In this document: positions 1 to 26,271 of the stretch, in pieces
How positions within the stretch are numbered: the first letter of the stretch is position 1
How the letters are laid out: each line of letters begins with the position of its first letter
DNA from: a virus
UHGV virus genome: UHGV-0343389
Length of the DNA stretch: 26,271 nt
Direction: 5' to 3' (one strand)
Made by a program: the position numbers and the translations under genes
The notes under the pieces: generated by a model
Told to the model about the DNA's origin: nothing
Database searches by the model: none
Seen by the model: the letters and a program-made list of their open reading frames with translations, nothing else

Positions 1-1
1 G

Positions 2-343
2 GATATGTGTGCACATGCAAACAAAATTGCATCAGAAGCAGGAAAGTCACTTCCCATAAAATTGAATGATAATATGTCTATTGTTTCAATAAATGCAATA
101 CTAAACAAACTCTTAGTTGTAGCGCATCTTAATTACAACAACAGCTATTTATCAAAAGTTTATAATGGTGATGTAACCTTAGAAAATAAATTAAAGAGTG
201 TAATGCGAAATTATTCAAAATCGAGCATTTGCTCCAACAGGCAAATGAAAGCATTTATTCACCTTGGCGGAGAGATTGAGTATAGGTATGTATTTAGTGA
301 TGGCAATATATTTGATACATACGCCATCACTAATTGTGAATAG
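2..343 (+). CDS. 5'-truncated AT-rich hypothetical protein (C-terminal 112 aa visible); convergent with the virion module
   Basis: Open frame from the window edge to TAG at 341-343. Visibly AT-rich against the neighbouring operon. Its stop abuts the stop of the 1129-aa minus-strand gene (TAGCTA). No recognisable motifs. Confidence 0.45.
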   Translation, partial: DMCAHANKIASEAGKSLPIKLNDNMSIVSINAILNKLLVVAHLNYNNSYLSKVYNGDVTLENKLKSVMRNYSKSSICSNRQMKAFIHLGGEIEYRYVFSDGNIFDTYAITNCE

Positions 344-3300
344 CTATTTCATCTGCTCTTCAACTTTATTTAGTAACGGTGATATCGCCCACAGGTTCTG
401 AAAAGGTAGCATTTTACGGACCGCGTGGGTTTGCTGGCTGTCAAATTCTCCGTTAAGTACACCATTCGCAACCGTCGCGGCATCACCGCCAAGATCAAAG
501 GTAGGACCAAGTAAAGCACCAATAGCATTACGACTCTGAAACCTTGATACCGGAGGCGCACCAAACATCGCGCCAAGACCAAACCTACCGCCGCTTATGT
601 TCTCAACGGTATTCAGCGGCTCAGAGAGCCAGCCAAGCATTCCGCCCCGGTCGATCCCCTCTTTCACAAGGTTATTCCAGCTGTAGTCGATATCGCGACC
701 GCTTAACTTCTGTTTCATCATATAGACCATTGAGCCAAGCGCAATCGTGCCAAGCGCACCAAGATAGAATGCAGCATCGCCCTGCTGGATACCAGATACT
801 AGCACCCTGTTATGCTGTGCGAAGATAAACGTTTTGAACTGCGTGATCATCTTCCAGCCTTCTTTACTAAAAAACAGCGGTGTATCACCTACGCCAGGCG
901 TTACAATCACTGAGTCTACATCTTTCAGCACTGCAGACTGGAAAATCTCTCTAGCGAAACGGTCATCCCACAGATGACTATGCCCGGTTAACAGCCCGTC
1001 CATATCCTCTCCGTGCTTCCCGAATTGCTCCCCGATTCGGCGCAGAACATCTTCATTGATGCCGACCTGTGCCATCTTCCGCATTTCACTTTTGGAGAGC
1101 GTGCCACCAGCAGAAACTTGGCGAGCCGCGTCAAGTATCCTCGACTGCACTATCATCCCGGACCATGATTTAAGTGCGCTGTTCCACTGATTCATCAGCG
1201 TCCAGTTACCGAATTTCTGCGTCATCCAGTTCAGACCTCGCTCAGCGGCGCTTCTCCGGCTATAGGGGTCAGTAAGATCCGCTATAGCCTTTGTACGCGT
1301 AGACAGGACATAATCAAGCCCAACGGCCATTTCTCGCAAATCCCTGGTTGCAATTTTCACTGAGTCCATATTTTTAAGCATGCTTACCATTGGTCCGAGA
1401 GATTTTCTCAGGCCATGCTGCATCATCGGTCGCATCAGATCAGTTGCAGCGGAGACAGTCATTCCACCAAGCAAACGGAGGAAGTTAATATTCCTAGCAA
1501 CTCGCCCGGCACGAACAAAGAAACTGCGTGGATCTTGAGGTGCACCGTAAGTACCAAGCAGTCGATCACGCATAGCCGTAATATCCCTAATATCAGCCTC
1601 CCGTTGCTTCTCAAGAACTGCACGTCGTTTAGGTGTTTTAGCCTCTTTTATTAGCCGGGTATATTCCTCACTAACCTGACGGATTTGCTCCCCCATATCT
1701 TTACGGCCAAACTGCGCAGTCAGCTCAATTTCTGGTGCCACCTGCCGGAGATAACTTTCCATGATGTAGTTAACATCTGATTCAAGAAAATCTTCTATAC
1801 GCTCATCAGGAATAAGCAGCGTTCTGCTTTTAGTGAAACCAGCCCGACCAACGAGTCTCTCTGGGATAATATCGGCTGGTACAAGCCCGGAAGGTGCGCC
1901 TATTATTTTATTCACGATCTCGTCAGCAGCGTCCTCTGCTTCCTCTCGGGATAGAGGCTCCATCTGCTTCAGTGCTCGTTCGCGGCTTGCATTCAGCCTT
2001 GTGGTTGAATTTGCCCGTTTTTGCAGTCGGCGAAGCTCAGAACGATATTTCCGTGGATTATCCAGCAACTCCATATGGCGCTGATAGACAGGAAGCTCAC
2101 TCTTTGCCTGCGCTATATCATCAAGGCGTGTTTTAAGGTCAGAGCTTTCTTTCATCATTCTTGCCTGAAGTTTTTCTGATGAAGTCTCGGCCAACTCTTT
2201 TTCTATTCTTGTAAGACGCGCCTGTGTGTCAGTCTCCTGAGATATAAGCTTATTTCGTTTATCCAGTTCTTCCATAAGTAGAATTTTTTTACCAGACCAT
2301 TTCTCCGCTTCAGCGATTTCACTAGCGAGAGCATCAGCGCGCGGTGCCGATTCCTCTGCAGTTTTTAGCAATGAATTTATCCTTTCAATTCGCTGACCTG
2401 CTTTGTCAGCACCTTTGGCACTAATCCCTTGTATCCAGTTGGCAATTCGCCCTCTGAATTCAGTGCGGTCGGAAAGTATCTTATCGAACTTATAAATGCG
2501 GGGAAGATAACTTTTCGCCGTCACGACATCGATATCCTCAGGAAGGATCCCCAGTTCCTGCATACGGGCTTTTGTGGTCTCGAAAATGGGGCGGATTCTG
2601 GCGGCTGCTTGTGAAACCTCAGGAATATCACTCTGATCACCACGGCGCATAGCCATGCCAACAGCTTCATTGAAATCAATAAAGCTCATCCTCTTCACGC
2701 CGCGGGCGCTAACAGATTTGCTGTACTGCTGGTAAGCATCACGAGTGGCTTCCATCTGCTTATAAAGCATGGCGTCGTATTGCTTAATCTTAGTCTCGAC
2801 TGCCGTAAACGTAGCCAACCCCTCATCATTTTTGGCGAAGAAATAGTTATTTTCGGCAAGCTGCTGGTTAATCTGACGGGAGACAAGAGATGGTGATTGA
2901 GCCAAGCGGCCAGCAGGAGTGACACTCAACGTTTTGTTAGCAAGTCCAAGTCCAGCGAGCTGTTCCTGATCGAGTGTGGTATTGAAAACCTGAGCTGCAC
3001 CAATGCTTTGAGGAGAATCCATACCTCGCAAATGATTACCTACTGAGTTAACCACTGCCTCGCGCGCGCTAGGTCCAGCAAGTAGCTGTGCACCAGCACC
3101 AAGGATCCCACCAACGAGAGCATCAACAACAACGTTCGATACGCTCTCCATCGGTGAGCGAGCTTCCTGAGTGGCCTGTAATGCGGCTTCTGATACTCCC
3201 CCACCAGCAGCATTCGCTAGGGCAAAACGCCCTGCCGTCTCAGCAATACTTCCTCCACGCGCTACCGCCCCTACAGGGATGAACATTGCAGCCACATTAA

Positions 3301-3733
3301 CCGGGTCTATCATTCCCATTGCTAAGCTTGAAATAGTACCAGCACCACCCATTTCAGATAGATATTCTCTATCTGTTCTTTGCTTATCGATTCGATGTTT
3401 AATTGCCATTGTTTCTTCATGCGAACCGGAGTTGATAAACGAATCTGCAAAATCTTCATAGCCTTTAATATCTGCTGCATCGTTATCAAATGGGTTATAT
3501 CCTTCAACCCTGTCAAACTGACTGAAAGGAGCACTGGCAATAAAGCTACCCAGCGTGTTATCTATACGAAATGCTGCTTGTCTAGACCTTTGAACGCGTT
3601 GATCACTGGTAAATGGGTTCACAGCAGAAAGCAAAGAAGGTGTTTCCATATAGAAATTACTGTCATCAGGTGCTGCTATTTGCTGAATATCCTCGCCAAG
3701 CAACTCTTTAGGATTCTGTTCATATATCGGCAT
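344..3733 (-). CDS. Large internal virion / DNA-ejection protein (T7 gp16-like by position and size)
   Basis: 1129-aa ORF, last gene of the co-directional virion operon, start overlapping the upstream stop. Long coiled-coil-like central region and hydrophobic C-terminal segment. Assignment is by synteny and size only. Confidence 0.55.
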   Translation of the reverse strand: MPIYEQNPKELLGEDIQQIAAPDDSNFYMETPSLLSAVNPFTSDQRVQRSRQAAFRIDNTLGSFIASAPFSQFDRVEGYNPFDNDAADIKGYEDFADSFINSGSHEETMAIKHRIDKQRTDREYLSEMGGAGTISSLAMGMIDPVNVAAMFIPVGAVARGGSIAETAGRFALANAAGGGVSEAALQATQEARSPMESVSNVVVDALVGGILGAGAQLLAGPSAREAVVNSVGNHLRGMDSPQSIGAAQVFNTTLDQEQLAGLGLANKTLSVTPAGRLAQSPSLVSRQINQQLAENNYFFAKNDEGLATFTAVETKIKQYDAMLYKQMEATRDAYQQYSKSVSARGVKRMSFIDFNEAVGMAMRRGDQSDIPEVSQAAARIRPIFETTKARMQELGILPEDIDVVTAKSYLPRIYKFDKILSDRTEFRGRIANWIQGISAKGADKAGQRIERINSLLKTAEESAPRADALASEIAEAEKWSGKKILLMEELDKRNKLISQETDTQARLTRIEKELAETSSEKLQARMMKESSDLKTRLDDIAQAKSELPVYQRHMELLDNPRKYRSELRRLQKRANSTTRLNASRERALKQMEPLSREEAEDAADEIVNKIIGAPSGLVPADIIPERLVGRAGFTKSRTLLIPDERIEDFLESDVNYIMESYLRQVAPEIELTAQFGRKDMGEQIRQVSEEYTRLIKEAKTPKRRAVLEKQREADIRDITAMRDRLLGTYGAPQDPRSFFVRAGRVARNINFLRLLGGMTVSAATDLMRPMMQHGLRKSLGPMVSMLKNMDSVKIATRDLREMAVGLDYVLSTRTKAIADLTDPYSRRSAAERGLNWMTQKFGNWTLMNQWNSALKSWSGMIVQSRILDAARQVSAGGTLSKSEMRKMAQVGINEDVLRRIGEQFGKHGEDMDGLLTGHSHLWDDRFAREIFQSAVLKDVDSVIVTPGVGDTPLFFSKEGWKMITQFKTFIFAQHNRVLVSGIQQGDAAFYLGALGTIALGSMVYMMKQKLSGRDIDYSWNNLVKEGIDRGGMLGWLSEPLNTVENISGGRFGLGAMFGAPPVSRFQSRNAIGALLGPTFDLGGDAATVANGVLNGEFDSQQTHAVRKMLPFQNLWAISPLLNKVEEQMK

Positions 3734-6480
3734 TATTTGCCCCCTGCGTATATATTGCTCGGAAGGTAATTGGCTGAACCATAACCGAATGGTTTGGTCA
3801 GATCTGGAGGAGTATATCCATCTTTATTGCTGAACTGCGGCAGCGGATTGCCTTCTCTCCGCACTCTAGCCTCATCAACACGCTGTTGCTGTAACTGAAT
3901 GGTTTGCCTGTACATTGGAGATGTCAGTTGATCCGGCTTGAAACGAACAGGGAGACCATTTTCTCCAATATAATTTCTCGGTTCTATCGCTCCGTTTGCG
4001 TCAGGCTGTAAAACCATAACAGCATAACTCCTATCCCTTGCCGTAAGGCCATCAGAAACAAGTATTAAGTCCGTATCACTGCGAGGACCGCCAAAGGATT
4101 TTGATTTAAGCTCGCGTTTTTCCTGCTCCCACTGCCCCTGTATCCAGTTACCAGCACCATTATTTACTCCGTACAATGCCTCAGGTGCATACTTCATAAC
4201 CTCTGCTTTGCCATTAACCGTAGAAACTCCCCAGGTGGTTCTGATCATGGCATTGGTCATTTTCTCAGCCTGTTCTGCATCGCCACCTGTCTGTACAAAG
4301 TTAGCATCGTAAATTGTCTGGTAATCTCGCTGATAGGCCGCATTTGATTTTCCTGGATCGGTAATATCCGGAGACCACGAACCAAAGGAAGTCAGACTGC
4401 TGGCGTTATTTTGTGCAGCAGTTGCCCTCGCCGCGACATATTTTTTGTCTCGCATGGCAGTGGAAAGCATCTGTTTCATTCGGTCATCCTGTTGGAACAC
4501 CTGGCTGTAAGCCATATCAACAGCCTTATCCTCCGGCACGCCAGCGCGGGAATAATCGTAAACCTTGCCGTAAAATGCCATCGTACTTTTATCAAGTGTT
4601 GCCGCTGCCGCCGGATTATTATCGAATAACTGACCGTAGAATTTTGCCATCGGGACAACCAGCGCAGGATCTCTTGATGTTGCTCCACTGTTAAGCATTG
4701 TTTTAACCTGAGTTGGTATCATGCCGCTTTTAGTTGTGACGGTGACCAGTGTATTGATGCTCTGCGGATCAGATATGGAAAACGAAGGCGCGATATCCTG
4801 CGCGAAATAACGGTCTACCGCTGCCTGATTGTTTTTGTCGTTCGGGTCCAGCGGGAAGTTATTTTGCATTGAAGACACGAACCTGTTTCTTCCCTGCTGA
4901 ATCTCCCACTCCCTATCCATCTCTTTAAATTTGGCCTGCATTTTCTCCCAGCGTTGCTGGTTAGCAGCAAATCCAGGAGCGTTTGGATCCTGTGGACGTA
5001 AACGTTCAAGAATGTCTTGTCGTCCTTCTGGAGTGAGGTCTTTAGCGGCACCAATGACACCTCCATATTGTATCTGCGCCTGCATATCCTTCCACTTCAT
5101 AGCGCCAATGCGCGGACCATTGGCCCGGATAAAATCGTCCTCAGAAGGTAACTTCTCAGGTTTCAATCCTTCATCAAGGGCTGAATATGCATCTTTAACT
5201 ACGGTGCTAAGCTGGTCCGCATACTGCTGGCGGTACTGATTTCTCAGCTCATTAGCCTGCCTCAATGCCTGTATTTGCATTTGAGGGCTCATAGCATCAA
5301 ATGCCGCATTGCCCGTATAACGCTTAGGTGAATCAAGGTTAGTTAGACCAAGGGCTGCCGAGATACCAGTTTCAAGCTGTTCGGTGCTATAAGGCATACT
5401 GCCATTTTCGTGTTTAATAATCCCAGCACATAAAGCAGCTAGTGTCTTTGGGTTAGAGATATCAAGCTGATCATTCTCCCCAACACCAAGCTCACCACAC
5501 AATGCCCTAATATAAGCATCAGTATTATTACCATCACTAGCCGGAGCATAGCGATTAACAATCTCGCTAACGGTGTCATAGCCTTGACGCTGGTAAGACA
5601 ACATATTTTTACCCAACGCGCGGATTCCATGCTCAGGGGTAGCAAACGTTGCAAAACGTCCATCGCTACCGATCTGACCTTCCCACGGGTTAGATTTGCT
5701 CGCTTCAATATTACCAGGGTTATTATTACGTAAACCACGAGCATCCAATGAATTACCATGTGATATTGCACGACTCACACCACCAAGATCCCCTGGCTCT
5801 CCATTAACCTGAAGAAACTCGTTGTATTTTTGAGCGATATTTCCTATCCATGCTTGCTGCCCCATTTGTTCCTTGAGCTGAGTTTTCTGCTGAACACGCC
5901 ACTCATCAGGAAGCCCATGCGCATCAGCGTATTGATCAATAGATTCAAATCGCTGCTTGGCTAAATCGACAAATGCTTGGTTATCGCTATATAGCCCCGC
6001 AGACTGAGTGACAGCCAATGCATTTCCTGACAAATACGTTTGATCTTGGAATTGCTGAAACTGCCCAACTTCATATCGACGTGCCTGATTGTAATAAGAC
6101 TGCATAGACTGCTGGAGTTGAAAGGATAATTTATTCCTTTCCTCACTTTCAGGGATTGAGCCTAATAATGCCTGAGCCCTTTCCTGCATATTTTTCATAA
6201 CAGCGTCACTCTGACCAAGAGCGTTTTTACCCTGTTTAGAAATCAGCCCATTTTCAGGGTTGTTAATCTGGTCATCTGCAAATTGGTTAAATTGCAGTAA
6301 CGCCTCCTGGGCCATAGCAACATTCGCTTTCTGCCTGGCTTCACCATATGCCACCGCATACTGATCTGCGACATTCGCCAGCACCTGACCTGCTTGAGGA
6401 ACATCGAAGGTCTGAAAACCACCGGTTTGCACACCACGACTTTGCACCTGGCGTCCGGATGTAGTAGGAACAACAGGCAT
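3733..6480 (-). CDS. Internal virion core protein (T7 gp15-like by position); central conserved block, possible cell-wall-active domain
   Basis: 915-aa ORF between the gp14-like and gp16-like genes, translationally coupled at both ends. Contains the block GLRNNNPGNIEASKSNPWEGQIGSDGRFATFATPEHGIRALGKNMLSYQRQGYDT. Function inferred from position. Confidence 0.5.
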   Translation of the reverse strand: MPVVPTTSGRQVQSRGVQTGGFQTFDVPQAGQVLANVADQYAVAYGEARQKANVAMAQEALLQFNQFADDQINNPENGLISKQGKNALGQSDAVMKNMQERAQALLGSIPESEERNKLSFQLQQSMQSYYNQARRYEVGQFQQFQDQTYLSGNALAVTQSAGLYSDNQAFVDLAKQRFESIDQYADAHGLPDEWRVQQKTQLKEQMGQQAWIGNIAQKYNEFLQVNGEPGDLGGVSRAISHGNSLDARGLRNNNPGNIEASKSNPWEGQIGSDGRFATFATPEHGIRALGKNMLSYQRQGYDTVSEIVNRYAPASDGNNTDAYIRALCGELGVGENDQLDISNPKTLAALCAGIIKHENGSMPYSTEQLETGISAALGLTNLDSPKRYTGNAAFDAMSPQMQIQALRQANELRNQYRQQYADQLSTVVKDAYSALDEGLKPEKLPSEDDFIRANGPRIGAMKWKDMQAQIQYGGVIGAAKDLTPEGRQDILERLRPQDPNAPGFAANQQRWEKMQAKFKEMDREWEIQQGRNRFVSSMQNNFPLDPNDKNNQAAVDRYFAQDIAPSFSISDPQSINTLVTVTTKSGMIPTQVKTMLNSGATSRDPALVVPMAKFYGQLFDNNPAAAATLDKSTMAFYGKVYDYSRAGVPEDKAVDMAYSQVFQQDDRMKQMLSTAMRDKKYVAARATAAQNNASSLTSFGSWSPDITDPGKSNAAYQRDYQTIYDANFVQTGGDAEQAEKMTNAMIRTTWGVSTVNGKAEVMKYAPEALYGVNNGAGNWIQGQWEQEKRELKSKSFGGPRSDTDLILVSDGLTARDRSYAVMVLQPDANGAIEPRNYIGENGLPVRFKPDQLTSPMYRQTIQLQQQRVDEARVRREGNPLPQFSNKDGYTPPDLTKPFGYGSANYLPSNIYAGGK

Positions 6481-7058
6481 CAGTAACCTCCTATTTTGAA
6501 TCGGGAGTCAGAATTCATAAAACCTGAGTTAGATAGCATTGGCGTCCCACCACCAGATGTACTTCCTTTAGAGAACGGGCTCCACGTTCCGCCGCCCATC
6601 TGGTATGCACCGTATGCTTTTAGTGGTGCCGTTAACAAAGTGCTGGTCATCGATGATTTAGCAGCCGACTGAGCAGCAGCCCCCTGTGCCTGAGCATTCA
6701 TTCCCTGAACCTGATACCCATATGCCTCACGCTGAGCATTATTCACTGTCGTTAACGCATCAAGAGTGCCGAACTGAGCATTATCCGCAAAAACGTCAAG
6801 AGCTGTTCCGCTACTTAATTCCGCACCGGTAGCCCCCATAGTGGCCGCCGCAGTACCTGAGCGTTGACGCATTTCACGACGACGCTGATCCGCTTCAATA
6901 TTCCCACGATTGATTGAATCCTGTGCCTGAGCTTCAGCAATTTCAGCATTCCGATCAGCTATGGCTGACTGGTATTTTGCCTGCTTGCTCTGGCTGTACA
7001 TTGACGCGGCTGTGGATGCCACTGTGACGGCAACCAAAGCGATGGCTGGGTTACACAT
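6480..7058 (-). CDS. Internal virion protein (T7 gp14-like)
   Basis: 192 aa with hydrophobic N-terminus (AIALVAVTVASTAA) followed by an Ala/Gln-rich low-complexity region. Size and position match gp14-type core proteins. Confidence 0.5.
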   Translation of the reverse strand: MCNPAIALVAVTVASTAASMYSQSKQAKYQSAIADRNAEIAEAQAQDSINRGNIEADQRRREMRQRSGTAAATMGATGAELSSGTALDVFADNAQFGTLDALTTVNNAQREAYGYQVQGMNAQAQGAAAQSAAKSSMTSTLLTAPLKAYGAYQMGGGTWSPFSKGSTSGGGTPMLSNSGFMNSDSRFKIGGY

Positions 7059-7522
7059 TATTTTCTCTCCATGTGAAATCTGTGGAAATTAAGACCAAGA
7101 GCACCATAAGGCGCGGCTTCTTCAAGCCTGAATCCAAGCCAGTGCAGCCATGATTTGGCAACATGGTTTCGCTCGTCGACGTAGTTTTCCAGGCGCGGAT
7201 AAACTGCCAGCATCTGGTGCAATACAGGGCGGCAGTGGCGCAGAAATGTCTTCTGATATTTTTCAATATGGCTGGTACCGACCAGCCAGGGCGTACCATT
7301 GCCACCGATCATTGACGCCGGAGATACACCAAACATGGTTACCAGTTCTCCGTTCGCGAACCCTGACCAGGCCATAGTCGCAGTGCGAAGACCAACACGC
7401 AGCGCATCTTCGGTAGTCATCAGTGATACCGCATACAGTTCGTCAATATCAGCTTGACGAACATCCGGCAAAATCATCTGAAGATGCTCTTCGGTAGCGG
7501 GAATAATTTGAACGTCGATCAT
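7058..7522 (-). CDS. Hypothetical virion-module protein (gp13-like position)
   Basis: 154-aa ORF. ATG at 7522-7520 overlaps the TGA stop of the 823-aa gene. No recognised motifs. Confidence 0.4.
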   Translation of the reverse strand: MIDVQIIPATEEHLQMILPDVRQADIDELYAVSLMTTEDALRVGLRTATMAWSGFANGELVTMFGVSPASMIGGNGTPWLVGTSHIEKYQKTFLRHCRPVLHQMLAVYPRLENYVDERNHVAKSWLHWLGFRLEEAAPYGALGLNFHRFHMERK

Positions 7523-9993
7523 CAGAATCCCCCAACAGTAAGGCGAGGAATAACGGCAAGAACAGACAGCGGCAACGGGTCAAGCTGACGGATTTTTACA
7601 CGTCCGTTTTTGCCCCAGTTACTGTCCAGTTTCACTTCTACTTTTCCGGTAGCATCATCAACAGGATCATCGTAGAACTCGAATTCACGCTGTGGATATT
7701 CGTACCATTTACCGCCGGGCGTAGTCGCCCAGATGCCGCGACTGGCATTCACAACCAGAGTAACGGACGGGATCACCTGTTTTTTGTCCAGCAGCGTTTC
7801 CTGTCCGTTAATGTTGATATCCAGTGTTTCGAATTCAGCAGTTATTGGCAGGCCGATGTGCACTACAGCCCCCGGAGATTCCAGCGTGACGGCACCTCCG
7901 GAAACCACTTTCTGTGGCTCCACGTTCGCATCAGAGAGAATGTTTACGGTCTGGCCTTCAAGATGAGACAGGCCTCCAAATGTCCGGCGCGCCATCTGCC
8001 AGTTCGTGGTGGCCACATTCCTGAGGGATGGCGGGACGTTCCTGTTAGCACGAACCACTACAGCGGTATTGCTGGTTACAGAAATAATGTCGCAACGTAA
8101 TTCTTTTGACACTTCATCGCCAGTATCAGGATCAGTTCCGACATAAGGGAACTGTAGTTGCGCGCCGACATCACTACTGGTGAAGTACGCACCACCAGAA
8201 ACACTGATTGTATATTCCGCGCGATAATCCCATTCGCCAGAACCACCAGTGATGGTCATCGTTCTGTCAGACGTATTTCTTCCATCATAGCTAAGGCCAG
8301 AATCAACAAAGAAAGCATCTTCATCGCTGGTAAATAAACGGCTAGACAGTCTCTCGATGTATCTCACTGTTTGCCCGTTAACGGTTCGGTTAACGACGAA
8401 ATACACCGCATCTTCATTGCCTTCGCTGATACTGCATGTGCTTTCATATTTTCCGGTACTGGACTGTGGTGCCCATGCAAAAACCTGTTGATCACGCAAA
8501 TAGGTCATCACCAGTAATTTACCGTCATCACGGATGCAGAAGGCGCTGGAGTAAGGGACTATCGAGAAGCACCAGTCAACAATGCTGTGCTTCTGAAAAA
8601 GATGATTGGCAAGGATGGTCAGGTCGTTCCCCTGATAGCCGTCAACATCGAATGAGTAGGCCAGATCACGGACAACGCTGCCTTTCTCCTGGACAAACAG
8701 AGCAATATTCGCCACAGCAATTGGTGGGACGTTGCTTGAGCCATTTGATCCCTGAGAGCTGAATGCAAATGATGATGGGGTTAACACTTTGTTCTGGTCG
8801 CCGGTGATGACGTACTCACCTCCGGAAGTCAGCGCCACCAGCGAACCGACATCAATCAGGTGGCGGATCTCATTAACCTGACGTCCGGCATAGGTGTAGA
8901 TAATTCTGTCGTCATCCTGCGTAGGATTGCTTTTGCCAAAATCCTTATAATCCCCGGTACGGCTGGCCCAGATAGTCTGAGGGAACGCAGTCGATGCGGC
9001 GAAGTAAAGACGTTGTTGATAATAAACAACAGTGCCAGGATAACCATTAACACTGTTCCAGGCATATTTAGCCCATTTATAGCTGGCATTATCCTCGCCA
9101 ACGACCTGCGAAGGGATATAGGAAATCACCTCGGCAGTTGCAGTAGTGCCGTTTACAGCAGTGATACGGGCAATGCCAAAACCACTGTGCAGATACTCCC
9201 ACTCAATGCCAGTATCATCATCACCGGATCCGCCCCAGCCATCCCATGATGTGCCTTCTGTATGCGAAGGGCGCAAAGTGCCTGTTTTGCCTGCTGTAAC
9301 GGCGCGATAGTAGTTACTGTCTGCACGGCGAATATCGCCAATCGACGTACTCTTACTGGTTTCCCATACCGGCACTGAATCCACTGCAGGCTGTTCCAGA
9401 TAGAACAATTTGCCTACCTGCTCCGCGCCAAAAATAGAGGCGCTTGCCGTTAACGTAATTGTCCCGGTGCTGGCGCTGGCATAAACCGTCACTGACTCGT
9501 CAATATTGATATCTTCAAATGGCCCGTTCTTCGTTACCACATCAACCAGTTGCCAGTTGTCATGCGCATAGCGGCGCAACTCTTTCGGCGGGTATGCCGG
9601 GTGAACCAGCGTAAGCACGTCGGCGCTTTGCGTAAATTTAATTCGGAACAGATCGGCTTCAGTATATGGCGTGGCAATTTCATAAATAACATTGCTGCTG
9701 TTCAGCACCAACGCACCATCTTTGATAACGCGCATGTACTGGTGTCCGAACTCCAGAGCATAGGTCTGAACAGTCGAGAACTGGAACGGGATCAGGCGGC
9801 ATTTCCGATTTGGGTATTTGGCGGCACCGACAAAACGCGTACCAGGTCGATTCTCAACGCCGCCATACTGCCGCACGATAAAGTTATCGCACTTGCGCAA
9901 TGCCACCTGGTACTTCGCCATGTCGATACGACCGTACAACGACGGTCCAATCTCACCACCGGCAAAGCTGGGCTGGATCCAACTGATAGCCAT
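7522..9993 (-). CDS. Tail tubular protein B (T7 gp12-like)
   Basis: 823-aa ORF directly downstream of the gp11-like gene. Size and order match the podovirus tail tube B/nozzle protein. Confidence 0.55.
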   Translation of the reverse strand: MAISWIQPSFAGGEIGPSLYGRIDMAKYQVALRKCDNFIVRQYGGVENRPGTRFVGAAKYPNRKCRLIPFQFSTVQTYALEFGHQYMRVIKDGALVLNSSNVIYEIATPYTEADLFRIKFTQSADVLTLVHPAYPPKELRRYAHDNWQLVDVVTKNGPFEDINIDESVTVYASASTGTITLTASASIFGAEQVGKLFYLEQPAVDSVPVWETSKSTSIGDIRRADSNYYRAVTAGKTGTLRPSHTEGTSWDGWGGSGDDDTGIEWEYLHSGFGIARITAVNGTTATAEVISYIPSQVVGEDNASYKWAKYAWNSVNGYPGTVVYYQQRLYFAASTAFPQTIWASRTGDYKDFGKSNPTQDDDRIIYTYAGRQVNEIRHLIDVGSLVALTSGGEYVITGDQNKVLTPSSFAFSSQGSNGSSNVPPIAVANIALFVQEKGSVVRDLAYSFDVDGYQGNDLTILANHLFQKHSIVDWCFSIVPYSSAFCIRDDGKLLVMTYLRDQQVFAWAPQSSTGKYESTCSISEGNEDAVYFVVNRTVNGQTVRYIERLSSRLFTSDEDAFFVDSGLSYDGRNTSDRTMTITGGSGEWDYRAEYTISVSGGAYFTSSDVGAQLQFPYVGTDPDTGDEVSKELRCDIISVTSNTAVVVRANRNVPPSLRNVATTNWQMARRTFGGLSHLEGQTVNILSDANVEPQKVVSGGAVTLESPGAVVHIGLPITAEFETLDININGQETLLDKKQVIPSVTLVVNASRGIWATTPGGKWYEYPQREFEFYDDPVDDATGKVEVKLDSNWGKNGRVKIRQLDPLPLSVLAVIPRLTVGGF

Positions 9994-10598
9994 CAGGACA
10001 ACCTCGCAATGGTAAACTCGTCAACCGGTGGCTGTGGTTCCTGTGATTCATTCTGGCTATGCGAGCCAGCACTAAGAATCACGCGATTGTACATATTGAG
10101 GGCAAACGTACCGAGGTCTGCATTCCCAGTCAGCGCCATGTTAATAGCTGCCGCAAGACGCCAGGCCAACGCCTCCATAAAAATGGCATCAAACATGTTC
10201 ACATCTGAAACGCGAGATACATACTTGAGCCATGCCTGCGGCTGGTCTGTGTAGATCAACTTTCCTGTTCCGTTGGTGTCTGCACCAACTTCGTACTGAA
10301 CGCGCATTGCTGCTGTTGGATTGCGTACACCAGGAAGCATAATTTCAGTAATGCGCAGACAATCGGACGGGTACTGGTACGCATATTCCCAGTCAGGCGG
10401 TGGATTGCTCGTATCTGCAAGCGCCACGCGTTTGGTAGCAAAGTTCCAGTCAAAATCAGAAAGCACAGCATCACGGCAGGCCTCAAAGTGCAGCGAACAT
10501 TCCCCCGCTTCCTTGCTGGCTTCCGTCAGGCTGTTAATGCTGCGGCTGTTGCCAATATTGGACAGCGCACGATTGCAGATCTCTACTACAGAGGCCAT
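9993..10598 (-). CDS. Tail tubular protein A (T7 gp11-like)
   Basis: 201 aa. N-terminal pattern VVEICNRALSNIGNSRSINSL resembles the gp11 N-terminus pattern (ILASIGEPPVSTL) recalled from memory. Position immediately upstream of the gp12-like gene. Confidence 0.55.
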   Translation of the reverse strand: MASVVEICNRALSNIGNSRSINSLTEASKEAGECSLHFEACRDAVLSDFDWNFATKRVALADTSNPPPDWEYAYQYPSDCLRITEIMLPGVRNPTAAMRVQYEVGADTNGTGKLIYTDQPQAWLKYVSRVSDVNMFDAIFMEALAWRLAAAINMALTGNADLGTFALNMYNRVILSAGSHSQNESQEPQPPVDEFTIARLS

Positions 10599-10927
10599 TA
10601 CTCACCCCCATTGCCGTACAGAGTTTCAGCCGCTGATTTTTCTACATCACCGGAAACAGGAGCGATTGCCATATCAGTGATCTGCAGATCGGCGCTGCGA
10701 TTAACACCATCGTCAGTTTCTCTGGCAGACAGGCCTCGAATAACAGCCTTTGCAGTTATCATCACTTCTGTTCCGACGCCCTGAGGTTGCGCCTTCAGCT
10801 TATTCAATGTGTCGTTATTAAGAGTGATGCACAGCCCCCACGGGTATTCATCGCGAGTTCTGGTTTCTCCGCTCTCATCCTGGTAGCTGTCAGTGCCGGT
10901 TTTGAGGTTTACGAGTTCCATATACAC
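10598..10927 (-). CDS. Hypothetical protein (probable true start ATG at 10921)
   Basis: ORF track start is GTG. An in-frame ATG at 10921 has GGAG about 8 nt upstream, and a GC hairpin sits just upstream. Confidence 0.4.
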   Translation of the reverse strand: MYMELVNLKTGTDSYQDESGETRTRDEYPWGLCITLNNDTLNKLKAQPQGVGTEVMITAKAVIRGLSARETDDGVNRSADLQITDMAIAPVSGDVEKSAAETLYGNGGE

Positions 10928-10971
10928 TCCTGCAATAAAGGGGCCGAAGCCCCTTGTCTGATCCGCGAGGC

Positions 10972-11316
10972 TTACACGCCCAGTTCTTTACGCTTATCTG
11001 CGATCTTCTCGCGGAGCGTTTCGGCTTTGGCGTTATGGTGTGGCTTCTCGTTAAAGAGCAATTCGTACTCTTCACGGAGCTTATCCAGTTCACCATCATC
11101 TGACACATCGTTGATGATTTTGGTGCTGGTTGCTGCCATTGACACTTTTCCTGCAACTTTTGCTTTTGCCTGTCTGGCTGCATCGTTAACAGGTTCCAGT
11201 GCGCTACCAGGCTCACCTTCGTATTCGATTTCTGCCCCCTCCGGCCACAGAGTGTTATGGATATGAGAGAGGCGCAGAACGCGGTATCTTGGTTTCTCAC
11301 CTGACATCGATATCAC
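10972..11316 (-). CDS. Hypothetical protein (probable true start ATG at 11307, SD AAGGTGA)
   Basis: ORF in the virion operon. Charged and Lys-rich. No recognised motifs. Confidence 0.4.
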   Translation of the reverse strand: MISMSGEKPRYRVLRLSHIHNTLWPEGAEIEYEGEPGSALEPVNDAARQAKAKVAGKVSMAATSTKIINDVSDDGELDKLREEYELLFNEKPHHNAKAETLREKIADKRKELGV

Positions 11317-11317
11317 C

Positions 11318-11755
11318 TTAACCAGTTACTTTTGAGCGGATCGGATACGGCGTATTGGCATCAACATCAAGACTGATACCAGCAGTGAATTCGCCAGCCG
11401 TTAGTGGGCCAGTTGCGACGGAGTAGTTAACACGCAGATATCGCTGAACACCGGCAGGCACCTTTGCAGAAACAACTCGTTTACCTGCTGTCAGGGTGGT
11501 CTTTGCCAGTGCACCACTATCATAAATAGTGGTCCATGATCTGTTATCCTCACTCGTCTGCAACTGGATGTTTACAGTTGCATCACCGCTTGCTGCGGCG
11601 GCTGTGTTAACCAGCGCCCAAAACTCAAGCGGGTAACCCACGCCGATATCACGACGTTTTCCGTCAATTGGACCGAGATCGATTACGTCAGTAGAAGCAG
11701 CGGTATCAGTTACCGCCTGTGCTTCGGAGAACATCAACAGTTTGTCGGTGATCAT
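11318..11755 (-). CDS. Hypothetical virion protein (possible head decoration or fibre protein)
   Basis: 145-aa ORF immediately downstream of the major capsid gene. Thr/Ala/Gly-rich, beta-rich composition. Confidence 0.4.
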   Translation of the reverse strand: MITDKLLMFSEAQAVTDTAASTDVIDLGPIDGKRRDIGVGYPLEFWALVNTAAAASGDATVNIQLQTSEDNRSWTTIYDSGALAKTTLTAGKRVVSAKVPAGVQRYLRVNYSVATGPLTAGEFTAGISLDVDANTPYPIRSKVTG

Positions 11756-11806
11756 CTTCTTTCTCCATTAGTGGGTCTGTTACGACCCACAGGTTAATAA
11801 CAGGCG

Positions 11807-12799
11807 TTACACCACGCGGGCTTCTGTTTCCAGAAGCGCATCAGTTTCACGGATTGGTACACCACGGAATGAAGTCCACCACTCGCCTTCAGTCTCCTTT
11901 ACGCTGATAGCCAGAGATGTTTTCTCCAGAGACTGCAGATCAAGAGCCTGGCCTACAGTGCGGTTCATGTAGAACACCGGGCGGCCCATGCCACGGTTTG
12001 GAATGCGATGCAGTGCTTTAACCATCAACTTCGCAATATTTGCGGCATAGGAAGGTTCTGAAAGATTGCTGACATCGATGTTTGCAATGCGAACAACATA
12101 ACGCCAGTCACGCAGAGCAAGTCCGTTATCCCATTTGTAATGGGTGCGATAGCCTTCGTACTTGCCGCCATTAGCATCTTCCAGTGTCACCTGGCCTTTA
12201 TCTTCCATCTGGATGCCAGCCTTCTGCCCTTTCGGGAAGATGCCATGCACGGTGTTTTCGCCCCACACCACTAACCAGATTGAGGTGTTATCTGTACCCG
12301 TGCCACCAGCATCAATGATGTTCTGAGCATTACCCGCAGACAGGCTGGAATAGCGGGAGGACAGTCCCATAAACTGCTGAGGGTTAACGCTGGAATCACC
12401 ATAAAACAGCGTCTGCGCCATCTGCTGATTCATCGCTTCAATAAATGCGCGGTCTTCAGACAGGCGGAATTCGGCGGTATTACCGTTCAGATCAGCCAGT
12501 GACTTATCGACTTCAGCATAGGTTTCCAGCATGCCAACGGAGTCGGTGACCTGCACTGTGGTTGATTTGCTTGGCTGTACGCCATAGTTCAGCAAACGCC
12601 AGGTAGCTGAAGGTAAACCAGAACGAATGGTGGTTCGGTGTCCGGTAGGAAGGTTCCCTTCGACAAAAGGCATATCCTGAAGGATCGGGTTAGTTTGACC
12701 GAGAAGCTCGATAATCTTATCGACTTTCCCGTTTGGATCGACGCGCTTACCCCAGTCAGCCAGCGTTAGCGCAGTTAAGCCTTTAACAGCCATTGTCAT
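11807..12799 (-). CDS. Major capsid protein
   Basis: 330-aa ORF directly after the acidic scaffold-like gene and before a stem-loop, the typical position of a major head gene. Not visibly similar to T7 gp10 from memory. Confidence 0.6.
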   Translation of the reverse strand: MTMAVKGLTALTLADWGKRVDPNGKVDKIIELLGQTNPILQDMPFVEGNLPTGHRTTIRSGLPSATWRLLNYGVQPSKSTTVQVTDSVGMLETYAEVDKSLADLNGNTAEFRLSEDRAFIEAMNQQMAQTLFYGDSSVNPQQFMGLSSRYSSLSAGNAQNIIDAGGTGTDNTSIWLVVWGENTVHGIFPKGQKAGIQMEDKGQVTLEDANGGKYEGYRTHYKWDNGLALRDWRYVVRIANIDVSNLSEPSYAANIAKLMVKALHRIPNRGMGRPVFYMNRTVGQALDLQSLEKTSLAISVKETEGEWWTSFRGVPIRETDALLETEARVV

Positions 12800-12807
12800 T
12801 TCCTCTC

Positions 12808-13521
12808 TTATTTGCCATAGAGCACTTCGGCCGCACTACGCTGGCCTTCATTACCACCGGTGACCATGCCATCTTCAGACATCGCCTTTCCGATTTTCAC
12901 GAACGTTTTGACCAGATCAGGGTGATTACCCAGCCCGGTGGTGTTCAGATATTCTTTGAGTTCAGGTGTCCCGAACTGGTCAAGCGCACGCTGTGCGGCG
13001 CTAAGGTTAGAAATCAACTTGTCGCCACCGATTTCTTTGTCAGCTTTTACATCCGCAGCCCACTGCTCGGTTGTTTTCTGCCAGGCTTCTGCCTGGCGCT
13101 GCTGAACACCTGCCAGAATCTTCGGATAAGCATCAACCAGCTTTTGCGCTTGCTCGTTGGTCAGGTTAAGTTCTCGCGCCACCGGCTCGAATTCCTTCAA
13201 CGCTTCTGTATCCAGCTCTACGCCTTCGGCAGCCTGAAACTCGTACTTCTCAGGCGCACCCTCTGGCTTCTTATCCTTTTCTGCTTCTTCGGTATTGGCT
13301 TTTTCAGCAGCAAGCTCTCCCTCAGTTTTCTGAGCTTCAGAACCTTTCTCAGAGTCAGTCCCCTGGGAGTTATCCTGCGACTGGGTTTGCTCCTGCATTT
13401 CACCCGAGCCCTGAGTGGTTTCAGTTGCTCCCGTTGAAGCTGTATCTGCCTGGCCACCTTCAGTGGATTGCTCATTGCAAAGACGGCGATACAGCAAACG
13501 CTCAAATAAATTCATGATCAC
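12808..13521 (-). CDS. Scaffolding protein
   Basis: 237 aa, strongly acidic, with low-complexity E/Q/T-rich N-terminal half. Lies between the portal and capsid genes with a 4-nt overlap to the upstream gene. Confidence 0.55.
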   Translation of the reverse strand: MIMNLFERLLYRRLCNEQSTEGGQADTASTGATETTQGSGEMQEQTQSQDNSQGTDSEKGSEAQKTEGELAAEKANTEEAEKDKKPEGAPEKYEFQAAEGVELDTEALKEFEPVARELNLTNEQAQKLVDAYPKILAGVQQRQAEAWQKTTEQWAADVKADKEIGGDKLISNLSAAQRALDQFGTPELKEYLNTTGLGNHPDLVKTFVKIGKAMSEDGMVTGGNEGQRSAAEVLYGK

Positions 13522-13814
13522 TCCTGTTCACTGGCCTCTTTGGCCATCTTCAAATACTGTTCAGGGCAATGCGCCATAACGCGCTGAAACAGCTCCAGCG
13601 CCAGATTGCGTTGCCCCTCATAAAATGCCATTGCCATAGCGTCCATCGGAGAGATAGCGGAAAACACCCGGCCTTTCTCCAGCACAGACCAGACAACGCG
13701 ACGCCCCTGTTCACTGCTCATGACAAAGCGAATGTCATCAATTTCACGCTGCGCCATGTCACGTTGCTTACGGGCGTTTTCTTCTTTCAGTTGATCGTCT
13801 TCGTAATCTGTCAT
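13518..13814 (-). CDS. Hypothetical small head-module protein
   Basis: 98-aa ORF translationally coupled to both the portal stop and the scaffold start. Confidence 0.45.
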   Translation of the reverse strand: MTDYEDDQLKEENARKQRDMAQREIDDIRFVMSSEQGRRVVWSVLEKGRVFSAISPMDAMAMAFYEGQRNLALELFQRVMAHCPEQYLKMAKEASEQE

Positions 13815-15490
13815 TGTGATTGCCCACCCTGACCACTAACTGCATTCGCCATAGCTGACAAAACACTCGGATCCGAAGTTTTAGCTTCGCTTAGCGTCTT
13901 GGCACCCTGTGCCGCCGCCATCCCCATCTCCATCATTTGTTGCTGCTGTTGTTGCTGTGCCCGTTGCTGGCGAGCCTGCTCAACCTGTTCCTGCGGAACA
14001 ATGACGGTTGGAGACACTCCGGACATATCAGCGAATGCATCGATCGCCTGATCAACGTTGAGTTTGTCGAGAGCTTCTGGTTTCGCTTGCGCAAGTTGAC
14101 CAATGAAGTTGACCGTAGACGCCAGACTGGACAGGCCGATAGACTTCTGCGCCTGAGCCATGACGGAAATGTATTCGACCTTCAGGGGCATACCTTCCAT
14201 CGCGTCAGGCGGTGGCGGCAGCATGTTTTTACGCACCATCATCGAGAAAGCGCGGTCAATGAGAGGATTAAGACATTCGTCGTTCAGACGCTCCAGAACC
14301 GGCCCCAACATCAGAAGTTTTTCTTCTTTCATTTCGATCACCGCTTCAACAGGCATCGAGCGGGTATTGATGTTCTGCAACATCATGAACAGATCGACAA
14401 AGTAGGCGCTGTTAATGATTTGACGAGTGTCCTGAATGTCTGCCACCAAATCTGCTGTACTGGGGTTAACCAGATAAGCAGGCCTGAAACCATCATGACC
14501 AGTAATCTGATCGATATACGTGATGTCGCCAGGAAGAAGGGAGGCGCGCTGATTCTTGAGGGAAGTCGGAGCAACCATCGGCGGATTGGTGGCTTTATCA
14601 ATCAACTGCGACTTGCGCTTCTGGAGAAGCTGCAATGCCTTAACAGGTCCAAGCGCCAGCATACCCGGGCATGATGATCCATAAACATCTTCGCCGTTAA
14701 CTTCCCAGCGCGGAGCCATAATTGGAAACTCATCGAATCCGGACTCACGCAACAACTTGTCGTTATCGCCACCAACCTCGTAATAAACCGATTTGAATGG
14801 CTTGTTCTTGCTATCCAGCTTCGATGTATCGCGGTCAATGTTCGGGTAAACCGAATGCATCACTTCAATCCACTTCTCGTAGGTGCCGCTTTCCCACATG
14901 CTTTTTACGGATTCGCTGACGTTATTTAGCCCGAACTCCTGAACAAGCTGACGAACAGTCATAGAGAACTTGCGAAAACAGGTGTCCACACTGCCACGAG
15001 GTGAGTTAGCCAGGTAGTAACTTCCTATCGGGAATGGCATTGTGCGAATGATGTCCTCGTCATCCTCCAGCACTGCCATTGCACCAGTGCTGTATGTGCC
15101 GAGGCTTCCGTATAACTGCGGCAGCGACTGATAGAGATTCGACTTATTGAACATATCGTTCATGCGGTTCTGCACCGCCTCAAGCCACAACTTAACAGGG
15201 CCATAATCCATCATTTCAGGATCTGGCGTAGCCAGGCGAAACCACGGACGCGCGGGGCTTGTGATGCCTGACATCATGCCGCTGGCGAGAGTGCGCGCCG
15301 CCATAGTCCCGGTCGAATCAATAATGCGTGTATTGCGTCGATCGTTACGGTTGACCTCAGAAGTCAGAAAGCGGGAACCACGCGGGTTGATGTAATCACT
15401 CAACTCGCGCCAGTGCGGCTCGAACGACTGACGCTCGCTTTCAAGTTGTGCGAACTGTTTGTTCAATCGCTCTTTAGTTGTTTCCGCCAT
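13811..15490 (-). CDS. Portal (head-to-tail connector) protein, T7 gp8-like
   Basis: 559 aa. C-terminal Gln-rich tail (QQRAQQQQQQQMMEMGMAAAQG) resembles the gp8 C-terminus as recalled from memory. First large gene of the morphogenesis operon. Confidence 0.7.
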   Translation of the reverse strand: MAETTKERLNKQFAQLESERQSFEPHWRELSDYINPRGSRFLTSEVNRNDRRNTRIIDSTGTMAARTLASGMMSGITSPARPWFRLATPDPEMMDYGPVKLWLEAVQNRMNDMFNKSNLYQSLPQLYGSLGTYSTGAMAVLEDDEDIIRTMPFPIGSYYLANSPRGSVDTCFRKFSMTVRQLVQEFGLNNVSESVKSMWESGTYEKWIEVMHSVYPNIDRDTSKLDSKNKPFKSVYYEVGGDNDKLLRESGFDEFPIMAPRWEVNGEDVYGSSCPGMLALGPVKALQLLQKRKSQLIDKATNPPMVAPTSLKNQRASLLPGDITYIDQITGHDGFRPAYLVNPSTADLVADIQDTRQIINSAYFVDLFMMLQNINTRSMPVEAVIEMKEEKLLMLGPVLERLNDECLNPLIDRAFSMMVRKNMLPPPPDAMEGMPLKVEYISVMAQAQKSIGLSSLASTVNFIGQLAQAKPEALDKLNVDQAIDAFADMSGVSPTVIVPQEQVEQARQQRAQQQQQQQMMEMGMAAAQGAKTLSEAKTSDPSVLSAMANAVSGQGGQSQ

Positions 15491-15504
15491 TTCAATGACT
15501 CCGG

Positions 15505-15711
15505 TTACTGACCAAGCAGCGTTTTACCGCTGGTATTAGCGGTTGATGTGTCGCCCTGAGAACCGGTAAGCAGCGTAGAACTACGACCAGCAGCAGCGCG
15601 ACGGCGACGAGTTTCTTCGTCGCGGGCATCAACAACGGCGGCATCCTGCTCCTGTGGTGCTGCCTGAACTTCTGGTGTTGCAGGCACTGATGGTGAGCTA
15701 CCCATGCACAT
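15505..15711 (-). CDS. Small hypothetical protein preceding portal
   Basis: 68-aa ORF with GGAG upstream. Low-complexity Ala/Arg/Thr-rich. Coding status uncertain. Confidence 0.3.
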   Translation of the reverse strand: MCMGSSPSVPATPEVQAAPQEQDAAVVDARDEETRRRRAAAGRSSTLLTGSQGDTSTANTSGKTLLGQ

Positions 15712-15739
15712 ATCAATGACTCCGTACGCAATTAAATTA

Positions 15740-15754
15740 TTACCAATTTAACCA
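15740..15754. promoter_or_regulatory. Half-site of the TTACC-N5-GGTAA operator (TTACCAATTTAACCA)
   Basis: Left half perfect, right half degenerate. Centre is exactly 62 bp from the perfect site at 15802-15816. Confidence 0.35.
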
Positions 15755-15801
15755 CATATGATTTATTTATCGTAGACAGTTGACATTTAACGCACGAATT
15801 A

Positions 15802-15816
15802 TTACCTTTCAGGTAA
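15802..15816. promoter_or_regulatory. Operator-like palindrome TTACCTTTCAGGTAA upstream of the portal operon
   Basis: Perfect 5+5 inverted repeat with 5-bp spacer, in the intergenic region between the portal operon and the tRNA island. Overlaps a TTGACA-containing candidate promoter. Confidence 0.6.
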
Positions 15817-16138
15817 CCAAAGAGTTCATTCCGGTTACTAACCTGACTGGCTTGTCGTTAAATTGAACAGGTGGAGTGAGCTTTTATTTTGAGCAGTACG
15901 GCGTATGGCACATGCGCCGATAGCGGTCTGGATACGTTTAAGGGGCACCCTCCCTTGCTCGGGCAAACGAACCAGGTAGCCGGAATGTGCAAGTCGAGCG
16001 GTTTTATTCCGCGCACGGGGATTCACCATCCAGGCGATTCGGTGTGACACCTCGGAAGAGACGAGGGTACAACGATGAGAGCATTTATGGAGCCGCGACA
16101 AAGTGTGGCGCCTTAACAGGCTAAGTGCTCTCAGCGTT

Positions 16139-16215
16139 GTGGCATTAGCTCAGCTGGACAGAGCAACCGCCTTCTAAGCGGTTGGTCGCAGGTTCGAATC
16201 CTGCATGCCACGCCA
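16139..16215 (+). tRNA. tRNA-Arg (anticodon UCU), phage-encoded
   Basis: Cloverleaf folded by hand: acceptor GTGGCAT/ATGCCAC, D-stem GCTC/GAGC, anticodon stem ACCGC/GCGGT with loop CTTCTAA, T-stem GCAGG/CCTGC with loop TTCGAAT, discriminator G and encoded CCA. 77 nt. Confidence 0.9.
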
Positions 16216-16259
16216 GAATCACGCCTAAGGACCGTGATGCCAGAAGTTCCAGGGGGCTT

Positions 16260-16301
16260 GGCGGTGATGGTTTCCCTTGAAGGACTATCACCGCCCTTTT
16301 T
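16260..16301 (+). terminator. Rho-independent terminator downstream of the tRNA
   Basis: GGCGGTGAT ... ATCACCGCC stem followed by TTTTT. Confidence 0.6.
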
Positions 16302-16379
16302 ACAGCAGGACGCCATTGCGATGACTTCATGCTGTAAACCAGTACAGCCACGGAAGGCATAACTCATTGCTTCCAGTTC

Positions 16380-16404
16380 GCCCGGTTCGCCGGGCATTTT
16401 TTTT
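16380..16404 (+). terminator. Rho-independent terminator (UUCG tetraloop)
   Basis: GCCCGG-TTCG-CCGGGC followed by ATTTTTTTT. Confidence 0.7.
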
Positions 16405-16429
16405 AGGTGAGATTATCAAGACAATTGAT

Positions 16430-16837
16430 ATGTTGGCTAAGTATCTAAATGAATGGCCATTAAAATATTCTCGTATCGTTCAGGCTGAAGACTGCATTTT
16501 TTATGGCGTTTTTGCTGGTAATGAAATGCATTACGAAGTAATTCAGAGTGAGGGGCTGACCGGGTTAACTCTTAGAGAAGACCATGGTACTAGCGTTACG
16601 TTCCATGACTGGATAACAGCACAACGTTCTGAAATGGAAAAAGGCGATGTGTTTGATATTTCTCGCTCTGTTTGCGCTAAAGCAAAAAGTGATAATGATT
16701 ACATGAGCGAACACTTATACAACATGAAGCTACAGTGCCTTGCCGAGGTGCTTGGTAAAAAAGCTATTGTCGATAAACAAGGCGCCATTAGCGAAGCAAA
16801 GGCAATAAATGCTGCATTTGATGAAATTATTTTCTAG
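16430..16837 (+). CDS. AT-rich cargo (moron) gene, hypothetical 135-aa soluble protein
   Basis: ORF on the opposite strand to all flanking phage genes. Markedly lower GC than neighbours. Bracketed by intrinsic terminators. No signal peptide or TM segment apparent. The ATG at 16430 is preferred because the upstream TTG extension runs through a terminator hairpin. Confidence 0.6.
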   Translation: MLAKYLNEWPLKYSRIVQAEDCIFYGVFAGNEMHYEVIQSEGLTGLTLREDHGTSVTFHDWITAQRSEMEKGDVFDISRSVCAKAKSDNDYMSEHLYNMKLQCLAEVLGKKAIVDKQGAISEAKAINAAFDEIIF

Positions 16838-16840
16838 CTC

Positions 16841-16854
16841 TGTGACATGTCACA
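16841..16854. repeat. Perfect 14-bp palindrome TGTGACATGTCACA
   Basis: Read directly from the sequence, 4 nt after the cargo-gene stop. Its 12-bp core recurs at 19293-19304. Confidence 0.5.
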
Positions 16855-16857
16855 AAC

Positions 16858-16886
16858 AGCCAGCCGATGAGCTGGCTTTGTTTTAT
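16858..16886 (+). terminator. Rho-independent terminator after the cargo gene
   Basis: AGCCAGC-cgatga-GCTGGCT followed by TTGTTTTAT. Lies between the convergent cargo gene and terL. Confidence 0.6.
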
Positions 16887-16927
16887 CCTCATCAGAGGAT
16901 ATCAACGACATTATCCCCACCAGCGGA

Positions 16928-18403
16928 TTAATCATAGGGATCGTAATCTGTGATGGCCTTGCCTTGCTGGTTCTGCTGCCCGGGAATTCGCAGACGCTTC
17001 GACACAGGGAAAGCAAACGTCAGCAGTAGCGCATCGCCTTTACCCGGCGAGCGCCCAAGCCGCTCCTTGATATCTTCCTTCGGTTCGATAACGATTTTAC
17101 CGTCCACTCGAACTTTGTACTCTGCCGCCGACAGGTCGTCCGCTGTTTCCTGGTCATCCAGCATGCCGCCCAGCCTCAGCCATGTCTTGCATGAGTTGAA
17201 CATCTCCCCGCGCTTATTGAGCATCTGCGGGTCAGTAGACGCGCCACCGAACGGAACAAGTTGCCATGTACGACCCCAGCCGTCACCGATTGACTTCAGA
17301 CCAGTTCCGTAACCGAAGTCGATGAACACTGCGTCAGCCTGGTACTGGTCTTCAAAGTCAGCGATACGCTTCGCCATAATCAGATCGTCAGTAGTCTTGT
17401 TGCCAGTCCACAGCACCTTACTGTGCAGCCCCTGCCGCAGGTATATCACCGCGTCATCAACGCCTGAGTATGCCGGGTCAACGCCGATTATCACCGGAGC
17501 ATGTGCAACCTGCGCAGCGGTTACCACCCGTTTCATTGCCTCATCAGTAAGACCGGTAGGGATAAACTGCAATTCAGATGCATCAGGGAATATGCCGCGC
17601 ACACGGATTTTAACGAAGTCGCTGTCTTCCCCGTAGTCATCAACCCATTTCTGCAACTGCTGTTTGTTAGTGCCTTCCACCGTCCGGCTGTCAATCTGCG
17701 CACACTTCCAGCGGTGTTTGTACTTGCGGAAACATTCACGGAAACGCCCGGTGTTACGCGTCGGGTTCCCGAACGCCACCCAGATGATTTCGGTGTCTTC
17801 GTCCGTCAGCGCACCCTCTGCTACCTCCCACACAAGATCGGCAATATTCGACGCTTCATCGAATACCACGATGATGCGTTTGCGCTCGTTGTGTAGTCCG
17901 GCGAATGCCTCAGTGTTGTGCTCAGACCAGGGGATTGCGTCAGCTCGCCACCGCTTGTCGTGCCCAGGGTCATTGCTGTACATCGCGGTAGCGGTACAGG
18001 TAAACCAGTCTTTCGTGATAGCAAGGTTTGACCACTTGATAATTTCCGGCCAGGTCTTCGTTCGTAGCTGGTTGTCGGTGTTGGCGGTCACCACGACCTT
18101 ACAATCCTCGCAAGTGGACATGCCCCAGTTGATCAGCATTGAGATAAATGCGGATTTACCAATACCGTGACCAGAAGCGCGTGCCAGCATAAGCGGCTGA
18201 TAGCGCGTCTCTGGATTCTGCAGGTGATCACGTATCTCTCGGAACGCATCAGCCTGCCATTGACGTGGGCCGGTAGCATGTGCCAGTTCAGTCCCCTCTT
18301 CCCCCCACGGGAACGCATAGAGAGCATAGCCAAGCGGATCGTGAGTGAACCCTGCAATATCCTCGATCAACTGCTCTTCAGGAGATAACGCTGTATCTGT
18401 CAC
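16928..18403 (-). CDS. Terminase large subunit
   Basis: 491 aa. Walker A-like GHGIGKS near the N-terminus. Acidic nuclease-like segment (VIIGVDPAYSG) in the C-terminal half. GTG start overlaps the terS stop (GTGA). Confidence 0.85.
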   Translation of the reverse strand: MTDTALSPEEQLIEDIAGFTHDPLGYALYAFPWGEEGTELAHATGPRQWQADAFREIRDHLQNPETRYQPLMLARASGHGIGKSAFISMLINWGMSTCEDCKVVVTANTDNQLRTKTWPEIIKWSNLAITKDWFTCTATAMYSNDPGHDKRWRADAIPWSEHNTEAFAGLHNERKRIIVVFDEASNIADLVWEVAEGALTDEDTEIIWVAFGNPTRNTGRFRECFRKYKHRWKCAQIDSRTVEGTNKQQLQKWVDDYGEDSDFVKIRVRGIFPDASELQFIPTGLTDEAMKRVVTAAQVAHAPVIIGVDPAYSGVDDAVIYLRQGLHSKVLWTGNKTTDDLIMAKRIADFEDQYQADAVFIDFGYGTGLKSIGDGWGRTWQLVPFGGASTDPQMLNKRGEMFNSCKTWLRLGGMLDDQETADDLSAAEYKVRVDGKIVIEPKEDIKERLGRSPGKGDALLLTFAFPVSKRLRIPGQQNQQGKAITDYDPYD

Positions 18404-18996
18404 TGATTACCATCCTGACGTTCTTTGAGTCGCTTCCTGGCTGCTGCTATGCGATCAGCAATTGTCACATTCACATTAACATCCAGGCGTTCTTTGAATG
18501 CGTTGACGTCGACGTGCTTACCAATCAGTTCGAGGTTCTTCACCTTGTCAGGCCATTTAATTTTTTTGAGGATTGTCTCTATCGAATCCTCGTTCATGTT
18601 CATGATGGTCGATGACAGATCAAAGCCGCTAAGCGTAGTGCGCCAGATTTTCGGCCACTCGCGGATTGGCTTAAGGCTCCCATCGTCGTTGAGGATGTCG
18701 ATCACGTCCATCTGGTCGATCTCCACCAGGCGCATGAGAACGTAATCAGCACTGACGCGCATTCGTTTGTTGCGCTCTTCCATCAGCTCGGCAATCCGTT
18801 TTTGAATGCGTTCATCGCGCATCATGACACTGGCTTTAACTGCCGCTGTATTTGGGGAGAATCCTGCGTTAATCGCTGCCTGAGTCTGGTTTTCAGGCGT
18901 TTTGATGTATGACTGGCAATAAGCCTCCTGCATTGCTGTTAGTGGCTTAAATTGCGTTGATTTGCGTTTATAGGTTTTAGGTTCAGCAGGCATCAT
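18400..18996 (-). CDS. Terminase small subunit
   Basis: Immediately upstream of terL and translationally coupled. Start trimmed to ATGATG at 18996 (SD GGTGG). The longer track ORF to 19074 reads through operator repeats and a terminator. Confidence 0.65.
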   Translation of the reverse strand: MMPAEPKTYKRKSTQFKPLTAMQEAYCQSYIKTPENQTQAAINAGFSPNTAAVKASVMMRDERIQKRIAELMEERNKRMRVSADYVLMRLVEIDQMDVIDILNDDGSLKPIREWPKIWRTTLSGFDLSSTIMNMNEDSIETILKKIKWPDKVKNLELIGKHVDVNAFKERLDVNVNVTIADRIAAARKRLKERQDGNQ

Positions 18997-19010
18997 AACC
19001 ACCGTGGTAA
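18996..19010. promoter_or_regulatory. Operator-like site TAACCACCGTGGTAA (one mismatch), overlapping the terS start
   Basis: Inverted repeat 18 bp (centre to centre) from the perfect site at 19014-19028. Confidence 0.45.
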
Positions 19011-19013
19011 TAG

Positions 19014-19028
19014 TTACCGTTGTGGTAA
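19014..19028. promoter_or_regulatory. Operator-like palindrome TTACCGTTGTGGTAA upstream of terS
   Basis: Perfect match to TTACC-N5-GGTAA, between an intrinsic terminator and the terS start codon. Confidence 0.6.
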
Positions 19029-19039
19029 TAGTACCATGC

Positions 19040-19065
19040 AAAATAAAGCCGCCATAGTTGGCGGC
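19040..19065 (-). terminator. Rho-independent terminator immediately upstream of the terminase operon
   Basis: On the minus strand: GCCGCC-AACTAT-GGCGGC followed by TTTATTTTG. Confidence 0.6.
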
Positions 19066-19070
19066 AGTAT

Positions 19071-19283
19071 TCAAAGTCCATCAAATTCATCGTAAAAACT
19101 CTCGTCAAGATACCCTTCCCATTTACCGCGAATGAAAATTACATCCTCGCCGCAAGGGTGCTGACTGTCGATAACTATATCCCTCCTGGCGCAACCATAC
19201 TTATGCATGAGAAATTTAACCTCTTTCGGAAAATTTGCTGAGTTATCTCTCATATCTTCAAGGTCGTAGCGTATTTTTGGCAT
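19071..19283 (-). CDS. Hypothetical 70-aa protein
   Basis: ORF with SD GAAGGTG. ATG at 19283 is preferred over the GTG at 19304 that lies inside the palindrome. Confidence 0.4.
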   Translation of the reverse strand: MPKIRYDLEDMRDNSANFPKEVKFLMHKYGCARRDIVIDSQHPCGEDVIFIRGKWEGYLDESFYDEFDGL

Positions 19284-19292
19284 AACACCTTC

Positions 19293-19304
19293 GTGACATG
19301 TCAC
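19293..19304. repeat. Perfect 12-bp palindrome GTGACATGTCAC (second copy)
   Basis: Lies between the zinc-ribbon gene stop and the 70-aa gene start. Confidence 0.5.
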
Positions 19305-19642
19305 ACTATTAATTTCGTTTCATGCCAGCCTTTGGTTACCCAGCATTGCGAGTCACCATTACACGGGCATGAATTCACAGGAACTCTCTCGCCGCACTTA
19401 CCGCAACGTTTTCTGCTGATCGATTTTATACGCCCGCGCACGCGTGCATCATCCTGGCGGATCAGTAACGCTATATACTCACCAAATTCGTAAGGCGCAC
19501 GCCCGGGGCGACGTGTGGCACAGTTACGCTCCAGCATTTCAATTTCCTGAGCATCAAGCACAATCTCCAGCTTACGTACACCAGATGCAGCTTGTCTGGC
19601 TCTCTGAGCGGCTTTGCGCTCTGCTGCTGATTTAGCCATCAA
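19301..19642 (-). CDS. Small basic zinc-ribbon protein, candidate transcriptional regulator
   Basis: 113 aa. Basic N-terminus (AERKAAQRARQ). C-terminal Cys cluster CGKCGERVPVNSCPCNGDSQC. Last gene before the terminator and terminase operon. Confidence 0.45.
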   Translation of the reverse strand: MMAKSAAERKAAQRARQAASGVRKLEIVLDAQEIEMLERNCATRRPGRAPYEFGEYIALLIRQDDARVRGRIKSISRKRCGKCGERVPVNSCPCNGDSQCWVTKGWHETKLIV

Positions 19643-19913
19643 TATTTACCTTTATCGCGTATACCTTTACCGGTTTATCGCCGAAGTGCGGATGTGTGAT
19701 TGTCTTGATTTCATAGCCGCCATACGGAACGTCAATTCTGCGGCTGGAATCGTCACGCTTCGGATATCCCTTTGTGATAATCAGGCGGTCATATTCCCGG
19801 AACATAATTCGCTTTTCCCAGTAGTCATTACACAGGCGATACTCTTCCGTTTTATCTCCGCGAATCATGGCATCGAAGTATTCACCTTTGACGGCAAGTT
19901 GCAGGTTAGCCAC
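19632..19913 (-). CDS. Hypothetical protein
   Basis: 93-aa ORF overlapping its neighbours by a few nt. No recognised motifs. Confidence 0.4.
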   Translation of the reverse strand: MANLQLAVKGEYFDAMIRGDKTEEYRLCNDYWEKRIMFREYDRLIITKGYPKRDDSSRRIDVPYGGYEIKTITHPHFGDKPVKVYAIKVNIDG

Positions 19914-20658
19914 GGTTAACCTCCTGCTGCTGTTCTGGCAGCGGCATCCAGTGGGTTACGTCATCTAGGATATTTCCTGATAAATACGTGAAAGCTCTGT
20001 ATTTTTTGTAATCAATTGGATTTACAACCCAGTTCCAATATGCGGCCACGATTTCACCTTGACTAAATGCCAGTAACATTTTGGTGTCTTCCGGCATTCG
20101 CTCACTACAGCTTATCCAACTATCCGGAGTTGCCGGAGAGTTGCCATTTACATCGAAGTTTGGCTCTGCGTCCTGAACCAGGAGGATGTAACCATTCTTG
20201 GCAGTATCAAGTTCTAACGCCTCGGTGACGGTGCCGAAATAGCGATTACCTAAATCAGCATCACAAGTGCTTACATCAATGGAAACTTCCATGCCTTCGA
20301 TTAATTCTGGCAAGTTGTAAGTTTGGTTTACAGGTTGGCCTCCCTGAAGCATGGCGGCGCGGTGACACCAGATAATCCAGCCAAGCGCCATATCCCATGC
20401 CATGTATTCTCTATCACCATTTTTTGCCCTGCGGCGATCTACAGATTCCCCGAAACGCTTCTCCATAAATAATTCATAGGCTGCCCGTTCATCCGATACT
20501 GCTGCCAGCGATGCCAGTGCAATTTTAAATGCGGTAAGTATGTTGTTAACCACACCTATTTCGAATGCTATTTCACTACATACAAACGATTTATCGTCTA
20601 TTATCGACTCAATTCCGGTAATCGTGTTCTGTAACCATTCTTTGGTAAGAGTATTCAT
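19906..20658 (-). CDS. Hypothetical protein with DUF551-like C-terminus
   Basis: 250 aa. C-terminal segment ending ...DDVTHWMPLPEQ resembles the conserved end of DUF551 phage proteins as recalled from memory. Confidence 0.45.
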   Translation of the reverse strand: MNTLTKEWLQNTITGIESIIDDKSFVCSEIAFEIGVVNNILTAFKIALASLAAVSDERAAYELFMEKRFGESVDRRRAKNGDREYMAWDMALGWIIWCHRAAMLQGGQPVNQTYNLPELIEGMEVSIDVSTCDADLGNRYFGTVTEALELDTAKNGYILLVQDAEPNFDVNGNSPATPDSWISCSERMPEDTKMLLAFSQGEIVAAYWNWVVNPIDYKKYRAFTYLSGNILDDVTHWMPLPEQQQEVNRG

Positions 20659-20660
20659 AA

Positions 20661-20851
20661 CTATTTCACCTTAATCTCAACATTTCGCAGCTTTAGCTCT
20701 ACTGGCAGGTCTGACTTTCCGGTTAATGCTAATGCGAGATTTTCTGGAGTAATGAGAGCAGTTATTGTTTTCCCCCTCGCCAGACGAATAATCATTCGTA
20801 TTTCGCGATCGTCACATGCTCCTGGTCGAACAATTGATATTTGTCCGTTCA
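20661..20851 (-). CDS. Hypothetical small protein
   Basis: ATG start (MNGQ...) placed from the translation next to the stop of the upstream gene. Track extension to 20894 not favoured. Confidence 0.35.
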
Positions 20852-20853
20852 TC

Positions 20854-21138
20854 TCACTCTCCTTTGATGCGAATACCAGCGGCGCGGGAATCATTCCATC
20901 GCTTTACTTCTTCACGAATTACGTCAATGCATTCTTTCGAATCCATTTGGAAATCTTCATCGAAACCGCTTTCTGGATGCGCTCCTTCAATTCTGCAAAT
21001 GGGAATATACCCAGCAGCCTCGCGATGAATTAGTGCATCATCACCATCAAATCGGCCCTCTCCATATTCGAGCGACCACACACCACACGTTGCTTTCTCT
21101 GCCTTTTCACGCAGTGCCTGATAGTCAATCTTGCTCAT
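20854..21138 (-). CDS. Hypothetical protein
   Basis: 94-aa acidic ORF starting MSKIDYQALREKAEK. Confidence 0.4.
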   Translation of the reverse strand: MSKIDYQALREKAEKATCGVWSLEYGEGRFDGDDALIHREAAGYIPICRIEGAHPESGFDEDFQMDSKECIDVIREEVKRWNDSRAAGIRIKGE

Positions 21139-21139
21139 G

Positions 21140-21439
21140 TCACATCACCCTGAAGCCGTTGCATTTACGTAAAAAATCGCAGATATAGCCCTTCATTTTT
21201 TCGTGCCAATCTCGATCATTCCCATTGCACCAACCATCAGGTGGAGTCCAGTTTTCTATCAGAGCAGCCATTTTCTTTGCTTTCGCCGGAGTAGCTGTTG
21301 CGGTATCGCAGTAATGACGAGTGTCAACCAACGTATCCATACCATCGATATCAAGTACGCAAAACCATGTGTGATTCGGCATTTCAACAGATGGTATTTG
21401 TTGCCCACGTCGACGTTTATCAATAAGACATACAGTCAT
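21140..21439 (-). CDS. Hypothetical protein
   Basis: 99-aa ORF, Cys/Trp-rich. Confidence 0.4.
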   Translation of the reverse strand: MTVCLIDKRRRGQQIPSVEMPNHTWFCVLDIDGMDTLVDTRHYCDTATATPAKAKKMAALIENWTPPDGWCNGNDRDWHEKMKGYICDFLRKCNGFRVM

Positions 21440-22014
21440 GGTTCCACCTTCTCTATTTGCTTAAGACCGTCTCTCACTGCATTAAGTACGCGTTCCAGAT
21501 ACTGGTATTTCGGGTTTGGTATCGTTGGCCAGTTGGCATACCACGGATCATCACCAAAGAGATTCAGTAGTTTGTTACCGACGCCGAAACAGCAGCAGCT
21601 TTCTTTTACGTCATCGGCGTTTTCCGCCTCGTCCCACATTTCGCGAGCCTGTACAGCGTCGATTTCTCTCTCTCTTCGTAACTTTATGATTTCTGACTTC
21701 ACGAAAAGCAGATTTGCATCGTTGTCATCGTCGACCGTGCTTAGCAGTTGAGGGTCGAAATTGTCGATTAGATAGTCGTTGCTGACTCGCTTAATGAACG
21801 TCTGCACATCATCACCGCCCATAGCAAACCAAGCCGCAGTCCACGCTTTTCCGTAGCTGGTGATGGTGATTCTTCCCTTACCAGGTTCGTAGTTTTCAAT
21901 CATCACTCGAACCGGATCTAGTCGCTCTGCACCGGTTATAACGAATGACAACACATCAATCTTTTCAACCGTTACACTCACTGGTTGCCTCCTTTGCGAA
22001 GCTGTTCCGCACAA
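21436..22014 (-). CDS. Hypothetical protein (start uncertain; possible ATG at 21906)
   Basis: ORF track begins with TTG and overlaps the upstream gene. Acidic C-terminal half. Confidence 0.35.
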   Translation of the reverse strand: MCGTASQRRQPVSVTVEKIDVLSFVITGAERLDPVRVMIENYEPGKGRITITSYGKAWTAAWFAMGGDDVQTFIKRVSNDYLIDNFDPQLLSTVDDDNDANLLFVKSEIIKLRREREIDAVQAREMWDEAENADDVKESCCCFGVGNKLLNLFGDDPWYANWPTIPNPKYQYLERVLNAVRDGLKQIEKVEP

Positions 22015-22538
22015 TGCAGCAGGGCGTCCGTCGCATATTTAAGACTCACTAGCTCACCATCATCCATTCCCGCGAGATTCGCGTGTTTAACGAACGCCGA
22101 GCAAAGGTCATTAAACGCCTGCGCCCGTACTTCAGCCAGAAAAGCATCGGTGGCTGGGGTTTCCGGCAATGATCCGTCAACCAGTTCTATTGTTGTTCTG
22201 AATCGGGAATTCGACACAACGCGATAAGTCAGGTTCGGCATTCTGGCTGCCACTTGCATCTCAAACTCCTCTCCAGATTCCAGCCCGGCTGCACGGGCGT
22301 AATCAAGCGGACTTCTGACAGCCCCTGAATCTTCGCCGCCCCAGTAAATCAGGTTCGACTTCAACGCCTCATTCTCCGACGCCATCGCATTAGCACGCAC
22401 CAGTTGCACTTCCAGTTGCGTTGCCAAATCGCTGATCAGCTTTGCCACACTACGCATATCAACGGCACCACATTCTGCTTTCAGTTCCGAAGCCATCTCA
22501 TGCCCGGCGTAAACTAACCCTTTGATATTACTTTCCAT
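21978..22538 (-). CDS. Hypothetical protein
   Basis: 186-aa ORF with SD GAGGGT 5 nt upstream of the ATG. Confidence 0.45.
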   Translation of the reverse strand: MESNIKGLVYAGHEMASELKAECGAVDMRSVAKLISDLATQLEVQLVRANAMASENEALKSNLIYWGGEDSGAVRSPLDYARAAGLESGEEFEMQVAARMPNLTYRVVSNSRFRTTIELVDGSLPETPATDAFLAEVRAQAFNDLCSAFVKHANLAGMDDGELVSLKYATDALLHCAEQLRKGGNQ

Positions 22539-22599
22539 CTTTACCCTCGCTTATCCACATAACTTATTGATTACATTGATAACTAAAAAGATCGTCGAT

Positions 22600-22944
22600 T
22601 CAGAACTCTTCGATGTTCCAGCCACCACCTGCTTTCTTTGGTTTAACCGTTACCCCGATGATTCGGAACGGATACTGATCTGCGGCGACTTTGGTTTTCA
22701 CTCTGGCGTCGTCGGTCCAGAAACCTTTCACTTCGTGCAGTTCCATCTCGCCGGTGGCGAGCATCACAGCAAAATCGGGCGTATAGAACGTGTTGTCAGC
22801 TAACCGCAGCTTGATACCCTCGAATCGATACCAGGCGATTTCCCCTGCACGTTTACGCTGCTCAAGGTGCTGGCAATACGCAGATTCTGTTTTGTTCATC
22901 TGGCCTGTTTTGAGTCGACCAAGAGCCTGTATCTGTTTTCTCAT
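22600..22944 (-). CDS. Putative PD-(D/E)xK-type nuclease (DUF1064-like)
   Basis: 114 aa containing ...YTPDFAVMLATGEMELHEVKG..., i.e. PD followed by E-x-K at nuclease-like spacing. First gene after an operator-flanked promoter. Confidence 0.5.
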   Translation of the reverse strand: MRKQIQALGRLKTGQMNKTESAYCQHLEQRKRAGEIAWYRFEGIKLRLADNTFYTPDFAVMLATGEMELHEVKGFWTDDARVKTKVAADQYPFRIIGVTVKPKKAGGGWNIEEF

Positions 22945-22947
22945 GAT

Positions 22948-22962
22948 TTACCTCTGAGGTAA
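22948..22962. promoter_or_regulatory. Operator-like palindrome TTACCTCTGAGGTAA
   Basis: Perfect site just upstream of the 22944 start codon. Centre 62 bp from the site at 23010-23024. Confidence 0.6.
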
Positions 22963-23009
22963 TTAAAAACCACATAAGACACGAAATCAATAGATTTTAG
23001 AATATTTTA

Positions 23010-23024
23010 TTACCTAGAAGGTAA
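23010..23024. promoter_or_regulatory. Operator-like palindrome TTACCTAGAAGGTAA
   Basis: Perfect site. Together with 22948-22962 it flanks a candidate minus-strand promoter. Confidence 0.6.
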
Positions 23025-23061
23025 TCATCGAGACGTAAAAAAATGCGCCATCGCGCTGGTA

Positions 23062-23862
23062 TTACTTGATAAATCCTGCCGCCTTTCCCCGCCTGTATTC
23101 TTCCATCAGCCACTGCGCCGGTGTTATTCCCCCCAGGGTGGCGGCGTTAGGCATGCACCCGAAACTTCGCCCTGGTGGATGGTAAACGTCTCTCCCTGTG
23201 TCCGGAGGTGTACTCATGGGTTCTGGCTTTGCCTGTATGCTGATCACCGGATCGGGTATCTGCTGTCCGGAAGCCACCTTTTTCGCCCAATCATCGAGCA
23301 GCCTGCGCGCGTGTTTCTCAACCTCAATCTCGCTAAGCTGGCGCTGATACATTGCACGGCGTGTATCACATACGACCCAGTACATAACCGGATGCCGCCA
23401 CGGGAATCTTTCGGGACCACCAGGATATAAACTTTTTTCCTTGCTGTACCGGTGAAACTCCGCCATCACATCGTCAATGGTGACGCCAAGAACCATCTTG
23501 CTGTCTTTACACCACTTGATGAATTGCCCTGGCGACGGCCAGAACGGAGATTCACTGGCGCGGGCGTGGCGCATACCAGCAGAAACCTGTTCACGGGTAC
23601 GTATTCCCCCTTCGGCAAACGCAGCAATCCACTGCTGTTTTGCAGCAACTTCCTGCTCTGGCGTCTTCAGGTTGGTTACCACTGCCGCCGGAAACAGTTG
23701 TTTCAGCTGTTTGAAAAGGGCATCAACAAGCCTCTCTGCTGACATGTTCACCACATTGTCATTGTTGACGTACTGATGCTCATAACCTGACATGCGAGGA
23801 AGGGCTTCTCCGTCACGGTTTTGTATCGCGGTAAAAACGTTGTTCACAAGAAATCCTCCCAC
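23062..23862 (-). CDS. P: Replication protein P-like (DnaB helicase loader)
   Basis: Block ...LFPAAVVTNLKTPEQEVAAKQQWIAAFAEGGIRTREQVSAGMRHARASESPFWPSPGQFIKWC... aligns by eye with lambda P (...FPASLANRDQNEVNEIRRQWVLAFRENGITTMEQVNAGMRVARRQNRPFLPSPGQFVAWC...) as recalled from memory. Follows the O-like gene. Confidence 0.8.
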   Translation of the reverse strand: MGGFLVNNVFTAIQNRDGEALPRMSGYEHQYVNNDNVVNMSAERLVDALFKQLKQLFPAAVVTNLKTPEQEVAAKQQWIAAFAEGGIRTREQVSAGMRHARASESPFWPSPGQFIKWCKDSKMVLGVTIDDVMAEFHRYSKEKSLYPGGPERFPWRHPVMYWVVCDTRRAMYQRQLSEIEVEKHARRLLDDWAKKVASGQQIPDPVISIQAKPEPMSTPPDTGRDVYHPPGRSFGCMPNAATLGGITPAQWLMEEYRRGKAAGFIK

Positions 23863-24635
23863 GCTTCAGGGCTGTTCCAGTGCGGAACGTTGTTATCAGG
23901 TAATGTTGATTGCTTCTGTCTGCTAATCTGCAGCCGCCTTGCCAGCTTCTGCTCCCACTGTGCCTGATGGTATGCCTTACCCTCAGCCATCCAGTAAATT
24001 CTGAACTCTGCAAGTTCCTGTGCCGTTGGCAGACTGTCCAGGTAGATCCCCTGCAATGAGCTTTTCCGAAGAAAGTCATCTGATGGCTGCCATTGTTCAT
24101 GCATGACAAATTTGCCTAATTGCCCTGGCCCACCAGGAGGAACAAAGTTATTCATCACGGCGTTGTTTGCGCCGGGGTCATGAGGAACAGAATCCCCGGT
24201 TTTTGTCCTGCTCTCCCTCTCTTGGTTAAATGACTGGTTATATGACTGGTTCTGGATCCCGTTTTTGGGATCATTCAACATCCCGTTTTTGGGTATATTC
24301 CCGTTTTCGGTAACATTACCGTTTTCGGGTTCATTACCCCCTTCCCGGTTGCCTTTAATGTTCCCGTTTTTGGTTATATTAAGAGAGAAAACCCGCACTC
24401 TTTTCGTCGCTCCCTTTCTCTCTCCGGTATCTGAAATAAGCCCCATTTTCATGAGCGATATAAGCCCGGCCTGCACGGTTTTTTTATTCAGGCAAGTGTC
24501 TTTAACGAGGCGTTCTATGCTGGGGTAGCAGAGGTTATATTCATCGGCTCTGTCAGCCATCGAGAGCAGTATGAGCTTTAATGACGAGCTACCTGGATCT
24601 GTCTCCCAGGCCCAATCTGTTGCATGTCTGCTCAT
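23844..24635 (-). CDS. Replication initiator (lambda O-like organisation) containing the origin iterons
   Basis: N-terminal winged-helix-like segment (SLKLILLSMADRADEYNLCYPSIERLVKDTC...GLI). Central Asn/Gly-rich repeat region encoded by DNA iterons. SD GGAG upstream of the ATG. Confidence 0.7.
   Translation of the reverse strand: MSRHATDWAWETDPGSSSLKLILLSMADRADEYNLCYPSIERLVKDTCLNKKTVQAGLISLMKMGLISDTGERKGATKRVRVFSLNITKNGNIKGNREGGNEPENGNVTENGNIPKNGMLNDPKNGIQNQSYNQSFNQERESRTKTGDSVPHDPGANNAVMNNFVPPGGPGQLGKFVMHEQWQPSDDFLRKSSLQGIYLDSLPTAQELAEFRIYWMAEGKAYHQAQWEQKLARRLQISRQKQSTLPDNNVPHWNSPEAWEDFL
24257..24376. repeat. Origin-like iterons (about 5-6 copies of TCCCGTTTT(T/C)GG) followed by an AT-rich stretch, inside the O-like gene
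   Basis: Direct repeats at 24257, 24281, 24299, 24317 and 24361, with a degenerate copy at 24341 and a possible extra copy near 24192. Resembles the ori-lambda arrangement. Confidence 0.65.
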
Positions 24636-24650
24636 GATTAATCTCCGCTA

Positions 24651-24851
24651 TCAGCTTGAATGTTGTGGGGAGGAATTAATCATGATCTGCTTAATCTCTG
24701 CCCTGATACGACGGTTTGATTCCATGGTGCACTCAACACAGTGTCCGTTGTAAACCCAGCGTTCACTGTCATGTCCGTGCTTACATGTTTTTCCGGTGTA
24801 GTAGCGTTTAAGTCCGCGCTTTGCGGCATCAATACGTGTAATGATTTCCAT
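24651..24851 (-). CDS. Small Cys/His-rich (zinc-finger-like) protein, early operon
   Basis: About 66 aa from the ATG at 24851. Motif TCKHGHDSERWVYNGHCVEC. Occupies the cII-equivalent position between the Cro-like and O-like genes. Confidence 0.45.
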   Translation of the reverse strand: MEIITRIDAAKRGLKRYYTGKTCKHGHDSERWVYNGHCVECTMESNRRIRAEIKQIMINSSPQHSS

Positions 24852-24931
24852 GGTAATCCCTGTTATTAGTATTGGGATTACGGTTATTTTGTGCTGACAC
24901 AAAAAAAAGATCAACCATATTTGGTTTTTTG

Positions 24932-24946
24932 TTACCTTTAAGGTGC
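24932..24946. promoter_or_regulatory. Operator-like site TTACCTTTAAGGTGC (right half imperfect)
   Basis: Lies between the cro-proximal terminator and the zinc-finger gene. Confidence 0.4.
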
Positions 24947-24956
24947 GAATAGATAT

Positions 24957-24979
24957 GAAAAGACCGCCGGATGGCGGTC
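24957..24979 (-). terminator. Intrinsic terminator downstream of the Cro-like gene (tR1-like position)
   Basis: GACCGCC-GGAT-GGCGGTC perfect hairpin followed on the minus strand by TTTTCATATCT. Confidence 0.55.
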
Positions 24980-25001
24980 TACAGAGGGTTGTGGCTGGAT
25001 A

Positions 25002-25232
25002 TCATGAGTAGAAGAAGTATGCCAGTTCTGCTTTTGAGCGCAGCCATTGTCTTGTTTTACAGGCTTTAAAAAGCCCATTCATCAATACTTTACCTGGCAT
25101 TTTGCGCTTACCTGTTAAGTGAGTCTGGATATAGTGACTCGTCGTTCCGGCTTCCTGTGCGAAGGCTTCACGCTCATCCGGAGTAAGTGCAAGCCAGTGC
25201 TTTTTGAAATCGAAATGTCCGTTATCGCTCAT
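25002..25232 (-). CDS. Cro-like HTH regulator
   Basis: 76 aa with HTH-like segment (REAFAQEAGTTSHYIQTHLTGKRKM). Divergent from the repressor gene across an operator-rich region and followed by the replication genes. Confidence 0.55.
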   Translation of the reverse strand: MSDNGHFDFKKHWLALTPDEREAFAQEAGTTSHYIQTHLTGKRKMPGKVLMNGLFKACKTRQWLRSKAELAYFFYS

Positions 25233-25268
25233 AGCTATTGCCTGATATTTATTTCAGATAATAAATAT

Positions 25269-25283
25269 TCACCCATAAGGTAA
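25269..25283. promoter_or_regulatory. Operator-like site TCACCCATAAGGTAA (OR region)
   Basis: One of three sites in the 154-bp divergent intergenic region. Left half has one mismatch. Confidence 0.45.
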
Positions 25284-25299
25284 CAAAAATCAAGGATAG

Positions 25300-25314
25300 T
25301 TACCTATGAGGTGC
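25300..25314. promoter_or_regulatory. Operator-like site TTACCTATGAGGTGC (OR region)
   Basis: Right half imperfect. Centre 17 bp from the next site and 31 bp from the previous one. Confidence 0.45.
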
Positions 25315-25316
25315 AT

Positions 25317-25331
25317 TTACCTGTTGGGTAA
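25317..25331. promoter_or_regulatory. Operator-like palindrome TTACCTGTTGGGTAA (OR region)
   Basis: Perfect site in the cro/cI intergenic region. Confidence 0.6.
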
Positions 25332-25386
25332 TATTGCTTTAAATTGAATCATCTACTGATTCATATATGAGGCGATTTTCCAGAAA

Positions 25387-25971
25387 ATGAAAAGTATCCA
25401 GGACGTCCGCAGGCAAAATCTCAACGACTTGATCGACCGTGAATTCAATGGTGTTCAGACGCGGATGGCAGAAAAACTTGGAACTCAGGCAAATCTGGTA
25501 AACCGCTGGGCTCTTGGCAAGAAGGTTATCGGCGACCAGGTTGCGCGAAAAATTGAAGCTGCCGCCAATAAACCCCGTAACTGGCTTGATATCGATCGCT
25601 CGCTTTCTCAGGAAGGTTTTCAGCCTGTCGGCCCAAGCGACATTGGTCAGCTGGCGGCTCACAACCTGGAACGCTGGATGAGCGAAAGCCGCGACCTTTC
25701 AACACAGGGAAAACTTCACCGCGCATCCGGCGTCGCCCAGGTGACAATCAGCCGCCTGTTAAACAATGAGGTTAGCGTTTCCATTTCCACCCTGGAGAAT
25801 GTGGCATCCGCATTCGGGCGTCACGGCTATGAATTACTGATTCACCCGCACGACCCTGCGACCATCAACTATGACCGCTCGCGCTACGCATTGTTACCCG
25901 AAACCGAGAAAGCAAAGATCGAAAGTTACATTGAATTTGTCATCAACCAGAACGAAAAAAGCAAACAATAA
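25387..25971 (+). CDS. CI-like immunity repressor with two HTH (XRE-type) domains and no recognisable S24 peptidase domain
   Basis: 194 aa. HTH 1 near residues 20-45 (QTRMAEKLGTQANLVNRWALGKK). HTH 2 near residues 110-140 (LHRASGVAQVTISRLLNNEVSVS). No Ser/Lys autocleavage module evident. Divergent from the Cro-like gene. Confidence 0.6.
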   Translation: MKSIQDVRRQNLNDLIDREFNGVQTRMAEKLGTQANLVNRWALGKKVIGDQVARKIEAAANKPRNWLDIDRSLSQEGFQPVGPSDIGQLAAHNLERWMSESRDLSTQGKLHRASGVAQVTISRLLNNEVSVSISTLENVASAFGRHGYELLIHPHDPATINYDRSRYALLPETEKAKIESYIEFVINQNEKSKQ

Positions 25972-25991
25972 AACTATAGTTTTCAGCAAGT

Positions 25992-26018
25992 AAGCCGCCT
26001 CATGGCGGCTTTTTTATT
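25992..26018 (+). terminator. Rho-independent terminator after the repressor gene
   Basis: AAGCCGCC-TCAT-GGCGGCTT followed by TTTTATT. Confidence 0.7.
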
Positions 26019-26028
26019 GCCAGATAGA

Positions 26029-26043
26029 TTACCTTACGGGTAA
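26029..26043. promoter_or_regulatory. Operator-like palindrome TTACCTTACGGGTAA (OL-like, upstream of -35)
   Basis: Perfect site. Centre 62 bp from the site at 26091-26105. Confidence 0.6.
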
Positions 26044-26062
26044 TTTTTTTAACTCATATCTA

Positions 26063-26091
26063 TTGACACCAAACCAAATAAGCATAATTAT
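26063..26091 (+). promoter_or_regulatory. Sigma-70-like promoter (TTGACA, 16-17 bp spacer, TAATTA/AATTAT), pL-like
   Basis: Consensus -35 hexamer at 26063-26068 and an AT-rich -10 at about 26085-26091. Flanked by two operator-like sites. Drives the plus-strand gene starting at 26125. Confidence 0.55.
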
Positions 26092-26105
26092 TACCTCAAC
26101 GGTAA
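26091..26105. promoter_or_regulatory. Operator-like palindrome TTACCTCAACGGTAA overlapping the -10/start region
   Basis: Perfect site immediately downstream of or overlapping the -10 element. Confidence 0.6.
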
Positions 26106-26124
26106 CAGACCGAGGTAACAAGTT

Positions 26125-26271
26125 ATGCAGTGGAAAATCATCAACGGTTGGTACTGCGTTACTGCATGCGGATTCATGAGCTGGAAGTTCCGCACCTTAC
26201 AGGAAGGCATTAAGTGGGCTTTCGTCAGCAAAGAAGCTCGCGATGTGGCCAACGATAACCCAGCGGACGCC
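26125..26271 (+). CDS. 3'-truncated hypothetical protein, first gene of the operator-controlled leftward (pL-like) operon
   Basis: ATG at 26125 with SD GAGGT about 8 nt upstream. Open to the window end (MQWKIINGWYCVTACGFMSWKFRTLQEGIKW...). Not Arg-rich, so not N-like. Confidence 0.45.
   Translation, partial: MQWKIINGWYCVTACGFMSWKFRTLQEGIKWAFVSKEARDVANDNPADA

Follow-up and report, generated by a model that had tools for sequence, protein, structure and literature searches.

The window, a 26,271-nt stretch of viral DNA (UHGV virus genome UHGV-0343389), opens with the larger part of a temperate-podovirus moron, which codes for a Sec-exported, non-lipidated protein with a predicted AspS/PA3611 fold and occupies a fixed slot at the position of sieA; we hold this joint description with high confidence. 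As to function, we put forward tentatively that prophage expression provides a soluble binder in the periplasm, which may protect the lysogen against superinfection.

The first-pass annotation had described an AT-rich gene that converges on the end of the virion operon, the two stop codons touching, and both observations stand. The plus-strand stop directly adjoins the stop of the 1129-aa protein gene (Table 1) within TGTGAATAGCTATTTC at 335-350, and the GC content (32% against 48% in round figures) is 31.9% in 2-343, 48.2% in the 344-3733 gene and 48.9% in the whole window, bases 2-343 being the lowest-GC stretch in all 26 kb. The 112 codons counted at that stage are correct if the count begins at the ATG of base 5, an internal one that encodes Met35 of the full-length protein, but the frame is open from base 2 and contains 113 sense codons; at the local base composition, a stop-free run of this length has a chance probability of about 6e-5. 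Related genomes place the true start of the gene 98 nt upstream of base 1, so that the window cuts into it, and give a full-length product of 146 aa (WP_000595048.1). This product matches phrog_8772 (E 2e-79), which is annotated as of unknown function. The plus-strand ORF is a real gene, given its homologues in at least six genera, the conserved signal peptide and four cysteines, a dN/dS of 0.21-0.24 and a confident structure model. With 0.03-0.07 for the neighbouring gene, this dN/dS indicates that the ORF evolves fast while purifying selection acts on it. A tblastn search of 50,697 phage records retrieved no copy, and a scan of GTDB with one genome per species, in which the broad family alignment was too divergent to be used, returned no relatives.

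Table 1. Positions of the features discussed, in window coordinates unless a related prophage locus is named.
Feature	Position	Strand	Remarks
AspS-like gene, codons 34-146 and stop	2..343	+	3' three-quarters of a 146-codon gene
Conserved Cys36	8-10	+	
Weak terminator-like hairpin	226..247	-	inside the AspS-like gene; related prophage locus L001 12247-12226
Conserved Cys110	230-232	+	
LGGEIEY motif	263-283	+	
Conserved Cys145	335-337	+	
Abutting stops TAG/CTA (TAGCTA)	341..346	+/-	plus-strand TAG 341-343, minus-strand stop CTA 344-346
1129-aa internal virion (ejection) protein gene, last of the virion operon	344..3733	-	T7 gp16 / P22 gp16 position
915-aa protein gene	3733..6480	-	gp15 position; no family match
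T7 gp14-family internal virion protein gene, 192 aa	6480..7058	-	PF24072, E 1.8e-8
Tailspike gene	4776-7334		related prophage locus L001
Endosialidase tailspike gene of IHE3034	4432-7551		related prophage locus L002

The gp14-family gene anchors the positional reading of the 915-aa and 1129-aa genes that follow it. Calling the 1129-aa protein gp16-like, as had been done, is reasonable by position, and by position only; all that its database label, DUF919, has behind it is a marginal match over 46 residues. In every lineage examined, the 1129-aa gene is the convergent neighbour of the AspS-like gene, which faces the DUF919-like 3' end in all 27 loci examined (at least 12 lineages in the six genera Escherichia, Klebsiella, Serratia, Yersinia, Providencia and Proteus), across a gap of 0-450 nt. 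The homologues in this slot, with identities down to 29%, are AT-rich in every lineage examined, their GC content lying 5-17 points below that of the neighbour. Thus, the composition that had led the gene to be called foreign does differ from that of the virion operon, but it is not a sign of recent import. The homologues are 29-40% identical where the neighbouring gene keeps 73-79%, and all the close relatives examined (at least 29% identity) are found in prophage or viral contigs.

The slot is also a site of exchange. Among E. coli prophages, the AspS-like gene is present in 14 of 120, an unrelated 283-aa gene being present in the other 106, and the 14 genomes match the window from base 1, whereas the others among the matches listed match only from base 344. 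Judging from these alignments, E. coli prophages have exchanged allelic cassettes here, with a breakpoint that falls exactly on the stop-codon junction at 341..346. The plaque-forming phage EC.W1-9 is without the AspS-like gene, which has the divergent composition, dispensability and exchangeability of a moron. The strains that carry it have cattle, chickens and humans as their sources, and the other host genera are a mixed set. We rejected the idea that the alternative slot genes (149, 204 and 283 aa) are homologous to one another; searches of PDB sequences with the 149-aa and 283-aa proteins gave no match. A conserved two-gene system formed with the divergent 149-aa gene was likewise rejected, as the adjacency is confined to E. 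coli and Serratia: the 149-aa gene is 1.6 kb off in Klebsiella and absent in Providencia, and the smaller upstream genes of Yersinia and Proteus have no tblastn match to it.

Beyond base 1, the prophage runs on for about 10 kb. Accessory genes (BRO-N, YafO toxin) come first, then the tailspike gene and the lysis genes, and host yfgI marks the end; this temperate podovirus has its E. coli integration site between guaA and yfgI. The tailspike gene is found 4-7 kb further on, on the same strand as the virion operon, and the lysis genes come next.

A Sec signal peptide, MIKPMHAITATVLFILPIFSFA↓ND, and Cys26 are encoded by the first 33 codons, all of them upstream of the window. The signal peptide ends in SFA↓NDIC and a lipobox is absent; among homologues, the peptide is conserved, and so is its cleavage site, S-x-A↓N. 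An N-terminal hydrophobic segment occurs in 91 of 96 family members and exactly four cysteines in 65, and a lipobox-like motif is seen in six, leaving 90 without one. The Sec signal peptide would export the product, with cleavage by signal peptidase I and no lipidation, and the mature protein would probably fold in the periplasm with two disulfides.

The AlphaFold model of the product reaches a pLDDT above 90 over the mature part and shows the topology of AspS, with an N-terminal helix followed by three strands, by helices and by two further strands, and with a conserved disulfide; three of the helices separate strand 3 from strand 4. The model matches in structure AspS and EpsS, pilotins of type II secretion, and PA3611 of P. 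aeruginosa, and nothing else, with PA3611 as the top Foldseek match (E 2e-8, TM 0.80); the BFVD viral fold library gave no match at or below 1e-3. In sequence profile comparisons, hhalign matched the family profile to E. coli YghG/AspS with a probability of 71% (E 4e-5) and placed the conserved Cys110 opposite the AspS disulfide cysteine. ETEC AspS is the best, though weak, PDB match of the broad family profile, and the narrow family profile found no match among PDB sequences. PF16549 gives sub-threshold matches in seven of the 96 family members (best E 6e-4) and no match to the query itself, and the Pfam matches of the query and the family members, listed up to an E of 1, do not include DUF4146. 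When the gene and its neighbours were scanned with Pfam, NCBIfam and PADLOC, nothing came out above threshold, the PADLOC models giving no match at E up to 0.1. We read the relation to AspS-type pilotins from these profiles as remote homology, not as membership in PF16549. Members of the wider superfamily (306 representatives) are found outside prophages too, and as fusions to Sel1, TPR, AMIN or LprI modules, so that an anti-phage role is not dictated by the fold; the contexts of its distant members are short metagenome contigs and are little informative. A citation trail leading to 'quorum-sensing' viral genes was discarded, as these belong to a different Pfam family.

Regarding transcription, in Klebsiella the AspS-like gene begins 11 nt after a gene for an Mnt-like RHH repressor, inside an immI-like module, and is probably co-transcribed with it. 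In E. coli, the upstream region contains no convincing sigma-70 promoter and the divergent gene starts just 12 nt away; no consensus promoter or terminator was found on the plus strand, the scans performing no better than chance. On the minus strand, a hairpin about 100 nt beyond the stop of the 1129-aa gene (Table 1) could be the end of the late transcript, although terminator-like sites are not above chance (two found, 1.2 expected).

In the model that we favour, the AspS-like gene would be expressed from the prophage and its soluble periplasmic product would shield the lysogen from superinfection, most likely by capturing a helix in the trans-periplasmic DNA-delivery conduit that the ejection proteins of incoming related phages would build. 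In the pilotin fold, a hydrophobic groove clamps the amphipathic C-terminal helix of the partner. A mimic would clamp the C-terminal amphipathic helix of the incoming ejection proteins, stopping formation of the DNA conduit, or its target might instead be a host envelope machine needed by phages. In its boldest form, in which a soluble pilotin mimic at the sieA-equivalent slot of a widespread Enterobacterales prophage lineage would constitute a new class of superinfection exclusion acting in the periplasm, the proposal is in our view rather unlikely. It is the position matching that of sieA that makes superinfection exclusion a testable guess; however, the ends of operons collect morons with many functions, and position alone is therefore weak evidence.

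Other functions have to be weighed against this one. The product might target a host secretin (GspD of the T2SS, that of a type IV pilus or another one) and bind its S-domain, either as a decoy that blocks outer-membrane targeting or as a secretin stabiliser, with lysogenic conversion of secretion or piliation as the outcome. AspS and EpsS, the sole characterised proteins with this fold, do bind secretin S-domains (PMC3542185), Dunstan et al. suggested that soluble PA3611 might bind lipoprotein secretins (PMC3542185), and both points favour such a factor, as do the AMIN-domain fusions in some distant family members. Nevertheless, we consider it unlikely, since AspS is but remotely similar (13-16% identity), the gene is unlinked to secretion genes, and the same slot is found in prophages of Proteus, Providencia, Serratia and Klebsiella. 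These hosts have PulS-type pilotins or are not known to have a Vibrio-type T2SS, which makes their sharing of the slot an argument against a secretin target. A periplasmic immunity or inhibitor protein directed at an envelope toxin or enzyme (T6SS effector, bacteriocin, lysozyme or transglycosylase) is distinctly unlikely: there is no conserved cognate toxin gene nearby, the 149-aa neighbour is present in some lineages only, immunity proteins match in structure far less well than AspS/PA3611 do, and a match to Ntox35 is sub-threshold (E 0.03-0.06). That the gene invariably adjoins those of the ejection proteins, and shows no clear promoter of its own in E. coli, would suit a protein made during infection, for example one that chaperones the ejection proteins or tunes lysis; yet the gene converges on the late operon and is antisense to late transcription, it can be dispensed with, as the 106 E. 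coli prophages and EC.W1-9 that are missing it demonstrate, and the Klebsiella copy follows the Mnt-like gene, all of which renders a lytic-cycle function very unlikely.

Prophage morons often encode virulence factors, and this counts in favour of a released factor for host interaction or fitness, as does the closest structural relative, PA3611, for which one group reported effects on bronchial epithelial cells (PMC8860233). Since that report does not treat the role of PA3611 in the bacterium, the AspS-like product has a Sec signal only, with no known route across the outer membrane, and the sources of the carrier strains, like the other host genera, are mixed, such a factor has a slim chance of being the answer. 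Finally, the first-pass annotation had taken T7-type gene order as its template and expected a tail fibre gene here, proposing that the fragment could be either a receptor-binding protein's C-terminal end, encoded on the other strand, or a second cargo or defence locus, and it had considered a host gene past the attachment junction. The actual order is P22-like (ejection genes, sieA/immI-type accessory region, tailspike), and once extended upstream, fully annotated and searched for homology and structure, the gene was seen to encode a secreted product of 146 aa that has a signal peptide and a predicted pilotin-like fold and is not a tail fibre or tailspike, the real tailspike genes lying elsewhere. 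Comparison with related prophages likewise identified an accessory slot gene and not a tail fibre; the gene does belong to the accessory (cargo) region of the prophage, but not to a known defence family, with no PADLOC match. The prophage extends about 10 kb to yfgI, with tailspike and lysis genes on the way, which excludes the host-gene scenario, and all the close relatives examined are in prophages or viral contigs. A receptor-binding C-terminus or a host gene, favoured by the position after the ejection genes and by nothing else, thus retains next to no probability.

If the exclusion guess is true, the protein would be a purifiable soluble periplasmic factor with which the trans-envelope DNA conduit of podoviruses, short-lived and still poorly understood, could be trapped. 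It would also provide the first bacterial role among soluble PA3611/AspS-like proteins, and the slot after the ejection genes would hold entry-blocking genes also outside the P22 group of podoviruses. Even if the guess is wrong, the apparent lack of a tail fibre is explained, the prophage boundary is correctly placed, and PHROG 8772 is given a predicted fold and a predicted cellular location.

Among known proteins, PA3611 (PDB 3NPD; DUF4146) has in common with the AspS-like product that it is soluble and secreted and has an AspS-like fold with an extra helix after strand 3. Sequence identity is only about 14%, however, PA3611 is a chromosomal Pseudomonas gene whereas ours is a gene of Enterobacterales prophages, and a second conserved cysteine pair (Cys26/Cys36) is found in the prophage family and not in PA3611. 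The pilotins AspS, EpsS and YghG (PF16549) are outer-membrane lipoproteins, encoded in T2SS operons, that bind the secretin S-domain; unlike them, the product has neither a lipobox nor linkage to secretion genes. Other periplasmic or surface proteins of superinfection exclusion, for example T4 Sp and the lipoproteins Llp and Cor, are likewise small exported phage or prophage proteins that act in the envelope, and we found no sequence or fold relationship between them and the AspS-like product. In the case of P22, gene 16 is followed by the convergent sieA and then by mnt, arc, ant and the tailspike gene. The AspS-like gene thus occupies the same slot as sieA, convergent on the last ejection-protein gene and before the tailspike; genes of the mnt/arc/ant type adjoin both, and the sieA locus is variable among related prophages, as is the AspS-like slot. 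SieA is nevertheless a polytopic inner-membrane protein, whereas the AspS-like product is modelled as a soluble secreted domain, and hhalign detects no sequence relationship between SieA and the AspS-like family (probability 0.15%). The link is purely positional, and of the two it is for SieA alone that exclusion has been demonstrated. P22 escapes from SieA by mutations in C-terminal parts of the ejection proteins gp16 and gp20 (PMC10883804), and the AspS-like product would be a periplasmic counterpart of the action that this membrane protein exerts in P22.

The AT-rich plus-strand frame at the left edge of the window and the last gene of the virion operon meet stop codon to stop codon (335–350, TGTGAATAGCTATTTC), an arrangement proposed in the first-pass annotation and borne out by coordinates, frame length and GC content. 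Within the window the frame comprises 113 sense codons (the earlier count of 112 started from an internal ATG at base 5), and the chance probability of such a long open frame is about 6e-5 at the local base composition. Its GC content is 31.9%, against 48.2% for the neighbouring gene and 48.9% for the window, and no further 342-nt stretch of the 26 kb falls below 36%. The complete gene, present in a prophage of E. coli strain F2_407_2_2, encodes a 146-aa protein, of which the window covers residues 34–146; the N-terminus outside it forms a Sec signal peptide of the usual kind (MIKPMHAITATVLFILPIFSFA, followed by ND), and there is no lipobox.

Coordinates of the AspS-like gene, its neighbours and other features (L001, strain F2_407_2_2; L002, strain IHE3034; L003, phage EC.W1-9; L009, Klebsiella locus)
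Feature	Sequence	Position	Strand	Remark
End of AspS-like ORF	window	stop TAG 341–343	+	frame open from base 2
1129-aa gene	window	344–3733	-	stop CTA adjoins the plus-strand TAG
tRNA-Arg (anticodon TCT)	window	16139–16215	+	between terminase and portal regions; adjoins a Gp49-family gene
Full AspS-like gene	L001	11903–12343	+	441 nt; WP_000595048.1, annotated "hypothetical"
149-aa gene, phrog_9944	L001	11441–11890	-	outside the window; divergent, 12 nt from the 146-aa gene start
Strong terminator	L001	11427–11410	-	follows the 149-aa gene
IS3 element, truncated gtr gene	L001	4636–8575		IS3 interrupts the tail protein gene; gtr encodes a glycosyltransferase
Other tail protein	L001	4776–7334		
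YafO-family toxin gene and small gene	L001	10336–11161		small gene overlaps the upstream end
283-aa gene, phrog_6118	L002	11148–11999	-	virion strand; ends 1 nt from the 1129-aa gene; position equivalent to just left of window base 1
K1 endosialidase tailspike	L002	4432–7551		
YafO-family toxin gene and small gene	L002	8029–8968		small gene overlaps the upstream end
"Eliminase" tailspike	L003	2538–4412		
P22 immI-like module	L009	6473–7989		directly upstream of the AspS-like gene

Scans of the 146-aa protein against Pfam, NCBIfam and PADLOC gave no match, and PHROGs places it in phrog_8772 (function unknown). A word-indexed search returned no more than nine clusters at 90%, drawn from E. coli, Klebsiella and Providencia; an exhaustive profile search gathered 306 representatives at E ≤1e-3, most of them stand-alone proteins of 135–160 aa. 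Among 96 stand-alone members, an N-terminal hydrophobic segment is found in 91, exactly four cysteines in 65 and a lipobox-like motif in only six. Close homologues share Cys 26, 36, 110 and 145, Pro51 and the LGGEIEY motif without exception. In a few distant members (P0010, P0018, P0020, P0023 and others) the domain lies C-terminal to Sel1, TPR, AMIN or LprI (DUF1311) domains, fusions which suggest a general periplasmic binding module; distant superfamily members also occur outside prophages.

The AlphaFold2 model of the protein has pLDDT above 90 across the mature domain, falling below 50 in the signal peptide only, with the topology helix, three strands, three helices, two strands. Foldseek against the PDB retrieved PA3611 (3npd; E 2e-8, TM 0.80), the V. 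vulnificus pilotin EpsS (6i2v; E 6e-7) and AspS (4ftf; E 3e-6), with nothing else at E 1e-3, and the BFVD viral structure library held no match at or below 1e-3. Sequence evidence agrees weakly with an AspS-type fold: the best PDB match of the family profile is ETEC AspS (a weak E of 0.47), seven of 96 members give sub-threshold PF16549 matches, and hhalign of the family with E. coli K-12 YghG/AspS yields a probability of 71% (E 4e-5, 88 columns), aligning the LPxK motif and placing Cys110 on the AspS disulfide cysteine. The AspS fold has a conserved disulfide and a hydrophobic groove, the proposed binding site for the secretin S-domain, and PA3611, whose function is unknown, carries a signal peptide and no lipoprotein signature (Dunstan et al., PMC3542185). 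Taken together, the structural and weak sequence matches place the protein in the AspS fold group, as a remote and soluble member of the PA3611 type. It shares with PA3611 a signal peptide without a lipobox and lacks the lipoprotein character and gene context of the pilotins AspS and EpsS.

Bases 1–3000 of the window matched 120 of 5,426 complete E. coli genomes by megablast, always in the chromosome. In F2_407_2_2, guaA and yfgI flank the element, a prophage some 42 kb long. It runs from integrase and early genes through terminase, portal, protease and major capsid to the cement and staple proteins, and on through a T7 gp14-family protein and a 915-aa protein to the 1129-aa protein. Next come roughly 4.5 kb of accessory region, mostly on the opposite strand, and a virion-strand tail protein gene with gtr remnants after it; two holins, a GH19 endolysin and a DUF2514 protein close the order. 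This order is common to IHE3034, the isolated phage EC.W1-9 and Klebsiella phage ST512-KPC3phi13.3. The gene order on the yfgI side shows that the prophage extends about 10 kb past base 1, so that the host gene beyond a prophage boundary considered earlier finds no place here; the tailspike gene is displaced, not missing. The 1129-aa gene is by position the counterpart of T7 or P22 gene 16, encoding a gp16-type ejection protein, as first supposed; its RefSeq label "DUF919" (a 23.4-bit match, cut-off 21, to a baculovirus family over residues 530–575, 46 in all) is probably coiled-coil noise. The F2_407_2_2 copy, its tail protein gene interrupted by IS3 and its gtr gene truncated, is probably defective. 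Tailspike genes vary among prophages otherwise more than 97% identical, and the YafO-family toxin gene of the accessory region faces one way in one E. coli variant and the other way in the second.

We extended the comparison to homologue contigs of Providencia, Klebsiella, Serratia, Proteus and Yersinia and an IMG/VR scan. In all 27 loci, from at least 12 distinct lineages, the AspS-like gene converges on the 3' end of a DUF919-like gene of 1125–1133 aa, with abutting stops in 17 and a maximum gap of about 450 nt. Its GC content lies 5–17 points under the neighbour's in every lineage, which makes AT-richness a lasting trait of the gene: "compositionally foreign" holds for the lowest GC of the window, not for recent import. 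It diverges much faster than the DUF919-like gene, the respective amino acid identities to E. coli being 72–74% and 95% in Klebsiella, 39–40% and 78% in Serratia, and 29% and 73–74% in Yersinia. The corresponding dN/dS values (0.21–0.24 versus 0.03–0.07) indicate purifying selection, yet quick evolution.

Within E. coli the slot is exchangeable. The cassette of 149-aa and 146-aa genes occupies it in 14 of the 120 prophages and the dissimilar 283-aa gene, whose product matches nothing in Pfam, PADLOC or the PDB, in the other 106; a Klebsiella phage holds yet another gene (204 aa), without similarity to the 283-aa one. The exchange borders are the 1129-aa gene stop codon (343/344) and a terminator hairpin past a small membrane-protein gene. 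The divergent neighbour encodes a cytoplasmic-looking 149-aa protein in E. coli and a 144-aa protein, 32% identical to it, in Serratia; its Klebsiella homologue lies 1.6 kb off, Providencia has none, and Yersinia and Proteus carry other small upstream genes without a tblastn match to it. As upstream neighbours vary by lineage, the AspS-like gene is independent of any fixed partner. Divergent starts 12–24 nt apart mean that each promoter must sit inside the opposite gene; no convincing promoter for the AspS-like gene was found in E. coli.

We are thus highly confident that the gene is genuine and conserved, that its product is secreted, not lipidated and of the AspS/PA3611 fold, and that its slot in this lineage of temperate podophages is fixed, though dispensable. 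What it does is more tentative. In the P22 record a convergent sieA with its own promoter follows ejection gene 16 after 22 nt; orf59a and mnt come next and share the strand of sieA, and after them lie arc, ant and the tailspike gene 9. The prophage expresses mnt and sieA, and SieA stops DNA entry, with escape mutations mapping to C-terminal parts of the ejection proteins gp16 and gp20 (PMC10883804). The Klebsiella relatives reproduce this arrangement in a non-P22 podophage: P22_AR_N antirepressor and Arc genes lie on one strand, and on the other a Mnt-like ribbon-helix-helix gene (32% identity to P22 Mnt over the N-terminus), whose stop precedes the AspS-like start by 11 nt, with palindromic operators between the divergent genes. 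By this analogy, and from orientation and the Mnt-like linkage, the gene would be expressed from the prophage; its product might form two disulfides, bind a helix or peptide in its groove as in AspS, and interfere with the conduit by which related phages, on arrival, deliver their DNA through the periplasm. Such superinfection exclusion is possible, perhaps one chance in a few, and we offer it as a proposal open to a clear and cheap experimental test.

Other roles have to be weighed against it. We consider a decoy or stabiliser directed at secretins unlikely; slightly less likely still is a periplasmic immunity protein or enzyme inhibitor, and a helper in the lytic cycle is a little more doubtful again. 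A released host-interaction factor seems improbable. The cargo reading of the first-pass annotation survives in a general sense; its receptor-binding alternative does not, as the tail protein gene sits farther on, on the virion strand, and together with the host gene it retains a negligible probability.

We found no phage record, viral structure or paper describing a phage-borne AspS/PA3611-like protein. What is new here is a prophage moron in a sieA-type locus whose product is a soluble relative of an already known fold, whereas P22 SieA is an unrelated, multi-pass membrane protein.

Follow-up and report, generated by a model that had tools for sequence, protein, structure and literature searches.

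Between terL and the portal gene of the 26,271-nt stretch of viral DNA that we analysed (UHGV-0343389, hereafter the window), positions 15712-16927 hold a plus-strand unit of ~1.2 kb, opposite in orientation to its neighbours, with a tRNA-Arg(UCU) gene, three terminator hairpins and an AT-rich open reading frame (ORF), which we call the cargo gene. The portal gene and terS were assigned by Pfam; terL, which had no Pfam match, was named via the annotation of relatives. The features of the locus are as follows.

13811-15490, minus strand: portal gene (PF12236)
15505-15711, minus strand: gene for a 68-aa protein
15781-15816, plus strand: early promoter with overlapping putative operator; -35 TTGACA (15781-15786), 17-nt spacer, -10 TACCTT (15804-15809)
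15820-15885, plus strand: hairpin A, tentatively; 5' arm AAGAGUUCA (15820-15828) with UGAGCUUUU (15877-15885)
15899-16066, plus strand: core structured RNA, ~170 nt, five helices including one pseudoknot
15899-15906 with 15912-15919, plus strand: core helix P1, loop GGCAC
15927-15931 with 15972-15976, plus strand: core helix P2, closing a variable domain
15975-15993, plus strand: near-invariant GGUAGCCGGAAUGUGCAAG
about 15996-16014, plus strand: variable hairpin
16018-16021 with 16029-16032, plus strand: core helix P4
16024-16027 (CACC) with 16041-16044 (GGUG), plus strand: pseudoknot
16050-16054 with 16062-16066, plus strand: core helix P6, a self-contained hairpin, loop GAAGAGA
16070-16138, plus strand: hairpin B (M2); CAACGAUGAGAGCAU (16070-16084) with GUGCUCUCAGCGUUG (16125-16139)
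16139-16215, plus strand: tRNA-Arg, anticodon UCU
16260-16295, plus strand: terminator T1, 14 pairs, tail CTTTTT
16380-16395, T-run to 16404, plus strand: terminator T2, 6 G-C pairs, tail ATTTTTTTT
16406-16837, plus strand: cargo ORF, 143 aa from GTG 16406 or 135 aa from ATG 16430
16858-16877 (feature 16858-16887), plus strand: terminator T3, 7 pairs, tail TTGTTTT, between the convergent cargo gene and terL
16928-18403, minus strand: terL
18400-19074, minus strand: terS (PF03592)

A preliminary description of this locus had listed the tRNA, the terminators and the AT-rich gene, and all of these were confirmed by ARAGORN, Rfam, a hairpin scan and G+C content. The long leader that it mentioned is also present, running ~320 nt from the promoter/operator to the tRNA (put at 330 bases elsewhere in our analysis). 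The same description took the unit for a recently acquired foreign insertion, unusually placed and breaking the late operon. The AT-rich ORF and the opposite orientation of the unit favour such an origin, but the comparison of synteny among relatives, chosen beforehand as the check, contradicts it. A matching unit occupies this position in phiV10, TL-2011b, SPN1S, Tyrion, PAT1 and Klebsiella phages, and 122 complete E. coli genomes likewise have it in the terL-portal gap. Across the genus Uetakevirus the promoter, leader and terminators are present, and the G+C of the leader and tRNA (0.55-0.58) is phage-like, as in the flanks (0.52-0.58), whereas the ORF (0.38-0.43) is the sole part that is swapped: 74 loci contain no fewer than 31 ORF families. 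Exchange is thus limited to the ORF after the second terminator; the tRNA is optional, and of 62 Uetakevirus loci 39 have it after the core. The idea of a foreign insertion is refuted for the backbone and can hardly be right for the unit. Instead, the 1.2-kb unit is very probably an accessory operon, expressed early and conserved in phages of the epsilon15/phiV10 type (Uetakevirus).

The promoter is overlapped by the palindrome TTACCTTTCAGGTAA (15802-15816), which covers the -10 and the predicted start site near 15816 and which we regard as a putative repressor operator. The window contains nine copies of the TTACC-N5-GGTAA palindrome where 0.41 are expected, and none of 100 shuffles reached nine; copies at 25269/25317 and 26029/26091 flank the repressor gene (25387-25971, 194 aa). 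Since the -10 lies inside a palindrome repeated in this way and found on either side of the repressor gene, we take the unit to be most likely an early operon under repressor control. The design TTGAC(A/C)...AATTATTACC-N5-GGTAA is kept in most Uetakevirus relatives that have the promoter inside the 170 nt inspected; the promoter scan itself chose a different site, TAGACA-18-AATTAT at 15773-15802. The operator at 15802 had previously been assigned to a promoter for the portal and downstream virion genes. This assignment is not supported, as the operator overlaps the -10 of the plus-strand promoter that drives the unit itself. The scan gave no minus-strand promoter near 15712-15830, its sole promoter-like sites on that strand being 16412-16439 and 16826-16855, and the whole of 15300-17200 was free of minus-strand terminators. 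Late transcription from terL may simply read through the unit in antisense.

Folding of 15810-16140 by minimum free energy gives a z-score of -3.4. Hairpin A, which has the counterpart CAACAUGAAAGCGCAC...GUGCGCUUCCAGGUGUG in relatives, was read off the relatives' sequences and is proposed with low confidence. Hairpin B is better defined, with at least eight closing pairs in 73 of 75 unique variants compared with 19 of 75 when shuffled, and its arms covary (e.g. GAUGAGAGCAU/GUGCUCUCAGC versus AGGUAAGAGCA/UGCUCUUUCC). Its apical inserts hold T-arm-like hairpins, and tRNA-less variants carry an acceptor-like stem, GUGGUGA...UCACCAC. As the base of hairpin B adjoins the first base of the tRNA, an RNase P cut is expected between 16138 and 16139. 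The tRNA itself was called as tRNA-Arg (tct) by ARAGORN and scored 71.7 bits with Rfam RF00005 against a gathering score of 29; its gene encodes the discriminator G and then CCA. Over 31 ORFs of the window, AGA and AGG make up 12.1% and 9.3% of arginine codons, or 7.5 and 5.7 per 1000 codons. E. coli uses AGA and AGG at about 2 and 1.2 per 1000 codons. Both codons are concentrated in two giant proteins (344-6480) and in early genes, and are nearly absent from capsid, portal and terminase. The earlier suggestion that the tRNA supplies decoding of AGA/AGG is plausible in view of this ~3-fold enrichment, in which the phage side was counted in the window and the host side is a general figure for E. 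coli.

Upstream of hairpin B lies the core RNA, which was detected in the window by nhmmer with E=2.8e-39 and contains about 60 near-invariant bases, mostly unpaired. Covariation was assessed on 56 sequences below 94% identity, with shuffled and slid alignments as controls. In the core helices 96.9% of the cells are paired compared with 88.5% in shuffles, while slid controls give 30-53% pairing. Changes on both sides are seen in 14 of the 26 pairs, against 7.1 in shuffles, and 0 of 500 shuffles reach 14. Frequent G-U pairs fix the plus strand as the one that folds. A de novo all-against-all covariation scan was noisy owing to G-U combinations and was used only for picking strong pairs. RNAalifold proposed a long-range helix, GCACAU/AUGUGC, in place of P1; covariation favours P1, and the alternative pairing is possibly a tertiary or switch contact.

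Annotated genes lie on the opposite strand over the core (mEp460 gp37) and over the tRNA (PhiV10p04). A protein-coding reading was rejected, as no frame is conserved among homologues on either strand of the core: relative to the invariant 19-mer, the open minus-strand frame is 0, 1, 2 or none depending on the sequence, and the core lengths represent all three classes modulo 3. Searches of Rfam 15 over 15880-16138 returned no family besides tRNA at the gathering threshold and, at E≤10, only chance-level minus-strand matches at the 5' edge (E 3.6-4.8); on seven related loci they returned only tRNAs and unrelated matches, none for the core. Literature searches that covered the tRNA of phiV10/epsilon15, N-less lambdoids, mEp phages and the ban operon of P1 turned up no description of the core RNA. 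We conclude that the core is almost certainly a real structured RNA family, and it is a new one, with neither an Rfam match nor an annotation. That the leader is a conserved structured RNA is a point absent from the preliminary description.

Of 5426 complete E. coli genomes, 1638 (about 30%) contain the core; among its carriers are pathogen lineages, Stx2c and Stx2a phages, and plasmid prophages of the P1 type. An RNA this common is nevertheless missing from annotation and from Rfam. Its genome contexts are of three unrelated kinds, and one locus (L028) has two copies in tandem. In many lambdoids in which no N gene is recognisable, it is the first element transcribed from the predicted PL; in mEp460-type lambdoids it begins ~40 nt after this promoter, behind the cI gene (HTH + S24) and the cI terminator, and a TTGC-N7-GCAA palindrome is present at the presumptive OR and OL regions (three sites against 0.29 expected). 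A second copy on the PR side was not found. In P1 and P7 it precedes ban, within the operon of that gene, which C1 controls, and P1-type loci have a tRNA 11 nt upstream of the core. The core thus appears always to lie downstream of a repressor-controlled early promoter, judging from sequence. None of the downstream ORFs tested matched an N-like family. The mEp phages were isolated as Nus-dependent in a paper that does not name mEp460 (PMC11893012); mEp460 carries the name of that collection. In phage LLS the early-left operon, the hairpin-B module and the terminators are the same and the core is absent, so the core is dispensable in the LLS lineage.

Terminators follow the core in 61 of 62 Uetakevirus and 62 of 82 lambdoid loci, compared with 16-19 in shuffled sequence. 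These counts come from a relaxed terminator finder with shuffled and antisense controls, which replaced a strict version that under-called large-loop lambdoid terminators. Among 62 dereplicated Uetakevirus loci, at least one terminator hairpin is present in 61 and at least two in 51. In the window the raw count of terminator-like hairpins, four found against 2.3 ± 1.6 expected, is by itself not significant. A further hairpin intervenes between T1 and T2. The T3 hairpin is annotated in phiV10 as the terL terminator, on the other strand, and was called here on the plus strand only. The stretch 16260-16404 belongs to a backbone common to Klebsiella and Salmonella phages, and similarity to phiV10 ends just past the T-run of T2.

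The cargo ORF belongs to PHROG 4846 (5e-84), of unknown function, and its protein had no match in Pfam or PADLOC. Its family occupies 10 of the 74 loci; among the cargo families the only function assigned by Pfam or PADLOC was Phage_gp49_66, in phiV10-type cargo, and coiled-coil matches were non-specific. The cargo start codon follows the T2 T-run by 2-26 nt, and in about 48 of 61 Uetakevirus loci the T-tract begins no more than 33 nt ahead of it. With the start codon directly behind the T-run there seems to be no room for a promoter of the cargo's own. The sole candidate element is a weak extended -10, TGAGATTAT (16407-16415), which could allow some independent expression. The cargo sits in a fixed slot behind two terminators, served by a presumably repressor-controlled promoter and a leader RNA. 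This suggests that it is probably expressed early in the lytic cycle and not in the lysogen. The terL-portal gap would then be a permanent slot for early expression, consisting of a promoter, operator, leader RNA and terminators, that takes varied plug-in accessory genes, and a useful hunting ground for new anti-defence or host-takeover genes.

Our best overall explanation joins an early operon to antitermination by the core RNA, and we hold it tentatively, at slightly less than even weight. In a lysogen, the phage repressor would occupy the TTACC-N5-GGTAA operator over the -10. On infection or induction, sigma-70 RNA polymerase would start near 15816 and transcribe hairpin A, the core, hairpin B and tRNA-Arg(UCU). 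RNase P cleavage at 16138/16139 would free the tRNA, which may help to decode phage AGA/AGG codons, and leave a leader RNA of ~320 nt. The polymerase would then meet two strong terminators ahead of the exchangeable cargo gene, and the nascent core would act in cis on it so that it passes them. As the cargo appears to have no promoter of its own behind the two terminators, it would be expressed only by read-through. The core may accordingly be a cis-acting antitermination RNA, like put in function and unrelated to it, an assignment that we rate slightly below the account as a whole. Several findings weigh against action in cis. In P1, ban follows the core immediately, without an intervening terminator, and the upstream tRNA of P1-type loci and hairpin B of the window resemble processing signals that would free the core as a separate stable RNA. 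The core is single-sided, whereas put and nut form left/right pairs; LLS is without it, and the terminators would equally fit the 3' end of a stand-alone RNA gene.

The strongest competitor takes the core to be a stand-alone non-coding RNA, processed and stable, with a trans-acting role on a conserved target in the host, such as a protein or an RNA. Core, tRNA and tRNA-like elements would be small RNA genes strung along the early leader with processing hairpins between them, and the terminators would end this RNA operon. The modularity of the core (tRNA present or absent, three unrelated contexts, the L028 pair) fits such an arrangement, as do the long covarying hairpins flanking it, the adjoining tRNA processing sites, the T-arm-like hairpins and acceptor-like stem of hairpin B variants, and the ability of LLS to manage without it; the near-invariant unpaired bases suggest recognition by a conserved partner. 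However, lambdoid PL must still express the early-left genes behind terminators, and the Uetakevirus cargo, lacking room for a promoter, needs some read-through in any case. We consider action in trans rather unlikely taken on its own; in our ranking it stood nearly level with cis antitermination. A riboswitch-like sensor, refolded by a ligand or cell signal that sets terminator read-through, or ban translation in P1, is improbable. The compact, aptamer-like pseudoknot, the many invariant unpaired bases and the position in a 5' leader would suit a sensor, the terminators, hairpin B or ribosome-binding region downstream could serve as variable 'expression platforms', and the P1 loop and 3' strand GCACAU (15908-15913) might pair alternatively with AUGUGC (15985-15990). 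Yet these bases are invariant, which makes covariation uninformative, and two of five natural variants break the pairing. Moreover, P6 is a self-contained hairpin, and no mutually exclusive pairing between core and terminators is obvious, the latter lying 190-310 nt away, past the tRNA. Slightly more improbable again is that the leader is a mere processing or stability element of the tRNA precursor, in an ordinary unit of tRNA and moron. The tRNA that often follows the Uetakevirus core and the contact of hairpin B with the tRNA 5' end are in its favour, but the core lacks an adjacent tRNA in 106 of the 156 loci left after dereplication, 78 of the 82 lambdoid loci among them (a tRNA follows it in 3 of the 82), and the conservation and complexity of the core go far beyond the needs of a tRNA leader.

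Whether in cis or in trans, the core may represent a new class of phage RNA that reprograms host transcription, either as an RNA-only processive antiterminator or as a processed trans-acting RNA for a conserved enterobacterial target; it would be a mobile module opening early operons in three unrelated phage lineages. We put this forward as a tentative proposal. RNA-mediated antitermination has already been proposed by others for N-less phages of such type, in a 2025 study of phage LLS, there only as a guess at "a put RNA-mediated mechanism" (PMC12315714). Many lambdoids lack an N protein, and the core is a concrete, highly conserved RNA candidate for such a mechanism, at just the place where they would need one. 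With its helices and pseudoknot defined, mutate-and-restore experiments become possible, and the question of how N-less phages pass their early terminators becomes testable.

Among known systems one close to the core is put of HK022 (putL/putR), a processive antiterminator RNA that suppresses termination in cis through the beta' zinc-binding domain of RNA polymerase. It is likewise a structured nascent RNA just downstream of a repressor-controlled early promoter, with terminators downstream, in lambdoids without an N-type protein. Put-like antitermination is a putative activity of the core. Whereas put measures about 70 nt, folds into two stem-loops and has a left and a right copy (PMC9378689), the core has about 170 nt, five helices and a pseudoknot, and occurs once per phage, in lambdoids on the PL side only. 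Homology to put was rejected: nhmmer --max with the core profile against the HK022 PL/PR region gave only a 16-nt chance match (E=0.49), and putL was read directly. The core shares its early-leader position with lambda nut and with boxA/boxB/boxC of rrn operons, where antitermination depends on Nus factors. The 3' arms of hairpins A and B, rich in pyrimidines and with GUUGUGG after them, echo boxA and boxC. Here, however, the boxA-like strands are base-paired and no N-like protein was found. The boxA consensus GCUCUUUAACAA did not occur in 15712-16927 with up to three mismatches. A canonical boxA is present in 4 of 156 related loci, and an exact rrn boxA, TGCTCTTTAACAA, directly follows the core in a few relatives (L090 type).

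The C4/CI antisense RNAs of P1, P7 and P4 (RF01695) are tRNA-like RNAs cut by RNase P. Like the core, C4 is a phage regulatory RNA in a repressor-controlled operon with tRNA-like processing features nearby. It differs in size and fold, there is no C4 match at the core, and in mEp460 Rfam places C4 and isrK elsewhere in the genome, away from the core. The remainder of the unit recalls phage tRNAs and morons. The tRNA-Arg(UCU) fits the AGA/AGG bias, and the cargo has the marks of a moron: it is AT-rich and unlike its neighbours in composition, patchy and replaced among relatives, and followed by the terminator at 16858-16877. Unlike a moron, it appears to have no promoter of its own and occupies a fixed slot behind two terminators.

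The large ORFs of the window from 344 to about 25200 all lie on the minus strand, among them those for the portal (PF12236) and the small terminase (PF03592). Escherichia phage HEMP4 shares 98% identity with the window over 15400-17300; phiV10, TL-2011b, further epsilon15-like phages (Uetakevirus) and the prophages of many E. coli genomes match this stretch too, and by these matches the window is a phiV10-type prophage. Every part that the preliminary description listed for the plus-strand unit between the portal side and terL (tRNA, terminators, AT-rich ORF) was found in its place:

15505-15711, minus strand: 68-aa gene, one border of the gap
16139-16215, plus strand: tRNA-Arg(UCU), a clean call
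16260-16295, 16380-16395 and 16858-16877, plus strand: terminator hairpins
ending at 16837: AT-rich ORF, G+C 0.38-0.43, against 0.52-0.58 in the flanks and in the leader and tRNA
16928-18403, minus strand: terL, the other border

The unit lies in the same gap, between the small gene or portal and terL, in phiV10, Klebsiella phage ST512-KPC3phi13.3, SPN1S, Tyrion, PAT1 and E. coli prophages, and this arrangement recurs in about 94 loci gathered from IMG/VR and GenBank. Similarity between phiV10 and the window spans portal, leader, tRNA and both terminators, ends just past the T-run of the second terminator and returns at terL. Behind the terminators, the 74 loci with both flanks carry at least 31 different ORF families, of which Sf6 gp66/N4 gp49 is the commonest (29 loci); that of the window's cargo ORF, PHROG 4846 (unknown function), occurs in 10. 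The tRNA is optional (39 of 62 dereplicated Uetakevirus loci). As the ORF is swapped and the tRNA optional, the constant parts are promoter, leader and terminators. The unit had been read as a recent insertion into the late operon; its presence in relatives, with phage-like G+C, refutes this for the backbone, and by these comparisons only the cargo ORF behaves like a moron. Rfam places an int-alpA RNA motif in the cargo region of the Tyrion island (L007:3208-3272), at 44 bits (gathering score 35.8).

The main finding is what had been set aside as a 'long leader': it belongs to a widespread, unannotated family of pseudoknotted RNAs heading early operons in three phage lineages. On the plus strand, the core (15899-16066) and the adjoining hairpin comprise:

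15899-15906 / 15912-15919: P1, a hairpin with loop GGCAC
15927-15931 / 15972-15976: P2, closing a variable domain
15975-15993: invariant stretch GGUAGCCGGAAUGUGCAAG
about 15996-16014: variable hairpin
16018-16021 / 16029-16032: P4, whose loop bases CACC make the pseudoknot
16024-16027 / 16041-16044: pseudoknot, CACC with GGUG
16050-16054 / 16062-16066: P6, loop GAAGAGA
16070-16138: hairpin B, long, directly after the core, with covarying arms

In 56 core sequences of less than 94% identity, standard pairs fill 96.9% of cells against 88.5% in shuffles, and both partners vary in 14 of 26 pairs; shuffles give 7.1 such pairs, and 0 of 500 reach 14. Sliding the 3′ partners by 1-3 columns, as a control, brings pairing down to 30-53%. 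The 149-sequence scan shows covariation in P1 (G-C/A-U, 94/53), P2 (C-G/U-A, 80/67), P4 (C-G/G-C, 99/45), the pseudoknot (C-G/A-U, 126/23) and P6 (C-G/G-C, 103/40). G-U pairs are abundant, and the transcribed strand is therefore the plus strand. A protein-coding role for the core region was ruled out, since the opposite-strand open frame (a CDS in the mEp460 annotation) shifts between homologues and core lengths represent all three classes modulo 3. Minus-strand ORFs, annotated or possible, overlie the core or tRNA in phiV10 (L001:3246-3497, PhiV10p04), mEp460 (L004:2443-2811, gp37) and the window (15838-16101, 16131-16397); because the frame is not conserved, such annotated CDSs are probably not genuine.

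Used as the query of a distant DNA search, 15800-16140 matched Uetakeviruses and unrelated phages, including the lambdoids mEp460, cdtI, 2H10, Ayreon, Stx2c phages, Stx2a_1447 and 1720a-02, as well as P1/P7. Three pattern scans of IMG/VR, each using different conserved anchors, returned more than 220 loci with about 150-160 distinct core sequences, and a scan of one genome per species placed the core in at least 12 Enterobacterales genera. The 301-nt mEp460 leader (core plus hairpin B) matched 1638 of 5426 complete E. coli genomes, with annotation 'none' in rows spanning the leader itself. Rfam 15 gave no match to the leader RNA in the window or in seven related loci, and our literature search found no description of the core. 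One lambdoid contig (L028) carries two same-strand copies about 800 nt apart (3991-4157 and 4798-4962), the second more divergent. Exact matches to the invariant 19-mer in two genome contigs labelled as Oscillospiraceae and Bacillota MAGs (L234, L246) are probably mis-binned enterobacterial phage DNA.

Hairpin B is closed in 73 of 75 variants against 19 of 75 when shuffled, and its 3′ arm ends in GUUG, abutting tRNA position +1. Uetakeviruses have a similar hairpin 5′ of the core as well, and tRNA-less phages carry an acceptor-like stem, GUGGUGA...UCACCAC, at the tRNA's spot. In the tRNA-less variants of mEp460 (L004:2743-2890) and two further loci (L009, L011) a segment of about 140 nt, bounded by GUGGUGA...UCACCAC-AAC, lies 3′ of the core, and T-arm-like hairpins (CUGGUUCAAUUCCAG, GUCCGUUCGAUUCGGAC) are present in the apical inserts of hairpin B. 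Such segments and inserts, which neither ARAGORN nor Rfam calls, may be decayed tRNAs or tRNA-like elements. P1-type loci have a tRNA-Ile2 ending 11 nt 5′ of the core. Three IMG/VR lambdoids (L090, L034, L047) show a small hairpin directly 3′ of the core and then the E. coli rrn boxA (TGCTCTTTAACAA), exact or nearly so, 183-198 nt from the core start at hairpin B's usual place, an arrangement seen in only 4 of 156 loci.

AGA and AGG make up 12.1% and 9.3% of Arg codons in the window's genes (7.5 and 5.7 per 1000 codons); typical E. coli values are roughly three to four times lower. They are concentrated in early genes and in those for the 1129- and 915-aa proteins. Their spread is very uneven (344-6480 versus 11807-15490): the two giant proteins have 42, the portal has one, and the 330-aa ORF at 11807-12799, which probably encodes the major capsid protein, has none. 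The suggestion that the tRNA supplies AGA/AGG decoding is plausible given this raised usage; such supply is not essential, because many relatives have no tRNA.

The leader is preceded by a promoter fused to a palindrome that recurs around the repressor gene:

15781-15786, plus strand: perfect -35, TTGACA
15804-15809, plus strand: -10, TACCTT, 17 nt after the -35
15802-15816: palindrome TTACCTTTCAGGTAA, containing the -10
25002-25232, minus strand: cro-like gene
25387-25971, plus strand: HTH repressor gene, divergent from the cro-like gene

TTACC-N5-GGTAA occurs nine times in the window against 0.41 expected, the eight sites besides the island's being mostly paired (18996-19028, 22948-23024, 25269-25331, 26029-26105). 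Paired sites occur in the interval between the repressor and cro-like genes; others bracket a second TTGACA promoter (26063, plus) immediately 3′ of the repressor gene and, at 22948/23010, a promoter on the minus strand. The promoters at about 22990 (minus) and 26063 share the island's build, with the -10 fused to the operator and flanking palindromes; the pair 18996/19014 falls within the 5′ end of the terS reading frame. Among Uetakevirus relatives whose promoter falls inside the 170 nt inspected, most keep the design TTGAC(A/C) ... AATTATTACC-N5-GGTAA 5′ of the leader. From these sites we infer that the prophage repressor controls the island promoter as part of its regulon, the palindromes being predicted operators; the promoter would be silent in the lysogen and active early upon induction. 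For a close relative, the one published study of the repressor did not map operators (PMC9782041). A role for the island's operator at a portal promoter, as proposed in the preliminary description, is unsupported, since our scans found no minus-strand promoter near 15712-15830 (the sole minus-strand promoter-like sites are 16412-16439 and 16826-16855) and no minus-strand terminator in 15300-17200. Late transcripts may cross the island in antisense.

In lambdoids core and cI share a strand, the core following cI at 110-165 nt in most loci, with Cro and cII-like genes divergent on the other side; the neighbouring cI genes are of several immunity types, all encoding HTH and S24 peptidase proteins. 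Beyond the cI terminator, mEp460 has two TTGC-N7-GCAA palindromes, a motif also in the cI-cro spacer (three sites against 0.29 expected), then a TTGCAT-17-TATCTT promoter and, about 40 nt later, the core start. The next ORFs begin 450-1000 nt 3′ of the core start in most loci, and no N-like protein was found among the downstream ORFs tested. In P1 the core lies within the C1-controlled ban operon. On its PR side, mEp460 also carries C4 antisense RNA (83.6 bits) and isrK RNA (67 bits) adjoining an antirepressor gene (L004:206-394), a P1/N15-type RNA immunity module in a core-bearing phage.

Using a relaxed hairpin-plus-T-tract finder on the same strand up to 700 nt after the core, we found terminators in 61 of 62 Uetakevirus loci (two or more in 51) and 62 of 82 lambdoid loci, against 16 and 19 in shuffled sequence. 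The cargo's first start codon lies at most 33 nt past the T-tract start in about 48 of 61 Uetakevirus loci, and 2-26 nt past the T-run end in the window. With diverse cargo genes directly behind strong terminators and no room for a promoter, expression would require read-through from the leader promoter. Just 5′ of the cargo ATG at 16430, TGAGATTAT (16407-16415) resembles an extended -10 element, which could give weak cargo expression independent of that promoter.

The sequence data establish that the core exists, how it is structured and in which contexts it lies; its function is inferred from the shared layout, in which a repressor-controlled early promoter leads into the core RNA, terminators and promoterless genes, with no antiterminator protein seen. 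Being put-like, this layout favours, tentatively, a core that would act in cis on the elongating polymerase. Several points count against antitermination. Phage LLS, for which RNA antitermination has been proposed (PMC12315714), is without the core, yet shares the early-left genes, the hairpin-B module and the terminators; the core-to-ban interval of P1 has no terminator; no second core copy was found on the PR side; and the hairpins on either side, like the tRNA junctions, resemble processing sites that would free a stable RNA. This makes a processed RNA acting in trans a serious rival, if a somewhat less favoured one. In LLS (L250, 31730-32359, minus strand) the hairpin-B module, a GUUGUGG...CCACAAC stem and the terminators are kept, and the core's position is taken by about 120 nt of different sequence with a terminator-like hairpin in it.

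A riboswitch-like sensor is improbable and a mere tRNA leader more so, because two thirds of the loci have no adjacent tRNA. As for the cis-acting reading, the core was rejected as a put homologue after a profile search with all filters off gave no match in the HK022 immunity region; putL, located by its published primer, shares neither sequence nor architecture with the core. The order of promoter, core, terminator and promoterless gene follows the same logic as HK022 put, and the core of mEp460 occupies the position held by nutL in lambda and putL in HK022.

Follow-up and report, generated by a model that had tools for sequence, protein, structure and literature searches.

The palindrome TTACC-N5-GGTAA, which recurs along the window (the whole 26,271-nt stretch of virus genome UHGV-0343389 that was analysed), most likely represents the operator of an epsilon15/phiV10-type repressor, Rep, encoded at 25387-25971. 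Judged from sequence comparison, the palindromes are real, functional and already known elements that precede almost every lytic transcription unit as predicted Rep sites. According to megablast, the window is 96-97% identical to phiV10-like phages, identifying it as a phiV10/epsilon15-like (Uetakevirus) E. coli prophage. Seven perfect sites are present, at 15802, 19014, 22948, 23010, 25317, 26029 and 26091, with a chance expectation of 0.02, in line with the 0.02-0.03 of the original prediction, and none of 100 shuffles gave seven. With these seven copies, TTACC/GGTAA is the commonest 5-Nx-5 palindrome of the window, versus at most three for any other. Sites with one mismatch lie at 18996 and 25269, and sites with two at 24932 and 25300. 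Two-mismatch matches are frequent in the window by chance (31 observed versus 7 expected); 24932 and 25300 were accepted as weak sites because they keep the same positions in relatives, in the form nCACC-N5-GGTAA. The sequence at 15740 (TTACCAATTTAACCA) has four mismatches and therefore falls outside the near-match definition used in the prediction itself, only its TTACC half being present. Eleven of the 12 predicted sites thus stand, seven perfect and four as near-matches, while 15740 is reduced to a half-site. The long structural genes are indeed free of sites, with no match at zero or one mismatch in 1-15700.

The motif was followed in 19 relatives (4 phage genomes and 15 prophages) from many enterobacterial genera, with Rep proteins 41-100% identical to that of the window. 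Every relative with a homolog of the repressor carries the motif, and it keeps the same places: the pL pair, the rep/cro triple, the middle-operon pair, the terS tandem and one portal-side site are all at orthologous positions. Rep-bearing relatives hold 135 perfect sites in 450 kb; relatives that have no Rep homolog contain none (292 kb), nor do 100 kb of E. coli K-12, so the density in host or unrelated DNA is not similar. The consensus reads ATTACC-N5-GGTAAT with an AT-rich spacer, the flanking A and the flanking T each being found in 64% of cases. As predicted, the half-sites are conserved and the spacer is variable; across the sites of the relatives TTACC/GGTAA remains unchanged although Rep diverges down to 41% identity. 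An intrinsic terminator precedes each unit, and at pL, the cro promoter, the middle operon and terS the operators overlap the -10/+1 region or the core spacer of sigma-70-type promoters. The half-site flanks also look like -10 elements (GGTAAT, ATTACC) and the sites are always on promoters, as would be expected if a host factor bound the palindromes or if they served a structural role in promoters or packaging, with only a coincidental link to the phage repressor. This is very hard to credit given the absence of perfect sites from the 100 kb of K-12 and from the 292 kb of Rep-less relatives, the invariant half-sites with drifting spacers, the classic operator layout of the three rep/cro sites, and the retention of the motif in hosts ranging from Escherichia, Salmonella and Klebsiella to Rahnella, Pantoea and Samsonia.

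The predicted repressor gene (rep, 25387..25971, + strand) encodes 194 aa. A phmmer search against the PDB aligned Rep over its full length with chain 5D50_A, the Rep of SPC32H (E 3.5e-42, query 1-190 to chain 2-197), and Rep is also homologous to 5D4Z. Both structures belong to the Rep-Ant switch that decides between lysis and lysogeny in Salmonella phage SPC32H (Kim & Ryu 2013; Kim et al. 2016). Identity is about 43% to SPC32H Rep and 43% to the epsilon15 repressor, and reaches 99% to the p40 region of phiV10 (tblastn). Pfam detects an HTH_3 domain at 106-147 and a weak Cro-like HTH at 21-61; HTH families are all that it reports over the 194 aa, with no S24 self-cleavage domain of the RecA-stimulated lambda type. 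The original description of a ‘tandem HTH’ CI-like protein thus holds at the level of the fold, but the second HTH-like domain of the homologous structure is assigned to dimerisation, while the N-terminal domain binds DNA (PMC9986798). By analogy with that structure, the Rep of the window would bind DNA through its N-terminal domain, dimerise through the HTH-like domain in the middle and use its C-terminal domain for tetramerisation and Ant binding (PMC9986798). SPC32H Rep is reported to bind palindromic sites as a tetramer (PMC9638917), in which the DNA-binding pairs come from different dimers and which is inactivated by the LexA-controlled antirepressor Ant (PMC9638917, PMC9986798); the structural mechanism of SPC32H repression has been described as little characterised (PMC9986798). 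The ORF21 repressor of phage ZX5 has the same sequence as phiV10 ORF40; its overexpression stops the lytic cycle and reduces holin and endolysin mRNA by 99.97-99.99% (PMC9782041). The window does not include the ant gene. PhiV10 has an Ant homolog, p24, with 88% identity to SPC32H Ant and a CTGT-N8-ACAG LexA box in front of it. The prediction that a phage regulator of the dimeric DNA-binding type has its operators at the palindromes is supported.

The divergent rep and cro genes enclose a tripartite operator (OR). Nearest to rep is a perfect site (25317..25331, TTACCTGTTGGGTAA), conserved in all Rep-bearing relatives, followed at 17 bp by the conserved middle site (25300..25314, two mismatches, TTACCTATGAGGTGC), which relatives keep as (G/T)nACC-N5-GGTAA at the same spacing. 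The third site (25269..25283, one mismatch, TCACCCATAAGGTAA), also conserved in relatives, lies in the spacer of a cro promoter-like sequence, TTGTTA-17-TATTAT (25286-25258, - strand), which spans it. Beyond cro, its terminator (24961-24980) is followed by the weak two-mismatch operator at 24932..24946, ahead of the replication genes and found as nCACC-N5-GGTAA in most relatives. The cro-like gene itself (25002..25232, - strand) encodes 76 aa assigned to phrog_35, ‘transcriptional repressor’ (E 5.6e-13). Its product accompanies Rep in all relatives, and in keeping with the invariant half-site the recognition helices of both proteins are conserved, AGTTSHYIQTHL in the Cro-like protein and NL(V/I)(N/S)RW in Rep. 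The Cro-like protein probably reads the same operators too. The middle and late sites might even serve mainly this protein during lytic growth, for tuning or shutdown, with Rep acting essentially at rep/cro and pL. In lambdoid phages, a repressor and Cro sharing operators is the rule, and such a role would fit both the PHROG membership and a co-occurrence with the motif as strict as that of Rep, with a conserved helix. We regard this as possible, though rather unlikely: the epsilon15 annotators gave the sites to the repressor, the perfect and paired sites fit the expectation for a tetrameric Rep, and overexpression of Rep abolishes late transcripts, possibly indirectly (PMC9782041). As Rep and Cro always co-occur, the comparison of relatives cannot assign the middle and late sites to either one, and the two readings are not mutually exclusive.

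On the other side of rep, an intrinsic terminator (25992..26011, + strand) stands directly before the pL cassette. The pL-like promoter, TTGACA-17-AATTAT (26063..26091, + strand), matches the consensus at 10 of 12 positions and is conserved in relatives. Its distal operator (26029..26043) is perfect, conserved and located 19 nt upstream of the -35. The proximal one (26091..26105), likewise perfect and conserved, lies 62 bp from the first and covers the -10 end and +1, the final T of the -10 being the first T of the operator. The middle operon is built in the same way. The replication genes close with a terminator, annotated at the corresponding position of phiV10. Directly behind it comes a perfect distal operator (23010..23024), then the promoter TTGATT (22990-22985), 17 nt, TTTAAT (22967-22962), on the - strand (22962..22990), whose CTATTGA and spacing are conserved in 19 cassettes, and a perfect, conserved proximal operator (22948..22962) with the GAGG ribosome-binding site of a DUF1064 gene (ATG at 22944) in its spacer. 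Of the three 62-bp pairs originally proposed, 22948/23010 and 26029/26091 are therefore genuine, and 15740/15802 combines a half-site with a full site. Since the pL and middle promoters are paralogous cassettes, the equal spacing of the two pairs is partly a matter of common descent. In a histogram of site spacings, 27 cases fall in a peak at 17-20 bp, 21 in one at 61-63 bp and 9 in one at 73-76 bp.

At terS, a terminator (19048-19065) immediately precedes an extended -10 promoter without a -35, TGgTACTAT (19028..19036, - strand), found as TGnTA(C/G)TAT at terS in nearly all relatives displayed across the region. A perfect operator (19014..19028) begins at the last -10 base; 18 bp away, a second one with one mismatch (18996..19010) ends 2 nt before the terS start codon. 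This layout corrects the start of terS, of which a 224-aa long version in some records takes in the terminator and the two operators. A 113-aa phrog_536 ‘transcriptional regulator’ adjoins terS.

The portal side is different. The perfect operator at 15802..15816, with the portal operon on one side and the tRNA unit on the other, covers the -10/+1 region of a conserved promoter that is directed away from portal and towards tRNA-Arg (15780-15808, + strand; TTGACA at 15780-15785, 17 nt, TACCTT at 15803-15808). The form TTGAC(A/C)-17-TACCYT is shared by the window with epsilon15, BUCT554 and L008, and the other relatives have a recurrent GTCAAT block; an overlapping alternative promoter is TAGACA-18-AATTAT at 15773-15802. 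In front of the gp3-portal operon lies a strongly conserved late-promoter block, TATGTGGTTAAATTGGTAATAAT (15736..15758, - strand), which contains the 15740 half-site exactly 62 bp from 15802. As for the two sites predicted in front of the portal operon, 15802 is thus perfect yet sits on the divergent promoter facing tRNA-Arg, and 15740 is a half-site only. With the portal -10 as we read it, some 80 bp separate 15802 from the likely portal promoter downstream. At three promoters, that of the portal operon in the window and those of the tail-fibre and lysis genes in phiV10, our own counts place the full operator about 67-79 bp upstream of the presumed -10, which is not a simple occlusion position.

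These three late promoters have no -35 and have a conserved CATAT(G/A)TGGTT box in common. This box (CATATGTGGTT), lacking a -35 beside it, may mark the target of an activator; the missing -35 and the common box hint at an additional regulator, and extra positive control, in the sense of some cascade, is possible. The original proposal that a lambda-style cascade through Q is absent is supported by Pfam, which detected neither a Q nor an N antiterminator in the 19 products of the window that were scanned, middle-operon genes included. A single late promoter is not the case, as separate terminator-promoter modules stand before terS and the portal operon. The distal late operator could be an activator site from which Rep or Cro, bound around -67 to -79, would recruit RNA polymerase in class I style, and the operator network would then give positive plus negative control. 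Although the recurrent upstream position of full operators and the lack of a -35 at the portal, tail-fibre and lysis promoters would agree with this, we consider it improbable: the distances (about -67, -70 and -79 by our own counts) are out of helical register with each other, and the portal-side operator lies on the -10/+1 of a divergent consensus-type promoter, which is enough to explain its presence.

In the preferred reading, with Rep as the main ligand, the lytic genome would be divided into short units, each with an intrinsic terminator, its own host sigma-70 promoter and one or more operators. At pL and the middle operon, one operator would cover -10/+1 and a second, 62 bp (about six helical turns) upstream, would complete a pair bracketing the promoter. 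The two tandem operators of terS, 18 bp apart, would fill the space from the extended -10 to the start codon, and three would lie between the divergent rep and cro genes. In a lysogen, Rep is expected to sit on these operators and shut each unit directly, a single tetramer possibly bridging both members of a 62-bp pair, as we propose. Upon induction, SOS-controlled Ant would split the tetramer and free all promoters together. From the sequence we infer that Rep physically binds the individual sites, bridges or loops them and represses the late units directly; direct gating by Rep is plausible for most units and doubtful for the portal operon. More tentatively, and with somewhat less than even confidence, Rep tetramers may clamp promoters through phased operators while the scattered operators have frozen the half-site genus-wide. 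One tetramer may bridge operators about six (61-63 bp) or about seven (73-74 bp) helical turns apart, and some 12-15 operators over every unit, including terminase, tRNA gene, tail fibre and lysis, may have fixed the half-site. In that case, a whole lineage of temperate phages would be under the flat control of a single repressor and would lack a swappable immunity module.

The idea of the operator network is already known. The epsilon15 record AY150271.2 holds seven ‘protein_bind / repressor / lysogeny’ features (12-27, 2931-2947, 19895-19911, 32479-32494, 32554-32570, 32616-32632 and 35906-35922), each coincident with a motif match and together preceding terS, the portal operon, the tailspike, pL and the middle operon. 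The epsilon15 network was reportedly predicted by Kropinski et al. in 2007 (Virology 369:234). Because of that prediction, and of the structural study of the repressor, current understanding is unchanged. Epsilon15 resembles the window in having the 17-bp palindrome ATTACC-N5-GGTAAT before terS, gp3-portal and the middle operon, with two or three copies on the pL side, and 62-bp pairs at 32555/32617 and 35907/35969. It differs in a third pL site 76 bp further on, and its record marks seven of about 14 sites, with no feature at rep/cro, at the proximal middle site or at the lysis site. The SPC32H Rep-Ant switch shares a full-length homologous repressor without an S24 domain and the same operators in the same places, with an Ant homolog and LexA box in the phiV10 lineage; in contrast, the Rep of the window is only about 43% identical and ant lies elsewhere.

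Compared with more distant systems, lambda has tripartite OR and OL, cooperative binding and OL-OR looping. As in lambda CI/Cro, the repressor and cro genes of the window are divergent and separated by three operators, the palindromes have conserved halves, and a second set of operators follows the repressor gene at a pL-like promoter. Unlike in lambda, Rep has no S24 protease domain, the 19 window products that were scanned include no N or Q by Pfam, and operators are also found at the replication, middle, terminase and tRNA/portal units; therefore, the immunity determinants do not form a compact exchangeable module. The stoperators bound by gp71 of mycobacteriophage L5 are asymmetric 13-mers, oriented with transcription and blocking elongation. 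They too are numerous and genome-wide, late regions included, whereas the sites of the window are palindromic, on promoters and absent from the interior of long operons. Rco of the Bacillus plasmid pLS20 is a tetrameric looping repressor regulated by an antirepressor, with an N-terminal HTH and a C-terminal tetramerisation fold resembling that of SPC32H Rep (PMC9986798), but it belongs to another element and host, and its looping involves several tetramers across longer distances.

The predicted repressor sites of this temperate phage reach terminase and other late units, beyond an early-gene cascade, and their scattering suggests why operator specificity stays invariant across the genus. Prophages like phiV10 and epsilon15 are common in E. 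coli, and in annotating them the motif can be relied on to mark promoters and the borders of transcription units. In IMG/VR, 409 stretches encode a relative of the window Rep, the best 80 of the 409 being 99-100% identical.

The network of TTACC-N5-GGTAA palindromes is real, lies far beyond chance and is conserved genus-wide. All seven perfect sites of the original prediction (15802, 19014, 22948, 23010, 25317, 26029 and 26091) are present at these coordinates, with 0.02 expected and none of 100 shuffles giving seven. In a de novo census of 5-Nx-5 palindromes, the motif leads the window by a wide margin, with seven copies versus three or fewer of any other. Among the proposed near-matches, 18996 and 25269 hold with one mismatch and 24932 and 25300 with two, the latter pair appearing among many chance matches at that level in the window scan. 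The remaining candidate, 15740 (TTACCAATTTAACCA), was rejected with four mismatches, as it matches in the left half only. Because of this, two true 62-bp pairs are left (22948/23010 and 26029/26091) rather than the three proposed, the third consisting of a full site and a half-site. Repressor-bearing relatives hold 135 perfect sites in 450 kb, while none occurs in 292 kb of related loci without the repressor, nor in host DNA, of which 100 kb from E. coli K-12 was checked. On these control counts, chance was rejected as the explanation of the sites, and so was a host factor as their binder. A logo built from 116 distinct sites has a flanking A and T in 64% of cases and an AT-rich spacer. The tRNA was the sole Rfam match in the window, so the sites coincide with no regulatory RNA of a known family.

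By megablast, positions 15400-26271 share 96-97% identity with the phiV10-like podophages PAS61, phiv142-3, TL-2011b and phiV10, which represent the genus Uetakevirus, and about 80% with epsilon15 and SPN1S. Along the minus strand, in descending coordinates, a cro-like gene is followed by DnaT-like and lambda-P-like replication genes, small 'middle' genes, terS and terL. Downstream of terL come a short plus-strand insert and then gp3, the portal and the virion genes, on the minus strand. At the window's right end, the repressor gene lies on the plus strand, as does the gene that opens the left operon.

The motif was mapped in epsilon15, phiV10, SPC32H, BUCT554 and 15 prophages found via the large terminase, one genome per species, with hosts including Klebsiella, Citrobacter, Buttiauxella, Rahnella, Pantoea, Erwinia, Samsonia and Scandinavium. 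Site conservation was borne out, as every locus encoding the repressor Rep (41-100% identity) keeps the motif at the same five places, with the TTACC/GGTAA half-site invariant over this whole range. Loci without a Rep homolog, from Pseudomonas and others, have no perfect site. In the Pseudomonas loci L019 and L023, the terminase is about 50% identical and both Rep and the TTACC motif are absent. Each carries TCTGCG-N5-CGCAGA three times (L019 2067-3290; L023 1174-2410), with two copies about 46 bp apart and the third 1.2 kb off; every copy lies far upstream of terS, while terS and the portal gene themselves have none. From its arrangement, this set looks like a conventional compact operator set. 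A third Pseudomonas locus, L020, has no dominant palindrome. The Rep-less Pseudomonas relatives are a useful negative control, not a covariation test.

The 194-aa product of 25387-25971 (plus strand) aligns over its full length with Rep of SPC32H (PDB 5D50, E 3.5e-42) and shares 99% identity with the phiV10 p40 region (tblastn). Rep binds DNA through its N-terminal domain, dimerises through the middle one and uses the C-terminal one for tetramerisation and Ant binding (PMC9986798). Because of this published layout, the Pfam HTH_3 match at residues 106-147 of the window Rep is assigned to the dimerisation domain and the DNA-reading HTH to the N-terminus. On DNA, Rep is a tetramer in which the two domains on one palindrome belong to different dimers, and the antirepressor Ant, itself tetrameric, dismantles it (PMC9638917). 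No S24 domain was found in the window Rep by Pfam, and the window holds no ant gene. In phiV10, p24 is 88% identical to SPC32H Ant and has upstream of it a CTGT-N8-ACAG LexA box adjoining an operator, both of which fit the published Ant-based induction mechanism. The ZX5 repressor ORF21 has the same sequence as phiV10 ORF40; its overexpression in ZX5 abolished free phage and reduced holin and endolysin mRNA by 99.97-99.99%, in a study that mapped no operators (PMC9782041). An IMG/VR profile search with the Rep alignment gave only 99-100% identical copies among the best 80 loci listed. The divergent 76-aa gene (25002-25232, minus strand) falls in a PHROG of transcriptional repressors and is the predicted Cro analogue. 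The recognition helices of both proteins are conserved in step with the half-site, namely NL(V/I)(N/S)RW in Rep and AGTTSHYIQTHL in Cro.

The pL promoter (26029-26105) and the middle promoter in front of the DUF1064 gene (22948-23024) form a paralogous pair of cassettes, about 90 bp long and identically laid out. Each starts with a terminator, followed by ATTACC-N5-GGTAAT, 19 nt, the -35 element CTATTGA, 17 nt and a -10 element that ends on the first T of a second ATTACC-N5-GGTAA, after which the ribosome-binding site and ATG follow. When 19 cassettes are aligned without gaps, the only information peaks fall on the four half-sites, on the -35 element and within parts of the -10 region. Because the cassettes are paralogous, the identical 62-bp spacing is partly inherited and not independently selected. 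Variant cassettes of some relatives have the proximal site 12 bp further on, giving a spacing of 73-74 bp, and others have the two in tandem around the -10 element, at a spacing of 18 bp. Overall, the distance from one site to the next falls mainly into three classes, 17-20 bp with 27 cases, 61-63 bp with 21 and 73-76 bp with nine; 62 and 74 bp correspond to about six and seven helical turns. As this helical spacing suggests, a Rep tetramer could touch both paired sites from one face of the DNA.

At terS, a terminator (19048-19065) is followed by the extended -10 element TGgTACTAT and two tandem operators reaching up to the start codon. An extended -10 of the form TGnTA(C/G)TAT recurs in nearly all relatives displayed across this region. 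The 224-aa ORF in the phiV10 and PAS61 records (TTG at 19074) would span the terminator, the promoter and both operators. Since these elements precede ATG 18996, that codon is the real terS start; homology and conservation begin there, giving a protein of 198 aa as annotated in epsilon15. Ribosome-binding sequences were also observed inside proximal operators, with GAGG in the spacer of 22948 (22950-22962) and GGTGG in 18996 (18996-19006); the mRNA leaders of these first genes therefore consist almost wholly of operator sequence.

The original prediction also inferred that a single repressor directly gates early, middle and late operons, without a lambda-style Q cascade. Its core, one regulator's sites at nearly every unit boundary and no Q-type cascade, is largely right, but the portal operon is not clearly gated. 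Judged by site anatomy, direct repression appears well founded for the cro promoter, pL, the middle operon, terS and the tRNA unit. The post-cro unit has a conserved, putatively weak operator at 24932, after the cro terminator, with no promoter found beside it.

On the portal side, the perfect operator 15802 overlies the -10/+1 region of a predicted plus-strand promoter, TTGACA-17-TACCTT, directed away from the portal operon. This element was checked in the window, epsilon15, BUCT554 and the related locus L008; other relatives have a recurring GTCAAT block. An overlapping alternative is TAGACA-18-AATTAT. The promoter opens a plus-strand unit in the terL-portal interval (15780-16295), with a leader of about 330 nt, a tRNA-Arg(UCU) (16139-16215, plus strand) and a strong terminator (16260-16295, plus strand), beyond which lies an Sf6-gp66-like gene (16367-16837). 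As the promoter under the operator leads to the tRNA, this phage tRNA for AGA codons would be repressor-controlled. The same tRNA is annotated in SPC32H, whereas epsilon15 has an annotated RNase III site at this position.

Towards the portal gene lies a very conserved block, TATGTGGTTAAATTGGTAATAAT (15758-15736, minus strand), which has no -35 element, holds the 15740 half-site and may contain an extended -10. Before the portal operon, the box CATAT(G/A)TGGTT is followed by 7 nt and a -10 element, an arrangement shared with the phiV10 tail-fibre and lysis genes, where a full operator also stands well upstream. In all three cases a -35 element is lacking and, by manual count, the operator is centred about 67 to 79 bp upstream of where transcription presumably starts. 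Control of these promoters may involve bridging to a proximal weak half-site, or an additional activator, and the second conserved box in the late promoters would leave room for positive control. Copies of (CA)TAT(G/A)TGGTT just upstream of a -10 element were seen at the window portal (15750-15758) and middle (22968-22976) promoters, in minus-strand sense, and at the phiV10 tail-fibre and lysis promoters (locus L003, 20923 and 24741); a variant follows the post-cro operator (24913-24920, minus-strand sense). The box may be the target of an activator, for which the 113-aa phrog_536 protein and the left operon's PerC-like and AlpA-like proteins would be candidates. In Pfam and PDB searches, the 113-aa gene beside terS matched no known late-regulator family.

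Part of this network had been annotated before. The epsilon15 record AY150271.2 has 'protein_bind / repressor / lysogeny' features at seven places: before terS (12-27), before gp3-portal (2931-2947), before the tailspike gene (19895-19911), on the pL side (32479-32494, 32554-32570 and 32616-32632) and before the middle operon (35906-35922). All seven coincide with TTACC-N5-GGTAA matches, so the dispersed network, with the repressor as its assigned regulator, was already on record. Unannotated matches in epsilon15 were found by motif scan in the rep/cro region, at the proximal middle site and in the lysis cassette. The 2007 epsilon15 genome paper (Kropinski) reportedly gave the consensus as ATTACCWDWWNGGTAAT, with which the 116-site logo agrees; a literature text search for the string gave no match. 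Because the epsilon15 sites are annotated and the repressor family is structurally characterised, the window presents a known feature in another phiV10-like prophage. The genus-wide helical phasing, the paralogous promoter cassettes, the predicted Rep-controlled tRNA unit and the frozen half-site may be new, as modest additions.

A one-mismatch site, TTACC(C/T)TAAAGGTAT, is kept a short way upstream of the gene for integrase in phiV10 (L003 26870), epsilon15 (L002 26882) and SPC32H (L004 26960). A related variant, also with one mismatch, takes its place in BUCT554. This suggests that the repressor contacts int/attP as well. Besides the operator, an unrelated second perfect palindrome of 12 bp, GTGACATGTCAC, marks operon 3' ends. 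The copy at 16842-16853 stands some 75 nt beyond the terL stop codon and adjoins a hairpin terminator; that at 19293-19304 overlaps the stop codon of the 113-aa gene classed as a phrog_536 'transcriptional regulator'. At least one of the two is present in 16 of the 19 relatives and both are in eight. The palindrome is without annotation in the epsilon15 record. The long virion operon of epsilon15, SPC32H and phiV10 ends with an extra copy, directly ahead of its terminator.

Follow-up and report, generated by a model that had tools for sequence, protein, structure and literature searches.

A small gene at 16430-16837 in a 26,271-nt stretch of phage DNA (the window) is the last element of a plus-strand unit that consists of a promoter with operator, a structured RNA, a tRNA, two terminators, a Shine-Dalgarno sequence and the gene itself, which we call the cargo gene. 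Our leading reading, which we hold at a little under even confidence and which is built on sequence comparison, is that this is an early, repressor-controlled accessory gene encoding a candidate counter-defence protein. The original prediction had pictured a stand-alone orphan gene that could be active in the lysogen. The orphan description does not hold, as the cargo gene is separated from the promoter by a covarying structured RNA and a tRNA-Arg(UCU), both encoded on its own strand, and we consider an early counter-defence role more likely than a lysogen-expressed gene.

By its sequence, the window is part of an epsilon15/phiV10-like podovirus of the genus Uetakevirus, either free or integrated. 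Over positions 15500-17000, identity is 98.5% with Escherichia phage HEMP4 and 92% with vB_EcoP_PAS61; the flanks match phiV10 and many other phages, and in E. coli MS20659 the corresponding element is a prophage adjoining guaA. The minus strand carries the genes for the portal (13811-15490), a gp3-like protein of 68 aa (15505-15711), the large terminase TerL (16928-18403) and the small terminase (terS; 18400-19074). A cro-like gene (25002-25232) and a cI-like gene of 194 aa (25387-25971) diverge from an intergenic region of 154 bp. At the edge of the window, the gene that the original prediction also singled out, an AT-rich ORF at 5-343 (+), encodes 112 aa next to an 1129-aa virion gene, in a stretch with a GC content of 0.33 (composition window 1-400); it had no significant PADLOC or NCBIfam match.

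The predicted ORF is present at 16430-16837 (+) with 135 codons, its GC content of 0.39 is lower than that of TerL (0.55) and portal (0.52) as had been proposed, and TerL, the gp3-like gene and portal all lie on the opposite strand. The product is predicted to be soluble, again in line with the original prediction: its maximum 19-residue Kyte-Doolittle mean is 0.64, and by this measure it has no transmembrane segment of the kind used to recognize membrane superinfection-exclusion proteins. We collected 81 homologues, from Escherichia, Citrobacter, Salmonella, Enterobacter and Klebsiella. The gene is real and under purifying selection, with dN/dS of about 0.26 overall, 0.16-0.18 in the N-terminal domain and 0.27 in the C-terminal module.

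The reading frame of the family is longer than this ORF, spanning 16415-16837 (+; 140 codons), so that ATG 16430 corresponds to Met6 and yields the 135-aa version. The protein matches phrog_4846, which has no annotated function in PHROGs, over its full length (E = 5e-84; residues 1-135 against profile positions 6-140), and homologues begin MKTIDMLAKY, five codons 5' of ATG 16430, that is, at 16415. There, within 16412-16432, the window has ATC (GAGATTATCAAG) where relatives have GAGATCATGAAA; all 28 other copies from fetched loci have ATG at this position, including the 98.5%-identical HEMP4. The Shine-Dalgarno sequence at 16405-16411 serves 16415 and lies 18 nt from the remaining ATG. Because the canonical ATG is ATC, expression or translation of the window allele is probably reduced. 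Start loss together with the distant Shine-Dalgarno sequence might even mean that this allele is decaying into a poorly expressed or silent remnant, which we think quite unlikely: the frame shows no other damage and shares 98-99% identity with copies that look functional, 135-aa versions turn up more than once in the protein database (entries P0003 and P0019), and initiation at ATC/ATT or at Met6 may still work. Decay would in any case concern the window allele and not the role of the family.

Alignment of the window with phiV10 and PAS61 revealed a cargo slot with sharp edges, in which identity extends up to the Shine-Dalgarno sequence and resumes 5 nt past the stop codon (GTGACATGTCAC...); phiV10 has an unrelated 123-aa gene between these edges. 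For a census of the slot, we used TerL to gather loci from GTDB genomes and IMG/VR, with TerL and either gp3 or portal serving as anchors. This yielded 106 slots, of which 80 belong to phages whose TerL is at least 99% identical. The most frequent occupant was the phiV10-type gene of the Acb4 family (PF13876; 41/106 loci), followed by the cargo family of the window (phrog_4846; 29/106), the membrane and coiled-coil protein phrog_4780 (17 loci), phrog_27507 (8), phrog_21608 (3), phrog_3163 and phrog_3054 (2 each), and an HNH endonuclease and a Tad2-like fusion protein (1 each, the latter in Klebsiella phage ST512-KPC3phi13.3); about 9 loci were empty. Usually there is one cargo per slot. Even phages that share a TerL at 99% identity or more can differ in the gene at this exact position, with flanks conserved to the base. 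Two Enterobacter prophages have three plus-strand genes instead, a cargo homologue being followed 12 nt later by an Acb4 gene and then by an 82-aa gene. Acb4 alternates in the slot with five or more further uncharacterised families, among them two membrane proteins and one repeat-rich protein with MSGDV repeats. These are candidates for accessory or anti-defence functions; PADLOC searches with the other slot cargos returned coiled-coil noise only.

Exchange of the cargo was also evident among complete E. coli genomes. The cargo gene occurs in 61 of 5,426, every copy being chromosomal, and about 158 further genomes share only the 39-nt right flank (16842-16880, 100% conserved) and therefore carry other cargo; some 4% of complete genomes thus have the right flank and some 1% the cargo gene. 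The cargo gene is an exchangeable, compositionally foreign passenger in a fixed slot. The earlier description of moron-like cargo survives to this extent, in its foreign composition and its fixed, swappable location, but the repressor independence and lysogen expression that it proposed are not supported.

These two properties are called into question by the promoter of the unit. A promoter scan identified a sigma-70-like promoter at 15773-15802 (+; TAGACA, 18-nt spacer, AATTAT), within which a perfect TTGACA lies at 15780-15785. Its -10 element overlaps the operator palindrome ATTACCTTTCAGGTAAC (15801-15817, +), and an upstream operator-like site, ATTACCAATTTAACCAC (15739-15755, +), has an intact left half-site and a degenerate right half, is near-invariant across genera and aligns in register with the corresponding operator at two other promoters. 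When up to two mismatches are allowed, the operator motif ATTACCT-N3-AGGTAAT occurs at six sites in the window (15801-15817, 22947-22963, 23009-23025, 25316-25332, 26028-26044 and 26090-26106) against 0.04 expected, and no shuffle reached six. The site at 25316-25332 falls in the cro-like/cI-like intergenic region, with more half-matching sites beside it. Three promoters, at 26063-26091 (+), 22966-22994 (-) and 15773-15802 (+), share one layout, in base-for-base register: an upstream operator, 18 nt, the -35 element, 17-18 nt, and a -10 element (AATTAT or TTTAAT) fused to a downstream operator, with operator centres 62 bp apart. At 15739-15817 the layout is oriented towards the structured RNA, the tRNA and the cargo gene. 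Because both layout and motif match other promoters of the phage, we read the 15773-15802 promoter as operator-controlled and early-type. The operator sites probably mark a set of promoters controlled by the cI and cro proteins of the phage, and the position of the motif in the immunity region points to cI as the binder of the putative operator. We also considered whether the operator pair serves a divergent gp3-portal promoter and rejected this, as order and spacings match, in the plus orientation, those of the two reference promoters. Just 5' of the start of the gp3-like gene, a block at 15712-15760, AAATTATTACCAATTTAACCA(C/T)ATA, is near-invariant from Escherichia to Buttiauxella and diverges more in Pantoea and Rahnella; besides the operator half-site, it may hold a divergent promoter for the gp3-portal operon.

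The original prediction had placed the gene probably outside repressor control on the view that no operator palindrome lies nearby. This view does not hold: a palindrome, TGTGACATGTCACA, is found 3 nt past its stop codon, and the operator-type palindrome overlaps the promoter of the unit. On the plus strand between 15803 and 16430, consensus scans revealed no promoter-like site, a result that such scans do not make decisive, and inspection by eye of the stretch between the terminators and the gene turned up no convincing sigma-70-like promoter. The cargo gene therefore lacks a recognisable promoter of its own, and the nearest credible plus-strand promoter, about 630 nt upstream and the sole credible one there, is the one that carries the operator motif.

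Between this promoter and the cargo gene lie two RNA elements. ARAGORN placed a tRNA-Arg with anticodon UCU at 16139-16215 (+), which Rfam also recognised (RF00005, 71.7 bits). Its 5' end is abutted by the closing helix of a conserved structured RNA, with a core at 15892-16142 (+) and an optional 5' hairpin from about 15820, giving about 250-330 nt overall. An alignment of 16 sequences, drawn from about ten genera, gives this RNA seven helices and 49 predicted pairs with 96.2% of cells paired; there were 20 compensatory pairs compared with 8.3 +/- 1.6 in shuffles (0/500 reached 20) and at most 6 in slid controls, and the G-U pairs fit the plus strand only. Its invariant blocks include the loop UAUGGCACAUG and GGUAGCCGGAAUGUGCAAG, and variable hairpins are inserted at two points. 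Rfam searches of the window at the gathering threshold and of 15400-17000 at E up to 1 returned only the tRNA and one sub-threshold antisense match. The structured RNA might act in cis to bring polymerase past the terminators, which is speculation on our part. In five loci from genera without the tRNA (L015, L016, L019, L024 and L028) ARAGORN found no tRNA-Arg; another element stands in that position, closed by GTTGTGGT...ACCACAAC and with the same conserved ATCACGCCTTAGGACCGTGAT block behind it, and may be a tRNA-like processing signal.

Two terminators upstream of the gene and one downstream had been predicted, and plus-strand terminator-like hairpins do lie at 16260-16295, 16380-16395 and 16858-16877, in a window whose raw count of such hairpins is not above chance (4 found, 2.1 +/- 1.5 expected). 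The first has a 14-bp stem followed by CTTTTTAC (16260-16304, +). The second, GCCCGGTTCGCCGGGC followed by A and eight Ts (16380-16404, +), directly abuts the Shine-Dalgarno sequence AGGTGAG (16405-16411, +), which is common to all alternative cargo genes; its stem is kept across genera by compensatory changes (GCCCGG/CCGGGC versus GCCCAC/GTGGGC), and it forms the conserved left edge of the slot. Between the two terminators is an inverted repeat, TTTACAGCA...TGCTGTAAA (16299-16338, +), conserved across genera. The conserved right edge is the palindrome already mentioned, a perfect 14-bp repeat at 16841-16854 with no strand assigned, beyond which a terminator hairpin followed by TTTGTTTTAT (16858-16886, +) converges with the end of TerL and is an annotated terminator in phiV10. 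A second copy of the palindrome, identical over 13 nt, lies at 19293-19305, where two small minus-strand ORFs meet. A 77-aa ORF and the terS-terL genes are enclosed by the pair of palindromes, which could be sites for a regulator or recombination boundaries. From the tRNA trailer to the cargo leader (16213-16435, +), the minimum free energy is -79.7 kcal/mol (z = -4.0 against shuffled controls), and in the predicted fold the Shine-Dalgarno region is paired with the conserved post-tRNA block, a possible sign of translational control. Pfam searches of the early-region genes recognised no N- or Q-like antiterminator. Since there is no recognisable intervening promoter and the second hairpin abuts the Shine-Dalgarno sequence, the cargo gene would be reached by read-through, by antitermination or from a promoter invisible to the scans.

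The original prediction had not recognised the protein, and remote-homology and structure searches likewise gave no sequence or fold relative of established function. The protein is acidic (pI 5.0). Its AlphaFold2 model (pLDDT 80.7) begins with an alpha/beta domain (residues 1-75), followed by a disordered linker (81-90) and, at the C-terminus, a helical hairpin (93-137). Stand-alone versions of the C-module, 61-70 aa long, also fill the slot, one of them in a Pseudomonas prophage, and the module is found behind another N-terminus as well. The N-domain combines with a third, 'HPH' module (phrog_16206/4621), in some cases together with the C-module and in others not. One relative with the N-domain and 'HPH' module lies outside the usual slot (locus L123, 366-740), at a prophage end adjoining an Acyl_transf_3 gene of O-antigen acyltransferase type and host genes.

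Searches with the cargo protein returned no Pfam family at E up to 10, no NCBIfam or PDB sequence match, no PADLOC-DB 2.0 family at E up to 1 and, in PHROGs, only the family of unknown function; PDB fold searches with the model gave no significant match. Foldseek against BFVD returned five unnamed phage proteins (E = 1e-3 to 1e-2), which gave no clue to function. A full-library profile search recovered 31 cluster representatives, all of one narrow family, and a profile of the N-domain alone added no further relatives or fusions. Among 50,697 phage records, tblastn matched only HEMP4, PAS61, Tyrion (under two accession numbers) and BUCT554. A literature search by accession or PHROG number found no publication on the family, and its motifs were absent from the part of the supplementary tables of Tal et al. 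that we searched. TadIV-1 was also considered and rejected: this T4 protein has been described as a sponge with a structure of its own kind, and no significant match came out of the fold searches with the cargo model. The phrog_4846 protein family is uncharacterised, whereas the kind of element, an accessory gene at a hot spot of temperate phages and probably an anti-defence locus, is already known.

How might such a unit work? As the 15773-15802 promoter is built like the other operator-controlled promoters of the phage, we expect it to be silent in the lysogen and to come on early after infection or induction. Transcription would then yield the structured RNA, the tRNA-Arg and the two terminator hairpins in turn, and polymerases that pass both terminators would allow the cargo to be translated from the shared Shine-Dalgarno sequence. 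The protein would act in the infected cell for the benefit of the phage, most likely by neutralising a host anti-phage system, in the way of the Acb4 and Tad2-like sponges that use this slot. The anatomy of the unit, the exchange of cargo, the operator motif and the company that the gene keeps are observations, whereas the action of cI as repressor, passage through the terminators, and the counter-defence role with its target are what we infer. We rank counter-defence above a role in defence, exclusion or lysogenic conversion, since Acb4 and the Tad2-like protein, both of anti-defence sponge families, are the only slot occupants that have been characterised. The cargo protein is small, acidic and soluble, is under purifying selection and lacks a PADLOC defence match, all of which is compatible with such a role. 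Against it, neither sequence nor fold searches linked the protein to any known anti-defence protein, two apparently good terminators separate the promoter from the gene, and the start codon is lost in the window. Guilt by association is also a weak guide here, as most other slot-mates are uncharacterised and two membrane proteins among them could be exclusion factors.

The same observations bear on two other roles. A classic moron, expressed from the prophage and benefiting the host through defence, superinfection exclusion or lysogenic conversion, would be in keeping with an AT-rich, swappable gene bracketed by terminators and with slot occupants such as phrog_4780 and phrog_3054, membrane and coiled-coil proteins that resemble exclusion proteins; the N-domain relative next to the acyltransferase gene at a prophage end, a classic lysogenic-conversion neighbourhood, counts against counter-defence and in favour of this role. 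We nevertheless regard it as unlikely. The scan found no promoter belonging to the cargo gene, the closest credible plus-strand promoter upstream of it bears the operator motif of the phage, the protein has neither a PADLOC match nor a membrane segment, and the characterised slot-mates are all anti-defence proteins. A lysogen of the related phage ZX5, which has a different slot cargo, showed no growth, stress or virulence phenotype (PMC9782041), a weak and indirect argument in the same direction. Somewhat unlikely, in our judgement, is an early gene with a non-immune role, in host takeover, in control of the tRNA or structured RNA (processing, stability or charging) or in modulating the lysis-lysogeny decision. 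That the cargo shares an operator-controlled, early-type unit with a tRNA and a structured RNA would suit this role, and no fold or sequence clue narrows the function. Yet the cargo is dispensable: unrelated genes replace it in phages that keep both the RNA and the tRNA, so it is not needed for either, and the replacements are mostly immune-signal sponges.

We also see an outside chance that the unit holds more novelty than this: that the protein, or its 45-aa helical module, founds a new counter-defence family within a repressor-controlled early unit, that the undescribed RNA confers put-like read-through of two terminators, and that the tRNA-Arg(UCU) may offset anticodon-nuclease defences. 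As a stand-alone protein, the 45-aa module is found in this slot in hosts ranging from Enterobacteriaceae to Pseudomonas. If the counter-defence reading is correct, the slot would be a discovery site in a prophage family common in E. coli, Salmonella, Klebsiella and Enterobacter, alternating two known immune-signal sponges with at least six uncharacterised small proteins, including phrog_4846, each of them a short, clonable candidate inhibitor of bacterial immunity. From the operator-controlled arrangement of RNA, tRNA and cargo one can also see how the timing of such genes might be set in a temperate podovirus, and the unit adds a well-supported structured RNA that matches no Rfam family.

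The put RNA of HK022 is a structured RNA located just 3' of an early-type promoter and 5' of terminators, as is the RNA in the window; ROOL and GOLLD are large RNAs that adjoin phage tRNAs, as this one does. The window RNA, at about 250-330 nt, fits neither kind, and Rfam matched the tRNA only. The morons of lambdoid phages (Juhala/Hendrix) are likewise foreign genes inserted between genes that are adjacent in relatives, with a terminator 3' and in the opposite orientation. The cargo gene shares with them the deviating base composition and the presence, absence or replacement in syntenic relatives, but lacks a recognisable promoter of its own and sits behind two terminators and a unit promoter with the phage operator motif.

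Among anti-defence proteins, the closest comparison is with Acb4 (PF13876, the N4 gp49/Sf6 gp66 family), an anti-CBASS nucleotide sponge (Chang et al., bioRxiv 10.1101/2024.12.30.630793). It uses the same slot, Shine-Dalgarno sequence and flanks in phiV10 and most close relatives, is of similar size to the cargo protein (112-130 aa) and lies 12 nt 3' of the cargo homologue in the Enterobacter prophages. As a positive control, phiV10 p03 matched PF13876 at E = 6e-35 and had a weak direct match to the solved Acb4 chain. The cargo protein, by contrast, has no PF13876 match (Pfam, E up to 10), its model has no fold match to solved Acb4 (9e4w), and its predicted architecture differs, pairing an alpha/beta domain with a helical hairpin. 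Tad2 (Thoeris anti-defence 2; PF11195/DUF2829) is also a small, soluble phage protein, and a Tad2-like protein fills the same slot; that cargo, from Klebsiella phage ST512-KPC3phi13.3, matched PF11195 at E = 4e-26 and solved Tad2 chains at E = 4e-16, a second positive control, whereas the cargo protein of the window has no sequence or fold similarity to Tad2 (Pfam, PDB chains). Sequestin (PF21825) is a short helical sponge that is often fused to Acb4 or Tad2 (bioRxiv 10.1101/2025.07.12.664507). The C-module differs from it in sequence, with an hhalign probability of 0.1% against Sequestin A-C and no Pfam family, but is similarly short (45-60 aa) and all-helical, occurs alone or fused and lies beside sponge genes. 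The modular shuffling of small domains in the cargo family likewise resembles the fusions described for these sponges (bioRxiv 10.1101/2025.07.12.664507).

Follow-up and report, generated by a model that had tools for sequence, protein, structure and literature searches.

The window, the whole stretch of 26,271 nucleotides that was analysed, belongs to an E. coli phage of the genus Uetakevirus, similar to epsilon15 and phiV10. On its minus strand, a gp49-family gene, a palindrome, a 70-aa ORF, a hairpin and two operator-like sites precede the terminase genes terS and terL; these features and those discussed with them are listed in Table 1. The RefSeq record of epsilon15 (NC_004775.2) already annotates the order of gp49 "regulator", terminator, repressor site and terS, and the terminator-operator-terS layout is an ordinary one, known from that annotation. 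At the epsilon15 junction the genes come in the order seen in the window, the hairpin is homologous, the operators follow one consensus, ATTACC-N5-GGTAAT, and the gp49 stop carries the same palindrome; gp49 itself is 77% identical. On the other hand, the window has an additional cargo ORF of 70 aa between the palindrome and the hairpin as well as a second good operator, and in the epsilon15 annotation the extended −10 element and the palindromes described below are both missing. An Rfam scan of positions 16500–20000 gave no match. The terS start is likely to be ATG 18993, which is located 5 nt past GGTGG, as in epsilon15.

Table 1. Positions of genes and signals around the terS junction and of related features elsewhere in the window (numbering of the whole stretch)
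Feature	Position	Strand	Remarks
gp49-family gene	19304..19639	−	last conserved gene of the early-right operon; TGA stop 19303-19301
Palindrome 1, GTGACATGTCAC	19293..19304	both	overlaps the gp49 TGA stop; candidate binding site
70-aa acidic ORF	19071..19283	−	pI 4.8; PHROG 1541; no promoter of its own
Candidate intrinsic terminator closing the early-right operon	19040..19065	−	7-bp GC stem, 4-nt loop, TTTATTTT
P_terS, predicted extended −10 promoter	19028..19036	−	TG 19036-19035, TACTAT 19033-19028, predicted start ~19021
Operator O1, ATTACCACAACGGTAAC	19013..19029	both	last two −10 bases (~−8) to ~+9 of P_terS
Operator O2, ATTACCACGGTGGTTAT	18995..19011	both	covers the terS Shine-Dalgarno GGTGG (19003-18999) and the first ATG
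terS (Terminase_2)	18400..18993	−	Pfam PF03592, E = 1e-29; start by epsilon15 comparison
terL	16928..18403	−	
Hairpin after terL	16858..16877	both	T-tract on + strand
Palindrome 2, GTGACATGTCAC	16842..16853	both	exact copy, 4 nt from the terL-side hairpin
Prophage repressor gene	25387..25971	+	two HTH motifs; Pfam HTH_3, E = 1e-9

Probable terminator and cargo ORF upstream of terS

The hairpin with a U-tract that the sequence-only reading had placed upstream of terS is present on the minus strand (GCCGCCA-ACTA-UGGCGGC at 19065-19048, then TTTATTTT to 19040), where it comes after the final ORF of the operon and stops 44–47 nt upstream of the two candidate ATGs of terS (18996 and 18993). Six of the 7 bp in its stem are GC pairs, and as RNA it folds with −17 kcal/mol (z = −3.6; 0 of 200 shuffles fold as well). 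The homologous hairpin in epsilon15 is annotated as a rho-independent terminator, and in other phages non-homologous terminators hold the same place after gp49. We find it credible that the hairpin acts as an intrinsic terminator where the early and late genes meet; it would end the early-right operon and, in the window phage, also the cargo ORF. Among 82 distinct relatives keeping terS, the operator and the −10 element, 22–23 do not have this hairpin, and these mostly carry UmuD'-like cargo.

The 70-aa ORF was likewise found upstream of the terminator as described, with its Shine-Dalgarno sequence starting 1 nt and its ATG 9 nt past the palindrome. Its proposed role as a component of a gate found no support, since 52 of 80 near-identical relatives lack the ORF and it is homologous (about 50% identity) to an ORF adjoining uvsY in 694 T4-like records. 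The ORF is optional, exchangeable cargo. We also considered it as an antirepressor and rejected this assignment: it has no similarity to Ant of SPC32 and epsilon15, and the antirepressor of vB_EcoP_ZX5 is a Bro-N protein.

Probable repressor operators and a predicted terminase promoter

A 17-bp palindromic operator consensus, ATTACC-N5-GGTAAT, was derived from the annotated sites of epsilon15. O1 and O2, the two sites that had been reported in front of terS, each differ from it by one mismatch. By allowing up to two mismatches, 9 matches were found in the window versus 0.71 expected, located at the leftward promoter, in the rep/cro interval, in the nin-like operon, upstream of gp3 and at terS, and rep is bordered by perfect or near-perfect matches at 25316, 26028 and 26090. 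The epsilon15 site equivalent to O1 is annotated as a repressor binding site, and the repressor gene of the window is homologous to the rep genes of epsilon15 and SPC32. The suggestion that the repressor acts at the terS-proximal sites thus gains support from their match to the dispersed phage operator; the product of the gene at 25387-25971 is the presumed ligand, and we infer that it binds to O1 and O2. Control of many lytic units, including late ones, by a single repressor is a feature shared with the P1 C1 operators and the gp71 sites of mycobacteriophage L5, whereas the repressor here is of another family (double HTH) and has far fewer sites. In L5, the sites are asymmetric and it is elongation that they affect. 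In SPC32-type phages, the double-HTH repressor is inactivated by the antirepressor Ant.

The two direct repeats might alternatively be recognition sites of the terminase (pac or cosB-like) and not operators, considering that they lie directly upstream of terS and that the epsilon15 record is linearised exactly at them. We regard this as very improbable, because the repeats match the palindromic operator of the immunity region and of other operons, phiV10 is linearised elsewhere, and in headful phages with P22/Sf6-like terminases pac is situated inside terS.

The gap between the hairpin and terS had been thought to leave no room for a promoter. This is refuted by the extended −10 element TGgTACTAT at 19036-19028, which overlaps O1, is conserved in all relatives and has the TG one base before a TAnnnT hexamer that defines a sigma-70 extended −10. 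The TG at −15/−14 is kept in 82 of 82 distinct terS-upstream sequences, and their hexamers (TACTAT, TAGTAT, TATTAT, TACCAT and TACAAT) are all of the form TAnnAT, keeping T1, A2, A5 and T6, while the sequence upstream of the TG is wholly different between classes. The register between the −10 and the operator equals that at the leftward promoter, and the flanks of other operators do not show the conservation seen at P_terS. No recognisable −35 is present at P_terS, and because our consensus promoter scan demands a −35, this promoter is not listed there. A search of the literature for transcript data gave no result. In addition, RNA reading through from upstream is predicted to fold in the operator region into a hairpin of −20.7 kcal/mol that sequesters the Shine-Dalgarno sequence together with the AUG, whereas RNA begun at ~19021 does not form it.

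Since the TG is kept in 82 of 82 sequences but about one distinct relative in four lacks the hairpin, terS most likely has its own repressor-controlled promoter, independent of the readthrough that the sequence-only reading had taken to be required. We infer from the sequence that P_terS is active, and propose that it would serve, directly after the hairpin, as a sigma-70 extended −10 promoter whose −10 and start site would be covered by O1, with O2 covering the leader and the Shine-Dalgarno sequence. Being located after a terminator and under operators, it would make the terminase operon a transcription unit of its own, which the prophage repressor would shut directly and which would fire on repressor inactivation, following the same logic as the other lytic operons bearing this operator. 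The value of this result is corrective, in that a repressor-controlled extended −10 promoter would take the place of an antitermination gate. As a counterpoint, a P_terS under direct control of the repressor gives no obvious delay from early to late expression.

The gp49-family protein and its palindrome

The gp49-family protein consists of 112 aa when started from ATG 19639, or 113 aa from TTG 19642, and has a pI of 9.8 and six Cys residues, of which C79, C82, C91 and C99 are conserved across the family. It had been described as a 113-aa basic zinc-ribbon protein; its basic and Cys-bearing character was confirmed, while the fold models as a ribbon-helix-helix (RHH) domain plus a zinc knuckle, probably DNA-binding, with the strand-helix-helix (beta-alpha-alpha) core present in the prediction. 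An AF2 model from a shallow alignment was poor (pLDDT 65) and was left out. Pfam scans gave no match for the window protein at E ≤ 0.1 and none for 67 family members at E ≤ 0.01, and this included the Q families (Phage_antitermQ, Antiterm and Phage_antiter_Q), the Ogr_Delta zinc-finger domain and the curated RHH families. In NCBIfam only a sub-threshold match to the CopG-type YbfE was found (E = 0.053). Foldseek against the PDB yielded nothing significant for the 112-aa protein, a BFVD search only a fragment of the same protein, and phmmer and hmmsearch against PDB sequences no match; a scan with the divergent family member P0278 gave no loci. The family comprises about 209 clusters at 50% identity, has no Pfam model and bears only the database label "transcriptional regulator". 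The hosts of the members that we saw are Escherichia, Salmonella, Klebsiella, Yersinia, Pectobacterium, Vibrio and Aeromonas. The idea that the protein is a regulator is supported by the model, which makes a DNA-binding regulator plausible. The idea that it substitutes for Q is not, given that neither Q, Ogr nor any other Pfam family matches and that homologues coexist with Q-like antiterminators in N15 and ZF40.

Like the RHH regulators (P22 Arc/Mnt, CopG, TacA, AmrZ and TraM), the protein is small and basic with a predicted beta-alpha-alpha core and is paired with a short palindromic candidate site, but it has in addition a basic helix at the N-terminus and a Cys4 zinc knuckle at the C-terminus, it has no Pfam RHH match, and the candidate site is found where its own gene ends instead of in the promoter of that gene. 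With P2 Ogr and P4 Delta it shares the small size, the predicted zinc binding and a gene position near the early/late boundary, and a gp49-family homologue is present in P2-like Yersinia phages; however, it has no Ogr_Delta match, its Cys spacing is different and its putative site is at no fixed distance from any promoter.

The 12-bp palindrome GTGAC-NN-GTCAC was found as reported, overlapping the stop codon of the zinc-protein gene. A second exact copy, beside the terminator after terL, had gone unmentioned. Nearly all of the 137 distinct intervals downstream of gp49 keep palindrome 1, irrespective of what comes next, and an overlap with the stop codon is also seen in N15 gene 46 and in family members with about 35% identity; the N15-type palindrome is GTGACTGGTCAC. 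The position of palindrome 2 is conserved in more than 110 related loci and also in epsilon15, SPC32N and phiV10. Per genome, epsilon15, ZF40 and N15 have three palindromes each and the window two, compared with an expectation of about 0.05. Given how strongly it co-occurs with the gp49-family gene, the palindrome is very probably bound by the gp49-family protein, which would have its cognate site at its own stop codon and further copies at operon ends. In a full-text literature search, no paper with the palindrome sequence turned up.

All three palindromes in the genus Uetakevirus are located within 0–40 nt of terminators at operon ends, the copies away from gp49 adjoining the terminators of the other rightward operons, whereas some palindromes of ZF40 and N15 are intragenic and far from terminators. 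The hairpin at the terL side shows compensatory stem changes in relatives (GCCAGC/GCTGGC versus GCCCGC/GCGGGC); it appears to be the terminator of the convergent cargo unit and possibly also terminates the terminase operon. We tried two promoter-related roles for palindrome 1 and rejected both. If it were the −35 of a promoter leading into the terminator, a consistent −10 should follow it across classes, and none does; if it were a proximal activator site of P_terS, its distance to the −10 would differ among relatives, with values of ~61, 79 and 265 nt and a maximum above 2 kb.

A proposed three-part junction and other readings

We favour, with a probability of roughly 0.6, the reading that three elements which can be separated meet in this region, namely the terminator, P_terS and the protein with its palindrome, and that they do not form one gate. 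The closeness of palindromes and terminators (0–40 nt) is left unaccounted for by this best explanation.

According to an antitermination reading, terS would have no promoter, and the early-right transcript would read through the hairpin by means of the zinc protein loading as an antiterminator at the palindrome. The resemblance to the lambda Q-PR'-tR' module is that a small regulator gene ends the early-right operon and is followed by a terminator and the late genes; the gp49-family gene occupies the position of Q, with no further conserved gene between it and the terminator and terS, and the family genes are usually at the early/late boundary (ZF40, K303 and a Yersinia P2-like phage). Moreover, in epsilon15, SPC32N and phiV10 the palindromes lie 0–22 nt upstream of the terminator at all three sites, in an order that follows the direction of the transcript being ended. 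Nevertheless, here a predicted promoter with repressor operators comes after the terminator, its extended −10 being conserved in 82 of 82 sequences, and the terminator is not the obligatory late-gene barrier of a Q module, being absent in 22–23 of 82 relatives. No conserved promoter was found between the palindrome and the hairpin across relatives, and this interval can be as short as 22 nt or exceed 2000 nt. The absence of Q or Ogr homology and the presence of Q-like proteins beside homologues in N15 and ZF40 also argue against it, as do the intragenic palindromes of these two phages and the terL site, at which the cargo transcript would run antisense through terL. We therefore judge antitermination to be unlikely.

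As another possibility, the palindrome-bound protein would be a roadblock or insulator that reinforces the operon-end terminators, limiting readthrough between early, cargo and late units, and that controls, at the stop codon of its own gene, the passage of transcription into the sequence beyond; we rate this as improbable. Palindromes do lie at the borders of transcription units and variable cargo slots, ZF40 has a site between the family gene and ninB-HNH-Q, and the palindrome after terL starts 4 nt past a hairpin whose T-tract is poor on the terL strand, so placed that RNA polymerase would be kept within the termination zone by a protein bound there. Strong terminators, however, are already present at two of the three sites, and high occupancy of the intragenic sites of ZF40 and N15 would block essential transcription.

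A function in DNA organisation and not in transcription, with the palindromes being matS-like sites at which the phage RHH protein or host MatP bridges or positions phage DNA, seems quite unlikely to us. The E. coli matS is GTGACRNYGTCAC, 13 bp (PMC6907758), and its half-sites are identical to the phage half-sites GTGAC/GTCAC, but the spacer of the phage sites is 2 bp, not 3, making all of them 12 bp in total. Both systems involve an RHH-containing protein, although that of the phage is a predicted one and has no detectable sequence homology to MatP: the Pfam scan found neither the MatP N-terminal domain (PF06303) nor PF17414, both of which are carried by MatP proteins themselves. An hhalign comparison of the family with E. 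coli MatP was not significant (E = 0.18). A search for MatP homologues returned only ~97–100% identical sequences and one at 69%, giving no useful MatP profile. MatP is described to read DNA largely through its four-helix bundle, and the phage protein has neither this bundle nor a coiled coil. In favour of a matS-like site, the hosts of the family listed above are all MatP-bearing gammaproteobacteria, and a 3'-end site with dispersed copies resembles modules of the ParB/parS type.

Beside the three-part junction that we prefer, the gp49-family protein may have an effect on termination, because the palindromes adjoin terminators at three operon ends. More tentatively, the protein and GTGAC-NN-GTCAC could together be a new phage module, either a local termination switch (by antitermination or as a roadblock) at the borders of transcription units or a MatP-like bridge between sites, timing or insulating the late genes without Q. 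If so, a function would be given to N15 gp46, epsilon15 gp49 and ZF40 gp22, and control of termination or DNA architecture by the pair would explain the late-gene order in Q-less temperate podoviruses. An uncharacterised, widespread family of small proteins and a specific 12-bp site make a concrete, testable pairing, and this combination is found in podo-, sipho- and myoviruses infecting enterobacteria, Vibrio and Aeromonas.

The terS upstream region

The window derives from a Uetakevirus, a temperate podovirus of the epsilon15/phiV10 kind that infects E. coli, and EC.W1-9, PAS61, phiV10 and TL-2011b matched most of it at 96–98% identity in megablast. All elements named in the sequence-only reading, which had proposed an antitermination gate before terS, were found in the sequence (table). 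The same order is already given in the epsilon15 RefSeq record, in which gp49 ("transcriptional regulator") is followed by a rho-independent terminator, a repressor site and terS; as far as can be told, those terminator and repressor-site annotations are predictions. An antitermination gate is, however, not the best reading of the region. It is better read as a terminator followed by a predicted, repressor-controlled terminase promoter, with an exchangeable cargo ORF inserted, a layout that is not new, being already visible in the epsilon15 annotation.

Features of the window and related sites in other phages
Feature	Position	Strand	Remark
Repressor gene	25387-25971		two HTH motifs
Operator matches	25316, 26028, 26090		flanking repressor gene and leftward promoter
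Operator matches	22947, 23009		before nin-like operon
DUF551 protein	20658-19906	minus	
ASCH-like protein	19913-19632	minus	
112-aa protein	19639-19304	minus	gp49 family
70-aa ORF	19283-19071	minus	
Hairpin	19065-19040	minus	
Extended -10 (predicted)	TG 19036-19035, TACTAT 19033-19028	minus	predicted start near 19021
Operator matches O1, O2	19029-18995	minus	two operator-like sites before terS
terS	18993-18400	minus	
terL	18403-16928	minus	
Palindrome, second copy	16842-16853		4 nt from hairpin after terL
Operator match	15801		before gp3/portal region
Operator match	3754		two mismatches, at gene junction
Motif (c)ATATGTGGTTT	15749-15759, 22967-22977		window
Motif (c)ATATGTGGTTT	24754, 35956		epsilon15
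Motif (c)ATATGTGGTTT	20924, 24742, 35119		phiV10
Palindrome copies	28550, 33237, 39269		N15 (locus L010)
Palindrome copies	5125, 7622, 14944		ZF40 (locus L009)

In the hairpin, 6 of the 7 stem base pairs are GC and TTTATTTT follows the stem-loop; the RNA fold (−17 kcal/mol, z = −3.6) was matched in stability by 0 of 200 shuffles. Covariation could not be demonstrated among the related loci, in which the sequence is too conserved. Other phages with a gp49 homologue carry an unrelated hairpin and T-tract at a similar distance after the gene, supporting a real terminator where this operon ends; the hairpin and U-tract had been read as an intrinsic terminator.

The terS start is probably the ATG at 18993, because comparison with epsilon15 shows GGTGG, 5 nt and ATG. 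The longest terS ORF begins before the hairpin, at a TTG at 19074, and runs across hairpin and operators; the long form (675 nt) annotated in phiV10 and PAS61 is probably too long.

Predicted terS promoter and repressor operators

From 207 related IMG/VR loci the sequence between the gp49 stop and the terS start was extracted, yielding 137 distinct gp49-terS intervals and 82 distinct terS-upstream sequences. In an operator-anchored alignment, TG-n-TA(C/G/T)(T/C/A)AT lay just 5' of the first operator in all 82, with TG kept in 82/82 and −10 hexamers TACTAT (56), TAGTAT (14), TATTAT (7), TACCAT (3) and TACAAT (2). Judged by sequence, the pattern is that expected of a sigma-70 extended −10 promoter; in such promoters the positions invariant here are the weightiest and those varying here the least important. 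Upstream of the TG, different classes have unrelated sequences, some with a hairpin plus T-tract and others with the 3' end of a UmuD'-like gene. Flanks of other operators showed no comparable conservation, and therefore that of the TG and −10 element is not an operator property. Given the predicted start, O1 reaches from the last bases of the −10 hexamer to roughly +9, and O2 from roughly +11 to +27, where it takes in the Shine-Dalgarno GGTGG. Promoter and operator are in the same register at the leftward promoter, whose −10 ends on the initial two bases of the operator there.

The gap had been thought to leave no room for a conventional promoter, so that terS transcription would require readthrough of the hairpin; yet an extended −10 fits there, downstream of the hairpin. 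Since the GCCGCC hairpin is missing from 22–23 of the 82 distinct sequences and the TG from none, promoter and operator stay constant across relatives whereas the terminator does not; this argues against obligatory readthrough into terS. The fold of a read-through RNA (window 18970-19047) would likewise point away from it: both adjacent palindromic operators form a hairpin of −20.7 kcal/mol (z = −3.25) in which the terS Shine-Dalgarno and both AUGs are base-paired, whereas RNA begun at the predicted start lacks the 5' arm and thus this hairpin.

The two sites before terS (ATTACCACAACGGTAAC and ATTACCACGGTGGTTAT) fit the consensus ATTACC-N5-GGTAAT, derived from seven repressor sites annotated in epsilon15 RefSeq, which at ≤2 mismatches gave nine matches in the window against 0.71 expected; that at 3754 may be a chance match. 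The pair at 22947-23025 brackets a good promoter (TTGATT-17-TTTAAT) before the DUF1064 gene (22944-22600), which lies amid the early-right genes, so the "early-right operon" would itself be split into repressor-controlled units. The operator at 15801-15817 overlaps a plus-strand promoter-like TTGACA-17-TACCTT (15780-15817) aimed at tRNA-Arg(tct) (16139-16215) and a 156-aa ORF (16367-16837), and may therefore control this reverse-oriented cargo unit instead of, or besides, the gp3/portal operon. About 33 nt downstream of the repressor operators before the gp3, tailspike, lysis and nin-like operons, not terS, lies (c)ATATGTGGTTT, which alone shows no enrichment in the window and could belong to promoters of another, possibly activator-dependent, class.

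Cargo between gp49 and terS

The 70-aa ORF had been placed within the late gate. Among 80 near-identical relatives, 25 have the window's version and 52 a short interval without it, retaining only an 8-codon remnant. The ORF starts 9 nt past the palindrome, has no promoter of its own, and is ~50% identical to a small ORF adjoining uvsY in 694 T4-like records. Elsewhere among the relatives this slot is filled by a gene for a UmuD'-like protein or for an 85-aa protein, each behind an SOS-box promoter (TTGACT-17-TACTGT, box TACTGTTTAAATATACAGTA), or by inserts of 1–2.4 kb. Because it is mostly missing in relatives, lacks its own promoter and occupies an exchangeable slot, the ORF is cargo and no part of a regulatory device.

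The gp49-terS junction (slot 19292-19066) is a cargo hot-spot; in many relatives (loci L092-L119, L124 and L100 among others) a perfect SOS-box promoter lies directly 3' of the palindrome. The UmuD'-like protein (109 aa) ends in DDDIPIM, resembling an SSB tail, and its loci have no hairpin before terS. Cargo C-termini are alike: the plus-strand 156-aa ORF ends in AFDEIIF* (16813-16828) and the 70-aa ORF in YDEFDGL* (19074-19089), with YEFDGF* in the terL-side slot and the remnant MHDEFDGF* in the gp49-side slot of relatives. The likeness suggests either a recombination junction common to the two slots or a functional motif at the C terminus.

The gp49-family protein and its palindrome

The 112-aa protein matched no Pfam or NCBIfam family and is labelled "transcriptional regulator" in PHROG 536. 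An exhaustive profile search of 1.84 billion proteins gave 209 family representatives at 50% identity, nearly all stand-alone and of 105–135 aa. In the AlphaFold2 model (67-sequence alignment, pLDDT 91.8), a basic helix at the N terminus is followed by an extended segment and two helices, then by a Cys-rich knuckle (C79, C82, C91, C99) and a short helix at the C terminus. Homologues are encoded by N15 (gene 46), phiKO2, Pectobacterium phage ZF40 (gp22), P2-like Yersinia phages, Vibrio phages and Aeromonas phages. Since ZF40 and N15 have Q-like antiterminators in addition, the family is not simply a Q replacement.

The palindrome GTGACATGTCAC overlaps the TGA stop of the 112-aa gene, with only four bases coding, and is retained in nearly all 137 distinct intervals regardless of downstream content. 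Stop-codon palindromes were likewise found at N15 gene 46 (GTGACTGGTCAC) and ZF40 gp22, and a clade sharing only ~35% identity with the window protein has GTGACAGGTCAC or GTGACGGGTCAC there. Whole genomes with a family member contain 1–3 copies of GTGAC-NN-GTCAC against ~0.05 expected, with a central dinucleotide constant per genome (AT in ZF40 and epsilon15; TG, or CA on the other strand, in N15). By these comparisons the palindrome goes with the gp49-family protein, not with the terminator, and the simplest reading is that it is the binding site of the protein. The suspected partnership of zinc protein and palindrome in regulation is well supported by such comparisons, and is the part of the region deserving experiment.

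A full-text literature search for the palindrome sequence gave no match. The E. coli MatP site (GTGACRNYGTCAC; PMC6907758) has the same half-sites with a 3-bp spacer instead of 2 bp. MatP proteins carry PF06303 and PF17414, neither of which was found in the 112-aa protein, and hhalign against MatP was not significant, so the matS resemblance would be a lead, not membership.

Action of the protein on termination at palindromes, as antitermination or as roadblock/insulation, is a live but minor alternative. Three palindrome positions are common to epsilon15, SPC32N and phiV10: one at the gp49 stop, one by the terL-side hairpin, and one closing the long structural operon, 1–2 nt before its terminator (the phiV10 record is cut within the first palindrome copy). 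The terL-side copy, exact in the window, is kept in >110 related loci, across which the adjacent hairpin shows compensatory stem changes. At all three positions gene stop, palindrome, hairpin and T-tract follow one another along the transcript served by the T-tract, and this order is the best remaining argument for an effect on termination. Such an effect is, however, disfavoured by the variable palindrome-hairpin distance at the gp49 site, by intragenic copies in ZF40 and N15, and by the terL site, where it is the convergent cargo unit whose transcript is properly terminated.

Two palindrome copies flank the immunity region in N15 (33237 and 39269, one in repA and the other separating gene 33 from the antirepressor region of genes 30-32) and in ZF40 (5125 and 7622, one either side of cI/cro/cII), an arrangement that would be compatible with DNA looping.

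Follow-up and report, generated by a model that had tools for sequence, protein, structure and literature searches.

A two-HTH repressor of a phiV10-like Escherichia coli prophage is a homologue of SPC32H Rep, most likely relieved by a LexA-controlled antirepressor

The window analysed here, which is the whole 26,271 nt stretch of the virus genome UHGV-0343389, is a phiV10-like E. coli prophage (Uetakevirus, epsilon15-like podophages). It is 96-98% identical to phiV10 over most of its length, and it runs in reverse orientation with respect to the phiV10 reference. The gene that we name rep occupies positions 25387-25971 of the plus strand, starts with ATG, and encodes a protein of 194 aa, the stop codon being inside these coordinates. 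All 28 aligned homologues open with the residues MKSI, which indicates that the start codon is correct. Downstream of rep there is an intrinsic terminator (25992-26011, plus strand) with an 8-bp GC-rich stem followed by a T run, and it is an annotated terminator in phiV10. Divergent from rep, on the minus strand at 25002-25232, is a gene for a 76-aa cro/cII-like early regulator, the equivalent of phiV10 gp41, identified by its match to the transcriptional repressor family phrog_35 (E=5.6e-13) and by the phiV10 annotation.

The gene is the lysogeny repressor already described for phiV10/epsilon15-like prophages of E. coli. By tblastn, Rep is 99.5-100% identical in 15 phage records. The protein of phage HEMP4 is 100% identical to it, while phiV10 gp40 (YP_512295.1) and ORF21 of vB_EcoP_ZX5 (tblastn) are both 99.5% identical over the full length, each with one residue different. 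The rep region is found in 539 of 5426 complete E. coli genomes, so that phiV10-type prophages are present in about 10% of them, with O157 and further pathogenic lineages among the hosts. Homologues of about 194 aa occur as well in prophages of Citrobacter, Lelliottia, Klebsiella, Raoultella, Serratia and Salmonella. For ZX5, overexpression of ORF21 lowers holin and endolysin mRNA by 99.97-99.99% and abolishes free phage (Li et al. 2022, PMC9782041); the ZX5 lysogen is induced by mitomycin C (PMC9782041), and ZX5 lysogens show high-titre spontaneous induction. The novelty implied by the sequence-only reading of this locus for a repressor with two HTH motifs does not stand, as the GenBank/RefSeq record of phiV10 already notes “two helix-turn-helix motifs” for gp40. 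Publications or database records already contain the Rep protein, the fact that it has two HTH domains, its action as a repressor, and the induction of its family through an antirepressor; the finding is real but ordinary, and its value as a discovery is small.

Rep divides into three modules joined by one linker. The N-terminal module (residues 1-70, positions 25387-25596, plus strand) is an XRE/Cro-type HTH DNA-binding domain, assigned from Pfam, PHROG, helices 24-31 and 35-43 of the structural model, and homology to SPC32H Rep. It is followed by a variable disordered linker (residues 71-88, positions 25597-25650, plus strand), where homologues have indels. The second module (residues 89-152, positions 25651-25842, plus strand) is another HTH_3-type domain. 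The last module (residues 153-194, positions 25843-25968, plus strand) is a predicted C-terminal element for tetramerisation and antirepressor binding, by homology to SPC32H Rep. In Pfam, the HTH_3 family (PF01381) matches two stretches of Rep with E=1.2e-9 and 38.5 bits against a cutoff of 23, the best of the two being residues 106-147; this match above the gathering threshold places Rep amongst the XRE/Cro-C1 HTH proteins. A Pfam Cro/YdaS-type HTH matches residues 21-61. The PHROG repressor families match the two halves separately, with phrog_5736 on residues 1-76 (E=2.8e-11) and phrog_13326 on residues 98-192 (E=3.1e-23), and phrog_12107 also matches the N-terminal part (residues 1-76). The AlphaFold2 monomer model, made from 29 homologues, has a mean pLDDT of 77 and includes two helical bundles (residues 4-59 and 84-151), a disordered stretch of linker at residues 74-83 where the pLDDT falls below 50, and a long C-terminal helix (residues 172-193). 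The C-terminal beta-strand is absent from the monomer model, in which the pLDDT is below 50 at residues 157-163.

Pfam, PHROG and the AlphaFold2 model thus agree with the sequence-only reading that this 194-aa protein has two XRE-type HTH domains. That count of modules was right for the HTH domains and missed the C-terminal element. Judged by its conservation in sequence, the stretch from residue 153 to residue 194 is a distinct conserved module, with Y162, L170 and F184 invariant among the 29 homologues and position 181 always Y or F. Also invariant among the 29 aligned homologues are Q118 and R123, which form the XRE-like signature of the second HTH. The two HTH domains have no significant similarity to each other that would identify an internal duplication (best E=0.21), and they have different charge, with a pI of 9.98 for the basic N-terminal domain and 7.03 for the neutral second domain. 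The same reading had found no C-terminal S24 module, and the domain search for a cryptic peptidase bears this out: Pfam gives no Peptidase_S24 match in Rep even at E≤10. The approximately 42 residues that follow the second HTH domain are too few for an S24 fold. Rep does not belong with the S24 repressors of the LexA/lambda cI type, and its C-terminal half aligns instead to the non-peptidase fold of PDB structure 5D4Z.

The structures that match Rep are those of the repressor of the Salmonella phage SPC32H. A phmmer search against the PDB aligns residues 1-190 of Rep to residues 2-197 of chain 5D50_A with E=3.5e-42, and finds 5D4Z, which contains residues 92-198 of SPC32H Rep, with E=3.6e-20. 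A Foldseek search of the PDB with the AlphaFold2 model has 5D50 and 5D4Z filling the top 11 places. By tblastn, Rep is 42.7-43.2% identical to the repressors of SPC32H, SPN1S and epsilon15 over 99% of the query. The identity to SPC32H Rep varies by module: it is 54% in the N-terminal domain (1-70), 22% in the linker (71-88), 34% in the middle domain (89-152), and 50% in the C-terminal element (153-194). NLVNRW, the recognition helix, is shared without change. SPC32H Rep was first reported elsewhere (PDB 5D50, a Rep-Ant complex, and 5D4Z; PMID 23986584, J Virol 2013; PMID 27099293, PNAS 2016). Other papers that describe it assign DNA binding to the N-terminal domain and dimerisation to the middle one (MDD), while the C-terminal domain (CAD or “TetDloop”) tetramerises and binds the antirepressor Ant, with Phe187 and Phe190 at the tetramer interface. 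As described in these papers, SPC32H Rep binds DNA as a tetramer in which the N-terminal domains paired on one palindrome come from different dimers, and the Ant tetramer binds two Rep dimers and so breaks the Rep tetramer. This three-module architecture is present in Rep according to Pfam/PHROG, AlphaFold2 and Foldseek. The second domain of Rep is the equivalent of the MDD and aligns to 5D4Z, and Phe187 and Phe190 align to Y181 and F184.

The likeness between Rep and SPC32H Rep extends from the length class (194 and 198 aa), the three modules, the NLVNRW helix and the aromatic interface residues to the position of the gene in an epsilon15-like podophage genome, the operator palindrome, the arrangement of the operators around the gene, and a partner antirepressor preceded by a LexA box. 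The two differ in sequence (about 43% identity), in the linker, which is shorter in Rep, in Gln118 of Rep where SPC32H has a Pro (GIGPATVNR), and in the host, E. coli for the phage of Rep and Salmonella for SPC32H. Because Rep is only 43% identical to the solved protein, and 34% in the dimerisation domain, its oligomeric state and its binding of Ant are extrapolated from SPC32H Rep; Rep is presumably a tetramer.

The palindrome TTACC-N5-GGTAA, pointed out in the sequence-only reading, is real and not random. The window has 9 sites with at most one mismatch where 0.41 are expected, and none of 100 shuffles reaches 9. The SPC32H genome has 18 sites where 0.65 are expected. Candidate operators flank rep in a lambda-like OR/OL layout. 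The putative OR lies between rep and the divergent cro-like gene, with sites at 25269-25283 (one mismatch), 25300-25314 (two mismatches) and 25317-25331 (exact). These three sites are spaced by 17 and 31 bp in the window, and by 17 and 30 bp at the equivalent position in SPC32H. A PR-like promoter of the cro-like gene is proposed from a consensus scan only (25258-25286, minus strand; -35 TTGTTA, 17-nt spacer, -10 TATTAT), and the candidate operator 25269-25283 sits in its spacer and overlaps the -35. On the other side of rep, the candidate OL has two exact sites, 26029-26043 and 26091-26105, with their centres 62 bp apart. The sites lie on either side of a PL-like promoter (-35 TTGACA at 26063, 17-nt spacer, -10 AATTAT ending at 26091) that precedes the early-left operon, whose ATG is at 26126. 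The 62-bp spacing recurs in SPC32H (33604/33666) and elsewhere in the window (22948/23010). A spacing of about six helical turns between paired sites suits a tetramer bridging one palindrome to the other, and Rep would be the protein that binds at these sites.

Other copies of the palindrome lie far from rep. There is one at 15802-15816, a close pair at 18996 and 19014 (18996-19028) near the start of the terminase small-subunit gene, and the 62-bp-spaced pair 22948-22962/23010-23024 between the replication P-like and DUF1064 genes. In a closely related prophage described below (locus L003), sites at 12838, 13218 and 14279 flank the antirepressor gene and moron genes. These distant sites suggest a reach beyond PR and PL for Rep, or for another regulator that shares its specificity. 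A variant, TTACC-N5-GGTGC, occurs twice, at 25300-25314 inside OR and at 24932-24946 just downstream of the terminator of the cro-like gene. These variant sites may work as weak operators, or may serve a different regulator, for instance the Cro-like protein.

The antirepressor gene would lie outside the window. In SPC32H, ant (SPC32H_020, 86 aa) is located between the virion genes and the tailspike gene. A tblastn search of the window for homologues of Ant and of a larger Bro-N protein gave nothing significant, which places the antirepressor outside; the window stops short of the virion-tailspike region. Prophages in 120 E. coli genomes match the left end of the window (1-2500) at 99.9% identity. 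In one of these, the prophage of E. coli F2_407_2_2, position 1 of the window corresponds to L003:16001, and a homologue of Ant of 85 aa is encoded at L003:12929-13186, about 3.1 kb to the left of the window start and beside the tail-fibre gene. This protein shares 88% identity with SPC32H Ant and matches chain 5D50_E with E=1.4e-46. At L003:12892-12907, 20 nt upstream of the ATG of ant, is TACTGTATATTTATACAGTT (CTGT-N8-ACAG), a LexA box close to the consensus, and the equivalent box is conserved in phiV10, ZX5 and SPC32H. The suggestion in the sequence-only reading that a LexA-controlled antirepressor be searched for thus came out negative within the window and positive in a 99.9%-identical prophage beyond its left end. 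Homologues of Rep were found in 36 Uetakevirus phage records and those of Ant in 35, drawn from the same set, and the ant region is found in 529 of the 5426 complete E. coli genomes that have the rep region in 539. From this co-occurrence and the 99.9%-identical prophage, ant is probably also part of the phage in the window.

Candidate LexA boxes and one candidate antirepressor inside the window were rejected. Matches to CTGT-N8-ACAG occur at 11777 and 16332, with GC-containing spacers, and 8 of 100 shuffles give at least two such matches, so that their number does not exceed chance. The second of them (16332-16347, CTGTAAACCAGTACAG), upstream of a Gp49-family gene, has a spacer that is not rich in AT and is unlikely to be bound by LexA. 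A 112-aa ORF at 5-343 had no PDB match as an antirepressor; a 146-aa hypothetical protein is truncated there by the window edge, and the ORF is its C-terminal part.

Kim and Ryu reportedly found in 2013 that SPC32H Rep stays uncleaved on SOS induction. They are also said to have found that ant is repressed by LexA, and that the sibling phage SPC32N is constitutively lytic owing to a point mutation in the LexA box. A review cites Kim and Ryu 2013 amongst the cases of Salmonella prophages where, once LexA has cleaved itself, an antirepressor is made that contacts the repressor protein and inhibits it. An antirepressor in place of RecA-stimulated self-cleavage had been anticipated for this locus, and the Ant homologue with its LexA box in a near-identical prophage agrees with it: induction is most likely through a LexA-controlled antirepressor, and Ant would be the inducer in this phage.

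Taking these observations together, we consider it very probable that rep is the lysogeny-maintenance repressor of a phiV10-like prophage, an orthologue-level relative of SPC32H Rep that acts as a tetramer on its operators and is undone by a LexA-gated Ant. The basic N-terminal HTH would read the TTACC half-sites of the 15-bp palindrome. The second HTH-like domain would have lost DNA binding and would make the primary dimer, and the C-terminal strand-plus-helix element would join two dimers into a tetramer. The tetramer would occupy paired operators, those of OR lying over the PR-like promoter and those of OL to either side of the PL-like promoter, and would keep the early lytic operons silent. 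Rep would be unable to cleave itself. Upon DNA damage, cleavage of LexA would derepress ant, and Ant would bind the C-terminal region of Rep and split the tetramer into dimers that come off the DNA.

The sequence-only reading had proposed a different use of the two HTH domains, in which both contact DNA and one monomer spans one TTACC-N5-GGTAA with one HTH on each half-site. The clear HTH_3 match of the second domain and the retention of its XRE-like signature, with Q118 and R123 invariant, are what one would expect from it. In the available descriptions of SPC32H Rep, however, the second domain dimerises and it is the N-terminal domains of the tetramer that bind DNA, and SPC32H has the same palindrome even though its Rep has a Pro in place of that Gln. 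A perfect palindrome calls for two identical readers, and since the two domains have no significant similarity, reading of identical half-sites by both is not expected; their pI values (10.0 and 7.0) are also against it. We hold a monomer spanning the palindrome to be very unlikely. In a less likely variant of the tetramer reading, the middle HTH, with Q118 and R123 kept in the phiV10 clade, would still touch DNA. As for Rep being a cryptic self-cleaving repressor, by a non-S24 site or with host RecA, we found no point in its support, and we give it practically no credence. In addition to the lack of any S24 match at E≤10 and the just 42 residues after the second HTH domain, the SPC32H Rep fold accounts for every residue range, and the review cites SPC32H as an antirepressor-type system.

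How Rep is inactivated has a more serious competitor in a second protein. Adjoining ant is a gene for a Bro-N protein (L003:13502-14212, about 1.8-2.5 kb to the left of the window start), whose C-terminal domain is Ant-like (residues 155-231, E=2.2e-13 to 5D50_E, 41% identity to the small Ant). The same Bro-N::Ant-like fusion is ORF4 of ZX5 (L004:1078-1773). There are thus two modules of Ant type in the phage, and the LexA box belongs to the small one alone. Rep could be inactivated mainly by this larger protein, or by another non-SOS signal, with the small Ant being secondary. The homology of its C-terminal domain to Ant favours such a role, as does the effect of overexpressing ORF4 in ZX5, which causes a drop of about 1000-fold in prophage titre and of 75% in rep mRNA (PMC9782041), and so does the high-titre spontaneous induction of ZX5 lysogens. 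Nevertheless, the small Ant is closer to the proven Ant of SPC32H (88% against 41% identity), it alone has the conserved LexA box, and the induction of ZX5 by mitomycin C fits SOS control. We consider it improbable that the Bro-N protein or a non-SOS signal is the main route, and the Bro-N “anti-repressor” of the ZX5 study is probably not the main inducer; the likely inducer is the small LexA-controlled gene annotated as “hypothetical protein”. We found no published test of the small Ant in an E. coli phage, the ZX5 “anti-repressor” ORF4 being the Bro-N protein instead. The two routes are compatible and not mutually exclusive. A combination in which Rep is targeted both by the LexA-gated 85-aa Ant and by the Bro-N::Ant-like fusion, which lies downstream of a Rep-type operator, so that SOS derepression would turn on the second antirepressor and lock in induction, is a speculation that we find possible but doubtful.

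Returning to the small Ant as the inducer, phiV10-type and SPC32H-type phages share 88% identity in this protein, against only 43% in Rep (50% in the C-terminal element, 34% in the middle domain). The conservation of Ant next to a diverged Rep suggests that Ant is constrained, and that the same Ant might cross-induce epsilon15-like prophages with diverged repressors. The result has some practical value: phiV10 serves as a reporter phage, and knowing the small Ant as the likely inducer helps with annotation and with the making of strictly lytic or non-inducible derivatives.

The logic proposed for Rep, a non-cleavable repressor with a small LexA-repressed antirepressor, is the same as that of CI/Tum of coliphage 186 and of the Salmonella Gifsy/Fels-2 prophages. 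The repressor and antirepressor proteins are unrelated, though, and those phages are of Myoviridae/Siphoviridae type. With lambda cI, P22 c2, 434 cI and LexA, Rep has in common the N-terminal XRE-type HTH. The immunity region also has a lambda-like layout, with PL/OL, the repressor gene, OR and a divergent cro-like gene, and with multiple operators and presumably oligomer-mediated cooperativity. Unlike those proteins, Rep is without S24; by analogy to SPC32H Rep, its C-terminal half would combine a degenerate HTH that dimerises with a tetramerisation element resembling that of p53, and its inactivation would be reversible and brought about by a protein partner. Rco of plasmid pLS20 and the p53 TetDloop offer a further likeness, namely an N-terminal HTH DNA-binding domain with a C-terminal strand-helix tetramerisation element and control by a protein anti-repressor. 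In contrast to Rep, Rco does not have a middle HTH-like dimerisation domain, and there is no detectable sequence homology between the two in the tetramerisation element.

Outside the immunity region, the prophage differs from phiV10 in its internal-virion/tail module (1-7053). This part of the window has three large internal-virion/ejection ORFs (1129, 915 and 192 aa) with no DNA-level homology to phiV10. Its matches are phage EC.W1-9 (98%) and Klebsiella phages (about 81%), a sign that core/ejection proteins have been exchanged in mosaic fashion. The prophage of E. coli F2_407_2_2 carries an IS3-family insertion in its tail-fibre gene (L003:8776-12575, outside the window), so that this copy is probably defective. 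Its moron genes, located from ant towards the virion genes, include a YafO-family toxin-antitoxin pair (L003:14336-15161, also outside the window). Finally, the window carries a tRNA-Arg gene at 16139-16215 on the plus strand, with anticodon TCT for the rare AGA codon, which is annotated in SPC32H and in the E. coli prophage too.
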